A stretch of 43,842 nucleotides of DNA, from the IMG/VR virus record IMGVR_UViG_3300020045_000732, positions 1 through 43,842 of that record. One strand, given 5' to 3'. The notes under the pieces are model-generated. The model was not told the origin of the DNA. It worked only from the letters and a program-made list of their open reading frames with translations, and did no database searches. This DNA comes from a virus. Taxonomy: Duplodnaviria; Caudoviricetes. The translations under genes and the position numbers were made by a program. Shown here in pieces: positions 1 through 43,842 of the stretch (the stretch's first letter is position 1; each line of letters begins with the position of its first letter).

Positions 1-121
1 ACCTTCTCATCTTGTAAAGTTTACGATTTGAGAAGCCTTGCGACGATTTGAGAAGGACTTTGAAGGTGTACGCCTTGACTTTATAAGGTACTTGCTTCTT
101 GAGGGGTGGGGTAAGGGGGTG
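1..121. repeat. Direct terminal repeat, left copy (121 bp)
   Basis: Identical to 43722-43842. Contains a 13-mer ACGATTTGAGAAG at 23-35 and 43-55. May be a true DTR or assembly overlap. Confidence 0.95.
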
Positions 122-202
122 CGAAGTGTGGGTGAAGTTCTATTAAGGCCTCTAAATTTCCTGGAGAAATTCCCCTTGATTTACAAGGGCATACGATTTT
201 AC

Positions 203-231
203 TTGACAAGGTTTTAGACACATGATAGAAT
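203..231 (+). promoter_or_regulatory. sigma70-type promoter for the packaging/structural arm
   Basis: TTGACA (203-208), 17 nt spacer, TG-n-TAGAAT (-10 at 226-231). Confidence 0.75.
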
Positions 232-235
232 AGTA

Positions 236-435
236 CTTATAAGGTTCCTTAAACAGAATAACATTTAATAGATTAACCTTATAAAATATAATCTAATTAC
301 ATTTACTTTATAAGTAACTTATAAGGGAGTATTGACTTATAAGGCCCTGGCGCCATTATAAGGTACTTATAAGTGTAAGGTATATAGATTATCTTATAAT
401 ATTATTACTTATAAAGTAACTTATAAGTGTATAAG
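236..435. repeat. AT-rich cluster of CTTATAAG palindromes
   Basis: Perfect CTTATAAG at 236, 318, 336, 366 and 420, plus several 1-mismatch copies. Confidence 0.85.
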
Positions 436-506
436 TGCGGTCTAATAGCCACTCGAAGAGTGGTGTCGTCCCGACTACCTTTACCCTACTGGAGGAAATA
501 CGCCTT

Positions 507-1082
507 ATGACTCTCAAGCCTTACAAAGCAGACCGTGCTAAGCTTACCCGTATAGGACCCAATGGAGCAGTCATGCCTCATACAGTATCCCTGTTCTATG
601 GTATTGATGGAGCTATCCTTGAGCACTGTATCTTTACCATTGAGGATGAGGATAACCTAGAGCTGGGCCTTTACTCCTTTAAGAAGCTTTACCTCTCACA
701 CCTTGACCCTACTGAATACGAGCAAGCCAAGTACATCCTTAACTCCATCCCTCACTGGGAACGTATCTGTAGAACAGGCCGACTCAAGCCCCTTATCGAG
801 GACTGTCGTCTTGAGCTATCCAAACTAATCCGATCCAAAGCCTTTAAGTACATCGAGAAGGAAGCCTTGGTAAGTGATAGCTCTGCTGTACGCCTATCAG
901 CCCAGAAGTTCCTTGTAGGGCCCGGTGCTGCTCTTATGTATCCTAAAGACCCTGAGGTAACTAAGAAGCGTGGTCGCCCATCCAAGGATGAGGTAGACGG
1001 TAACCTTAAGCAGATGTCTGAGGATGAGAAGCGTATGATGGATGACCTCGAACGCGTTAAGGGAACCTTGCATGTCAACTGA
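507..1082 (+). CDS. Putative terminase small subunit
   Basis: Directly upstream of and overlapping TerL. GGAGG at 491-495 favours ATG 507 over 435. Basic KKRGRPSK motif near the C-terminus. Confidence 0.6.
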   Translation: MTLKPYKADRAKLTRIGPNGAVMPHTVSLFYGIDGAILEHCIFTIEDEDNLELGLYSFKKLYLSHLDPTEYEQAKYILNSIPHWERICRTGRLKPLIEDCRLELSKLIRSKAFKYIEKEALVSDSSAVRLSAQKFLVGPGAALMYPKDPEVTKKRGRPSKDEVDGNLKQMSEDEKRMMDDLERVKGTLHVN

Positions 1083-2643
1083 CAAGAACAAGACTACAGC
1101 AGCTAAACGGGCTGAGATCCGTGCCTATGCAGAGCGAGACTTCCTTGCATTCGTTAGACTGATCGCCCCTCACAGGGCTATTGGTCACGTCCATGAGGAT
1201 CTCTGTAACTGGTGGACACGCTCGGAAGCTCGAGACAATCAACTGTGCCTACTCCCCCGTGACCATGGTAAATCTGCCTTTGTAGGTTACCGTTGCGTAT
1301 GGGAGATCGTTCGTCGCCCTGACATCCGCATCCTTTACATCTCAAGTACCTCGGGCCTTGCTGAGAAGCAGCTTAAGTTTATTAAAGACATCCTTACCTC
1401 AAAGGTCTTCAGGACTTATTGGCCTGAGTTTATCAATGAGGAAGAGGGTAAACGAGAGAAGTGGACTAACTCTGAGATCTCCATCGATCACCCTAAGCGT
1501 AAGAAGGAAGGTATCCGTGATGCTACAGTATTCACTGGCGGCTTGACAACTTCCCTTACTGGCTTCCACTGTGACGTAGCAGTACTTGATGACGTAGTAG
1601 TTCAAGAGAATGCCTATACCCCTGACGGCCGTAAGAAGGTTGAGGAGCAATACTCCTTGCTTGCTTCCATTGAAGGTACTGATGCCCAAGAGTGGGTGGT
1701 CGGTACTCGTTACCATCCAAAGGATCTTTACTCCACCCTTATTCAGATGCACGAGGAAGTATTCAACGAAGAGGGCGAGGTAGTGGATAAGAGGCCCGTA
1801 TACGAAGTATTCGAACGCCAGGTAGAGGATGAGGGGGATGGCACTGGAGAGTTCCTGTGGCCTCGCCAGGTCCGTCCTGATGGCAAATGGTTTGGGTTCA
1901 ACAAAGAGATCCTTGCCAAGAAGCGAGCCCAGTACATTGACAAGACCCAATTCAAAGCCCAGTACTATAACGATCCTAACGATTCAGGCACTGCCAACAT
2001 CGACCGGTCGCGCTTCCAGTACTACGAGAAGAAGCTGCTTAACCAGTCTAATGGTCACTGGTACCTACGTGAGCGCAAGCTTAACATCTATGCTGCAATC
2101 GACTTTGCCTTCTCAACCAAGGCCCGTGCTGACTTTACGTCTATCGTTGTTGTCGGTATGGACCACCAGTCCAACCTATACGTCCTAGACATTGAACGAT
2201 TTAAAACTAACAAGATCTCTGATTACTTTGCAAAGATCGTGGAGCTTCAGATCAAGTGGGGATTCCGTAAACTAAGAGCTGAGGTAAGCGTAGCACAAGA
2301 GGTTATTGTAAAGGAACTGAAGGACAACTACATTAAACCTAATGGCTTAGTCCTTTCTATTGATGAGCACAGACCTACTAGATCTAGTGGTGCTAAGGAA
2401 GAGCGTATCAGTGCAACCTTGGAACCTCGTTATACTAACCAGACTATCTGGCACTACAAGGGCGGTAACTGCGAACTACTTGAAGAAGAGTTAGTTCTCC
2501 AGAATCCACCTCATGACGATATCAAGGATGCCCTTACAGCTGTCATTGGTATCTGTGTTCCCCCTTCCTACAGCATGGGAAGTGGTCAAGCTAAACAAGG
2601 TAACATCATTTACAATTCAAGATTTGGGGGTATCAGTGGGTAA
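1072..2643 (+). CDS. terL: Terminase large subunit
   Basis: Walker A-like LPRDHGKS, Walker B VLDD, coupling motif VGTRY, RNase H-like AIDFA and HDDIKDAL. Start at ATG 1072 after AAGGGA. Confidence 0.93.
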   Translation: MSTDKNKTTAAKRAEIRAYAERDFLAFVRLIAPHRAIGHVHEDLCNWWTRSEARDNQLCLLPRDHGKSAFVGYRCVWEIVRRPDIRILYISSTSGLAEKQLKFIKDILTSKVFRTYWPEFINEEEGKREKWTNSEISIDHPKRKKEGIRDATVFTGGLTTSLTGFHCDVAVLDDVVVQENAYTPDGRKKVEEQYSLLASIEGTDAQEWVVGTRYHPKDLYSTLIQMHEEVFNEEGEVVDKRPVYEVFERQVEDEGDGTGEFLWPRQVRPDGKWFGFNKEILAKKRAQYIDKTQFKAQYYNDPNDSGTANIDRSRFQYYEKKLLNQSNGHWYLRERKLNIYAAIDFAFSTKARADFTSIVVVGMDHQSNLYVLDIERFKTNKISDYFAKIVELQIKWGFRKLRAEVSVAQEVIVKELKDNYIKPNGLVLSIDEHRPTRSSGAKEERISATLEPRYTNQTIWHYKGGNCELLEEELVLQNPPHDDIKDALTAVIGICVPPSYSMGSGQAKQGNIIYNSRFGGISG

Positions 2644-2812
2644 CATTATAGCTTTTCCAGAGATCATTGCTGACGAAGAGATGTCCGTATGGGAGTGTGA
2701 GTGCGGCTCGGTAACCTTTCATATCCACCAGTCAGGTGAAGTAACTTGCCCTGAATGTGAGAAATATCATCCATTTCAGATATTAGATATTGACACACCA
2801 GTAGAATCGTGA
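2636..2812 (+). CDS. Small zinc-ribbon protein (58 aa)
   Basis: GTG start after GGGGG, overlapping the terL stop. CECG...CPEC motif. Confidence 0.6.
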   Translation: MGNIIAFPEIIADEEMSVWECECGSVTFHIHQSGEVTCPECEKYHPFQILDIDTPVES

Positions 2813-2818
2813 TAGAAT
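2790..2818 (+). promoter_or_regulatory. sigma70-type promoter directly ahead of portal
   Basis: TTGACA (2790-2795), 17 nt, TG-n-TAGAAT (2813-2818). Same -35 and -10 hexamers as the promoter at 203. Confidence 0.75.
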
Positions 2819-2825
2819 AGATATA

Positions 2826-4607
2826 ATGGCAACAACACTTGATCTAAACAATGTTATCTCTGCCGACAGACTGGCCTCTGAGCTAGCCAGTAAATGGCAG
2901 GAATGGAACTCTCTTCGAGCCGCATGGATGGCTGAGAAGCTGGAGATCCGTAACTACATCTTTGCCACTGATACAACCAAGACGTCTAACAAGACATTGC
3001 CTTGGAAGAACTCTACTACTATCCCTAAGCTATGCCAGATCAGAGACAACCTCCATGCTAACTACATGGGTGCATTGTTTCCTAATGATGAGTGGCTTGA
3101 CTGGGAAGGTGGGGATAAGGATGCAGTTGTTAAGGCTAAGGCTGAGACTATCAAAGCATTCATGTACAACAAGACTGAGGCATCTGACTTCCGCACTACA
3201 GTCAGCCGCTTGCTTCTCGACTGGATTGACTACGGGAACGTGTTCTCTACAGTTGAGTTTGTTAATGAGACAAGAACTAACCCAGCCACCAAAGAAGAAT
3301 ACCCAGGCTACGTAGGCCCCAAGCTTGTACGCATCAGCCCATTCGATATCGTGTTTAACCCCCTCGCAGCTGACTTCCAGTCTACCCCTAAGATTGTACG
3401 CACAGTCAAATCTATTGGCGAACTCAAGCGCGATCTACTCAATAGTCCTGGTGATGAGGACGCAGCTAAAGCCTTTACCAGAGCTATGGACTGCCGCCGT
3501 TCCCTTCAAGGGATTACTGAAGGCGATGTGATTAAAGACCATGGCTTCCAAGTGGACGGCTTCTCGAGCTTTACCCATTACTACCAATCCCAGATGGTCG
3601 AGATCCTTACATTCTACGGCGACTTCTATTCTATTGAAGAAGACAAGTTGTACGAGAACCATGTAATTAAAGTAATCGACAGGGCTTATATCCTGTCCAA
3701 GAAACCTAATGATAACTGGCTTGGCACTGACCACTTCTACCATTGTGGTTGGAGGCAGAGACCTGATAACCTTTATGCTATGGGTCCCTTAGACAACCTT
3801 GTTGGTATGCAGTACCGTATCGATCACCTTGAGAACCTTAAGGCCGATGCCTTCGATATGATTGCCTTCCCAATGCTTAAGATCCGTGGAGACGTACAGT
3901 CGTTTGAGTATGCACCTCATGAACGTATCTATGTTGGTGACGAGGGCGATGTTGACTTCATGCACCCAGATCCAGCAGCACTATCTGCGGACAACCAGAT
4001 CGCTATCCTTGAAGCTAAGATGGAAGAGATGGCTGGCGCTCCTAAACAAGCTATGGGTATCCGTACCCCTGGTGAGAAGACAGCCTTTGAAGTTCAAGCA
4101 CTCGAGAACGCAGCTGGCCGCATCTTTCAGAACAAAACACTTTACTTTGAATCAGACTACCTAACCAAAGTCCTTAACGCTATGCTTGAAGTTGGTCGTC
4201 GTAACATGGCTACGCCCGAGCTTATCCGTACCTTGGACTCAGATGTGGATGTCGTACAGTTCAAGAGCATCACTAAAGATGACATCCGTGCATCAGGTAA
4301 GCTTCGTCCTATCGGTGCGTCACACTTTGCTAAACGAGCAGTAATGGTTCAGAACCTTGTTCAGTTACTTCAATCGCCTGTCGGCCAAGACCCTGCTATC
4401 AATGTACACCTCAGTGGTAAGAAGCTTGCCAAGGCAGCTGAAGATATCCTTGACCTACAACGGTTTGAATTATTCGGAGACAACATCCGCGTTATCGAAC
4501 AGATGGATACACAACGCTTAATGGAAGAAGGGCAGCAACAACTTGCAACAGAAGCAGCAACCCCAGCCGGTCTCGTACCAGGCGACAGCGCAACCCCAAT
4601 CGCGTAA
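2826..4607 (+). CDS. Portal (head-tail connector) protein
   Basis: 593 aa, after terminase and before scaffold/capsid. Podoviral portal-like motifs (RISPFDIVFNP, YAMGPLDNL, GIRTPGEKTAFEV). Confidence 0.88.
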   Translation: MATTLDLNNVISADRLASELASKWQEWNSLRAAWMAEKLEIRNYIFATDTTKTSNKTLPWKNSTTIPKLCQIRDNLHANYMGALFPNDEWLDWEGGDKDAVVKAKAETIKAFMYNKTEASDFRTTVSRLLLDWIDYGNVFSTVEFVNETRTNPATKEEYPGYVGPKLVRISPFDIVFNPLAADFQSTPKIVRTVKSIGELKRDLLNSPGDEDAAKAFTRAMDCRRSLQGITEGDVIKDHGFQVDGFSSFTHYYQSQMVEILTFYGDFYSIEEDKLYENHVIKVIDRAYILSKKPNDNWLGTDHFYHCGWRQRPDNLYAMGPLDNLVGMQYRIDHLENLKADAFDMIAFPMLKIRGDVQSFEYAPHERIYVGDEGDVDFMHPDPAALSADNQIAILEAKMEEMAGAPKQAMGIRTPGEKTAFEVQALENAAGRIFQNKTLYFESDYLTKVLNAMLEVGRRNMATPELIRTLDSDVDVVQFKSITKDDIRASGKLRPIGASHFAKRAVMVQNLVQLLQSPVGQDPAINVHLSGKKLAKAAEDILDLQRFELFGDNIRVIEQMDTQRLMEEGQQQLATEAATPAGLVPGDSATPIA

Positions 4608-4860
4608 GCGTATCAGTACTGAATGGTCTAAGCACCTAGGCACTGAGGATGAGCGTAAGAAGTTTGAGGAAACAATTCGCCACAGTCAAGTGGCCTTAGA
4701 TAGATTGCAAACTATCCTAGGTGAAAAGATTGAGGCAAATAAAGTCTTTAAGAAGGAAGACTATAAATCGCCTTCTTGGGCATACGAAGCAGCAGACCGC
4801 AACGGGTTCGTACGCGCACTACAAACTGTAATTGACCTTTTAGAAATGGACCATAAATAA
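4543..4860 (+). CDS. Hypothetical protein between portal and scaffold
   Basis: Fills the gap and ends 1 nt before the scaffold start. The only conventional start is TTG inside the portal 3' end, so the start is uncertain. Confidence 0.65.
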   Translation: MQQKQQPQPVSYQATAQPQSRKRISTEWSKHLGTEDERKKFEETIRHSQVALDRLQTILGEKIEANKVFKKEDYKSPSWAYEAADRNGFVRALQTVIDLLEMDHK

Positions 4861-4861
4861 C

Positions 4862-5563
4862 ATGACAGACAACGTATTGACTACGATTACTACTAACGAC
4901 TCACTTCTCGCTAACCTAGTTGGTGAGGGTAAGAAGTTCAAAGATGCCGAGGCCTTGGCCGCAGGTAAGCTAGAGTCAGATCAATTCATTGAGCGCCTTA
5001 AGTCTGAGAATGCAGAGATGCGCAAAGACATGCAGACGCTACAGAGTGTTGTCAAGGAGATCAAAGAGGCACGGGTAACCACTCCTGAACAAGCCGCCCC
5101 ACAAGGCGTTCTTGCTGCTGAAGATCTTACACGCCTCGTAAGAGGAGAGATTGAACAGACTGAAACAAAGCGTATCCATGAAGCTAATCTTGTCGAAGCT
5201 GACAGAGTACTCGTGGCTAAGTTTGGTAGCAAAGAGTTAGCTCAAGCAGCTATCACAGAAAAGGCACGGGAACTTGGAATGCCCGTATCTTGGTTGGTAG
5301 ACTCTGCTGCTAAGAATCCAAAAGCTCTTTACCAATTGTTAGGTCTTGCTGCACAACAAACACAATCAACTGTACAAACTGGCACCCAGTCAACAGTGAA
5401 CACCGATGCCCAAACCTTTGTCCCACAAGGACAAGGCGCTGCTTACGGTACTAAGGCTTACTTCGACGCACTGCGTAAGAGTAACCCTAGTCAGTATTGG
5501 AGCCCTAAGGTACAAGCTGAGATTCACTCTAAAGCTTTAGCTGGCGAGTACTATAAAAAGTAA
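4862..5563 (+). CDS. Capsid scaffolding protein
   Basis: Helical/coiled-coil, low-complexity linker, directly upstream of the capsid gene. Confidence 0.75.
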   Translation: MTDNVLTTITTNDSLLANLVGEGKKFKDAEALAAGKLESDQFIERLKSENAEMRKDMQTLQSVVKEIKEARVTTPEQAAPQGVLAAEDLTRLVRGEIEQTETKRIHEANLVEADRVLVAKFGSKELAQAAITEKARELGMPVSWLVDSAAKNPKALYQLLGLAAQQTQSTVQTGTQSTVNTDAQTFVPQGQGAAYGTKAYFDALRKSNPSQYWSPKVQAEIHSKALAGEYYKK

Positions 5564-5576
5564 TAGGAGATAAAAT

Positions 5577-6518
5577 ATGTCCGGTTTCTCAACCGATACA
5601 AACAGCCACCTTATCCGGTCAACCGTATGGTCTGACCAGTTGAAGATGGTACTAGAAGAAGAATTGATGGCAACCAAGTACGTTAACTGGTTGACTGACT
5701 TCCCAGATGGTGATCAGTTCCTGATCCCTTCAGTAGGTACTGCGCAAGTAGATACGTATGAGGAAGACACGTCAGTTAAATACCGCGCAATGGATACTGG
5801 TCAGTTCCCATTCTCGATCACTGAGTACCTGTCGTCTGGTACGTACATCACCAACAAGATGAAGCAAGACTCATTCTACATGAGCCAGCTGGTTTCACAG
5901 TTCGTTCCTAAACAGAACCGTGCGATCCAACAACGTGTTGAACGTGATATCCTGAACCTTGCTATGTCACAAACATTGAGCAACGCCAACCAGATTAACG
6001 GCGCTGATCACCGCTTTGTAGGTACAGGTACTAACGAGACCATCGCTCTGGCTGACTTTGCTAAAGCTCGCTATGCTTTGAAAAAGGCTAACGTTCCTGA
6101 CAGCAACCTGATTGCCATCGTTGATCCTTCGGTAGAGTATGCTATCAATACACTCAGCAACTTGACCAGCGTATCAAACAACCCAATGTGGGAAGGTATC
6201 GTATCTTCAGGCATTGCTACTGGTATGAAGTTTACTAAGAACGTATACGGCTTTGACGTTTATGTTTCGAACAACTTGGCTGACGCTAACGAGACCATCG
6301 GTGCTAAAACCACTGCTGCTGGTAAAGCGAACATCTTCTTCTCAGCGGATTCGGATGTACTTCCATTCGTTGGTGCTTGGAGACAGATGCCTAAAGTTGA
6401 CTCGAAGTACAACATGGACTTCCAGCGTGATGAGTACGTTACCACGGCGCGTTACGGCTTGAAGCTGTTCCGCACTGAGAACTTGGTAACCGTTCTTACT
6501 GACACTGACCAAGTATAA
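5577..6518 (+). CDS. Major capsid protein
   Basis: 313 aa, strong AGGAG RBS, biased codon use, position after scaffold, T7-type capsid C-terminal pattern (TARYGLKLFR). Confidence 0.88.
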   Translation: MSGFSTDTNSHLIRSTVWSDQLKMVLEEELMATKYVNWLTDFPDGDQFLIPSVGTAQVDTYEEDTSVKYRAMDTGQFPFSITEYLSSGTYITNKMKQDSFYMSQLVSQFVPKQNRAIQQRVERDILNLAMSQTLSNANQINGADHRFVGTGTNETIALADFAKARYALKKANVPDSNLIAIVDPSVEYAINTLSNLTSVSNNPMWEGIVSSGIATGMKFTKNVYGFDVYVSNNLADANETIGAKTTAAGKANIFFSADSDVLPFVGAWRQMPKVDSKYNMDFQRDEYVTTARYGLKLFRTENLVTVLTDTDQV

Positions 6519-6539
6519 TAACGAAAGGAAACTAATACT

Positions 6540-7019
6540 ATGCCTATTTGGACAAACCCTGATGGCCTTCGTGTACGGTTCGGCTTGGATCAAGCTGCTC
6601 TGGCACGTGAAGGTTCACCCGCGCAAGCAGGTGCTTTTAAAGTCTACGAATTTGATATCGTAGGTACGGAAGTCCCTTCTACGTTCGGTATCTTGAATAA
6701 AACTCCTAGCGTAATCTTGCCAGCGGGTGCTATCGTTAAGTCTGCTATCTTGACTGTAACGACTGCGTTCACTGGTGCTACTGCTACTCTTGACGTTGGT
6801 ACTGCCAAGGTTGACGGTACTGTAATTGACGAAGATGGTTTCATTGCTGCGGCTACTGTCGCTTCGATGGCTACTGTCGGCGCTACGATTACTGGTGCTG
6901 GTGCTTTGATTAACACTGCACTTACCTTCGACAGCGTACTTGTTGTGGACTATGATACTGCTGCCTTTACTGCCGGTCGTGGCAAGTTGGTAGTTACTGT
7001 CTTGATCCCTGACGCTTAA
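6540..7019 (+). CDS. Capsid decoration / minor head protein
   Basis: Beta-rich A/T/G/V protein right after the capsid gene, with AAGGA RBS. Confidence 0.6.
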   Translation: MPIWTNPDGLRVRFGLDQAALAREGSPAQAGAFKVYEFDIVGTEVPSTFGILNKTPSVILPAGAIVKSAILTVTTAFTGATATLDVGTAKVDGTVIDEDGFIAAATVASMATVGATITGAGALINTALTFDSVLVVDYDTAAFTAGRGKLVVTVLIPDA

Positions 7020-7047
7020 TAACTTCTACGCTACCATATGAAACGGC

Positions 7048-7077
7048 TTCCCAAGGGGTCTTTAAGCTCCTTGGGAA
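7048..7077 (+). other. 11-bp RNA hairpin after the head genes
   Basis: TTCCCAAGGGG-TCTTTAAG-CTCCTTGGGAA. No U-tract, so a stabiliser or pause site rather than a canonical terminator. Confidence 0.55.
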
Positions 7078-7098
7078 TGACGTAAAAAGAGGAAACCC

Positions 7099-7734
7099 AT
7101 GGCAGATATTCAGCACAAGAACATTGCAGACTCTGATAGACACGAACCTAAAGGCGCTTCAACAGCAGCCGCAGGTCAAGTATACGTAAGCGACGGAGCT
7201 GGCTCTGGTTCTTGGCAGACTCCTGCTCAAGGTTCTAAAGTACTTCTCTCTACACAGACGGCTGCTAACAGCGCAGCTATTTCTTTTACTAGCTTAATCA
7301 CTAGTACTTACTCCACATACGAGATTGAATTTTACCAAGTTCGCGCTTCTGCCGGTAACCCTGGTTTACTGCTGCTGACATCTACTAATAACGGATCAAG
7401 TTACAACACTACTGGTTACAGTGCTACTTCAGCTTTGTATAATAACGTAGGTGGTGGTACGGCTCCTACTTACACTAGCGCCAGTGGTGCTGGTTTTATA
7501 CTTGCCGCAAATGCCTCTATAATCGCTTCAACAGCAGCAAATGGTACTGTTAAATTACTTGGTTTAACTAACGGAACTACTTATAAAAACATTACAGCAA
7601 CTACCTTTAACGGGGACAACTGCGAAAAAGTTGACGGGTATAGAGGTACAGTAACGGCTATCAACGCTGTAAGAATAGAATTTGATTCTGGTAATATTGC
7701 AGCAGGAACCTTTAAATTATACGGAATTGTTTAA
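7099..7734 (+). CDS. Virion fibre-like structural protein
   Basis: G/S/T/A-rich, GQVYVSDGAGSGSW shaft motif, C-terminal beta domain ending GTFKLYG. Confidence 0.6.
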   Translation: MADIQHKNIADSDRHEPKGASTAAAGQVYVSDGAGSGSWQTPAQGSKVLLSTQTAANSAAISFTSLITSTYSTYEIEFYQVRASAGNPGLLLLTSTNNGSSYNTTGYSATSALYNNVGGGTAPTYTSASGAGFILAANASIIASTAANGTVKLLGLTNGTTYKNITATTFNGDNCEKVDGYRGTVTAINAVRIEFDSGNIAAGTFKLYGIV

Positions 7735-7955
7735 TGGTAAGCGAACAAACAACCATTCGAGTCTTGCTAGAGCGTAACTCAGTAGTACTTGAACACATTC
7801 TAAAAGACATAGCAGAGATTAAATCCACGTCTATCCCTAACGGCAAAGATAGAATGGAAAGCTGTGAAGAGAGCATCGAAAGTCTTAACCGCTGGAAGTT
7901 TGGCCTAGCCGGTATAGTAGCATTCGTAACAGGTTTACTTGGAGTACTTAAATGA
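7734..7955 (+). CDS. Small coiled-coil protein with C-terminal transmembrane helix
   Basis: TAATG-coupled. Heptad-like N-terminal part, then WKFGLAGIVAFVTGLLGVLK. Architecture resembles XhlA/holin-like phage proteins. Confidence 0.6.
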   Translation: MVSEQTTIRVLLERNSVVLEHILKDIAEIKSTSIPNGKDRMESCEESIESLNRWKFGLAGIVAFVTGLLGVLK

Positions 7956-9046
7956 AGATTGATCCACTAAGTAACCTAGCTGGTAGCTTGTCAAATGAGC
8001 AAGCAGTATCGACTACTATCAACTCCAACATGGAGAAGATTACTAACGCCATTAATAACACACTATCCTTGGATGGCTCTACCCCTAACTCAATGCAAGC
8101 CGACTTAGATATGAACGGTATGCACATCCTTAATATTGCAACGCCTGTTAACTCTAGCGATCCAGTTACTAAAGCTTACGCTGATCAGCTGGCTATCGAC
8201 CCAATAGGTTTAGTGTTGCCTCTTGTTATCGGTAACGGTGGTACAGGTGGCACTACAGCAGCTACAGCTAGAACAGCCCTAGGCCTTGCTATTGGCGCTG
8301 ACGTACAAGCCTACTCAATTAACCTTACTTCTCTTGCAGCTACTATTACCGCATATGGTATTACACTAGCCTCGACAGCTAACGCGTCAGCAGCACGTAC
8401 AGCATTAGGCCTCGCTATTGGTACTGATGTACAGGCGTACGACTCTGATCTTGCAGCCTTTGCTGGTAAGACAGCTCCTTCAGGCGCAGTAGTTGGTGAT
8501 ACCGATACACAAACTTTGACTAATAAGACTTTAAGCACTGGCACTGTGCTACCATCTGGTGTACAAGTTACACCAATAGGTGTCATTGCTACGACATCTG
8601 GTACAACAGTAGACTTGACAGGTATCCCAGCAGCAGCTAGACGTGTGACTGTAGTAGGTTCTGGCGTGTCAACAAACAGTACTGCCCTTATGCAGATCCA
8701 ACTTGGTAACACTACTGTAGTTACAACAGGTTATGAATGTGCTGCTTCAACCCTTGGTGCAGCTGCAATTTCAACAGCCAACGCCAGCACAGGTATTATC
8801 TTGCGCGAAACTGGCGCCCGTACGGCGGCCGATCTAGTAAACTTCACACTCGTGCTTACTCTTGTGGATCCTGCAACCTTCACATGGCATGGAGTCCTTA
8901 CAGGTAACATAGTTGGCGTTGTGTCTATGTTTACAGCCAGTGCTCTTCTTACTTTAAGCTCTGCTTTAGATCGTGTACGTCTGACTACTGTTGGTGGAGC
9001 TGGTGTATTTGACGCTGGTAAACTTAACGCTTACTATGAAATTTAA
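7952..9046 (+). CDS. Tail fibre protein
   Basis: N-terminal anchor (MQADLDMNG..I.N...P....D.VTKAY), two ARTALGLAIGxDVQAY repeats 42 aa apart, QTLTNKTL shaft motif. Confidence 0.8.
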   Translation: MKIDPLSNLAGSLSNEQAVSTTINSNMEKITNAINNTLSLDGSTPNSMQADLDMNGMHILNIATPVNSSDPVTKAYADQLAIDPIGLVLPLVIGNGGTGGTTAATARTALGLAIGADVQAYSINLTSLAATITAYGITLASTANASAARTALGLAIGTDVQAYDSDLAAFAGKTAPSGAVVGDTDTQTLTNKTLSTGTVLPSGVQVTPIGVIATTSGTTVDLTGIPAAARRVTVVGSGVSTNSTALMQIQLGNTTVVTTGYECAASTLGAAAISTANASTGIILRETGARTAADLVNFTLVLTLVDPATFTWHGVLTGNIVGVVSMFTASALLTLSSALDRVRLTTVGGAGVFDAGKLNAYYEI

Positions 9047-9064
9047 CAAACGGAGATAACTGAT

Positions 9065-9421
9065 ATGGCTGTAATTAAACCAACTGCTAGTATGATTAAC
9101 GGGACTAATGACTTCTTGGTTGTGTCTTGGTTAGATGTAACTACTGCTGATACTTGTGAAGCTTACGAGCTTCCTACCTTTGCTGACAAGACTGTACACG
9201 TAACTGGTACTCCTGGTGTAGGCGGTACTGTTATACTTGAAGGTTCAAACCTTCTTGTAAGTTATGATCCTTTACACGACCCTCAAGGTAATAATCTTAC
9301 TTTTACAGCCAGTGGTATTGAAATGCTGACAGAGAATCCTAAATCAATTAGGCCAAGAGTAACAGCCGGTGACGGTACTACATCTCTTACAATCTCAATC
9401 GCTTGCAGAGGGGCGCGTTAA
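9065..9421 (+). CDS. Hypothetical beta-sandwich structural protein
   Basis: GGAG RBS, VILEGSN and IRPRVT strands, located in the tail module. Confidence 0.6.
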   Translation: MAVIKPTASMINGTNDFLVVSWLDVTTADTCEAYELPTFADKTVHVTGTPGVGGTVILEGSNLLVSYDPLHDPQGNNLTFTASGIEMLTENPKSIRPRVTAGDGTTSLTISIACRGAR

Positions 9422-9422
9422 T

Positions 9423-9911
9423 ATGGACACACAAGATTTACAACTGATGACTGATACCCTAGAGAAGGGTGCCCGTATGTACAAGATGTTTACTGATGGC
9501 GTTGAGCTGGCAGCTAAGCTTCGTAACCTAGCGCAGGTAGAGAAAGATCTACTTGCAGCTGTAGACGTAGCGCGTGTCAAAGAAGTAGAAGCTAAAGGTA
9601 TGCTCGCCTTGGTAGCTGATGAACACCAAGAAGCTAAAGATAAAGCAGCCGCTGTACTCAGTGATGCTAAAGCTAAAGCTGTTTCTATTGTTCAAGCTGC
9701 TGAAGTTAAGTCAGTTAAGATTATCGCTAAGCAAGATGCTGAGATCCGTGCTATGGAAGACGTGATTGCTGACACAGCTTCTAAGGTACAGGCCGGTGAG
9801 GTAGCTCTTAAGAATCTGGACCTGGCTGTAGAAGCTAAGCGTAAAGAACTTGAGACTTTGGAACTAGAGATCGAAGCAACAAGAGTTAAGTTTAAACAGC
9901 TCTTAGGTTAA
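9423..9911 (+). CDS. Ala/Lys/Glu-rich coiled-coil protein
   Basis: ATG 9423 follows the previous stop and GAGGGG. All-helical composition. Confidence 0.65.
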   Translation: MDTQDLQLMTDTLEKGARMYKMFTDGVELAAKLRNLAQVEKDLLAAVDVARVKEVEAKGMLALVADEHQEAKDKAAAVLSDAKAKAVSIVQAAEVKSVKIIAKQDAEIRAMEDVIADTASKVQAGEVALKNLDLAVEAKRKELETLELEIEATRVKFKQLLG

Positions 9912-9915
9912 TTAA

Positions 9916-11037
9916 ATGGCTTATACACAAGTACCACCTAATAGTTCTGGCAACAAGATTGACACAGTAAAGATCGCTGAGGGCGAAGATACTGTACATC
10001 GTCAGGTTGTTCAACTAGGTGATAAGACGTTTCCAGTTGATTCTATTGCCGCGTCAAATCGTAGTACATTGCAAGTTGCTGTAATTCTGGCTGCTGGTAC
10101 TGGTTACGCCGTTGATGATGTAATCACTCTGGCGGGTGGTACGTTTGCGACTGCTGCACAATTGCGAGTCAAGGCTGTTCTATCTGGTGCGATTACTGCT
10201 GTTGAGGTAGTAACCATCGGTAAGTATAGTGTTACATCTGGAACTCTTACACAGGGGTCTACAACGGGTAGCGGCACAGGGGCTACGTTTACCTGTACAT
10301 TCGCCTCAGATATTCTAGCAATGTTCTCAATGGAGAATTACGCGTCTGCTGTTGTTCACTTCTCCGCTCACTCCGGTGGTACAGTTGACGTACAAGGTTC
10401 TGGTGATGGTGGCGTAACATGGACACGGTTCAAATACTTCTTTACGAACTTCGGTTCATGGAGTGAGCAGGTTGGTACTACGGGTAGCGTGTCCACATCA
10501 AGTGTTGTTGCGTTGGCGTTTACTATGCCGCTTGTTAGAGTACACTCTACTGGTAACTCGACAGCAACTGTAACAGTCAGAGCCACGCCATTTGCATCGC
10601 CGCTAATCAACCAAGGCGGTAACTCAGGTACTAACCAAGTGTGGTACACTAAAAACATTGTGTCTGCCTTTGGCTCTGCTGGTCACAATAGCTCCGGCGG
10701 TAAAGCTAGAGTTATCTCTCTGGCGACTACTAACGCTACTATGATGAGTTCATTCTTAAACAACATTTACTACGCGCACTTGGTAAACACCGGTACAACA
10801 TGGGCTTATCTTAAGTTGTACAGCAAGGGCTCTACTCCTACTGTTGGTACAGATACCCCTGTTGCAGTGCATGGCATTCCACCAGGCGGTTACTTTATAC
10901 TAAGTGCAGCTACATCTGGCCTTTCTACTTACGGTTCTACTGGTGGTATGGGTTACGGCATTACTGGATTACCTGCCGACCTTGATACTACAGCAGTTAC
11001 TGCTGGTCAAGTAGTCGGTACAATCTATTACAACTAA
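9916..11037 (+). CDS. Tail fibre/spike-like protein
   Basis: G/T/S/A-rich, with GTGYAVDDVITL and GSGTGATF beta-repeat motifs. Confidence 0.65.
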   Translation: MAYTQVPPNSSGNKIDTVKIAEGEDTVHRQVVQLGDKTFPVDSIAASNRSTLQVAVILAAGTGYAVDDVITLAGGTFATAAQLRVKAVLSGAITAVEVVTIGKYSVTSGTLTQGSTTGSGTGATFTCTFASDILAMFSMENYASAVVHFSAHSGGTVDVQGSGDGGVTWTRFKYFFTNFGSWSEQVGTTGSVSTSSVVALAFTMPLVRVHSTGNSTATVTVRATPFASPLINQGGNSGTNQVWYTKNIVSAFGSAGHNSSGGKARVISLATTNATMMSSFLNNIYYAHLVNTGTTWAYLKLYSKGSTPTVGTDTPVAVHGIPPGGYFILSAATSGLSTYGSTGGMGYGITGLPADLDTTAVTAGQVVGTIYYN

Positions 11038-11048
11038 GGAGAACAAGA

Positions 11049-11237
11049 ATGATCTATAGCATTGTGAAGTCTGACACTAAGACCGGGATGTACACACCTA
11101 CTGGCCTGTCTTACGCCTTAAAGCGAGACACACTAGGTAACATTATAGAGACTGGTGATGATGCACTGGCTTTTGCTAAACAACTTGAGGTCTTCTTCGA
11201 CGACGGTTATGTATACGAAGTAAATTTAGTAGGTTAA
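11049..11237 (+). CDS. Small hypothetical protein (possible fibre chaperone)
   Basis: AAGGAG RBS, sits between two fibre-like genes. Confidence 0.6.
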   Translation: MIYSIVKSDTKTGMYTPTGLSYALKRDTLGNIIETGDDALAFAKQLEVFFDDGYVYEVNLVG

Positions 11238-11238
11238 T

Positions 11239-12594
11239 ATGGCAGATTTTTTACCGACACAAGAGGGTACGCAACTCGAAATTAAAACAGCTATCGAGAC
11301 TGTTGCTGGTACTATCTACAACCACAACGCACCCTTTACCGATGGCTTGTCTGGCCAGCTTATACTCGGAAAAAGGCGTGACAGTGACAGTACGGCAGTA
11401 GCTGATGGCGACCTAAACACATTTAATATGGATGAGGAAGGGCGTTTAAAAGTTGCATCAAAGCCAGCTTCTTATCCCGATATTACTGGGGGCATTACAA
11501 CAATTCAGGCAACCATCGGGACTCCTGTTGCTGGTGGTACTGTATCGGGGGATGTGTCAAGAGCGTCAAACGTTATGGCATTCTGTACTGGCACGTTTTC
11601 AGCAATAAACTGTACCTTTGAAGGTTCTATTGAACCAACAGGGGACACTAACTGGTTTGGTATCCAGGCTGTTCGTTCAAACGCAAACACGATTGAAACA
11701 GCCACAGGTAGCTTATCAGCACAACCTGTATACGGTTGGGAGATGTCTGTAAATGCTTTGAAGCGCGTCCGTGTTAGAGCAACTGCTAGAACTTCGGGCA
11801 CTCAATCATGGAGATTTGTTCAAGGCACATACGCAACTGAACCAATACCCGCTGCTCAAGTAAGTGCTACTCAGCCTGTATCTGGCTCTGTTACTATTGC
11901 GGCTTCAACTGCAAACATCGGATACGTGGGATTGCAACAGCCATTATTGGTTGCTGATGTTGCTAGTGCGGCTATTACAACTACGACTACAACGGCAACA
12001 TTAACCCCAACCTTTGGAGCAACGTATGTTGTTCAGATCCCTGTAACTGCTGTCACTGGAACAAACCCTACGCTAGATGTAGTGATACAGGAATCAGATG
12101 ACAGCGGTACAAACTGGTATGATGTCTACCACTTTCCAAGAATCACTGCGACTGGGGCTTACAGGTCTTTCCCGCTAACTTTACGTGGCAACCGTGTCCG
12201 CTATGTCCAGACGTTAACAGGTACGACACCCTCATTCACACGCGCAATTAACCGTTTACAACGCTCTGATGATGCCCCTTTGCGCGCACAGTTTATTGAC
12301 AGAACAATTGTTCTTAATACACTAAACAGCACAACGCCTACATTCTTTGTTGATGGTTGTAATGATTTCAATCTGAAAGTTCGTACAGTTTCACAGGTAG
12401 CACCTGCAACTATATCGATGCAGTTTTCATCTGACGGAACAAACTGGTTTACAGATACGACCACGGTGGCAACGGTGGCAGGTATAGCATTTGCTACATA
12501 CACGAATGCGCAATGGAAGTTTGCAAGGGCTATTGTCTCAACTGCTGGGACAACCGCAGTTCTTGGTGAGCTAACTTTAACAGGAATTTCATAA
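11239..12594 (+). CDS. Tail appendage protein with three beta-sandwich repeats
   Basis: Recurring FEGS..GDTNW / QESDDSGTNW / QFSSDGTNW, each followed by an R-x-R/FAR strand. Confidence 0.65.
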   Translation: MADFLPTQEGTQLEIKTAIETVAGTIYNHNAPFTDGLSGQLILGKRRDSDSTAVADGDLNTFNMDEEGRLKVASKPASYPDITGGITTIQATIGTPVAGGTVSGDVSRASNVMAFCTGTFSAINCTFEGSIEPTGDTNWFGIQAVRSNANTIETATGSLSAQPVYGWEMSVNALKRVRVRATARTSGTQSWRFVQGTYATEPIPAAQVSATQPVSGSVTIAASTANIGYVGLQQPLLVADVASAAITTTTTTATLTPTFGATYVVQIPVTAVTGTNPTLDVVIQESDDSGTNWYDVYHFPRITATGAYRSFPLTLRGNRVRYVQTLTGTTPSFTRAINRLQRSDDAPLRAQFIDRTIVLNTLNSTTPTFFVDGCNDFNLKVRTVSQVAPATISMQFSSDGTNWFTDTTTVATVAGIAFATYTNAQWKFARAIVSTAGTTAVLGELTLTGIS

Positions 12595-12707
12595 TGAAAA
12601 CTGGTGAATGCTTTTTCCGAGATGACGATGGCAGACTGTGGCTTGCTGAATCTTTTATAGATATAGATGGCGTAGTCACTACAGTTAATACTTTAATGGT
12701 GGATTAA
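12594..12707 (+). CDS. 37 aa micro-ORF (MKTGECFFRDDDGRLWLAES...)
   Basis: TAATG-coupled at both ends, AGGA RBS. Below the ORF-track cut-off. Confidence 0.6.
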   Translation: MKTGECFFRDDDGRLWLAESFIDIDGVVTTVNTLMVD

Positions 12708-12811
12708 TGCTTCTTGCTCTTTGGTCAGGTTTTTGGGATACAAGTGATTGGGATGGCTCGGGTACCAGTGGTCAAGGTATTGTTGTTATCTTACGTAGAC
12801 GTAGGTTGTAA
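12707..12811 (+). CDS. 34 aa micro-ORF (MLLALWSGFW...ILRRRRL)
   Basis: TAATG-coupled at both ends, GGTGG RBS. Confidence 0.6.
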   Translation: MLLALWSGFWDTSDWDGSGTSGQGIVVILRRRRL

Positions 12812-13191
12812 TGAAAGTTATACTGGATAGATTTAAAGAGACCAGAGACGGTACATTCGGTAGACTTATACTGGATGGTAAAGTCCTGTGCGTCACGTTA
12901 GAAGAGCCTTGGCTTGGTAACAAGTCTAAGATCAGCTGCATTCCAGCAGGAACTTATACTGCTAACAAGTACAGTGGGACTAAGTTTAAAGACGTATGGC
13001 ACGTAGAAGAAGTGCCTGGCCGTTCCTTTATCCTAATCCATGCTGGCAACACTATCGAAGATACTGAAGGCTGTATACTAGTTGGTACTAGACATAACAG
13101 CGTAGGTGTGGTAGAATCAAAGAAAGCATTAGACTACTTGAGAACCGTTCTCAGTAAGTCCTTTACCTTGGAGGTAACAAGTCTTGGCTAA
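12811..13191 (+). CDS. DUF5675-like protein, putative L,D-peptidase-type cell wall enzyme
   Basis: Motifs TLEEPW, SCIPAGTY, ILIHAGN..DTEGCILVG (His/Cys pair). Confidence 0.75.
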   Translation: MKVILDRFKETRDGTFGRLILDGKVLCVTLEEPWLGNKSKISCIPAGTYTANKYSGTKFKDVWHVEEVPGRSFILIHAGNTIEDTEGCILVGTRHNSVGVVESKKALDYLRTVLSKSFTLEVTSLG

Positions 13192-13933
13192 ATATACATT
13201 GCTTCAAGTAGTTCAAAAGGTTATGGGCTCCACTGACTCAGACGAAGTTACGTCTATCGGGGATACTGTAGAGTCCATGCAAGTAGCTGACATCTGTGAG
13301 GATGTGTACTACAACTTAGTAACCAACAACGATATCCCTGAGCACGTAGGCCTTCTTCAACTGGAGGCTCTTGCTGATATCAACTTCCCTAACTACCTTA
13401 AGCTCCCAGCTAGAGTAAGCCGCATTAACACAGTGCGTTACAATATGTCTGAGACTGATACTGTTGAGTACCGTGATGTAGTATGGGTACCGCCCGAGTG
13501 CTTCATTGAACGTATGGTATCTTATGACGGTACTGAAGGTAACATAGACACAGTGGTTGATCCGTCCGGTGTAAAGATACTTTGTCGTAACGATAAGATG
13601 CCTGACATCTGGACTTCATTTGATGATGAGTACATGATCTTTGACTCCTATACGGTATCGGTAGAGTCAACGCTTCAAACATCTAAAGCTCTTGTTATTG
13701 CTAGACAATTACCTACCTTCAGTAAAGAAGATGACTTCATCCCAGACATGGATGATAATATGTTCCCCTTGTATATCAACGAATGTAAGTCGTGGGCCTA
13801 TGCCGAACTCAAACAAACCAGCCACCCCAAAGCGGAACAACAAGCGCGTCGCCAAAGGGTCTTCTACCAAGCCAATAGACATCGCGTCGATACGCCAACG
13901 GATCGCGGTACAAACTTTGGACGGAGGCGCTGA
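13184..13933 (+). CDS. Tail tubular protein A / head-tail adaptor
   Basis: 249 aa, N-terminal TLLQVVQKVM..DSDEVTSIGDTVES, upstream of the nozzle gene. Confidence 0.7.
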   Translation: MAKYTLLQVVQKVMGSTDSDEVTSIGDTVESMQVADICEDVYYNLVTNNDIPEHVGLLQLEALADINFPNYLKLPARVSRINTVRYNMSETDTVEYRDVVWVPPECFIERMVSYDGTEGNIDTVVDPSGVKILCRNDKMPDIWTSFDDEYMIFDSYTVSVESTLQTSKALVIARQLPTFSKEDDFIPDMDDNMFPLYINECKSWAYAELKQTSHPKAEQQARRQRVFYQANRHRVDTPTDRGTNFGRRR

Positions 13934-14237
13934 TCACAATCCACCTGATCCTCATCACTACTATGTGAGAGAGAATAGGTTGGGTATGTGGGAGTGTGCT
14001 GCTCCAATAGGTGGAGTACCTAAAGCTTTAGACGGAATGTTTACTACTTTAACCCACGCCTTGGATCAAGTCACTAGATACTACACACCTAAAATAGAGC
14101 ACCCCTTCCATAAAGACGGAAGACCTAAGTTCAAACCACGCTGCCCACAAGGTCGCAAGTCCAACTCCAAGGTTGGTCCATACAGGAATCACAAATGGCT
14201 CAAGCGAAACAAGTCGCCCAGTTCAACACCTTCGTAG
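13917..14237 (+). CDS. Hypothetical protein
   Basis: Fills the gap between the tail tube genes. Start uncertain (TTG 13917 chosen; the ORF track opens at 13692). Confidence 0.5.
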   Translation: MDGGADHNPPDPHHYYVRENRLGMWECAAPIGGVPKALDGMFTTLTHALDQVTRYYTPKIEHPFHKDGRPKFKPRCPQGRKSNSKVGPYRNHKWLKRNKSPSSTPS

Positions 14238-16447
14238 CAGGGCTTATCACTGAGGCTACTGAGCTCACCTTCCCACCTAACGCCTCACTTGACGAGGATA
14301 ACTGCGTCCTTTACCCACAAGGTAACAGACGTAGACGGCTCGGTGCTGACTTTGAATCTGGCTATGTCTTATCAAGTGCCGCTGTCACTAACACGGAACT
14401 CAATACCTTTGCTGTCTACACTGCTTCTTGGAAGGCAGTAGGTAACCAAGGTAACATGAACTTCCTGTGTGTGCAACTTGGTAACATGCTTTACTTCTAC
14501 GATGAAGCAGTAGCACCTTTATCAACAGGCGTCAAGTCTTTTACTGTAGACCTTGACGACTACATTGCCTCCAGTGCCTCGTCTACTTCTGAAGACAGGA
14601 TCAGTACTACTACTGCACGTGGTGCTCTTTATGTCGTAAGCCCTTCAATTGACCCTATCTTTATTAGATACACTGAGGGTACTGACTCTATTGCTGTTAC
14701 TGAAGTTACGATTAGAGTAAGAGACGTGGAGGGTGTTGACGATGGTTTGGCTGTTGACAATGAACCTGCTACCTTAAGCACTGAACACCAGTACAACTTA
14801 TACAACCAAGGCTGGTTCCTTACCCCTTCAGCCTACGACCCAGTAACAGTATACTTCACTGCTGCCGCTAAGTACCCAGCTAACAACGTACAATGGCAAG
14901 CAGCTAAGAGCGCTACTGATGGCTCCCTTAACGTAGCTCTTCTACGCCGCACAGTATTAGGAACTACTCAAGCTCCTCGTGGGCACTATATTCTTGATGC
15001 CTTCTCAAAGGATCGTAACACTGCAAGTGGCCTTACAGGTATCCCTACAGTAAGTACTCTTACTAGACCTGCTGCTGTGGCTTCATACGCAGGGCGTGTG
15101 GCTTACGGTGCTTTGGGCTCAGTTTATATCTCTGAAGTACTTGACGACCGGTTGGCTAACTCTGGTAAATGCTACCAAGATGCTGACCCTACATCAGAAG
15201 ACATCTCAGATCTTATCGACACAGACGGTATGGTCATTCCAATCCCTGAAGCTGGTACTATCCTTGCGCTTGTACCGATTGGCGCAGGGTTAATCGTGCT
15301 TGCTAACAACGGTGTCTGGACTATCAGCGGTACTGACGGCGGCTTTAAGGCTACTGACTTCTCAGTACGCAAACTCACATCTGCTGGTATCATTAGCCGT
15401 ACTACATGGGTAGTTGTTGAGGGCACTGTCTATTGGTGGTCTGAGAACGGTATCTTCCGTGTTGATATCGATGGTGTAAGCGGTAATGCTATCCCTGTTA
15501 ACATCACAGATACAACTATCAAGACATTCTACAACGCCATTCCTCAAGCTGATAAGAGTTCATCTATCGGTTACTACGATACTGCAACTAAGGTAATCAG
15601 CTGGCTCTACAAAGATACGACAACTGCTGATGGGGATAACACCTCTAAGTATTACTACAACCGTGTGCTTAACTTCAACACTACCATTGGTGCGTTCTAT
15701 ACTTGGTCGGTATCCTCTTCCTTTGGCTCTAGCCCTTACTTGTGTGGTGCGTTTAGCTCTACAAGTTCAACTACACTGGGCGAGTTCAGCAACGTCATTG
15801 TAACTAACCTTGATAACGTCATAACAACTGATGGCAGTGAAGTAGTGGCTGGCGCTAGTGTATCTATTGGCTCTACCTCTGCCGTGAACTTTACTAAGTT
15901 CGTTTGTATCGTACCAGATCAGGCCTTAGCAGAGTCTAATAACCTAACATTCTGTCTGTTCAGTAATAAGTCCTTTACAGATTGGGAAACATATGATACT
16001 ATAGTAAGTGGGGGAGGAGGTTTAGACTACGACTCTTTCCTTATTACAGGGTACGATCTTCAAGGTGACGTTGTTCGCCAGAAGCAAGCACCTTATATTA
16101 TTACCCACTGCAAGCGTACTGAGACACAATATGTCCCACAGCCTGACGGTTCTTTTGAGTTAGACTTCCCTTCAGCCCTTTACTTACAGGCTAGATGGGA
16201 CTGGTCAGACCATGGTAACCGTGGCAAGTGGTCATCCACACAACAGGTGTACAGATCTAGGTCTACGTACAACCCAACACCGGAGTTAACAGCCCTTGAA
16301 TACAACCCAGGTAACATCCTCGCAACTGCCAAGTCCCGTATCAGAGGGCGTGGTAGGTCACTCCAACTCAAGTTCTCAAGTGAGTCTGGAAAAGACTTCA
16401 ACCTACTTGGATGGGGAATTATCTATACAGGAAATTCAGAAGTATAA
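14195..16447 (+). CDS. Tail tubular protein B / nozzle
   Basis: 750 aa, beta-propeller-like composition, N-terminal F..GL.TE and RRRLG, C-terminal RGRGRSLQLKF..DFNLLGW. Confidence 0.8.
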   Translation: MAQAKQVAQFNTFVAGLITEATELTFPPNASLDEDNCVLYPQGNRRRRLGADFESGYVLSSAAVTNTELNTFAVYTASWKAVGNQGNMNFLCVQLGNMLYFYDEAVAPLSTGVKSFTVDLDDYIASSASSTSEDRISTTTARGALYVVSPSIDPIFIRYTEGTDSIAVTEVTIRVRDVEGVDDGLAVDNEPATLSTEHQYNLYNQGWFLTPSAYDPVTVYFTAAAKYPANNVQWQAAKSATDGSLNVALLRRTVLGTTQAPRGHYILDAFSKDRNTASGLTGIPTVSTLTRPAAVASYAGRVAYGALGSVYISEVLDDRLANSGKCYQDADPTSEDISDLIDTDGMVIPIPEAGTILALVPIGAGLIVLANNGVWTISGTDGGFKATDFSVRKLTSAGIISRTTWVVVEGTVYWWSENGIFRVDIDGVSGNAIPVNITDTTIKTFYNAIPQADKSSSIGYYDTATKVISWLYKDTTTADGDNTSKYYYNRVLNFNTTIGAFYTWSVSSSFGSSPYLCGAFSSTSSTTLGEFSNVIVTNLDNVITTDGSEVVAGASVSIGSTSAVNFTKFVCIVPDQALAESNNLTFCLFSNKSFTDWETYDTIVSGGGGLDYDSFLITGYDLQGDVVRQKQAPYIITHCKRTETQYVPQPDGSFELDFPSALYLQARWDWSDHGNRGKWSSTQQVYRSRSTYNPTPELTALEYNPGNILATAKSRIRGRGRSLQLKFSSESGKDFNLLGWGIIYTGNSEV

Positions 16448-16769
16448 TGAGACCACGCGTGTACCTTTGGCTACGTCTAAAGATGGCTGCTTTCTGTATG
16501 CTGACATTCATGTAATGGGTAAGATCTTCCTTCACTTTGGTTTCAATGAAGGCTTTAAGTTTACACCGTCTACATACAAAAGAATGATCCGAGACTTTGA
16601 CGAGGTATGTGCTTGGTTCAAATCCAAGGGAGTAAGGTACTTGTTTGCTGTTGTACCCGATGAAGAGCGTATACTTAAGTGGGAAGGTATGTTTGGTTTA
16701 GTACCGACACAAGCTATCCACGATAACAAAGGCAACATTAAGTTTGCAATAGTAAGGAAAGAATTGTAA
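16407..16769 (+). CDS. Hypothetical protein, possibly GNAT-fold (position of T7 gp13-like genes)
   Basis: Between nozzle and internal virion genes, ends 1 nt before the next ATG, has a W..MFGL motif. Start uncertain. Confidence 0.5.
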   Translation: MDGELSIQEIQKYNETTRVPLATSKDGCFLYADIHVMGKIFLHFGFNEGFKFTPSTYKRMIRDFDEVCAWFKSKGVRYLFAVVPDEERILKWEGMFGLVPTQAIHDNKGNIKFAIVRKEL

Positions 16770-16770
16770 G

Positions 16771-17283
16771 ATGGGTATTGAAACGGCGCTTTTAATTGGT
16801 AGCTTGGCGGTAAGCGCCTACGGCACAGTTAAGTCTATGAGTGCACAGAAGGACGCAGGTAAAGCTCAGAATAGAGCCCTGCAAGCCCAACAAAAGTCGG
16901 ATCAACTTAAGCAAGCACGAGAACGTCGTGACGCTATGAGAGAGGCGCGTATCCGTAGGGCAGCAGTAACACAGGCAGGTGAGAACCAAGGAGCTGGTGG
17001 TTCCAGTGCTGCTATCGGTGGAGCAGGATCTATTTCATCTCAGCTGTCTTCAAACCTTTCCTTTCTTGACAATCAAGCTATGTATAGTAGGCAGACTAGT
17101 GCAGCTCTTTACCAAGCTAACAAAGCCCAGTCATCTGCTCAGACTTACGGCGCAGTAGCAGGGTTCGGTGCACAGATGTTTAGTTCAGCAGGTGGATTCG
17201 GTACCTTATTCGAAGGTATGAAGAGTACACCCACTACAGTTAACTGGAACGATGGTACCACGAGTGTATTTAGGAATAAATAA
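16771..17283 (+). CDS. Internal virion (ejection) protein, small
   Basis: Hydrophobic G/A N-terminus, then Q/A/R-rich helix, as in gp14-like proteins. Confidence 0.65.
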   Translation: MGIETALLIGSLAVSAYGTVKSMSAQKDAGKAQNRALQAQQKSDQLKQARERRDAMREARIRRAAVTQAGENQGAGGSSAAIGGAGSISSQLSSNLSFLDNQAMYSRQTSAALYQANKAQSSAQTYGAVAGFGAQMFSSAGGFGTLFEGMKSTPTTVNWNDGTTSVFRNK

Positions 17284-20200
17284 TGGCTGATTTAAAAGAA
17301 CAAGTATTACCTAACGTGTTTGACGAGGGTACTGTCGCGCCTAGTGAGGCTTTGTTCAGTGATCCTGAGAACGATGTAGCCTTGTTTGACGCTATGGCTG
17401 CTCCTTCTAAACAACCGTCTGACTCAACACGTACAACGGCAGCACTGGCTGCTCTTGCTGTAGTAGGTCAAGGCCGTGGAACCATTGAAGAGCTTGAGCA
17501 GAAGGTTCAAGAGAACCACGCTTTGATCCTTGATGGCCGTGAGCCTGAGATCAGAGAACGTATTAGCTATGATAAACAACAAAGACAAGCACAAGCCTTT
17601 GATGAGCTGACTGGTGTCTATGGTACATTTGATTATGTAACCGGTACTGATACTAATGCCCTTGAGAAAGAGGGTGTTAACACTTTGTACGACATGGGTA
17701 TGGAAGACCAGACTCAGGCAGACATCTCTGAGTGGACTCCTGAAGTAGGTGACGTCGTACGTGATAGACAGTCTAAGGTTGCTATCCTTCAGAAGCGCAT
17801 CGACGATCTAGAGCAGGTATACTTAGACAGCGGTAATACTGTAGGTTCTATTAATGCTACTGTTGATACGCTGCTTGGTTGGATGCCCTTTATTCAGACA
17901 GCTACCGCTTCTAAGCTAGGTAAGAAGGCTACTGCCTCAATGTTTAACCCTGGCGCAAGCCGCCAAGAGAAGCGCGACTACTTGTTTAACCTGCCTATTG
18001 ATCAGTTCGAGGCTGAGGTAGATGGTTGGGTCGCTAACCTTAATGAGAGTGGTGTTCTTAATAACCCTAAAGTTATGGCAGACATCCTTAAGGAGTCAAT
18101 TGAGGGTATTGACGTAACAAGTGAGAACATTCGTGTTGGTCTTGGTGACGTAGCCGGTGCTGCTGGCTCGTTATTCGAAGCAGGTATGGGTGTAAGAGCT
18201 TTGCTCACTGCTAATAAGAACCCTATTAAATTCATGGCTCCAGTTAATCGTAACTTGGCGTCAACCATTGCTGTACAAACAGCGCAAGGAGCAAGTCCAG
18301 CCTCTGATGTCATTCAGACCTATCATGCTATTGATGTTATGCTACCTTCTCAGGCTCCTACACTGGATAGTTTATCAGTAGGCCTCAGTGGTGACATCCT
18401 TCGTAAGCTGAACAACCAACAACAACTGTCGATGGAAGCCCTAAGCCTTCGCCAGATGGGTGGTCGCTTGTCTGAAGAAGAACTTGCTACTGCTGTAGAG
18501 AAAACATCTAAACAGATTGCTAGCCTGTACAACCCTAATCAGATTATGGATACTAAGGTACTTGGTGTGGATAACCTAACCGGTATGAATACCATGGAAG
18601 TACAGTTTGGTAAAGCTAATGGCACTGGTGGTTGGAGTACAGAGGACGCTGCCTTGAAAGGCGCATCAAGACTAAAACTGCTTGGCGCTAAGCCCTTCCA
18701 AGATAGCTCTGGTCAATGGTTTGTTAAGCAAGTACACAACATTAAAGAAGAAGGTGTAGTATCTGCTTACGATGTAGGTGATATCGGTACCTCATTCCTT
18801 AACCCTGTGCTTACTCCGTCTTCCTTCATCCCTGGTGAGCTTGCCTCAGCCCAGAACGTAGCCGGTGCTCGTCTGCTTAAGCTTAACTCTGTGATTAATA
18901 AAGAGTTGCTTAAACCTCTTGCTGGTTTAGGCGGAGCGTCTAAGAAGAAGCTTAGTACTATGCTTGAGATGTCCCATAAGAATGAAGCTTGGCTTACTCC
19001 TACTCAGTTTGATACTGAATGGGAACGCGTTGCTGGTAAACTTCCTTCTCCTAAAGAGAAGCTTGCTTACTACACTGCTAAGCAACTGAATGACTTTGAT
19101 TGGTTGACTCGTAACCGCAGTATCTATACAACTCGTGCTCGTCAAGGTTATCTTAACGCTGAGATTGGTAAGCTTGGTTTCAAAGGTAACGCTAAACCAT
19201 TGAGTTTATTGGAACAAGTTGAGTCGATTAAGATGTACGACATCACAAGTGGTAAGTACCGTAATGGTATGACTGCTGATGAATGGACTAAGTTACAAGG
19301 CGAAGGTTACCAAGCATTCTACATTGACGAGGGCGCTACTACCTTGCCTAAAGTTGAAGGTGAACACATCAACGTTGTTCTTGGTAAGAAGGGTGAGTTT
19401 AAGACAGGTCCTCTTGCGTGGGAACAGCTTGGTTACGTAGCCGGTGGTCACCGTATCTACCCAACAGGTTCGTTGTTCCTTAAACAGGCACGTATCTACA
19501 CACGCGCTGATGGTTCGGCTTATCAATTAGATCCTATGACACATGGTATTACACTGTCTGCTAAAGATGGTAAGCTGTGGGTCAACGACATGGAAGAGTT
19601 ACGTCAGTTCGTTAAGGCTAACCGTAAAGAGCTTGATGCTAACACTCTTACTGTTGCTCAGCGACAAGAGTTCCAGAAGCTTACAGCCAAGACGCAGATT
19701 GCTGACTACGATCATTGGAAAGCATTGCGTGATGATGGTGCCTTGATGGAAGACACTCCGTTTGAACTGGTTCGTGATGGCGAATTACCTGCTGCTTCGA
19801 CTAAGTCAACTGGCAGCTTCCTTGGTAAAGAGGATGTTGTTATTGATGACTCTACCAAGTTCATGCTTAACCGTAATAAACGGTACACTGGCAAACGGGG
19901 TGACTTGTTACTTGGTCCAGATGAGATGGATGCCAAGGTACTAGATCCATTCGAGGCTATGTCTATGTCTGTGACTAACGCAGTTAAGACAGGCGCTTAC
20001 TACGACTATCGTGTTACACAACAAGACAAATGGTTCGAGACATTCAAGTCTCAGCTAGAGAACAAGACTGCAAGTGACGCGCTGTTCAATCCTAAGTGGA
20101 AGAACTCAACGTCATCAGAGCTTGTTGGTAAGGCCAATGACTTGCGTAACAACATTGTTCGCCAGCTAGGCGTACGTACGTTCGAGTCTAAAGCACAGGA

Positions 20201-21857
20201 TGATCTGATCAGTCGTATGGCTGAGGTAGTAGAGGACAAGATCGGTACCAAGTACCAAAGTAACTACGAGTTCTTTAATAAGGACTTTGCTGGTGCTTGG
20301 AAACGTTGGACATCTCGTGCTTACATGGGTTTCTTTAACCCTGGTCAGTTTCTTTTACAGGCTCAGACCGCTGTTGCTGCTACGACTATCTCTCCTAGAG
20401 CAGGTCTTGCTTCATGGGCTCGCTTGCCACAGATGAGGGCTGCTTTGTATGCTGATGAGGCGCAGGTCAACCGTATTGCAGAGAACTTCTTTAAGTCTCC
20501 TAAAGGCTTTGGTAAAGATAACTTCAAGCAGCTTATGAAGTCTGCTCAAGACTCAGGGTTCCTTCAAGTAGGGGATGAAGGGTTTAGATTTAGTCAAGAG
20601 GTGCCACTAGGTATTGGTAAAGCTAAGAGCGCCTTTGTATCAGACACCTTTAATAAGGGTGGTAGACTGATTGATCAGATTGGTAACATCCCTCTTCGTG
20701 AGACTGAGCGTTGGAACCGTATGATTGCGTACTCGATTGCCTATGAAGAGCAACTTCGTAAGGTAGGCGGTACTGGTTTACTTAAACTTAACCCTAAGAT
20801 TGAAAAGGAAATGCTTGACAGAGCCTCAACCTTGAGCTTTGACATGTACGCTGCTGGTCGCAGCGCCTTATCAAGTGGTGTACCAGGGGTAATTGGCCAG
20901 TTTAAACAGTACGGTATCAACTATAGCCAAGCTATGGGCTTACTTCCTGGGTCTAAGCTTAGTCAAGCTGAGCGCATTCGTATGGCTGCTGGTGCTATCA
21001 TGCTTTATGGCGGTGCTGGTATCCCATTGGGTCGTCAAGCAGTGGACTACGCTGTAACAACATACCAAGAAACCAATAAAACACAACTAGATCCAGCTGC
21101 TATCAAGACAATGCAGACAGGTATGCTGGACGGTATGCTCGATTGGATTACTGAGGGTGAACTTAAGACTTCATTTGGTTCAAGAGCAGGTATCGGCGGT
21201 GCTTGGGATTCGTTCTTCAAGCTTGCTGCTGAAGGCAGTATTGTCGAAGCCATCGGTGGCCCAGGTGCAGCCTTGAATACTGGCTTAGTATCAGATGTCT
21301 ACCGTTCAATGAAGTTCATTGGTGACTCTGTTGGTGAAGGCAGTCTTACAGGCGAGGACTTGAAGGTTGTTGGCTATGATTTAGCCCGTAACATTAAGAC
21401 ATTCTCAGACGTTGAGAAAGCTTGGGTACTTAAACAAGGCTTGTTGCTTAGCCGTAATGGCATGCGCTTAGGTGAGGGCGAAGAGTATGGTACTCCTGAG
21501 GGTATCGCTTCTATTCTTGGTATCCCTTTAAGTCCTGAAGTTGATACGTGGGTAATGTATAAAAGCTTGAAAAGCGACGAAGAAGATGTTAAGATGGTAT
21601 CTAGGATGATGGTAGAGAACAGCCTACGCGCATCTAAGGACCCCGAGGCAGAGGAATCGTATGCCAAGCTTAACAGGTTCTTGCTTGAAGGAACTGACTT
21701 TGAGTTCAGAGATAACGTAATAAAAGAATACTCTAAAGGTTTAGGTGGTAGTCCATTCTATGATAACATGATTGAACGCAGCCTTGAACGCAGTGAGTTT
21801 GACTCTAACGTATCTACATACAAATCAAATATTAAACCAGAAGAGGTAGCTAAGTAA
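17283..21857 (+). CDS. Large internal virion (ejection) protein
   Basis: 1524 aa, TAATG-coupled, position in the ejection module, hydrophobic Gly-rich C-terminal part. Confidence 0.7.
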   Translation: MADLKEQVLPNVFDEGTVAPSEALFSDPENDVALFDAMAAPSKQPSDSTRTTAALAALAVVGQGRGTIEELEQKVQENHALILDGREPEIRERISYDKQQRQAQAFDELTGVYGTFDYVTGTDTNALEKEGVNTLYDMGMEDQTQADISEWTPEVGDVVRDRQSKVAILQKRIDDLEQVYLDSGNTVGSINATVDTLLGWMPFIQTATASKLGKKATASMFNPGASRQEKRDYLFNLPIDQFEAEVDGWVANLNESGVLNNPKVMADILKESIEGIDVTSENIRVGLGDVAGAAGSLFEAGMGVRALLTANKNPIKFMAPVNRNLASTIAVQTAQGASPASDVIQTYHAIDVMLPSQAPTLDSLSVGLSGDILRKLNNQQQLSMEALSLRQMGGRLSEEELATAVEKTSKQIASLYNPNQIMDTKVLGVDNLTGMNTMEVQFGKANGTGGWSTEDAALKGASRLKLLGAKPFQDSSGQWFVKQVHNIKEEGVVSAYDVGDIGTSFLNPVLTPSSFIPGELASAQNVAGARLLKLNSVINKELLKPLAGLGGASKKKLSTMLEMSHKNEAWLTPTQFDTEWERVAGKLPSPKEKLAYYTAKQLNDFDWLTRNRSIYTTRARQGYLNAEIGKLGFKGNAKPLSLLEQVESIKMYDITSGKYRNGMTADEWTKLQGEGYQAFYIDEGATTLPKVEGEHINVVLGKKGEFKTGPLAWEQLGYVAGGHRIYPTGSLFLKQARIYTRADGSAYQLDPMTHGITLSAKDGKLWVNDMEELRQFVKANRKELDANTLTVAQRQEFQKLTAKTQIADYDHWKALRDDGALMEDTPFELVRDGELPAASTKSTGSFLGKEDVVIDDSTKFMLNRNKRYTGKRGDLLLGPDEMDAKVLDPFEAMSMSVTNAVKTGAYYDYRVTQQDKWFETFKSQLENKTASDALFNPKWKNSTSSELVGKANDLRNNIVRQLGVRTFESKAQDDLISRMAEVVEDKIGTKYQSNYEFFNKDFAGAWKRWTSRAYMGFFNPGQFLLQAQTAVAATTISPRAGLASWARLPQMRAALYADEAQVNRIAENFFKSPKGFGKDNFKQLMKSAQDSGFLQVGDEGFRFSQEVPLGIGKAKSAFVSDTFNKGGRLIDQIGNIPLRETERWNRMIAYSIAYEEQLRKVGGTGLLKLNPKIEKEMLDRASTLSFDMYAAGRSALSSGVPGVIGQFKQYGINYSQAMGLLPGSKLSQAERIRMAAGAIMLYGGAGIPLGRQAVDYAVTTYQETNKTQLDPAAIKTMQTGMLDGMLDWITEGELKTSFGSRAGIGGAWDSFFKLAAEGSIVEAIGGPGAALNTGLVSDVYRSMKFIGDSVGEGSLTGEDLKVVGYDLARNIKTFSDVEKAWVLKQGLLLSRNGMRLGEGEEYGTPEGIASILGIPLSPEVDTWVMYKSLKSDEEDVKMVSRMMVENSLRASKDPEAEESYAKLNRFLLEGTDFEFRDNVIKEYSKGLGGSPFYDNMIERSLERSEFDSNVSTYKSNIKPEEVAK

Positions 21858-21858
21858 T

Positions 21859-23619
21859 ATGGCTCAATTAACAGACCAACTCTCTACTCCAAAGAACCAA
21901 ATCCAAGTAAGGGAGCAAGGGGTAACTAACTCGGCCGCTGCTATCGTAGGTGGATTGTCCGCCCTAGTCAGCCCATTGGTCGCTTCTTACAAGGAAGCCC
22001 AAGATACCAAGAAGCTTACTGTGATCGAGCAAGGTCTTGAGGATGAATACGTACGCCTCAGTGACGCCTATAAACAGGGCACTATCAAGTCAAGTGGTGA
22101 GTTTTTTAGACGTCTCAATGCCAAGGTTCGCTCGTATGAGGCTGACTACCCAAGCATTGCTGATAACATTAGACAGCGTGTTAACCAAGAGTTTGGTGGC
22201 ATGCCTGGCCAGATGGGGTTTGATGCTACTGTCGATCCTATGCGTATTGAAGAGCAAGCAAAGGACAACACCTTTAAAGAAGCTATGAGTTATGGTATTG
22301 AGATCCGTGATGCTGAAGGCCGTGTAGACAAAGACGCTACTACTAACATGATGATGCAGTTTAAAGCTGAGGAGTTTAAAGCTAGGTTTAAAGACCCCGC
22401 GGCGACTAAAGCTGAAGCTTCTAGCAGGTTGTATCAGAGCTTGAGTGAGCGTCGCAGTATCCTTATGACTTCACTGGACTCAAAGATTAACACGCTTACT
22501 GCTGATGCTACATTGACAGATGCTCAGAAGTTGGCCGGTACTCAACAGATGGTCAATCAAGCTCGTCTTCAATGGATGAACCAAGTAGTTATCCCTGAGA
22601 CAGACACGTCAGGTGGTGACCTTGATGATATCAAGAAGATTAAAGACCAACAAGACGCTTACTTTACAGCTAAGCTAGAGTTGTTGACTGATGAGAAGTT
22701 CGGTACTATGCGTGACAGATCACGTATCGTTAAGGAAGTAACAACTTCAATGGGTCTTGACCTTGAGGAGTCTGCTCCTTGGTTAACAGCTATGGCTGAC
22801 AAGTTTGGCTCGGATGCAGTAGCTCCTTTGATTGCTAACGTTAGTCTGTATAAACCTACTGAAGGTGGGGCTAGCCTAGGTAGCCAGCTTAAGACTAAGG
22901 TAGGTGCTGCTGTAACTAAGATGATGCAAGTCAATACTGTTAACGGTGCCCTTGATGGGTCTGTTGACACTGGTAGCCTAGCTGTTGGCGATAAGAAAGC
23001 AGTGGCCGGTATCCTTACTGGTACTGTTAAACAGATGGCAGAGAAGCCATTGACTCAGGATAGCTCTAAGGCTACGTACGTTAAGGCGTGTGGTGAGATC
23101 TGTAAGCTTGCTGGTACGTCTATGCGTGACTCAGACAAGGAGTATGTAATGGATCTGTTTGCTAACAAACCTGCTGGTGTACAGCTTATGAAGCTTAGAG
23201 GCCCTCAGGCCAGAGACACTGCTATTCAAATGCGTGACCTTGGTATGGGTTACATTATGGATAACTTTAATAAGTCAGATGTGCCGTTACAATACAACCC
23301 AAGTGTTGGTAGATTCAGCCCTACTCAAGGCGCTAAGTCTTCTGACCTTGCTAAGATTATTAAACTGAACAACGCCTTGACAACCAGTACTAAGGCAGTT
23401 ACATTACTCGGTGGCTCACACAAAGAAGCCGAGGTAAAGCAATACCTTATTGATAGTCTGGGTCTGCCTACTGATCCTAACTACACTAAACCTATTGTCA
23501 GTGGAGAGTTAGATAATGTCTTTAACGAAACAAAGAAGGTGGACGAGAACCAAGGCAGTTGGATTGATCTTGATTACGATCCCACTACTGGTAAAGTCTC
23601 ACCCCGTAAAGGTAAGTAA
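21859..23619 (+). CDS. Internal virion protein
   Basis: 586 aa, helical, GAGG RBS, follows the large ejection protein. Confidence 0.6.
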   Translation: MAQLTDQLSTPKNQIQVREQGVTNSAAAIVGGLSALVSPLVASYKEAQDTKKLTVIEQGLEDEYVRLSDAYKQGTIKSSGEFFRRLNAKVRSYEADYPSIADNIRQRVNQEFGGMPGQMGFDATVDPMRIEEQAKDNTFKEAMSYGIEIRDAEGRVDKDATTNMMMQFKAEEFKARFKDPAATKAEASSRLYQSLSERRSILMTSLDSKINTLTADATLTDAQKLAGTQQMVNQARLQWMNQVVIPETDTSGGDLDDIKKIKDQQDAYFTAKLELLTDEKFGTMRDRSRIVKEVTTSMGLDLEESAPWLTAMADKFGSDAVAPLIANVSLYKPTEGGASLGSQLKTKVGAAVTKMMQVNTVNGALDGSVDTGSLAVGDKKAVAGILTGTVKQMAEKPLTQDSSKATYVKACGEICKLAGTSMRDSDKEYVMDLFANKPAGVQLMKLRGPQARDTAIQMRDLGMGYIMDNFNKSDVPLQYNPSVGRFSPTQGAKSSDLAKIIKLNNALTTSTKAVTLLGGSHKEAEVKQYLIDSLGLPTDPNYTKPIVSGELDNVFNETKKVDENQGSWIDLDYDPTTGKVSPRKGK

Positions 23620-23623
23620 CCAT

Positions 23624-24220
23624 ATGCCAAAGTATAATATCAATGGACCTGATGGTCAACAAGCAAGAATAGAACTTCCAGATGGTGTAGACTTCAACAC
23701 TATTGACTTCTCGTCTGTGTTTAAACCTGCAAAGGAAAAGGTTCTTAACGTCACTGAACGTGGTGTTAACTTGATCAAAGGGTTTGAAACCTTTCAAGCT
23801 AAACCGTATGATGACTTCGGTGCTCTGTCTATCGGCTATGGCACTAGGGGTATCGCTGATCCTGATGATGAGATCACTGAACCACAGGCGGACGGTTTAC
23901 TGAGACAGCACATCAAGAAGGATATCATCCCTTGGGTAAAGGATAACGTTAAGGCTAAGCTTGAGCCTCATCAACTGGATGCTATTGTCTCGTTGGTGTA
24001 CAACGTAGGTACCTCTGCGTTTGGTAAGTCTCGTGCCCTTGCTGCCCTTAATGAGGGTGACATGGATACGTTCAAGCGAGAGGCATTCGATAAAGAAAGA
24101 GGGTTTACTAAGGTCACTAAGAATGGAACAAAGCGCATCAGTCCAGGCCTAGTGGGTAGACGTGAAAAAGAAGAGGCGCTTTTTAATGGAGAAATAAACG
24201 ATGAGTTCGGTATTGGATAA
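23624..24220 (+). CDS. Phage lysozyme (GH24) with N-terminal extension
   Basis: IKGFE...PYDD....SIGYG catalytic segment, DAIVSLVYNVG, GLVGRREKE.ALF. ATG 23624 after AAAGG. Confidence 0.88.
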   Translation: MPKYNINGPDGQQARIELPDGVDFNTIDFSSVFKPAKEKVLNVTERGVNLIKGFETFQAKPYDDFGALSIGYGTRGIADPDDEITEPQADGLLRQHIKKDIIPWVKDNVKAKLEPHQLDAIVSLVYNVGTSAFGKSRALAALNEGDMDTFKREAFDKERGFTKVTKNGTKRISPGLVGRREKEEALFNGEINDEFGIG

Positions 24221-24503
24221 AATCTTAAGTTCTAAATACTTTCCTAACAGGGATGCTCTTGCCGGTGGTTTGGCAGGTATCCTTGCTTTCCTTGTTACTG
24301 CTCTTACTGGTCTTGATAATGATACTAGTATGGCTGTTGTCACTGGCGTCATGGCTTTGGTATTCCACTTTACACCATTGTCGTTGCGTGACTTGGCTAA
24401 AGAAGCTGACACAGTAATCAAAGACAAGTCAGGTGCTATCACTGACATCTTGATTAAGTTCGATTCAACGGGGAAAACTAATGTTGTTGAAACTGCTAAG
24501 TGA
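24201..24503 (+). CDS. Putative holin
   Basis: Two hydrophobic helices, charged C-terminal tail, GGAG RBS, between lysozyme and spanins. Confidence 0.65.
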   Translation: MSSVLDKILSSKYFPNRDALAGGLAGILAFLVTALTGLDNDTSMAVVTGVMALVFHFTPLSLRDLAKEADTVIKDKSGAITDILIKFDSTGKTNVVETAK

Positions 24504-24714
24504 TACTGAGTTAGTTCAGTTCCTTATCAAGCTTATCACTGGTATGGGGGCAATCTTCTTTGCCTACCGCCAGGGTAAGGCTAAGGTAAAGAGCGATATA
24601 AAGGATGAGGTCTTAAAGGAGAAGGATGATGCTATTCAAATTAATAACATTGTGCGTAATACTGAGCACGACGATCTCATTGACCGGGTGTACGGACCCA
24701 AAGATCCAGACTAG
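24481..24714 (+). CDS. Putative inner-membrane spanin (Rz-like)
   Basis: N-terminal hydrophobic segment followed by a charged helix. Overlaps the lipoprotein gene. Confidence 0.6.
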   Translation: MLLKLLSDTELVQFLIKLITGMGAIFFAYRQGKAKVKSDIKDEVLKEKDDAIQINNIVRNTEHDDLIDRVYGPKDPD

Positions 24715-24841
24715 TTTGTATCGTAAGGTGATACTTGAAAGGCCGGTAGGAGATTGTGCCTACCAGCCTCGCAAAGTATTAGAAGATATCGACTACAACA
24801 ATCGCTTAATTAGCGGCGATCTTACTGCCGTAGTGAGATAG
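24626..24841 (+). CDS. Putative outer-membrane spanin lipoprotein (Rz1-like)
   Basis: Signal peptide with lipobox LTGC, overlapping the i-spanin in another frame. Confidence 0.7.
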   Translation: MMLFKLITLCVILSTTISLTGCTDPKIQTSLYRKVILERPVGDCAYQPRKVLEDIDYNNRLISGDLTAVVR

Positions 24842-25084
24842 ATCATTTTCTAAATCCCACAGCTTGTTCAGTTGCACTGTTACGAACTTACAAGCCATGT
24901 CTGCAATGCCATTCTTATTCGCATCAGCAATAGCACGTTCCTCAGTCTTGAATGTCTTGTCTGCTGCTACCCAGCCAGCTGCTGAGTCTTCAAAGTTGTA
25001 CATATACGACCACTCTTTAACTTTGCGCGATACGTAGGCTGCTTTCTTAGTAGCTTTTTGTTTCTTATTCTTCATGGTTGTCAT
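24806..25084 (-). CDS. Hypothetical protein, last gene of the - arm
   Basis: Open frame continuing the overlapping - strand gene chain, Lys-rich N-terminus. Start 25084 or 25075. Confidence 0.6.
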   Translation of the reverse strand: MTTMKNKKQKATKKAAYVSRKVKEWSYMYNFEDSAAGWVAADKTFKTEERAIADANKNGIADMACKFVTVQLNKLWDLENDLSHYGSKIAAN

Positions 25085-25301
25085 TACTTTCTTGGTCAAA
25101 AAGTTCTAGTTGAACGGGTTCGTCCTCTAGAGTTTCTAGTTCTTCGATCATCTCTACGTCGCATACGAACTCTCCAATGTGGCCTTGGCGCACAAGTGTA
25201 GAGACAATGCGACTCAGTAAAGCTGGATCGACATCCGGCAATGCAGTTGATAGGTCTTGCATTACCAAATCTGGGTATAGCATGGAAGCGTCTTCTTTCA
25301 T
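25065..25301 (-). CDS. Hypothetical acidic protein
   Basis: ATGA-coupled to the upstream gene. Confidence 0.65.
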   Translation of the reverse strand: MKEDASMLYPDLVMQDLSTALPDVDPALLSRIVSTLVRQGHIGEFVCDVEMIEELETLEDEPVQLELFDQESNDNHEE

Positions 25302-25567
25302 TTTGAAACCTTCTTATAAGCTGTGGTGGTTACGGTTACTGGTACCACTTCTTCTAACTCGATATCATCGGAGTACTTCCAATCGTTGTCACAACTCTCA
25401 GTGGAGCCATCACCGCGGAACCATTGGTAGTATTTACCTTGATATAAGTATACAAAGCGTCTAGTTGTTCGCCAGCGAGACTGGTCTACAATCTCTTCAA
25501 GTATTTCTTTCACTTCAACGCCATCTGCTGTCTCGCCTTCGCATAGATCTTCTGCCTTAAGTATCAT
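25298..25567 (-). CDS. Hypothetical protein
   Basis: AAGGAG RBS, ATGA-coupled. Confidence 0.7.
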   Translation of the reverse strand: MILKAEDLCEGETADGVEVKEILEEIVDQSRWRTTRRFVYLYQGKYYQWFRGDGSTESCDNDWKYSDDIELEEVVPVTVTTTAYKKVSK

Positions 25568-25719
25568 AGTAGCTCTCCTTCATCTAATAACTCTTTAATC
25601 TTTTCATCGAACGCTTCGATAACGTCATCCATACTCAAGCCAAGTAACTCCAACAACTCCATTGGATCGTACCTGTCTTTAAGTAAGTTCTGTAAGTCTA
25701 AGTCAATAGCCAGTGGCAT
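25564..25719 (-). CDS. Small acidic hypothetical protein (51 aa, MPLAIDLDLQNLLKDRYDPMELLELLGL...)
   Basis: Fills the gap exactly, GGAGAGG RBS, ATGA overlap with the next gene. Not in the ORF track. Confidence 0.65.
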   Translation of the reverse strand: MPLAIDLDLQNLLKDRYDPMELLELLGLSMDDVIEAFDEKIKELLDEGELL

Positions 25720-25720
25720 G

Positions 25721-26500
25721 TTAGGAGTACCTCTCCTTTAATCGTTGGATGGAGATTTCAGTCCTGTCGTAATCCCCGTTAGTAACGTTGTTCTTAATAT
25801 GAACCCCATCCCACCAAAGGGCTTGGCCTGGTCCTGCGTAGGACGAGTTATGGTCAGGATCATGGAAGGACCCACAGATAAGGCCTTGCATACGTACTCC
25901 ATCTGCTCTTACTCCTTCTGCCCAGTCACGGCTATGTGCGTGACCCATTGTACAGGACATGTGATGCTTCGCTACTAAGGCTCTAGCGGTCGAGACGGGT
26001 CTGCCCATAATCCCTGATACGAAGTAATGAGAGTACATAATGCCATCAACACATCTCGGGCTGAGGAACGGGGCCACTGATATATCGAGATCAATTCTCG
26101 GATGTAGATCAGACATGCTAATCGCTCCGTCCAATTCGGGCTGACGCTCAATAGCTTTATGAATTCTATACTCGTGATTGCCGGTAGTCCGCAAGATGGT
26201 AGGGTTATAATGAGCTTTCTTTGATTTGGTCCTAGTATTGTTATATCGAAGGATGGCTCCGAAACAGAGGGCGTCAGCCTTATGTCCAGACTCGACATCC
26301 GATTTATACCTTCGACCTTCAAAAGACTTTGTTCCCTTATCATAGCTACACAATGACTCCATGTCCCACCAGTCACCAATATCAATGATGACGTCAGGCT
26401 TCTCTTCAAGGATTAACTCACCAAGCCATCTGAACCGCTCAAGTGACTCGTTAGGTTTAGCGTGTGCGTCTGGTATTAAGAGGTGCTTACGTCCGTGCAT
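25721..26500 (-). CDS. Calcineurin-like metallophosphoesterase
   Basis: Motifs DxH (PDAH), GDxxD (GDWWD), GNHE, SH, GHxH (GHAH). Confidence 0.88.
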   Translation of the reverse strand: MHGRKHLLIPDAHAKPNESLERFRWLGELILEEKPDVIIDIGDWWDMESLCSYDKGTKSFEGRRYKSDVESGHKADALCFGAILRYNNTRTKSKKAHYNPTILRTTGNHEYRIHKAIERQPELDGAISMSDLHPRIDLDISVAPFLSPRCVDGIMYSHYFVSGIMGRPVSTARALVAKHHMSCTMGHAHSRDWAEGVRADGVRMQGLICGSFHDPDHNSSYAGPGQALWWDGVHIKNNVTNGDYDRTEISIQRLKERYS

Positions 26501-26652
26501 GCCTGTTGGCCTTCTATTACGAGGTCGTACAGAATCTTGACTGCTTTGACCTGGGTTAATATTTCAGATTCATCTGTATTAGAGTCAGTTAGTACGCGTT
26601 CGTATCTTTTCAATAGCTTGGCTACAATATTAATTGCTTCCGTCGTAGTCAT
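26476..26652 (-). CDS. Hypothetical protein (58 aa, MTTTEAINIVAKLLKRYE...)
   Basis: GGAGG RBS, fills the gap between endonuclease and phosphoesterase. Not in the ORF track. Confidence 0.55.
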   Translation of the reverse strand: MTTTEAINIVAKLLKRYERVLTDSNTDESEILTQVKAVKILYDLVIEGQQACTDVSTS

Positions 26653-26678
26653 CGTAGACCTCCATGTTGTGCGCCCAC

Positions 26679-27143
26679 TTAGGTTTTCTTTTTGGCTTTG
26701 GTACTTCTACCTTTGTAGGTGGGATAGCTTTTCCCCTTGTAAGCTTTTCGTACTTCTTCTTGCCACTCTTCGGGAATCCGCCCTTCGGCCCATTTGAAGC
26801 CATGTTTGTCACACCATTCACTGTAAGTTGTCTTTGATTTAGTACTTAGTTTGTTAGACGCTTTCATGAACACGAAGCGAATGTCTCTATCAGGGTGGGC
26901 TTCCTTAACTTTAAGATGCTTGGCTCTATCCCTGCCTGTGAATCTTCCCTTGGTTTCAATGAGCATGACTCCTCCAAGATCGAAGTCGGGGTAGTACTTG
27001 TGCTCCTGTGTAAAAGGAAGTGTAATCTTCTCGTACTCATAGGGAATACCTTTGTCCTCTAGATCAAGGGCAAACTGTTGTTCGAACTTAGATTTAAAAC
27101 GTTTGTTTGCCAAGTCTCTGAGCCTTTGGTTGGAGGTAGCCAT
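26679..27143 (-). CDS. T7 endonuclease I-like Holliday junction resolvase
   Basis: FKSKFE, YEYE, YYPDF, IETKGRF, DIRFVF, WCDKHGF motifs. Confidence 0.9.
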   Translation of the reverse strand: MATSNQRLRDLANKRFKSKFEQQFALDLEDKGIPYEYEKITLPFTQEHKYYPDFDLGGVMLIETKGRFTGRDRAKHLKVKEAHPDRDIRFVFMKASNKLSTKSKTTYSEWCDKHGFKWAEGRIPEEWQEEVRKAYKGKSYPTYKGRSTKAKKKT

Positions 27144-27309
27144 GTGTTATATACCAGTTGTAAGCGCGTTGAAAGCCTTTGAAGTCGTCCTTCATAATAT
27201 AATTACTTAAGACATACTGCTCAAAGTCTACGACATTATGGCCGGTATAGATAAGCTCACCGTTTAAACGAGTAAGAGACTCATCATCAGGGTGTGTGAA
27301 CCACTTCAT
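27094..27309 (-). CDS. Hypothetical protein
   Basis: GAGG RBS, bridges the exonuclease and endonuclease genes. Confidence 0.55.
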   Translation of the reverse strand: MKWFTHPDDESLTRLNGELIYTGHNVVDFEQYVLSNYIMKDDFKGFQRAYNWYITHGYLQPKAQRLGKQTF

Positions 27310-28138
27310 TTAGGTTGATTTCCTCAACTCTTGGTAGTTTTTCTACGTGGGTATAGTACTTAGTACCGTTGCTGTACTTGAATGCACGAAGGTTAGGGTG
27401 GCACTTAGTCTTACAGTGGCAATATCTACAGCCACCAGCAAGAGTGATGTTACCATTAGCCTCAGTCTCAAGGCGACAGTCCTCTGAATCAGGTAGCTCA
27501 CCTGTAGACAGGGTGTTATTGATTTCGTCGATGCGATCAGCAATGTTAGGAGTTTCAGATACGTCTACCTGAGTAAGGCACAGTTTACCAGACTCTTTGT
27601 CTACTGCAAGGAAGGCACCTTTAGTCTCGCCTTGTGCTTGCATGTAAGAGCCAATCTGGTAAAGGTAACCGAATGGATCGTCCTTGGCTAAGGTGTTGTC
27701 TTCAAACTTCTTGAACCCAAAGGAAGAAGCTGACTTAGTATCGACAGTGACACCATCAATCTTACAGTCAATGTAACCGTTAACACCTTTAATAGATACA
27801 CGCTTCTGGCGATCAGTTACTTCGTGGCCACTCAGTTCGACCAGCAGTAGCAACAGTTCTTCTACTAAGTCGCCGTAAAGGAACTTTAGTTTATCTGCCG
27901 CGTCTGGGTCAGGGCGCTTAACACCCCTCATGTACCAGAAGATACGCTTCAATGGATCGCCTAACATGGACATGTATAGTCTAGGTGGGCGTGGTTCACG
28001 AGGCTTAAGGCGTTCGAGGAGAAGGTTAGTAAGGCGTGTTGCGAAGGACATAACAACATCCTTACTAACCTCTTCACTCAGACCCTTAGTAAGAAGGTCT
28101 TGGACATCCTCAACCACAGTACTAAGAGTCTTGGCCAT
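27287..28138 (-). CDS. PD-(D/E)XK (Cas4/RecB-like) exonuclease
   Basis: GYIDC.IDG..VDTKS, YLYQIGSY, C-terminal CRYC....C. Confidence 0.82.
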   Translation of the reverse strand: MAKTLSTVVEDVQDLLTKGLSEEVSKDVVMSFATRLTNLLLERLKPREPRPPRLYMSMLGDPLKRIFWYMRGVKRPDPDAADKLKFLYGDLVEELLLLLVELSGHEVTDRQKRVSIKGVNGYIDCKIDGVTVDTKSASSFGFKKFEDNTLAKDDPFGYLYQIGSYMQAQGETKGAFLAVDKESGKLCLTQVDVSETPNIADRIDEINNTLSTGELPDSEDCRLETEANGNITLAGGCRYCHCKTKCHPNLRAFKYSNGTKYYTHVEKLPRVEEINLNEVVHTP

Positions 28139-28144
28139 GCTAGA

Positions 28145-28642
28145 TTACTCCCCGCCTACCATGTCAAATGGAACTTCATCCTCAAGATCAACTGGTGTAG
28201 TTGTGAAGCTTGAGCCTGGAATTGTACGTGCACCAAATGTCTTAAGACTCACCACTTGAAGGGCAAGCAGCAACGCACGAGTACCATTACCGATAGGCTT
28301 GCGTGTCTTTTCGTGCAGCATTGTCCAGTCTTTAGGTCTGAACTCTACGTTCACAATAGAGCCGTTACCAATCAACTCAGTAATAGGTTTGCCTTGCATG
28401 TCAATAACAGGCAGGGGATTCTGTTCACCCTTCTGAGACTTGGCATACTGCCACAATGTGAAGAAGCTACCCTTGTTAAAGGCACCTTCTTTAGTACATT
28501 CCTTGACTGGGATCTTCAAGCTCTTTAATAGAGCGATTGATTCAGGTGTAAGCTGGCCTACTTCGAGTGAGTACTTGTTGTCTTCAGCATTCTCTGGAAA
28601 TACTTTTGCAAAGTACGCTGTGCCTTGTAGTGTATGTGCCAT
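28145..28642 (-). CDS. Single-stranded DNA-binding protein (T7 gp2.5-like)
   Basis: IGNGS.VNV and L.ALQVVSL motifs, acidic tail DLEDEVPF. Confidence 0.8.
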   Translation of the reverse strand: MAHTLQGTAYFAKVFPENAEDNKYSLEVGQLTPESIALLKSLKIPVKECTKEGAFNKGSFFTLWQYAKSQKGEQNPLPVIDMQGKPITELIGNGSIVNVEFRPKDWTMLHEKTRKPIGNGTRALLLALQVVSLKTFGARTIPGSSFTTTPVDLEDEVPFDMVGGE

Positions 28643-28682
28643 ATTTGTGGCTCCCTTTTTCTATTGTTAAGTTAGTATATCT

Positions 28683-28711
28683 AAGATAGCACGTAGTAAC
28701 TCATCTGTCAA
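28683..28711 (-). promoter_or_regulatory. sigma70-type promoter ahead of SSB
   Basis: Minus strand TTGACA (28711-28706), 17 nt, TG-n-TATCTT (28688-28683). Confidence 0.65.
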
Positions 28712-28961
28712 GGGGCTTCCGTCCCCATTCAGTATTAAGTGTCTCTACTTGACGGAGTACTCTTGCTAACCTAGATGCTTGGTGGTAAGCAAGATCAGAG
28801 GCAACGGCAGGGAATCTCGTACGGTTAGTATTTGCTTTATGTAGAGTGTATCTTGTTGTACGTTTGAATTTAATTATGTAGTTGTAAGTGTTATGCGTTG
28901 TATCCGCTATTGTTTCTACATCCTTCTCAAGCGCAGGTAAATAATGACTAAGGGCGTACAT
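28701..28961 (-). CDS. Hypothetical protein
   Basis: ATG 28961 with GGAG RBS (the ORF track opens at 29060). Confidence 0.55.
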   Translation of the reverse strand: MYALSHYLPALEKDVETIADTTHNTYNYIIKFKRTTRYTLHKANTNRTRFPAVASDLAYHQASRLARVLRQVETLNTEWGRKPLDR

Positions 28962-29358
28962 CTTCAACTCTCCATTGTACTCTTGTTGCGTCAGACATGT
29001 TACTTGGTTTAGGTCCGCTTCCCCAAGGGTTGCCAAAGATACTTTTAAACAAGTAGTCACGACTCTCTCTAGTTATATTACCTTCGTAGTACAACTTTTC
29101 TATCTGACGTAGTTGGTATTCTTTTCCGTAGCTAGGTGGTTTGTAGTAGTCATGGCCCCATCTTTGGTATTGCTCACTTCTATTCCCGTAATCAATAGCT
29201 CTTGGATCAGAACGGGTCCAGTGGTCTACTACACTATAGCTTACTGTGTCTGTCGTTGACCTACGTACACCTACATGATATTGGGGAATGCTGAGACTTT
29301 CTTGTATCTCATTAATCATGTCGCGTGTTGTAACATGGGTCTCGTCAACAATCCTCAT
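28948..29358 (-). CDS. Hypothetical protein
   Basis: First ATG after the polymerase stop. The frame is open to 29535 inside pol, so the start is uncertain. Confidence 0.55.
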   Translation of the reverse strand: MRIVDETHVTTRDMINEIQESLSIPQYHVGVRRSTTDTVSYSVVDHWTRSDPRAIDYGNRSEQYQRWGHDYYKPPSYGKEYQLRQIEKLYYEGNITRESRDYLFKSIFGNPWGSGPKPSNMSDATRVQWRVEDVRP

Positions 29359-29383
29359 ATCAGCGGACAAGCCCCGTAACGTG

Positions 29384-31192
29384 TTAGTGGGTGTCGGCCC
29401 AGTTGTTACCGATCTTGTACTCACCATTGAGAGGGCATCTGAGCTTGAAGAACTCTCCTGCGTCGATGATGGATTGCACCTGGAGTTTGCCCAGTTCATG
29501 AGCTTGGTTACGTAAGACTTTGGATTGTGTTTCATCGTGGACCACCGTTAAAAGATTCCAGTCTATGTGCCTTGCCTTAGGTCTTAGCAAGTTCAATGAC
29601 TGTTTCATTACTATTGATTCATTGGATTGAAGGTAAAAGGCAAGGGCAAGGTGTTGACTTGGGATAGTGATACGTCTCCCATCGATAGCCACCATGTAAC
29701 CACGCCCAGCTGAGTCTGCGCAAAGTCTTTGAACTCTATCGAATCCGTCAATGCGTTTGAACAAGGTAGCTTTTGTTTCTCTTCCTTCACTTGAACCTAC
29801 TCCCAGCACTGAACCTAACTTAGCATCACCAGCACCAAGGATCATAGCGTAGATGTATGTCTTTGCCATATCCCTTGTGCACTCAGGTACTACCTCACGA
29901 AGGATGTCCCTGTTAACAGAGTGGACATCAGTACCGTTCTCCTTACGTCCCTCTGCAATAGCTTTAGCATAGTCAGGGTTACGCATAAGGTGAGCAAGTA
30001 CTCGTAACTGGATACCTTCGATATCACACCCGACCATACAGTAGTTAACCAGATCTTCTACTGTCCAGCAAGCCCTCATGTCAGCGCCCATCAAGCTACG
30101 GACTGCTGGTATGTTACCCATCTGGGGATCTCGGTGTGCCATGCGGTGTGTCGAGGTACCAATACCAATGATGTTACCGTGTACGCACTTAGTCACAGGA
30201 TTGTAGTGGTCTAACCAGTTACCTACTACCTTAGTCCTTGACCGGTACGTTAACCAATCACTAAGTTCCTTGGCAGCCTTAGACTCCTCAGGAATAGTAT
30301 TAAGATTCTCCTCGCATATCTTAGCTTGACCGCCCTTGGTCATGACATAAGGCTTCCAACCAGAGGTGCTTAGCCTGTCAATCAACTGCTTAGGACTTCC
30401 AAGGTTAAGAGGTTCAAGCATGTATAAGTTGTACGTGCCATCAGCATTACGCTCTGAGTAGTCTGCCTTAGCTATCTTAGCACTACTACGACTGAGCATC
30501 TCGCCTGTCTTCTTAGCAAACCCTGGGGTATACACCTCATAAAGCTTGTGCTTAGGTGGGAAGATGGTGTGGATACGCGCTTCGATATCGTTAGCACGGC
30601 TCAGGCAGGTGTCATAGATACCTTTAGCTTTGGGTAGATCAAGAAAGAAACCTGTGCGTCTGGCTTCACTGAGTGTGTACTGTGTACGGTACTCAAGATC
30701 AACGCTGAACCTGCTGAAGTCTTTGAGCTTAAGCATAAGATACTTGTACAACTTAAGGTTGACCCTACAGTCAAGCATCATGTACTCAAGCATTTCCAAG
30801 CTGAACTTACTGAAGTCCTCGAACTTACCTTTGTGTAGACCTAAGCGTATACCCCAAGCCTCAAGGCTGTGGCCACCAGTAAGCATAGGGTCCATGAGTC
30901 GGCAGAGGATGAGTGTGTCTTCGATTTCTTTAAGAGAGATACGTGCGTTACCAATTCTGTTAAGAGCGGGAGCATCGTACGCTATGTAGTTGTGACCAAT
31001 GAATGTCTTGACTTGCTTCCTAAACTCAAGGAACTTAGCCCACATGTCTACACCATAGAAGGTAAACTCCTCCTCGGTATCAATATCAATACACCCGATA
31101 CACCACACAACAGTAGGAGTTAAGCTGTCAGCCTCGATGTCACAGATCACCCGTCTGTGTGGTAACTCCTGCTTTGTTAAGATCGTATTCAA
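29384..31192 (-). CDS. DNA polymerase family A with 3'-5' exonuclease domain (T7-like)
   Basis: Exo I CDIEAD, Exo II GHNYIAYD, Exo III Y...D, motif A DIEGIQLR, motif B RDMAKTYIY, motif C VHDE. TTG start after AGGAGG. Confidence 0.95.
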   Translation of the reverse strand: MNTILTKQELPHRRVICDIEADSLTPTVVWCIGCIDIDTEEEFTFYGVDMWAKFLEFRKQVKTFIGHNYIAYDAPALNRIGNARISLKEIEDTLILCRLMDPMLTGGHSLEAWGIRLGLHKGKFEDFSKFSLEMLEYMMLDCRVNLKLYKYLMLKLKDFSRFSVDLEYRTQYTLSEARRTGFFLDLPKAKGIYDTCLSRANDIEARIHTIFPPKHKLYEVYTPGFAKKTGEMLSRSSAKIAKADYSERNADGTYNLYMLEPLNLGSPKQLIDRLSTSGWKPYVMTKGGQAKICEENLNTIPEESKAAKELSDWLTYRSRTKVVGNWLDHYNPVTKCVHGNIIGIGTSTHRMAHRDPQMGNIPAVRSLMGADMRACWTVEDLVNYCMVGCDIEGIQLRVLAHLMRNPDYAKAIAEGRKENGTDVHSVNRDILREVVPECTRDMAKTYIYAMILGAGDAKLGSVLGVGSSEGRETKATLFKRIDGFDRVQRLCADSAGRGYMVAIDGRRITIPSQHLALAFYLQSNESIVMKQSLNLLRPKARHIDWNLLTVVHDETQSKVLRNQAHELGKLQVQSIIDAGEFFKLRCPLNGEYKIGNNWADTH

Positions 31193-31469
31193 CTAGAATC
31201 CTCCTTACAAGTTCTTGGATACCATCAAGTCTTGAGTGCTGTTCGATAGTTACATGGTGGCCAATATTAAGGAACCCATCATCTTCTTGGTTCGCTCTGA
31301 TCTCCCGAGCAGAGGGTATAGCATCACCAGCATTCTTATCAAATATCCACGCTTCGTACCTACCACTACTCGGACTACCGGTGCCATCGTTGTAACCTAC
31401 TATCTTAAAGACTGTTTCCTTTTTAGCACCGTCACCATACGGCCAGATCTCCATGTTAATTATGAACAC
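31140..31469 (-). CDS. Hypothetical protein
   Basis: GTG start overlapping the helicase stop, AGGTGAG RBS. Confidence 0.6.
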   Translation of the reverse strand: MFIINMEIWPYGDGAKKETVFKIVGYNDGTGSPSSGRYEAWIFDKNAGDAIPSAREIRANQEDDGFLNIGHHVTIEQHSRLDGIQELVRRILVEYDLNKAGVTTQTGDL

Positions 31470-33145
31470 TACTCACCTACCTTTTCAAATCCTTCTGAGC
31501 CTTCATCAATACCGTCATCCTGTTCAATGAACTGCATAGTAGCATCGTCGAACACCAGTCTACAAGCTACACCTAACCGACCACAGAATCTATTCTTCAG
31601 TACTCGGATGTTGATAGTGTTGGACTTCTCCTTGTCAGGGTCTTGGCCGTTACGCTCAAGGGCAAGGATGATGTTGCTTACATGGCCGATACCAGCAGTA
31701 CCGCGAAGATCACTTAAGGTAATCTGTGCGCCTTCCTCAGCAGGTGTACCACTCAATCTCTTAAGGTGACACACGATGATAAGGCAGATGTCTAGCTGCA
31801 TAGTCAAGGCTTTTAGCTTTGTCGAGATCTCATCGAGTGCTCTACGTTCATCACCGTTTGCTTGGCCTGAAGTAATGATTGAGATGTGATCGAGTACAAT
31901 ATACTTGCAGTTACATCCGTTGGCAAGGAAGGTGATAGTAGACATAATACCATCGATGTCAGAGTATGCAAACATCTTGTCGGCTTGGAGATAGAATCGT
32001 CCTGATTCAAACACATCGTCAAATGCTTTCTTATACTGTTCAGGTGTGAACTTGGAGTCAGGTAAGTGGAAAGGTACCCCTGCCTTCAAGCCCATCATAC
32101 TTAAGCCTGTCTCCTTAGTAGACTCCTCAATCATAAGCATGCCAAGGTTCTCGTCAGCAGGTATGATATCCTTGAGGTACACAGCAAGAGCCTTACAGAA
32201 GGTGGACTTACCCACACCTGTACCTGCTGTGATAGTAACAAGCTCTGACTTACGTAAGCCGTATGTCTTCTTATTCAACCCCTCGAATGGATAAGGGATG
32301 GATGTTTGAATAGCAGTACTGGATAACAGATCCCATAACAAGGATGAGTTAACCACTGTGTCCGGTGTGTAGGGCTTAGCACCCCACCAAGCCTTGGTCA
32401 TACCAGTAATGTCACCAGCCCTGAGGAAGTCGTTAGCATCCTTATACTTACCCATGTCCATGATGACAACTTTGCCAGGTGGGAATCGTTGGGCAATCTT
32501 CTCTGATGCCTCACGCCCAGCGTCATCCTTATCAAAGGCAAGGACAATCTTACCAAAGGTTTGAAGATACTTGAACGCTTGTTGTACGTCCTTGAGTGCA
32601 GTAGACGCAGACTTAACTGAGACTGCTGGCCACGTCAGACCTTCGCAGATAGACATAGCATCAAGCTCGCCCTCAGTGATGGTGATATACTTACCTCCCT
32701 CAGGTACTAGGTGCTGGCCGAATAGCTGTGTACCACCCGAGGTGCCTGTCCAACTGAACCCTTTGTCAGCAACAGTACGTGTCTTAGTAGCAGCGTGTAA
32801 GCCTTGGGTAAGGTAGGGATAGTGGTGCTTAGCTACGCCACCTTGTTGATCGTATGAGAATGTAACGCCGTACTTCTCGAAGGTAGCCTTGCTGATAGCC
32901 CTGTCTAATACAGGTGCGCTGCCCTTAGTAGGTTGTTGAGTTGGTTCTTCCTGTTTTGTTCGTGGGTAGTGATCAACTGCTGTGCCTGTCATCTCTTCGT
33001 ATTCCTTTAATGTACTGTATTTACCACAGCTAAAGCAATAGCAATGGTCGGTATAAACACCCATAGCATCAGAAGATGTACACTTAATACAACTCGTCTT
33101 CTTTATCAAGACTCCGTGGGACTGCTGCTTCTTCGAGTAATCCAT
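31469..33145 (-). CDS. DNA primase-helicase (T7 gp4-like)
   Basis: Zn finger CIKC...CFSC, TOPRIM ITEGELD and FDKDDAG, Walker A AGTGVGKS, LDHIS, DLRG, LKNRF. ATG 33145 best spaced from AGGAG (frame open from 33172). Confidence 0.95.
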   Translation of the reverse strand: MDYSKKQQSHGVLIKKTSCIKCTSSDAMGVYTDHCYCFSCGKYSTLKEYEEMTGTAVDHYPRTKQEEPTQQPTKGSAPVLDRAISKATFEKYGVTFSYDQQGGVAKHHYPYLTQGLHAATKTRTVADKGFSWTGTSGGTQLFGQHLVPEGGKYITITEGELDAMSICEGLTWPAVSVKSASTALKDVQQAFKYLQTFGKIVLAFDKDDAGREASEKIAQRFPPGKVVIMDMGKYKDANDFLRAGDITGMTKAWWGAKPYTPDTVVNSSLLWDLLSSTAIQTSIPYPFEGLNKKTYGLRKSELVTITAGTGVGKSTFCKALAVYLKDIIPADENLGMLMIEESTKETGLSMMGLKAGVPFHLPDSKFTPEQYKKAFDDVFESGRFYLQADKMFAYSDIDGIMSTITFLANGCNCKYIVLDHISIITSGQANGDERRALDEISTKLKALTMQLDICLIIVCHLKRLSGTPAEEGAQITLSDLRGTAGIGHVSNIILALERNGQDPDKEKSNTINIRVLKNRFCGRLGVACRLVFDDATMQFIEQDDGIDEGSEGFEKVGE

Positions 33146-33467
33146 GTTCATCATCTCCTGCACCACACGCATTCTGTAGATAATTATAGAAACCTACCCA
33201 GCTATCGTCGTAGCCAAGAGGTCTGTCTTGGTCAACGCATCTCTTAACCAAGCTCGTATCTTTACTAGGTGTACTCAAGTACTCCAATTGAGAATGGTTC
33301 TTAGGTGCGGCTGTGAAGTACTGTGCTTTACCGTTGTCATCTACCCAGTATCTGGGCACACTGCGGCCAGCAATAACCTTGCAAGTACCGCAGAAGGGGT
33401 CAAAGTTCCCGAGTTTCTTAGACCACACTGGGTGTGCGATCTCCTTATCACATGCTTTACAACGCAT
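33084..33467 (-). CDS. Hypothetical zinc-finger protein
   Basis: MRCKACD...CGTC. Starts just downstream of the tRNA-like RNA. Confidence 0.65.
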   Translation of the reverse strand: MRCKACDKEIAHPVWSKKLGNFDPFCGTCKVIAGRSVPRYWVDDNGKAQYFTAAPKNHSQLEYLSTPSKDTSLVKRCVDQDRPLGYDDSWVGFYNYLQNACGAGDDEHGLLEEAAVPRSLDKEDELY

Positions 33468-33491
33468 ATTCTTTTTCTTTCATTGTTGAAG

Positions 33492-33615
33492 TGATTAGGG
33501 GTGCAGGGTTGGTTACCTGCTATGGTGTGGTAAGCCTAGATCAGCCGCGGTATAACCGACTGCCCACTGAATACTCGATAACCCGTCTTGCGTGTCCATC
33601 CACGCCGACCCCTAA
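33492..33615 (-). ncRNA. tRNA-like structured RNA (~124 nt)
   Basis: Closing stem TTAGGGGT/ACCCCTAA, D-like arm GCGTG-GATGGA-CACGC, T-like arm GCAGG-TAACCAAC-CCTGC abutting the closing stem, 3' end A-TCA. No canonical anticodon arm. Confidence 0.65.
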
Positions 33616-33620
33616 ACTTG

Positions 33621-34322
33621 TTACGCTACCTTAGCAATCATCTTTGCTTGGTCACGAATCATTTCAATGCCACCTTCAATGTCCAGCTTAAGGGCAGGTG
33701 ACACTTCACTGGTGTCGAGGGCATCTTGGATAAGGTTGAGGGTAGTAAGGATGTTGTAAGCTACGCTATCCTTGAACACTACCTGATCACCAATGCGAGT
33801 AACGTTAGAGTAGATCGGTTTAACAGGCGCTGGCTTAGGGGTTACTACTGCCGGTGTCTGGGTTGTTGTTGGTGTCTGTGCTGCCACGATGGGTTGTTCC
33901 TTCTTAAGTTGTTGTTGGTATGATGAGTACTTCTTCCAATCGTATACCTTATCGTTAGGTAAGTCAATTGGAAAGACGGACTTGTTGTTGATAGTGATGG
34001 GATCTTTCAATACAAACATGGTAACACGTTTACCAAAGTTACTTAGCTTGACTGAAGACTTGATTGATACTGTTGGGTAAGCAAAGGCCTTCTCGATGTG
34101 TTCAAGCGCCTTGTCGCTTACCTTCCACAGTTCGCCCCGTACCTTACCCTGTCTGTGGATATAGGTAGTAGGCCATGCGCACGGTGTACCATAAGCAACA
34201 CCGAAGGCATAGTCCGCATCGGCTGTCTCGTACTCGCCATAGCATTTACCATCCGCTACTAACTTGTGAAGGGCAAACCCTTTCATAGTTGTACCGTATA
34301 CAAAAATAAAGTTACCTGACAT
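33621..34322 (-). CDS. Gamma-glutamylcyclotransferase (GGCT/AIG2)-like protein with C-terminal extension
   Basis: IFVYGT..G at the N-terminus, VRGELWKV. ATG 34322 after TAAGGA (the track start at 34481 lies inside the GATase gene). Confidence 0.75.
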   Translation of the reverse strand: MSGNFIFVYGTTMKGFALHKLVADGKCYGEYETADADYAFGVAYGTPCAWPTTYIHRQGKVRGELWKVSDKALEHIEKAFAYPTVSIKSSVKLSNFGKRVTMFVLKDPITINNKSVFPIDLPNDKVYDWKKYSSYQQQLKKEQPIVAAQTPTTTQTPAVVTPKPAPVKPIYSNVTRIGDQVVFKDSVAYNILTTLNLIQDALDTSEVSPALKLDIEGGIEMIRDQAKMIAKVA

Positions 34323-34335
34323 GTCTTCGTTTTCC

Positions 34336-35244
34336 TTATCCATAGTGTTGTTGCTCAAAGTATTGGTCGTAGTACTTGAGTCTTTCAATGGCTTCACAGA
34401 GGAGCTCATGGGTTTTCTCTGGGTTTTCCACCAAGACTTCAAGATCATCTTCGTTGAGGTGCAGCAGATCATCGAGTTCAAGATTCTCCTCCTTCTTGCA
34501 TATGTTCCTGACCATGTACAATTGTTCGACTGGTTCCCACGCTGGCTTAATAGAGGCCGTAGTGGCGGGTAATGTAGGCGTCGTAGTCTTCGTCGTCGAG
34601 CTTGTTACCGTTGATGGTGGTAAGCCCGTTTGCTTTCCCACGGACACATTTGCGCCACGGTACGTGTTAGTGTAGTGACCGAAGTAAGAGTTGTTTGATA
34701 CTGCACAACCATCACGAGTCTCCCACTTACCAGTACGGATGATGTTACCTTGGTCATCCATGAACAACAGCTTGTTGTTAGAACCTGTCAAGCCTTCAAG
34801 CATATCATGGAAGGCAAGTTCAAAGATAAGGTCGGGTGCCTTAGACAGTACAGGTTGCAGCCAGATCTCGTTGAACATGCGGGTGTCTGACTTAGTAGCG
34901 TGGTTAGGTGTGAAGTGGAAGACACCATTGTGCATGAACCACAGGTCACGACCATGATCCTTCTTGTTCAAGACTTGGAAGGGATGCGCGTTGGGTAGGG
35001 TAACGCCACCGTGGGTGGACATGCGGAGGTGGAATACAGCATGTACATCCTTTAACTTCTCCATCCATTCCCAAGTAGTAGCGCCTTCTTTCCATTTGTC
35101 GAACAGTTGGCGGTGTACCTTGAACTCACCTGTCGATGGGTCACGATACATAACACCAAGACCGTCTTCGTTACGGTTGGCTGCTGCAAGGATGTCCTCT
35201 TTAGCGAGGATAAGCCCTGCTGGTTTATCAATAATAACACACAT
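34336..35244 (-). CDS. Class II (Ntn) glutamine amidotransferase
   Basis: N-terminal Cys (MCVII), N.DG.G, HLRMSTHG, NAHPF, MHNG, SDT motifs. Confidence 0.9.
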   Translation of the reverse strand: MCVIIDKPAGLILAKEDILAAANRNEDGLGVMYRDPSTGEFKVHRQLFDKWKEGATTWEWMEKLKDVHAVFHLRMSTHGGVTLPNAHPFQVLNKKDHGRDLWFMHNGVFHFTPNHATKSDTRMFNEIWLQPVLSKAPDLIFELAFHDMLEGLTGSNNKLLFMDDQGNIIRTGKWETRDGCAVSNNSYFGHYTNTYRGANVSVGKQTGLPPSTVTSSTTKTTTPTLPATTASIKPAWEPVEQLYMVRNICKKEENLELDDLLHLNEDDLEVLVENPEKTHELLCEAIERLKYYDQYFEQQHYG

Positions 35245-35265
35245 AAGTATGTAGTCCTTTCTTTA

Positions 35266-37212
35266 TTAAGCTTGAGCGTTTGAGTGAGCACGGTAGGAGT
35301 TGAGTACCTTAGAGCGTGAAGCAACAGTGCTGCGTCGCGCCAGCAAGTACTTATCCTTGGCGATAGGTGCTGACTTGTGGTGGTACTGGTTGCCAAAACC
35401 TTTTGAACCATCGCATGAGTTGTCGATTTCCTCAGAGATACCTACTGCTCTAAGTTCTTCAGGAATAAACTGACGTTCTTTCAAGAAGTTAAAGAGGAAT
35501 GGGTATGCCTTACGGTTACCTGTCTTAGTATCCTTGAGCCAGTTAACAAAAGTCTTCCAGCTAAGGTCGGTGCAAGAAGCTACTGTGTGGCTGTAGGTAT
35601 GCAAGGCATGAAGGAACTCAAGGTTCTTCATAACAGATGGGTAGTGAAGAGTACCTTTAAAGATCCTGATCTCAACCGTGTGAGGTTTGCACAAGTTAAC
35701 AGCAGAGTACTTGTCTACTGAGCGACCTTCCTTGGTACGGAAGATGTCAGTGTGCTTACCATTCTTGATCACTGTCTCGTTGAATGGGGCGTACGATGAC
35801 GACTCGCGCTGAGCAATAGCAATCATGAACTTACGGTTATCAGGTAGGTTGATGAAGGTCATGAACTTACCAAGACCAACCGAAGTAAACGAGTCCTTCG
35901 ACATGTGTACGTGGATGCCTGTGGTACTGTTCTTGAATGAAGTAATCTCATGACGTACTTCACTGGTACGTAACAAAGATTCCCAAATACTATAGTGCTT
36001 AGCAAGGGTAGCTGGTACGCTGATGATCTCAAACCCTGAGTCAAGGGAGCCATCATCACATGTGATAGCAGTACGTTTCATCTCCTTCATAACCTTGAAG
36101 GCTGCACCGTTAGCATCGCCATCGTCACCGTTCTTCATCTCTACTTCAAGCTCAACACCCATGAACAAGGTGTTCTCGTAACCCTTCTTAGAACTGCGTA
36201 CCACTTCTTCGTAAGGTTCACTAAGGAATCCATCGAAGTAATCTAGTACGTTGTTAGACTTGTTAAGAATCTCGAAGTAATTTGAACTGACATAAGCACC
36301 AAAGTCTGGATCAAACTTGATACTTGGGTTCTCGTCAAGGTAACCCTGTGTTACAAAGCCTTGGTTCCACACATAGAACGGATGACGAGACTTGTCAAAG
36401 TTATAGTGGCGGCCAGTTGCTTCATCGTAGTACGTCTTCATAAGCACAGCCGATGGAGGGGCTACGTTCTGTGAAGAGATACGGTTACGTTGGTCGTACA
36501 CTGTGATCATATCCTTCATTGGATACAACCCAGCAACGATACCCTTACGGGATTCATAAGAACAGAGGGCAAGTCTTACTTGTACGTTGCCAACGTTCTG
36601 GTCATACGCCTCGAAGCTGACGTAAGCCTCGTCTGGATCGCCAACAATTTTATGGGCAAGTTGTACAGCGACTACCTTCTTTGTCAGTGAGCACTCGATA
36701 CCTTCACTCATGAAGTCTTTAGGTGGGGTAGGTACCAATTCCTTTTTAGCAATAGGGCAGTAGGTAGTAGGGAAGTACGAAGTGTATGATGGGATAAGTT
36801 TCTCGAGTCGGGCTGCTGCATCAAGGTTAGTAACGATCAAGCTACCAGCGGCGATACGAGCTTGGTACTGTTCCAAGTTCTCATTAGCCTTAGGTGTGAA
36901 CATGGATTGAACGGTGTTGTTAAGGTAGTTGATACCGCTGCGTCTTGCCAAGAGATCGAACACAACACTGCTACCAGTTGAGTGTGAAGAAGAGAACTTA
37001 CGCACCTGTGCATTGTACGCTTCTTGAATCTTATCAAGCTGTTGTTTGTCCACAGCACCGAACTTAGCTGCGTCACTGCGGCGGAGCATAGACTTAACGC
37101 GCTCTTTAGTAAGGGGTGTAAGGTAGTCAGCGTAATGTTTATCTGCCATTACTTTCCAAAGCAGGTGCAAGTCCTCAGACTTAGTGTCAATACCATATAC
37201 AATTTTTGGCAT
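35266..37212 (-). CDS. Putative amidoligase (COOH-NH2 ligase, Amidoligase_2-like) with long N-terminal extension
   Basis: GVELEVE, DGSL..GFEI.S.P, GIHVH.S, KYSAVN, TVEIRIF.GT motifs in the C-terminal half. Confidence 0.87.
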   Translation of the reverse strand: MPKIVYGIDTKSEDLHLLWKVMADKHYADYLTPLTKERVKSMLRRSDAAKFGAVDKQQLDKIQEAYNAQVRKFSSSHSTGSSVVFDLLARRSGINYLNNTVQSMFTPKANENLEQYQARIAAGSLIVTNLDAAARLEKLIPSYTSYFPTTYCPIAKKELVPTPPKDFMSEGIECSLTKKVVAVQLAHKIVGDPDEAYVSFEAYDQNVGNVQVRLALCSYESRKGIVAGLYPMKDMITVYDQRNRISSQNVAPPSAVLMKTYYDEATGRHYNFDKSRHPFYVWNQGFVTQGYLDENPSIKFDPDFGAYVSSNYFEILNKSNNVLDYFDGFLSEPYEEVVRSSKKGYENTLFMGVELEVEMKNGDDGDANGAAFKVMKEMKRTAITCDDGSLDSGFEIISVPATLAKHYSIWESLLRTSEVRHEITSFKNSTTGIHVHMSKDSFTSVGLGKFMTFINLPDNRKFMIAIAQRESSSYAPFNETVIKNGKHTDIFRTKEGRSVDKYSAVNLCKPHTVEIRIFKGTLHYPSVMKNLEFLHALHTYSHTVASCTDLSWKTFVNWLKDTKTGNRKAYPFLFNFLKERQFIPEELRAVGISEEIDNSCDGSKGFGNQYHHKSAPIAKDKYLLARRSTVASRSKVLNSYRAHSNAQA

Positions 37213-37248
37213 GGTAGGTGGTGTCCTTTCAATTGTTAGGAAGATGTA

Positions 37249-37270
37249 GGGGGAAGGTTTCCCCTCCCCC
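37249..37270 (-). other. GNRA-capped 9-bp hairpin upstream of the amidoligase gene
   Basis: GGGGGAGGG-GAAA-CCTTCCCCC on the - strand. No U-tract. Confidence 0.6.
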
Positions 37271-37277
37271 GTTCACC

Positions 37278-37739
37278 TTAGGCTACGCGGCCAGCGATAG
37301 CAGCGCCATCAAGAACAGTGTTCTTAACGACTGCGTTACCACCCAACGACGCGTTGTTTTTCAGCACAGAGTTGATGACCTGAGCAGTACCACCAACAGT
37401 TGAACCGATACCGATGCGGCTATCAGCGTCAACGAATGCAGTCAGGGCAACGATACCACCCTTGTCACCGCCAGCGTTGATGAAGTAACGAGCATCGACC
37501 GAACCTTTACCATCACGGAAGTCGTGCTTAATGACAGCGTTCAGGTTCTCGGTAGGCAGGATTGCCTTAACGTTGTAGGTCTTGTCAACAGTAGTACCGT
37601 CAACACGGCTGTACTCACGGTCACGGAACGTACCACCATCAGGCTTCGCAAAGAAAGTGCGAGCACCTACGCTAGTGATTGTTGCCTTTGAACCATTAGC
37701 CAATTCAACGCGCATACCTTTTTCGAGTTTGTTAAACAT
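37278..37739 (-). CDS. Hypothetical protein with C-terminal beta-helix-like repeats
   Basis: GGAG RBS. C-terminus has hexapeptide-like IGIGST-VGGTAQ-V..LKNNAS-LGGNAV-V repeats. Confidence 0.7.
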   Translation of the reverse strand: MFNKLEKGMRVELANGSKATITSVGARTFFAKPDGGTFRDREYSRVDGTTVDKTYNVKAILPTENLNAVIKHDFRDGKGSVDARYFINAGGDKGGIVALTAFVDADSRIGIGSTVGGTAQVINSVLKNNASLGGNAVVKNTVLDGAAIAGRVA

Positions 37740-37760
37740 GTGTAGTTATCTCCATATGAA

Positions 37761-37818
37761 AATGCCCGTACACCCAGTGCAGCCTTAAGTGTTATACTTA
37801 CTGGATATAGAAGGCGTT
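37761..37818 (-). other. Long intergenic hairpin, candidate RNase III processing site
   Basis: TATATCCAGT/ACTGGGTGTA 10-bp stem with G-U pairs valid on the - strand, outer GCC/GGC stem. Confidence 0.45.
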
Positions 37819-37825
37819 GTGTTTA

Positions 37826-38419
37826 TCAGGCTGCTTTAGTATTCTTTAGACCTTCAGTTACCCAGTCAGGCTCGTCGCCGTTGAATACCAGTAGGTCAGA
37901 TTCGTTCTCAACAAGGTACTTACGAAGAGCATTGCAGTACTCTTTCATTGTAAGACCTTCGCTTGATACACCGTAAGGATTTGGTGGAAAGATCTTGGTG
38001 TTCAAGTCCATCCAAGTACCCAGCTTGACACGGCGTTCTTCATTGAACAACCACTTGACATCATCGTATGTCAGACCACGCCAGTAGGTGTTAGCAAACC
38101 ACAGACGTGATGTGCGGTAGATCTCAAAGGCGTAGTGAATGAACCATGTGCGTACTTGTTCTTGGGTAGCGGCATCACCACTTACTACCCACTTGTACAA
38201 TTCAGACTGAAGCACGTCTTGGTTGTTTGCTACGTACTCACGAAGGAACTTGGTACGGTTAGAGGGGATAGCATCGGCACAGATAGTGCAAGCAATCATG
38301 GTGTACACCTCAAGGATGTCTTGCCATGAGTCGTGGACGATGGCGTTAGGTGTCATCTGTGCTGCCTTAACACCTTGTGAAGGGGCAAGCAGCAGAACTG
38401 TAGCAGGTTTGGTTGACAT
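37826..38419 (-). CDS. Hypothetical protein
   Basis: 197 aa, AAGGA RBS. Confidence 0.75.
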   Translation of the reverse strand: MSTKPATVLLLAPSQGVKAAQMTPNAIVHDSWQDILEVYTMIACTICADAIPSNRTKFLREYVANNQDVLQSELYKWVVSGDAATQEQVRTWFIHYAFEIYRTSRLWFANTYWRGLTYDDVKWLFNEERRVKLGTWMDLNTKIFPPNPYGVSSEGLTMKEYCNALRKYLVENESDLLVFNGDEPDWVTEGLKNTKAA

Positions 38420-38424
38420 GTAGG

Positions 38425-38640
38425 TTATCCTTTCTTTCTTAATTGATGGCTGGGTTGTTTGACGATGAGGCCTAGAGCTTTGAGCTCACCGTGTTTAAGT
38501 TTACGTTTCATAAGCAAGGCTACAAGTCGGGCTTCGCCCTGTGTACGCGCTCTGAATCGGAAGGTTACTTCGAACTCAGGTAGATTGTGGGCTGGGCGTT
38601 CAGCTTCAGTAGGTACGCCAACAGATTGATTGATAGCCAT
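38425..38640 (-). CDS. Hypothetical basic protein
   Basis: AAGGGA RBS, part of a tight gene chain. Confidence 0.65.
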   Translation of the reverse strand: MAINQSVGVPTEAERPAHNLPEFEVTFRFRARTQGEARLVALLMKRKLKHGELKALGLIVKQPSHQLRKKG

Positions 38641-38644
38641 ATCT

Positions 38645-38917
38645 TTATCCCTTTCTTTTCTTTAGAACAAACGAAGCTACGTTGCTGAGGTTAGCCAACT
38701 CTTCATCTATAGCAACGATGTCAAGAGGGTGGTCAGTTGTACTGAGTGGACGCCCTGTCTTAAGGAACATCAGCTTAGAGTCGTAGTATATCTCACGCTC
38801 TAGGCCAAGCCACTTGATAGCTACGCATCCACTGTTCACATGGTGTGTTACCCATTCGCATGTGTACTTAGTACCTGCCCTTGTGTAAGCGACAGTACCT
38901 TTTGTTATGTCGTACAT
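38645..38917 (-). CDS. Hypothetical protein
   Basis: AAGG RBS, part of a tight gene chain. Confidence 0.7.
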   Translation of the reverse strand: MYDITKGTVAYTRAGTKYTCEWVTHHVNSGCVAIKWLGLEREIYYDSKLMFLKTGRPLSTTDHPLDIVAIDEELANLSNVASFVLKKRKG

Positions 38918-38923
38918 GATGTG

Positions 38924-39145
38924 TTACCTTTGTATTGGTGAGTCAGTAGGCCAGCTGAAGTGCCTGTTTGTTAAGTAATAAACAGTGCCGTGGTTACCCC
39001 AGCCAAGAGGTTGGATATCTTTATGTGCATTATTGAACACAAATACTGCATCGCCACCAATGTAATGTTGTACAATACGGGTGTCAGTAGCAAAATCGCG
39101 TGCATCCTGAAAGGTAAGATTGCGGTCAGGTATTTTGTTTGTCAT
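38924..39145 (-). CDS. Array protein 10 (73 aa)
   Basis: ATGA-coupled. IPD...DFATDT...WPTDSPIQR. Confidence 0.75.
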   Translation of the reverse strand: MTNKIPDRNLTFQDARDFATDTRIVQHYIGGDAVFVFNNAHKDIQPLGWGNHGTVYYLTNRHFSWPTDSPIQR

Positions 39146-39378
39146 TTAGGAGTATCCTTTTCCCAAGGCTCTAACTCGTAACGTTTCTTTACATACCACA
39201 CACCAGGTCTAACACTATATCCAAGAGGTTTTACGTAAGGTGCTTGATTGAATAAGGTTTGAACGCACTCTTTGCCTGAGCCACGCATAAGGCGCTCGTG
39301 CAAATGTACTGTGTCTGTACTGTAGTCAGCTCTTACACCATCAAAGGTAAGGATGCAGTCAGGTATAGGGTTCTTCAT
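39142..39378 (-). CDS. Array protein 9 (78 aa)
   Basis: ATGA-coupled. IPD...DYSTDT...WEKDTPK. Confidence 0.75.
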   Translation of the reverse strand: MKNPIPDCILTFDGVRADYSTDTVHLHERLMRGSGKECVQTLFNQAPYVKPLGYSVRPGVWYVKKRYELEPWEKDTPK

Positions 39379-39635
39379 CTTGGCACCTCAGCGTTAAGCC
39401 ACGTTGGTCGAAGGAATTTACCACATACAATAGAAGTTCGGGGTCCAGCCATGAACTTAGCAAGTGGTGTGAATCCTTCAGGTATAACCTCACCACTTGA
39501 AACGTGCATGATACCTGGCCAGTCACGGTAGTATTTGACTGTGTGATCTAATTGTTTTTTAAACATGACGTATACATTAGGTGTAAGCATAGGCTTCAGC
39601 TTTTGCTGCAATGCGGTTGTGTTATACTGAGTCAT
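39375..39635 (-). CDS. Array protein 8 (86 aa)
   Basis: ATGA-coupled start 39635. Weak N-motif (PMLTPN), C-terminus WLNAEVPR. Confidence 0.7.
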   Translation of the reverse strand: MTQYNTTALQQKLKPMLTPNVYVMFKKQLDHTVKYYRDWPGIMHVSSGEVIPEGFTPLAKFMAGPRTSIVCGKFLRPTWLNAEVPR

Positions 39636-39868
39636 CTTGGTACGCATCCTTCATGCCATAGGTGGTGTACTAAACGGTTATCTTTAAAGGTATACACCCA
39701 ACAACCGTTGGACAATTGGCCTCTGCCTGTTAAACCTAGATTGCCCCCTTCAATAGACTGCCAAGGACCGGCCCATGAGGCAGCTAGTAAGGTGTCAGTC
39801 ATAAGGTCTTCGTAGTTAGGAAGTTTAACAAACAACCACAAGGGGCGTTTTATTCCATAGCGATTCAT
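39632..39868 (-). CDS. Array protein 7 (78 aa)
   Basis: ATGA-coupled start 39868 with GGAGG. LPN..DLMTDT...WHEGCVPR. Confidence 0.75.
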   Translation of the reverse strand: MNRYGIKRPLWLFVKLPNYEDLMTDTLLAASWAGPWQSIEGGNLGLTGRGQLSNGCWVYTFKDNRLVHHLWHEGCVPR

Positions 39869-40023
39869 TGCGGTACCTCCCGCCATTTGGAAAGAGCCCT
39901 TGGGTAAAGAGCGTATGCTCCACCCTCGATAAGGTACTTACATGGCGCTAAGCCAACAGCAAAGAAACAAGTATCGGTAGCGTAGTCTTGTGTGTTAGGT
40001 AAAACTATTAATCTTTCGGACAT
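39865..40023 (-). CDS. Array protein 6 (52 aa)
   Basis: Not in the ORF track. MSERLIVLPNTQDYATDTCFF...KWREVPQ fills the gap exactly. Confidence 0.7.
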   Translation of the reverse strand: MSERLIVLPNTQDYATDTCFFAVGLAPCKYLIEGGAYALYPRALSKWREVPQ

Positions 40024-40027
40024 CTTG

Positions 40028-40216
40028 TTACCTTTGTACTTCCTCTTCTAACCAAGGGTACAACCTTTCTAGTTTGTAGTAGTAGTCTCCATAGAATATA
40101 ACTGGTTGTTCTCTTGTCCGTACGTACCTTGTAGGAAATTGACACCACAGGCCTTGGTCAGTGTCAAGGTCTTCGATCAGTGCATCATCAGGTATGTGTG
40201 TTATAAGGTGTGTCAT
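40028..40216 (-). CDS. Array protein 5 (62 aa)
   Basis: ATGA-coupled start 40216. IPD...DLDTDQ...WLEEEVQR. Confidence 0.72.
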   Translation of the reverse strand: MTHLITHIPDDALIEDLDTDQGLWCQFPTRYVRTREQPVIFYGDYYYKLERLYPWLEEEVQR

Positions 40217-40413
40217 CTTGGTAACATGTCCCTTTCCCATAGGTTTCCCCATGATTTAGTACACCAGACATGCGTACTGCCCCAACTATCTATACGTACA
40301 TCACCAAGTGATGGTCTGTGTTGGAATACAGAGTTCGTTTTCTTACGAGAACTTAAGTACGTGTTGTCAGGTACCATATCTTCCATCTCGTGTACAGTCA
40401 AAGGTTTAGTCAT
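40213..40413 (-). CDS. Array protein 4 (66 aa)
   Basis: ATGA-coupled start 40413. DMVPDN...WERDMLPR. Confidence 0.72.
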   Translation of the reverse strand: MTKPLTVHEMEDMVPDNTYLSSRKKTNSVFQHRPSLGDVRIDSWGSTHVWCTKSWGNLWERDMLPR

Positions 40414-40604
40414 TGCGGAATGTCCCATGGAAACCACCTCGTTCCTACTCTGTACACTAGACAGTACACTCTATGTTCTTCACTTGCCATGAAGGAATGA
40501 GGCGCTCGTTGAATGATCTTTACACCTGCTTTTTTAGCAGAGTACTGCCACCTAGTAACAACAGTACAAGTATCGGTTGCCCAGTCATTGTGGTTGGTTG
40601 TCAT
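40410..40604 (-). CDS. Array protein 3 (64 aa)
   Basis: ATGA-coupled start 40604. DWATDT...WFPWDIPQ. Confidence 0.72.
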   Translation of the reverse strand: MTTNHNDWATDTCTVVTRWQYSAKKAGVKIIQRAPHSFMASEEHRVYCLVYRVGTRWFPWDIPQ

Positions 40605-40813
40605 GGCACAGTCTTTCCCCATACACGGTCTCTGAGTGGAGTGACACAACGTACCCACCCCCTACCGTAGAAGTCTGTATGATACACACCGCCTACTTGT
40701 TTGTGGTAAGGAGTCCTGCTGTCATATGCGAGTCTTGAACCGATAACAGAGGAGTCAGGCAGCATGTCAGCTATTTGTGCTCTTGTTAGCGAGGTAGTAT
40801 CCACTGGTTCCAT
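40601..40813 (-). CDS. Array protein 2 (70 aa)
   Basis: AAGGA RBS, ATG 40813. DMLPDS...WGKTVP. Confidence 0.72.
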   Translation of the reverse strand: MEPVDTTSLTRAQIADMLPDSSVIGSRLAYDSRTPYHKQVGGVYHTDFYGRGWVRCVTPLRDRVWGKTVP

Positions 40814-41070
40814 AGCCAATCCTTTCTTCTAACAAACAGGTAATACTTTTTGGTAGGAGCGAAACCCAAGGTATGAAGTAACGTGTACTTACCCCACTCA
40901 TACGGCATAGAACTATGGGCTATCTCCCAAGTGTCAGGCATACGGTTAGAGTAGTATGCAATAGCTTTAAGGTAGTCAGAACCATGGAACTTGAACTGAA
41001 ACCTAGCCCAGTAAGCGAAGCGAAGCCTTGAATAGATAAGCTTTAGTCTTCTTCGTACCACCATGAGCAT
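40786..41070 (-). CDS. Array protein 1 (94 aa)
   Basis: AAGGGG RBS. NRMPDT...WNQWILPR. Confidence 0.68.
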   Translation of the reverse strand: MLMVVRRRLKLIYSRLRFAYWARFQFKFHGSDYLKAIAYYSNRMPDTWEIAHSSMPYEWGKYTLLHTLGFAPTKKYYLFVRRKDWLWNQWILPR

Positions 41071-41246
41071 GGCAAGACCCCTTCAAGGAAGGTTACGACA
41101 CAGGCTGCAAGGAACATGAGTACGCCTACTGGCCAAGCTAGACCAAACAATAAACCATACTCATAAGGACTGTTATGAGGAAAGAACTTAGACCACAACA
41201 GATAGCACAGTAAACCAGCTAGTAAGTACATGATAACTAAAGACAT
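41043..41246 (-). CDS. Small membrane protein (2 transmembrane helices)
   Basis: AAGGA RBS, two hydrophobic segments, WP motif. Confidence 0.7.
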   Translation of the reverse strand: MSLVIMYLLAGLLCYLLWSKFFPHNSPYEYGLLFGLAWPVGVLMFLAACVVTFLEGVLPCSWWYEED

Positions 41247-41279
41247 ATTATTATCCTTCTTAATGAGTGTTGATTTTAC

Positions 41280-41308
41280 TTGACAGACTTTTAAAGTACC
41301 TGTAGAAT
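41280..41308 (+). promoter_or_regulatory. sigma70-type promoter antisense to the early genes
   Basis: TTGACA (41280-41285), 17 nt, TAGAAT (41303-41308). Confidence 0.65.
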
Positions 41309-41310
41309 AG

Positions 41311-41390
41311 ACTTATAAGGATTACTTAAAAAGAATAATCTAATAAAGATTAACTTAATAAATATACTTACTTATAAGTAACTTATAAGG
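41311..41390. repeat. Degenerate copy of the AT-rich CTTATAAG module at 235-326
   Basis: CTTATAAG at 41312, 41371 and 41382. Colinear similarity with 235-326. Confidence 0.8.
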
Positions 41391-41648
41391 TTAACTCTTG
41401 ATTGTTATCGTGTTACCACACGTACACTGGATAGTATTGTAGCTATACAATGGTGTGTTGGCTTTCTTGTAGTCTTGATAGTGGTAGTTATCAGTAAGCA
41501 ATACCATCATGAGGTCTCTCATACCATTGCCACCCTGTTTAAACTTAGACCATTGCAGTATGTCTTGGGGTCTGATGTCTAGCTTGAACGCCTTGCGTAC
41601 CAAGATAATCTCAACTGAGTAGTCTTCGTATGTCATTACTTGTGGCAT
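41391..41648 (-). CDS. Hypothetical protein
   Basis: AAGGGG RBS, starts 1 nt after the upstream stop. Confidence 0.65.
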   Translation of the reverse strand: MPQVMTYEDYSVEIILVRKAFKLDIRPQDILQWSKFKQGGNGMRDLMMVLLTDNYHYQDYKKANTPLYSYNTIQCTCGNTITIKS

Positions 41649-41649
41649 G

Positions 41650-41775
41650 TTACTTCCCCTTCACCATCATCCATACTACGAATGCAGCCATGCCAAGGAA
41701 GACGGCAAGGACTACAAGTAGATAAGTTTCCCATCCGTACTGGGTCAATACCCACGGAACATTTGATACTAGCAT
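41650..41775 (-). CDS. 41 aa single-pass membrane peptide
   Basis: GGAGG RBS. MLVSNVPWVLTQYGWETYLLVVLAVFLGMAAFVVWMMVKGK. Not in the ORF track. Confidence 0.65.
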   Translation of the reverse strand: MLVSNVPWVLTQYGWETYLLVVLAVFLGMAAFVVWMMVKGK

Positions 41776-41899
41776 ATTAAGTTACCTCCATAAAGTGTGA
41801 ATGAATTTGGGTATGGGTTAACCTATCACCATACATAGGACGCGCTTCGATAAAGGGGAGCGTATAGCCTTACGTGTATTAGGTAAACGAAGCGTATCT

Positions 41900-42463
41900 T
41901 TACGCGACTAGTGCCTTGAGTTTATCCAGCTTGGATTGATCCAGCTTGTCACCCTTAGCTTCGGACGCGCCCTTCTTAAGGCGCGCATCAGCAAGACGAA
42001 TGACGTTCTTAATCATGGCGTCAAGGTCAAGGGGTTTATAGACAGGCTCGTTGCTTGCCTTATACCAAGGTGTTTCAAGCATCTCTCCTAGCTTAAGACT
42101 CTTGGTGTTATCGTACACGGCAAGCCCTTCCTCAAGGTCTTTGTACTTGGGAGTGAGCAAGTCACCCGCTGTAAGGAAACGTACTTGTCCAAAGCGTTCA
42201 AGGTACGCCTTCATTGCATTGATACGCAATCCCGCTGGCATACCGTCAAGCATACGTCTTGTCACTAGAATGTCCTTATGCAGGTACAAGTGACACAAGA
42301 TAGACGATGCAATCAAGTGATACTTTTCTTGTGTAGTCATAGCATGGCTTTGCGCTTCCAGAATAGCAGCGTCAATCTGCTTGCTTGTAACGAGTAACTT
42401 TGTTTCCTTAACAAACTTGTTAACTTGTTGTTCTTCCTTGGTTAGTTTAGTCTTAGTTGTCAT
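41900..42463 (-). CDS. Early hypothetical protein (187 aa)
   Basis: AAGGA RBS, helical. Resembles uncharacterised proteins near the early ends of podovirus genomes (from memory, unverified). Confidence 0.8.
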   Translation of the reverse strand: MTTKTKLTKEEQQVNKFVKETKLLVTSKQIDAAILEAQSHAMTTQEKYHLIASSILCHLYLHKDILVTRRMLDGMPAGLRINAMKAYLERFGQVRFLTAGDLLTPKYKDLEEGLAVYDNTKSLKLGEMLETPWYKASNEPVYKPLDLDAMIKNVIRLADARLKKGASEAKGDKLDQSKLDKLKALVA

Positions 42464-42811
42464 GGTTGATTGTCCTTCTATTATGGTTAGTTACGTCGGT
42501 ACAAGCCCGTAAAGGGCGCATAGACCGCGTAAACCGTCCGTCAATGGTGTGTCTATCGTACTTAACATAACCACACTCCATAAGGGTGAATCCTGTATCG
42601 CAGGGGTCAGCTTATCCAGCTTCATTCTGCATACGTTGGACACACTCGCATTATGGCGCGATTATGGGTATTGATAAACAGCTTCACCTATTCGAGTAGC
42701 CACACATAGTGACCTTATTAGGGCGTTAACGCCTCACTCTTTCGATGCCATGCCGGACAGCTTGCGCCGTCTATGTCGCCCTTAACAGGCGCTTTAACTA
42801 TAGCGGGTTAG

Positions 42812-42976
42812 TCACATGCCGTGTTTGGCTTTCGCCCCCCGTGACATGTTAGACCAGTCCTTTACCTTGCCGTGTAGTCTTGCGAAAGGGAAACTAGATT
42901 GAACAGTTACACCCTCAACTTGCGGAGCATAACGGCGCGCCTTGCGCTTTGCGTTCTTTGAAAGTTTAACTTGCAT
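42812..42976 (-). CDS. 54 aa Arg/Lys-rich peptide, first gene of the early arm
   Basis: GGAGG RBS. MQVKLSKNAKRKARRYAPQVEG...GAKAKHGM. Not in the ORF track. Confidence 0.65.
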   Translation of the reverse strand: MQVKLSKNAKRKARRYAPQVEGVTVQSSFPFARLHGKVKDWSNMSRGAKAKHGM

Positions 42977-43322
42977 CGTATGCCCTCCACTCGTTGCCCC
43001 GTTGCGTCATTGCTCCGGTAAAACCATATGACCCGATAACTCGGTAAACTTCAAACGAAAAGAGCATTCACCCCCTAACATAACAATATTATTACCTAAT
43101 CACCCCGTTAAACTATCTAGTTATTACACGGTTATGATAAAGAAAACCCTTAAAGTAATAAATGGAAAGAACGAATCGATTCGATTGTAACAATATTACC
43201 TTCCCTTATATAGATATATTGAGTAGGTATTCCTTAACCGTTAGGTGTAAATAAAAGTGTTCGCTCTATTGACATTCGCTTTAATCTATGGCAGCCAGTT
43301 AGTTTACATAATAAGATGTAAG

Positions 43323-43351
43323 AGGGTAGACCAAAACAATCGTAATGTCAA
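43323..43351 (-). promoter_or_regulatory. Candidate early sigma70 promoter
   Basis: TTGACA (43351-43346), 17 nt, TACCCT. The -10 is imperfect. Confidence 0.4.
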
Positions 43352-43553
43352 GCTAACAATTTCCTTTACATCCTTCTTATAACGTGCTAGTCACCTTCCT
43401 TATTATGTCAACAGTCCGCCTAACATACTTATAAACCCTTTGCAAGCCAATTCTATATGTCATAAGTACGAGTCAATGTGTTATCGCAATTCCTTTTCTA
43501 GAACAGATAGTGAACAAGTCCCTTAACTTGATAGATTGTTACAAGACTAGGGA

Positions 43554-43581
43554 AGGATAGCGTAATAAACTAACAAGTCAA
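43554..43581 (-). promoter_or_regulatory. Candidate early sigma70 promoter
   Basis: TTGACT (43581-43576), 16 nt, TATCCT. Confidence 0.35.
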
Positions 43582-43721
43582 GCCCCTTTAATAATTATTT
43601 AATAGTCATAACAAGATGATAACCTTCTTATATAGGGTGTATGGGAGTGAAGTGAGAATGATACGCATTATCAACTACTTATGGTAACCCCTTGATATGT
43701 CTAATGATTATGGAACCTATT

Positions 43722-43842
43722 ACCTTCTCATCTTGTAAAGTTTACGATTTGAGAAGCCTTGCGACGATTTGAGAAGGACTTTGAAGGTGTACGCCTTGAC
43801 TTTATAAGGTACTTGCTTCTTGAGGGGTGGGGTAAGGGGGTG
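43722..43842. repeat. Direct terminal repeat, right copy (121 bp)
   Basis: Identical to 1-121. Confidence 0.95.

Follow-up and report, generated by a model that had tools for sequence, protein, structure and literature searches.

A Divergent Member of a Large Family of tRNA-Shaped Phage RNAs with an Exchangeable Middle in Place of the Anticodon Arm

The Phage Genome and the Locus of the Element

The window, i.e., the whole stretch of DNA that was analyzed (43.8 kb), corresponds to an entire virus record, which has direct terminal repeats and is 100% complete. It contains the gene set of a T7/SIO1-like podophage, including terminase, portal, capsid, PolA, and primase-helicase, and its primase is about 41% identical to the primases of Pelagibacter phage HTVC115P and Roseobacter phage SIO1. 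No RNA polymerase was recognized among the 48 scanned ORFs of the genome; a Cas4-domain exonuclease is encoded at positions 27287-28138 on the minus strand. Close relatives of the phage were found neither in IMG/VR, by primase or amidoligase, nor among cultured phages, by blastn, and the metagenomes yielded no relative with a window-like gapped pattern.

Between positions 33621 and 37212, the minus strand carries tandem genes for an amidoligase (648 aa), a class II GATase (302 aa), and a GGCT-like (gamma-glutamyl cyclotransferase-like) protein. The GGCT-like ORF (33621..34481; Pfam GGACT, phrog_2520) is the last gene of this cluster and lies upstream of a tRNA-like element on the same strand, which starts 5 nt past its stop, as an earlier note on this DNA had claimed. 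The element ends 28 nt ahead of an ORF of 127 aa (33084..33467, minus strand), which has a weak match to phrog_10364 and is followed by the primase-helicase gene. It occurs a single time in the genome.

Architecture of the Element

The element has a length of 119 bases and is tRNA-shaped without an anticodon; all of its parts are on the minus strand. It starts with the 5' strand of an acceptor-like stem (nt 1-7, 33608..33614), which covaries with the 3' strand across the family described below and forms 7 bp with it (33614-33608/33502-33496), while an extra -1:73 pair is possible (33615/33495). A 2-nt linker (C8-G9, 33606..33607; C8 in 100% and G9 in 90% of 284 members) leads to the D arm (33590..33605), which has a 5-bp stem and a 6-nt loop, G15-A16-W17-G18-G19-A20, with G18 and G19 at the canonical tRNA positions. 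The place of the anticodon and variable arms is taken by a middle, or cargo, of 69 nt (33521..33589), the last base of which is the invariant A48. The T arm (33503..33520) consists of a 5-bp stem and an 8-nt loop, which has an extra base after position 54, retains C56 and A58, and represents a rare A55/C57 variant. The 3' strand of the acceptor-like stem (nt 66-72, 33496..33502) is stacked on the T stem, giving a 12-bp top half, and is followed by A73 and the trailer (ATCA, 33492..33495); CCA is not encoded.

The earlier note had proposed this whole series of parts, from the acceptor-like stem, the linker, and the D arm with its GG to the center of about 69 nt, the stacked T arm, and the final ATCA, and every one was found at its proposed place. 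The helices that it had suggested within the middle can pair, but the centroid fold does not retain them. It had expected that tRNA finders would probably miss the element; ARAGORN called 0 genes in the window, and an Rfam search of the window returned nothing at gathering score and nothing relevant at E ≤ 10.

Folded alone, the element has a modest stability (z -1.69; 14 of 200 shuffles fold equally well), and the mean pair probabilities of its three helices are 0.91, 0.98, and 0.89. It retains all invariant bases of the family and deviates at the rare positions 7-66, 55, 57, and 59; no homolog of its middle was noted among the other 393 middles. The tRNA-like fold of the element is real, and it is placed far beyond chance by its homologs, because the structural scanner had 0 matches in 2.9 Mb of shuffled loci.

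Distribution of the RNA Family

The copy in the window is a divergent member of a large phage RNA family. The structural scanner found 394 distinct copies in 477 of 605 loci, a set that was gathered by motif searches and is hence biased to the motifs used as queries. In the part of IMG/VR that was scanned, an exact 17-base D arm occurred at 119 loci (the estimate for the total is about 260 stretches). In nearly all of these, a T-like arm follows 40-180 nt later, together with a strand that is able to pair with the bases ahead of the D arm. Further exact scans yielded at least 120 matches with the T arm (about 250 estimated), at least 120 with a second D-loop variant (about 260 estimated), 44 with the T loop of the window type, 72 in GTDB genomes, and at least 120 in metagenomes (about 1000 estimated).

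The named GTDB carriers are mainly Alpha- and Betaproteobacteria, and also include Acidobacteria, Planctomycetes, and Verrucomicrobia. Six cultured phages contain a full, unannotated, intergenic copy, i.e., Caulobacter phage DMCA, Alcaligenes phage QDWS595, Komagataeibacter phage phiKX1, Pseudanabaena phage Pan3, Iodobacter phage phiPLPE, and Acidovorax phage AP1, and in phiKX2 the family is known from BLAST hits only. BLAST hits in Stenotrophomonas phage Moby and Desulfovibrio phage 7757 were rejected, as they are devoid of the family motif. One query gave no match in E. coli genomes, and plasmids had short matches only.

Two of the 72 GTDB matches are CRISPR spacers over the family T arm (L299:2985-3025 and L270:2995-3030; from Derxia lacustris and a Vicinamibacterales MAG), which belong to arrays with no fewer than 13 and 19 repeats, respectively. 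A spacer against the conserved T arm would let one spacer reach many phages.

Several variations on the family theme were observed. Two copies per locus are present in L177 (tandem), L310 (inverted), L419, L421, and L456. Loci L317-L358, a part of the set with the window-type T loop, contain a sister subfamily in which the acceptor is fixed and precedes a U run, and in which the D loop is remodeled or lost; L318 holds two copies of it, and L327 has its upstream flank in common with L115/L333 and a different interior. In L143, L248, and L295, long hairpins are inserted into the D loop between G15-A16 and G18-G19. Two Rfam families were found close to members, namely DUF3800-IX directly 3' of one (L049:3113-3183) and Burkholderiales-2 about 0.8-0.9 kb upstream of two others (L013:2013-2086, L053:2140-2213).

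Covariation of the Frame and Its Relationship to tRNA

In the frame common to the family, covariation extends to each of the three stems: the acceptor of 7 bp, the stem of the D arm, which has 5 bp and a loop containing G18G19, and that of the T arm, which also has 5 bp and bears a loop of 8 nt. When the T arm was placed by its loop alone, all seven acceptor pairs were formed in 69 of 84 unique copies (out of 119 matches), compared to 5.3 (at most 13) with shuffled partners. Likewise, with the D arm placed by its loop alone, all five pairs of the D stem were formed in 130 of 136 copies (out of 193 matches) versus 65.7 (at most 77) with shuffled partners. In a held-out metagenome set of 80 new copies (from 120 matches, 15 of which were too short and 17 without T arm), acceptor pairs 1-4 were intact in 67 copies versus 4.4. 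The ten pairs with the highest mutual information among 284 copies were all predicted helix pairs. The claim of the earlier note, a tRNA mimic without an anticodon arm, is thereby borne out: homologs exist, and all three arms show compensatory changes.

In the same 284 copies C8, G15, A16, G18, G19, A20, A48, G53, C56, and A58 are 99-100% conserved, some of them by construction of the scanner. The D arm equals exactly tRNA positions 10-25, while the T loop is a tRNA T loop plus one base after position 54, which itself can be U, A, or C, and has 8 or 9 nt. The acceptor length varies across members from 7 to more than 20 bp. The family has the 7-bp acceptor on a 5-bp T stem, the G18G19 of the D loop, C56, and A58 of tRNAs. 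An anticodon arm with a 7-nt loop (27-43) is missing, and the middles share no closing helix; also missing are the 7-nt T loop with U54-U55-C56 and U8, with C8 present in 100% of the copies and A55 and C57 in the window copy.

The closest resemblance is to class II tRNA-Leu (E. coli leuX; RF00005), which has the same 7/5 top half and, like the family, G18G19 within a D arm of 16 nt; leuX also agrees with the family majority in the three outer pairs of the D stem and in the entire T stem. A tRNA-Leu(CAA) that was called in one of the loci shares the same parts of the D and T stems with the family majority as leuX. Because of this likeness, the family frame probably descends from a class II tRNA-Leu. 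In contrast to tRNA-Leu, members have no anticodon arm, contain C8, a 5-bp D stem, and an 8-nt T loop, mostly do not encode CCA, and have a variable discriminator and a swappable middle of 28-201 nt. Of the tRNA-Leu identity set (A73, G18G19, A20a, A15-U48, U8-A14, and U54-A58; PMC9976931), G18G19 and A58 are retained, A73 is found in 45%, and G15/A48 and C8 replace A15-U48 and U8-A14.

The conserved junction could alternatively be the core of a self-cleaving ribozyme, with the middle as a peripheral insertion, and the T arm does resemble a twister hairpin. One weak Twister-P5 match overlaps one of 60 scanned loci (E 0.61), yet its 21.9 bits contrast with a cut-off of 37.6, covariation of a loop-stem pseudoknot was not observed, T-loop variants follow tRNA patterns, and the arm lengths equal those of tRNA exactly. 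Twister and twister-sister were therefore rejected, and a ribozyme in general is the least probable of the explanations considered here.

The Exchangeable Middle

The middle, which replaces the anticodon and variable arms, has a length of 28-201 nt (median 83), and the 394 middles fall into 345 clusters. It is swapped wholesale between phages with near-identical flanks. Among 17 pairs of copies in which both 60-nt flanks are at least 70% identical, 10 have middles with at least 91% identity and 7 have middles with at most 51% identity, with none in between; the identity of random middles has a mean of 43% and a 99th percentile of 57%, and the 17 pairs are not independent of one another. The flanks of L013 and L041, for example, are 95 and 98% identical and enclose unrelated middles, and the break points are exactly the end of the D stem and A48. 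Near-identical middles were also found under different acceptors.

Homologous middles offered a view on selection. In 19 homologous pairs 31 compensatory double changes were counted, compared to 7.4 ± 2.5 in simulations (at most 15 in 500), together with 55 broken pairs versus 83 simulated, and with 172 substitutions in stems versus 141 expected; one partner was folded alone and the other was scored, the counts include both directions, and the null model ignores clustering of substitutions. As substitutions exceed the expectation in stems, the unpaired parts are conserved. The compensatory changes, the low number of broken pairs, and the stem-biased substitutions together indicate that the structure of each middle is under selection and that its loops are conserved. 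As a class, the middles fold slightly better than shuffles (mean z -0.39) and have no common architecture.

Some middles deserve separate mention. Those of L111, L152, L199, L262, L290, L315, L392, and L425 contain degenerate tRNA bodies nested in the shell, mostly without a usable anticodon. By eye, the middles of L081 and L089 (52-56 nt) may form a pseudoknot or an alternative helix, in which compensatory changes are seen, and those of L032 and L215 contain hairpins that covary, along with an anticodon-like arm that is conserved and carries the triplet GAU.

Promoters, Ends, and Transcriptional Setting

A -10-like hexamer ends 6 nt ahead of nt 1 in 32 of 212 copies, accompanied by a TTG peak 34-36 nt upstream, and the full promoter pattern is present in 22 of 212 copies versus 1 in each control; the 212 copies leave out the T-loop subtype of the window. 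The -10 peak recurs in the held-out metagenome set, with a gap of 6-7 in 12 of 80 copies. Of 69 promoter-class copies, 62 begin with G1 and 44 have A73. Their downstream gene is on the opposite strand in 37 of 55 cases, and 12 of the 55 have one on the same strand at a distance of up to 100 nt, while a same-strand ORF follows within 100 nt in 36 of 105 promoterless copies; these orientation counts are rough, since they stem from heuristic gene calls, which chose the wrong downstream ORF for the window. Because of the predicted +1 at nt 1, the G start, and the downstream gene on the opposite strand, promoter-class copies look like stand-alone, leaderless transcripts. In a second class (52 of 301) the acceptor is extended by at least 7 pairs into the leader. 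A recurring unannotated sequence lies 3' of the long-stem class in L038, L050, L055, L253, and L454, among regions rich in GNRA hairpins, and possibly represents another phage RNA motif. The signal for an own terminator is weak (16 versus 9 of 301), and the ends of metagenome contigs do not pile up at the ends of the RNA.

The copy in the window has no promoter at the -10 spacing found for the family, and judging from this setting it would be cut from an operon transcript. RNase P gauges the length of the stacked acceptor and T stems, starting from the elbow, and also cleaves substrates other than tRNAs (PMC4919913). Maturation by RNase P, which had been suggested in the earlier note, is plausible for the embedded copy of the window, but does not extend to the family in general, because many members are predicted to be leaderless and 52 of 301 leaders are paired over at least 7 extra bp.

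These data also bear on the view that the element is a t-element-like processing or stabilizing signal in cis, at which RNase P and RNase Z would cut the phage transcript, or the blunt 5' helix of which would shield the downstream message. The window copy would fit such a role, being located between co-directional genes, 5 nt past a stop and without a promoter at nt 1, and its 12-bp top half is what RNase P measures; moreover, about one third of the promoterless copies have the closely following same-strand ORF mentioned above. However, copies of the promoter class are devoid of a leader that could be cut, and the gene downstream of most of them is on the opposite strand; the long-stem class has its leader paired, and the selected and swapped middles would be left unexplained. 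We thus regard a signal in cis as rather improbable.

Neighboring Genes and the Amidoligase Cluster

A conserved partner gene was not found: the largest cluster of neighbors encodes an endolysin and is present at 17 of 154 loci, and the 129 nearest ORFs of 44 promoter-class copies contain no recurring partner. One copy, in L310, adjoins a gene with an Acb2/Tad1 domain, the sole anti-defense neighbor among the 129. A same-strand tRNA was called by ARAGORN within 500 nt of 27 of 145 copies.

A link of the RNA to the amidoligase-GATase-GGCT cluster was rejected, since none of 484 loci holds a homolog of any of the three genes. It also fails in reverse: a related GATase is encoded at 80 phage loci, 78 of which have the amidoligase and 9 of which have GGCT, and the RNA was found at none of them. 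The amidoligase cluster beside the element of the window is incidental.

The earlier note had brought up a function as aminoacyl carrier. Most plausibly, such an RNA would be leucylated after addition of CCA and would feed a non-ribosomal transferase or the adjacent amidoligase cluster. LeuRS reads A73 and the D/T corner and ignores the anticodon and the variable arm (PMC9976931), and the frequent G1 and A73 of promoter-class copies and the resemblance to tRNA-Leu are in line with this idea. In opposition to it, NCCA is encoded in 6 and G3-U70 in 3 of 394 copies, the discriminator varies, and across the whole family no more than 45% have A73; in place of A15-U48 and U8-A14, members contain G15/A48 and C8, with 14-21 paired; and RNA and amidoligase, GATase, or GGCT genes do not co-occur in either direction of the search. 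An aminoacyl carrier is thus very unlikely.

Searches for Targets

The searches for targets of the middles were negative. No excess of complementarity in cis was observed within ±3 kb (51 members) or within loci of 12-20 kb (50 members). For the own translation starts, 4 of 54 members had p < 0.05 versus 2.7 expected; the window copy, which has no long unpaired stretch, was excluded from this set. The best seed against translation starts had no shared target in the phages carrying it. Five host genomes contained no long complements and nothing beyond chance or the T arms of tRNAs, and similarity of middles to rRNA pieces or antisense to rRNA or tRNA was at control level. An origin of the middles as copies of other phage DNA was rejected, as 8 of 305 middles had such a match versus 2-5 in shuffles, and repeat-end motifs, used for the detection of CRISPR-repeat mimicry, matched 0-1 of 306 middles. 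The consensus for CsrA/RsmA comprises several ANGGA motifs in loops, and a sponge for these proteins was rejected, as there is one ANGGA word in the D loop and the middles are depleted of it (56 versus 77). A mini-mRNA was rejected as well, because Shine-Dalgarno motifs are depleted in the middles.

The P4 CI RNA is, like C4, a small phage RNA in a tRNA-like frame. C4 (RF01695, P1/P7) is a phage antisense RNA processed by RNase P (PMC11143913) and shares with the family the tRNA-like frame and variable single-stranded parts; the geometry of the family with its 12-bp top half would also fit an RNase P substrate. Together with the conserved unpaired stretches in the middles, this precedent speaks for a C4/CI-type antisense RNA that would regulate the own genes of the phage. 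In contrast to C4/CI, the family has no Rfam match, including none to C4, no target found in cis, no fixed immunity-region context, and a full D/T elbow; every cis test was negative, and anti-Shine-Dalgarno motifs are depleted in the middles (7 versus 13.6). There is only a slim chance that this is the function.

A decoy for anticodon nucleases, as envisaged in the earlier note, is weakly backed, since there is no anticodon-like loop on offer: such a loop was found in 6 of 208 middles, compared to 2.4 in shuffles.

Comparison with Known RNAs

At gathering score, no Rfam family fits the frame in the window or in 60 loci, and the tRNA matches found there are neighbors or nested pieces. tRNA finders and Rfam miss the family because an unalignable insert splits two short conserved halves. 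Full-text searches of the open literature turned up no description of the family, and the part of the Fremin 2023 files that was scanned showed no match to the family motif; either conserved half may be listed as an unnamed candidate in the alignments of Fremin 2023 or Weinberg 2017. This widespread phage RNA family has apparently been undescribed so far.

An engineered tRNA scaffold for recombinant RNA reportedly carries its cargo in the position of the anticodon arm of a tRNA frame, which yields a stable RNA; the family, unlike this scaffold, is natural and encoded by phages, and its cargo, of hundreds of types, is exchanged between genomes. In tmRNA, too, the anticodon arm of a tRNA-like domain is replaced by a large insert. 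However, the family has a D stem and a short, unconserved insert, while G3-U70 and CCA are nearly absent, and neither an ARAGORN call for tmRNA in the window nor an Rfam call on the element was obtained. RNA C and RNA D of T4 (species 1 and 2; NC_000866) are also stable phage RNAs, of 120-140 nt, and are encoded in a tRNA cluster, but on inspection neither has the family D arm or the 8-nt T loop.

YrlA, a bacterial and phage Y RNA encoded next to Ro60, mimics D arm, T arm, and acceptor without decoding and has a looped acceptor between the T and D arms (PMC4201824), whereas the family has its arms in tRNA order, free ends, and no conserved neighbor. TROVE/Ro60 was not found among 40 representatives of neighbor clusters or among the 129 nearest ORFs. 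Allo-tRNAs and other irregular tRNAs are non-canonical, in some cases encoded by phages or acting outside translation, and have 8/4 or 9/3 folds with anticodon arms (PMC5389517 and PMC7609411); in contrast, the family is 7/5 without an anticodon arm.

Discussion

The family combines three covarying helices and invariant elbow bases with the replacement of the middle and with selection on its folds and loops. The best explanation, for which our confidence stops just short of even, is that of a natural tRNA scaffold, in which the fixed frame makes an exchangeable folded middle a stable RNA that acts in trans on a component of the host or of a rival phage. The D and T loops would dock and form an L-shaped elbow. 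Promoter-bearing copies would start at nt 1, while in embedded copies such as that of the window RNase P and 3' trimming enzymes would free the RNA from the phage message, and CCA could be added later. The closed ends would resist nucleases, and the RNA would not decode. The two conserved arms of about 25 nt could serve as homology boxes for swapping middles among phages, and each middle would bind a different protein or RNA target. Several results do not sit easily with a scaffold: all target searches were negative, middles fold only slightly better than shuffles without a common layout, and selection on their folding could serve only the integrity of the elbow. Furthermore, a specific partner of the elbow itself is suggested by the strict sequence conservation of the frame and by the unusual T loop.

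The latter aspects lead to an alternative in which the elbow is the active part. The non-decoding top half of a tRNA would titrate a host enzyme that reads the elbow or the acceptor, e.g., a tRNA-attacking defense effector or a toxin, and the middle would need only to fold. The near-invariant elbow bases, the family-specific 8-nt T loop, the same-strand tRNA calls in the vicinity, and the tRNA fragments nested in 15 of 394 middles (0-3 in shuffles) are in agreement with such a decoy, and because there is no phage partner gene, the partner would be a host factor. Phage tRNAs are known to counter PtuAB and PrrC (PMC11555353). In contrast, unpaired cargo positions are conserved between homologs and stems covary, anticodon nucleases would find no anticodon loop as bait, the acceptor length is variable, and an anti-defense neighborhood beyond the one Acb2/Tad1 gene was not seen. 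On balance we consider an elbow decoy unlikely, albeit with a chance that has to be taken seriously.

The natural tRNA scaffold, our favored explanation, can be extended to a tentative and more far-reaching view, which we hold to be possible rather than probable, namely, a modular RNA-effector system across phages of several bacterial phyla, with one tRNA-derived chassis matured by host enzymes and with hundreds of interchangeable structured payloads, i.e., decoys, aptamers, or antisense heads against host defenses or rival phages, swapped through recombination between its arms under arms-race selection. If this view holds, the engineered tRNA scaffold would have a natural counterpart, and the family would supply a ready catalog of candidate RNA-based counter-defenses.

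Cargo and elbow readings are directly testable, because cultured phages of laboratory hosts (Caulobacter DMCA, Komagataeibacter phiKX1, Pseudanabaena Pan3) carry the RNA and swap pairs occur in nature. Should the elbow be the part that acts, the family points to a conserved host sensor of tRNA shape or a nuclease. If the middles are payloads, they represent a new route by which phages package and trade RNA effectors, with about 345 candidate functional RNAs.

Follow-up and report, generated by a model that had tools for sequence, protein, structure and literature searches.

Ten adjoining small genes on the minus strand of a podophage genome are best read, at a probability of roughly 0.45, as a lineage-specific tandem expansion that likely forms an early host-interaction panel, with one predicted target per copy. 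The host-interaction role is drawn from two grounds, genome position and analogy, on which an anti-defense or host-takeover function is plausible. The ten genes would be copies of one small, probably β-rich domain that arose by tandem duplication and diverged long ago, likely co-produced early in infection as a single translationally coupled block. Each copy is predicted to have its own host target, a protein of defense or housekeeping, recognized through a variable surface.

The window, which is the whole stretch of 43,842 nucleotides analyzed here, carries a 121-nt terminal repeat at both ends and thus represents a complete genome. The phage is a complete Zobellviridae-like podophage. Its terminase is 57–62% identical to those of Zobellviridae (cobaviruses SIO1, P12053L and ICBM1; MEP401), its terminase and replication genes are closest to that family, and it shares with Zobellviridae two divergent gene blocks, a family A polymerase, a fused primase-helicase and a similar size. 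Unlike in Zobellviridae as sampled, the array is present: a search of 50 genomes or records of relatives (49 reached via the terminase; 15 near-complete virus records) gave no match to its profile. The terminase search also lists contigs of about 42–46 kb at 69–73% identity, among them P0014, P0026, P0027 and P0090. The array is known from one uncultured genome. The array and its surroundings comprise the following features.

43722..43842, unstranded: terminal repeat of 121 nt, identical to bases 1-121.
41900..42463, minus strand: phrog_1448 gene, a marker of the region that also occurs in the two nearest relatives.
41247..41390, unstranded: intergenic stretch upstream of the array, 22% G+C, with three CTTATAAG palindromes.
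41280-41308, plus strand: sigma-70-like site (11/12) within this intergenic stretch, pointing away from the array.
41043..41246, minus strand: hydrophobic 67-aa ORF directly upstream of the array, a non-member.
40786..41070, minus strand: g1, 94 aa with a basic N-terminal extension; NRMPDT at 42, tail WILPR; the weakest member.
40601..40813, minus strand: g2, 70 aa; LT-x5-DMLPDS, tail WGKTVP; paralog of g4.
40410..40604, minus strand: g3, 64 aa; DWATDT, tail WDIPQ; paralog of g6.
40213..40413, minus strand: g4, 66 aa; LT-x5-DMVPDN, tail WERDMLPR.
40028..40216, minus strand: g5, 62 aa, acidic; IPD...DLDTDQ, tail WLEEEVQR.
39865..40023, minus strand: g6, 52 aa, the shortest; LPN...DYATDT, tail WREVPQ.
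39632..39868, minus strand: g7, 78 aa; LPN...DLMTDT, tail WHEGCVPR; paralog of g6.
39375..39635, minus strand: g8, 86 aa, a weak member; PMLTPN, tail WLNAEVPR.
39142..39378, minus strand: g9, 78 aa; IPD, LT, DYSTDT, tail WEKDTPK; paralog of g10.
38924..39145, minus strand: g10, 73 aa; IPD, LT-x5-DFATDT, tail WPTDSPIQR.
37826..38917, minus strand: three ORFs downstream of the array (90, 71 and 197 aa), context.
35266-37212, minus strand: amidoligase-2, context; the enzyme block is 33621..37212.
34336-35244, minus strand: class II glutamine amidotransferase, context.
About 33621-34343, minus strand: gamma-glutamyl cyclotransferase, context.

The initial annotation described ten consecutive minus-strand ORFs of 52–94 aa, mostly coupled by ATGA, and both points hold. 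The ORFs adjoin one another across 41070-38924, and ATGA overlaps occur at 7/9 internal junctions; of the other two, g1/g2 is a 28-nt overlap and g5/g6 a 4-nt gap, and intergenic distances range from −28 to +4 nt. Under a codon model of the genome, the annotated frame scores best of six for all ten ORFs, with scores (−0.03 to 0.19) below those of most genes of the same genome. The array occupies 4.9% of the compact 44-kb genome and has the terminal repeat on one side and the replication genes on the other, in what is presumed to be the early region of the phage. Promoter and terminator counts are at chance level, and Rfam gives no match within 37000-43842. The three downstream ORFs at 37826..38917 contain no family hit and neither of the two motifs described below, and the 90-aa ORF among them does not match the array profile.

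The first motif, D-hydrophobic-x-[TP]-D, had been noticed near the N-terminus and is specific to the array. Its regular expression matches 8/10 members, compared to a maximum of 2/10 across 20,000 shuffles of the members, 0/48 remaining genes of the genome and 0/539 control small ORFs from 25 control loci; a six-frame scan of the whole genome yields eight matches, all in array members. A motif-blind block search of the tail-less proteins scores 573, compared to 308±27 for shuffles (maximum 363, n=40) and 274±33 for random control-ORF sets (maximum 352, n=40), which places the array far above both the shuffled and the unrelated small-ORF backgrounds that had been proposed as a check. At width 10, this search also puts all ten members in register, including the weaker versions NRMPDT and PMLTPN. 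The IPD or LPN reported before the motif is found in five members, and an LT-x5/6-D element is common to g2, g4, g9 and g10. An aromatic strand, said to be present in most members, occurs in 8/10 by a regular expression formulated post hoc in the follow-up analysis (shuffle mean 2.8, P=0.0006).

The second motif, a W...[VILT][PQ] ending, matches 10/10 members, at most 3/10 over 20,000 shuffles, 0/48 other genes of the genome, 1/539 control ORFs and 0/73 control ORFs that end in ATGA. A Trp lies 4–9 residues before the C-terminus in all ten members, compared to 9.6% of controls. Most of the remaining tail residues are encoded where the next gene has its Shine-Dalgarno-like site, spacer and ATGA. 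In six members the ATGA overlap itself supplies the codon, NNA, for the terminal R/Q/K, and in g5 and g10 the final Arg codon, AGG, falls within the Shine-Dalgarno-like site of the gene that follows; the W-I-L-P-R of g1 has the only terminal residue free of a junction signal. Because the tail doubles as ribosome-binding site and ATGA for its neighbor, only the Trp is clearly a protein-level feature. The suggestion that the tail is more than a junction artifact therefore survives for the Trp, while the terminal R/Q/K is mostly junction-dependent. The junctions are also alike as DNA: exact words of at least 8 nt are shared in 6/45 pairs of array junction windows versus 6/300 for other genes, these repeats being 8–13 nt long, and CC immediately precedes the start in 8/10 array genes versus 6/42 others.

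The middles of the proteins had been thought impossible to align, but several pairs do align, at 32–43% identity. With tails removed, z is 12 for g9/g10 (25/71 aligned positions identical), 8.8 for g2/g4 (19/60), 8.3 for g6/g7 (22/51), 6.3 for g3/g6 and 5.5 for g6/g10. DNA-level traces persist in g9/g10 (48 nt, 73% identity) and g3/g6 (21 nt, 86% identity). In leave-one-out profile rankings, 7/10 members reach the top 10 of 540 when held out, the weakly attached ones being g1 (93), g5 (25) and g8 (19 of 540); when g2 and g4 are both left out, they drop to 101 and 115 of 540. These adjacent, co-oriented genes are thus mutually homologous, as expected of tandem paralogs, with g1, g5 and g8 only weakly attached. 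The distance from motif 1 to the last Trp is 41–48 residues in 7/10 members. This near-constant spacing, together with bodies that align in pairs, favors one small shared and diverged domain over the constant docking ends and variable specificity region first envisaged.

In such a domain, motif 1 would form the turn that leads to the first strand, with the C-terminal Trp packing on the fold, so that both motifs would be structural and not docking tags. Predicted structures of g10 and g4 are of low confidence (pLDDT 53–55), and the g10 model has strands at residues 22–29 and 32–39, directly after motif 1. Foldseek and VIA searches with these low-confidence models were uninformative (best Z 2.9 and 2.5). 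An SH3/Tudor-like small barrel is a candidate fold for the array proteins; ESM Atlas matches to clusters with p29 and PcrA-Tudor fell under the reporting threshold, and the g9 and g2 queries gave nothing above it. The members contain no transmembrane stretch (maximum 19-residue hydropathy 1.06).

The same motifs could instead belong to a library of adaptors, in which motif 1, the W..VP tail or both dock one common partner from phage or host and the variable middle recruits different targets. Motif 1 does persist across members whose bodies do not align, g1 retains W-I-L-P-R without an overlapping start signal, and Trp, Tyr and Pro are abundant in the proteins (Trp 4.1% versus 1.3%). However, the near-constant spacing and pairwise-aligning bodies look like a folded domain and most tail residues serve the junction, which makes an adaptor library doubtful; if true, it would represent a new strategy for phages. 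Somewhat less credence goes to a ten-member library built on a new mini-domain whose D-x-x-[TP]-D loop and C-terminal Trp might make up a single conserved face docking one machine, while its hypervariable strands catch different host defense proteins and its junctions recombine cassettes. The machine could be of phage or host, and junction recombination would add and swap cassettes.

Branches in the member tree are very long and codon scores weak, and the array is missing from the nearest complete relative, as might be expected if a gene accordion had amplified copies for dosage and left most of them drifting, with one or few functional. Yet none of the ten frames is interrupted and their coupling is tight, at 20–43% protein identity and with DNA similarity mostly lost. 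Drift over such distances is expected to break frames, so the open frames count against a remnant of this kind, as does the share of a compact genome that the array fills, and we consider it unlikely.

Sequence kinship is supported within {g3, g5, g6, g7, g9, g10} and within {g1, g2, g4, g8}, two subgroups interleaved along the array; the claim of a single paralogous family thus holds inside each, and the link between them comes from the motifs. An hhalign comparison of the subgroups gives P=0.25, with an alignment that does not extend past motif 1. If the array combined two or more small-gene families without kinship, their likeness being limited to the junction sequence and a common turn motif, this would explain the failure to align, the DNA-level CC before the starts, and the upstream non-member ORF, which reads a tail-like FLEGVLP, minus the Trp, over the g1 start. 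Against such unrelated families, motif 1 is internal, away from the junction and written in varied synonymous codons, it is confined to the array among the 48 other genes and 539 control ORFs, and the LT-x5-D element crosses both subgroups. This explanation is therefore rather improbable.

Outside the genome, no convincing homolog was found. In PHROGs, Pfam, NCBIfam and PADLOC, all array members stay below every cut-off, and a PDB sequence search gave no match. A ten-member profile, whose weak sensitivity is evident from its own members scoring only 40–94 bits, drew 94 candidates from 5.8 billion proteins and returned only the window's own proteins; against 1.84 billion representatives it returned seven own proteins and one insect repeat protein, which was rejected. 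A g9/g10 profile gave two candidates, again only the window's own proteins. Searches with tblastn of g10, g4, g7 and g3 (4/10 members) against 50,697 phage records revealed no homolog, all matches having E≥2 and lying in other frames or unrelated genes, and blastn of the array region found nothing. A DNA pattern combining junction and motif had 43 matches in IMG/VR, close to the number estimated for chance, and none of them is an array; g9/g10 patterns gave 0/95 candidates, and neighboring genes as queries found no close relative. Of 14 candidates in GTDB, the one that passed is a chance match of 9 residues at the end of a bacterial contig. A metagenome scan by terminase pattern gave five contigs, all too short upstream to include the array locus, and the nearest relative's contig likewise stops before it. 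No paper on the family was found in the literature searched, which covers few subscription journals. A resemblance to DUF551 (PF04448) was considered, but at E≤1 this profile matched nothing in the genome, with control profiles giving matches, and it is assigned to no member. Mimicry of an SSB tail was rejected because array tails end in R/Q/K/P and not Phe.

Could the motifs be address tags that send unrelated cargo into the capsid for injection? Available parts of PMC12373910 describe T4 Ip1-3 as sharing only a leader, occupying a variable locus and inhibiting different defenses, a comparable arrangement of fixed tag and changing cargo. The array proteins have no common leader at the N-terminus (residues 2–10 agree at a mean of 1.0 position over 45 pairs), motif 1 starts anywhere from residue 7 to 42, bodies are homologous in pairs, and either motif occurs in 0/48 other genes, virion genes included, so address tags are very unlikely. 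The pair of amidoligase and amidotransferase is reported for MEP401, MEP402 and over 30 related genomes (PMC10580990, as far as its accessible text goes). That the members are substrates or precursor peptides of the downstream amidoligase, amidotransferase or cyclotransferase, as proposed initially and in keeping with their shared strand and the array's place 1.7 kb upstream, is scarcely credible, since four unrelated ORFs separate array and ligase, members are without a shared leader or acidic terminus, and three control phages that carry an amidoligase by annotation or match (MEP401, MW202733.1 and MW202697.1) contain no motif-1 ORF, lending the proposed co-occurrence no support.

We return to tandem expansion of one domain. 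The rest of the tail may be retained because, in each copy, it supplies the following gene with a ribosome-binding site and start, and a whole-gene duplicate could thus insert already coupled. Short junction identities could seed more duplication and loss. Small lytic podophages rarely keep paralogs, and ten copies in 44 kb are unusual; ten diverged copies on 4.9% of the genome hence suggest that selection for diversity has been sustained. Should each copy block a distinct defense or takeover target, the array would offer ten cloneable genes on one scaffold as a panel, a source of new anti-defense activities and a view of how specificity evolves.

Several known systems resemble the array in part. 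T4 amplifies a counter-defense gene through 6–10 bp microhomologies, according to the accessible portion of bioRxiv 10.1101/2022.04.14.488369. The T4 IPI/IPII/IPIII loci also consist of small genes with a short shared motif (available parts of PMC12373910, PMC9958956 and PMC13716836). They are described there as a non-essential, variable locus, and since each of Ip1-3 blocks one GmrSD variant (PMC12373910), one defense target per gene provides the model of function. However, T4 Ips share only an N-terminal capsid-targeting leader of about 10 aa (PMC9958956, in the text available), while the array motif is internal and a leader is absent; the accessible text of PMC12373910 gives no homology beyond the leader, whereas array bodies align in pairs. 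T4 Ips are also loaded into the head, cut by the prohead protease and injected. Hyperplastic regions of T4-type phages resemble the array as runs of ORFan early genes that can be shuffled at short repeats, but they use PeSL promoter/terminator (stem-loop) cassettes (both from available parts of PMC2839356), where the array has none and instead has ATGA overlaps and 8–13 nt words. The lpl cluster of Staphylococcus aureus likewise contains tandem paralogs in which a gene end and the next start can co-evolve; in lpl a central stretch of DNA, long and highly conserved, serves recombination (both per the accessible text of PMC2568036), unlike in the array, where DNA identity is mostly gone. Overall, the array is most like phage lineage-specific tandem paralog expansions, with adjacent same-strand small genes, a short motif, extreme divergence and a place in the early region, and its own feature is a pair of motifs that bracket the domain, in a 44-kb podophage.

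All ten small ORFs proposed by the initial annotation (g1 to g10, from first to last) are present. They encode 52–94 amino acids, and a codon model of the genome prefers each to the other five frames, with modest scores (−0.03 to 0.19). ATGA overlaps join the genes at seven of the nine internal junctions. The region is organized as follows:

41900–42463, minus strand: phrog_1448 gene, near the terminal repeat
41043–41246: hydrophobic 67-residue ORF, unrelated to the array, overlapping g1 by 28 nt
38924–41070, minus strand: the array, g1 to g10
38645–38917: 90-residue ORF
37278–37739: 153-residue ORF, with a weak Phage_ProQ_C_like match (E 0.03) and a hexapeptide-like C-terminus
33621–37212, minus strand: amidoligase-2, class II amidotransferase and cyclotransferase block, followed by the primase
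35266–37212, within that block: amidoligase, matched only at residues 335–582; its ~330 N-terminal residues have no family or phage match

Phages often carry a family of small beta-barrels, and two members of it may be seen here: the 90-residue ORF and, in its N-terminal half, the 153-residue ORF.

The N-proximal motif D-hydrophobic-x-[TP]-D-[TSNQ] (motif 1) occurs in eight of the ten members, compared with at most 2/10 over 20,000 shuffles, 0/48 other genes of the genome and 0/539 small control ORFs from 25 loci in other phages. A six-frame scan of the genome finds eight matches, all in array members. Because the regular expression is post hoc, a motif-blind ungapped block search was run on proteins without their tails. 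As a comparison with shuffles and unrelated small ORFs it places the motif far above both (573 versus 308 ± 27 in 40 shuffles and 274 ± 33 in 40 random sets of ten control ORFs), and at width 10 it aligns all ten members, including g1 and g8.

The middles of these proteins had been described as unalignable. This is not so for all of them: in local alignments with tails removed, 40 of the 45 pairs score z ≤ 3.1, and the remaining five are g9/g10 (z 12), g2/g4 (8.8), g6/g7 (8.3), g3/g6 (6.3) and g6/g10 (5.5). Global identities are 25/71 for g9/g10, 19/60 for g2/g4 and 22/51 for g6/g7. A tree separates g1, g2, g4 and g8 from the other six (support 87/88; no branch starred, four very long tips), and the two subgroups are interleaved along the chromosome, an order that implies duplication in several rounds. 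In seven of the ten leave-one-out profiles the held-out member ranks in the top 10 of 540; the exceptions are g8 (19), g5 (25) and g1 (93), and g2 and g4 drop to 101 and 115 when both are withheld. When g2/g4 and the other six are compared profile to profile, the motif alone aligns (P = 0.25). Judged from sequence, the proposed paralogy is thus firm within the subgroups, while between them it is motif-based; an LT-x5/6-D element, found ahead of the motif in members of both (g2 and g4, g9 and g10), is a putative bridge. The ten are very probably one paralogous family.

The common C-terminal tail, W-x(1–5)-[VILT]-[PQ], is found in all ten members, in 0/48 other genes and in 1/539 control ORFs. 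Every tail contains a Shine-Dalgarno-like site (scored with a generic anti-Shine-Dalgarno sequence), a spacer and the next gene's start. In seven members the NNA codon of ATGA encodes the final residue; in g5 and g10 the closing arginine codon, AGG, belongs to the Shine-Dalgarno-like site of the gene that follows. The tail is largely dual-use DNA. It is not a generic by-product, because the corresponding pseudo-frame ahead of 42 other starts yields one partial and no full match, and 0/73 ATGA-ending control ORFs carry it. It is an array-specific junction: exact common words of 8–13 nt are found in 6/45 array junction pairs versus 6/300 elsewhere. The 67-residue ORF reads FLEGVLP over the g1 start, an array-like tail without the tryptophan. 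This C-terminal tryptophan (10/10 members versus 9.6% of controls) often lies outside the pairing site, and is the part of the tail best explained at the protein level. The ILPR of g1 lies within the overlap with g2 rather than at a start, and is the sole case that favours selection on the entire tail as protein. This agrees with the earlier view that the tail is not only a start-signal artefact.

AlphaFold models were built from six-row and two-row alignments (pLDDT 53 and 55). Each has three predicted strands, and fold searches with these low-confidence models found nothing. The distance from motif 1 to the last tryptophan is 41–48 in seven members and 28, 33 and 58 in the others. Hydrophobic residues follow motif 1. 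SH3/KOW-type barrels have an entry turn, hydrophobic-x-P-G-D-x-V, which the motif may resemble. No transmembrane stretch is found in any member. Net charge ranges from −6 to +12, so uniform DNA mimics are ruled out.

The window is a complete phage genome, because bases 1–121 recur exactly at its end and the record is classed as complete with direct terminal repeats. Structural genes occupy the plus strand; those for replication and accessory functions lie on the minus strand and are read from the right end. The terminase is 57–62% identical to those of SIO1, P12053L, ICBM1 and MEP401, and the replication genes include a fused primase-helicase and a polymerase of family A. A scan of 43 proteins gave no match to an RNA polymerase family. 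The phage is read as Zobellviridae-like. A 195-residue ORF (28948–29535) shares ~150 nt with the polymerase 3′ end and has a near-zero codon score; its real start is probably further in. The palindrome CTTATAAG occurs nine times in the genome (0.94 expected from base composition): five copies just inside the left terminal repeat (236–427), one at 25313, and three at 41312–41389, upstream of the array in a gap of 22% G+C. None was found in the relative loci checked. The palindromes may be sites where a regulator, or proteins of packaging or replication, bind. The region's top sigma-70-like site (41280–41308, plus strand, 11/12) faces away from the array, antisense into upstream early genes.

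Profile searches for homologues returned the window's own proteins only, though the ten-member profile gives its own members just 40–94 bits, and would be liable to miss homologues below about half identity. By terminase, the closest relative (L046, 77%) has the same layout, and its contig ends just past the phrog_1448 gene. The nearest complete relative compared (G030, 70%) has no array, no amidoligase match and a shorter, different accessory region. None of 50 related genomes or records, among them 15 near-complete virus records, matched the six-member profile. An unannotated 72-residue ORF just before the primase in MW202697.1 (40–258, plus strand), single and without the tail, has NHNDW-x-x-DT as in g3, an aromatic strand and RHF-x-W as in g10. 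It is the top control in seven of ten leave-one-out runs (E 0.0005–0.24 among 540; hhalign P = 5e-4, probability 30%). Picked as the best of 539, its apparent kinship is borderline; if real, it would point to an ancestor that stood alone and had no V-P-R tail. No further relatives of it were found. Small paralogue runs exist in relatives too: one control genome (G033, ~16130–16760, plus strand) has a row of three genes of another family (z up to 9.9), which have in common the pattern Y-x-E-G-Y ... W-x-R-G and are perhaps akin to ribosome-modulation-factor-like phage proteins.

On the simplest account, whole genes for a small domain were duplicated in tandem inside a coupled operon. Each copy carries at its end the signal starting the next, so a duplicate would be translated at once and junction DNA would stay alike. 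In T4, amplification is seeded by identities of 6–10 bp (bioRxiv 10.1101/2022.04.14.488369), the size of the short ones at the array junctions. Ten frames have stayed open in a compact genome despite such divergence, and this suggests different jobs for the copies. The position of the array, inferred to be early, and analogy with T4 Ip1–3, each of which is reported to block one GmrSD variant (PMC12373910), favour one predicted host target per copy. Given a paralogous family, this function has about an even chance; the combined reading is tentative, with a probability of roughly 0.45. Adaptors that all dock on one shared partner are an unlikely alternative to these separate targets. The suggestion that members are amidoligase substrates is weak: the enzyme pair is described as common in MEP401-like phages (PMC10580990), and three amidoligase carriers in the control set have no motif-1 ORF.

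A literature search found no description of this family. T4 internal proteins are reported to have a common leader (PMC9958956) that array members lack, and the array was rejected as a T4 ip locus on this ground; PeSL regions (PMC2839356) and DUF551 were also rejected. The Staphylococcus aureus lpl cluster offers a precedent for junction-spanning units of the kind that the array may have (PMC2568036). The array is a real, undescribed sequence family in a known kind of arrangement, with a predicted function, and is notable for its size within a small podophage.
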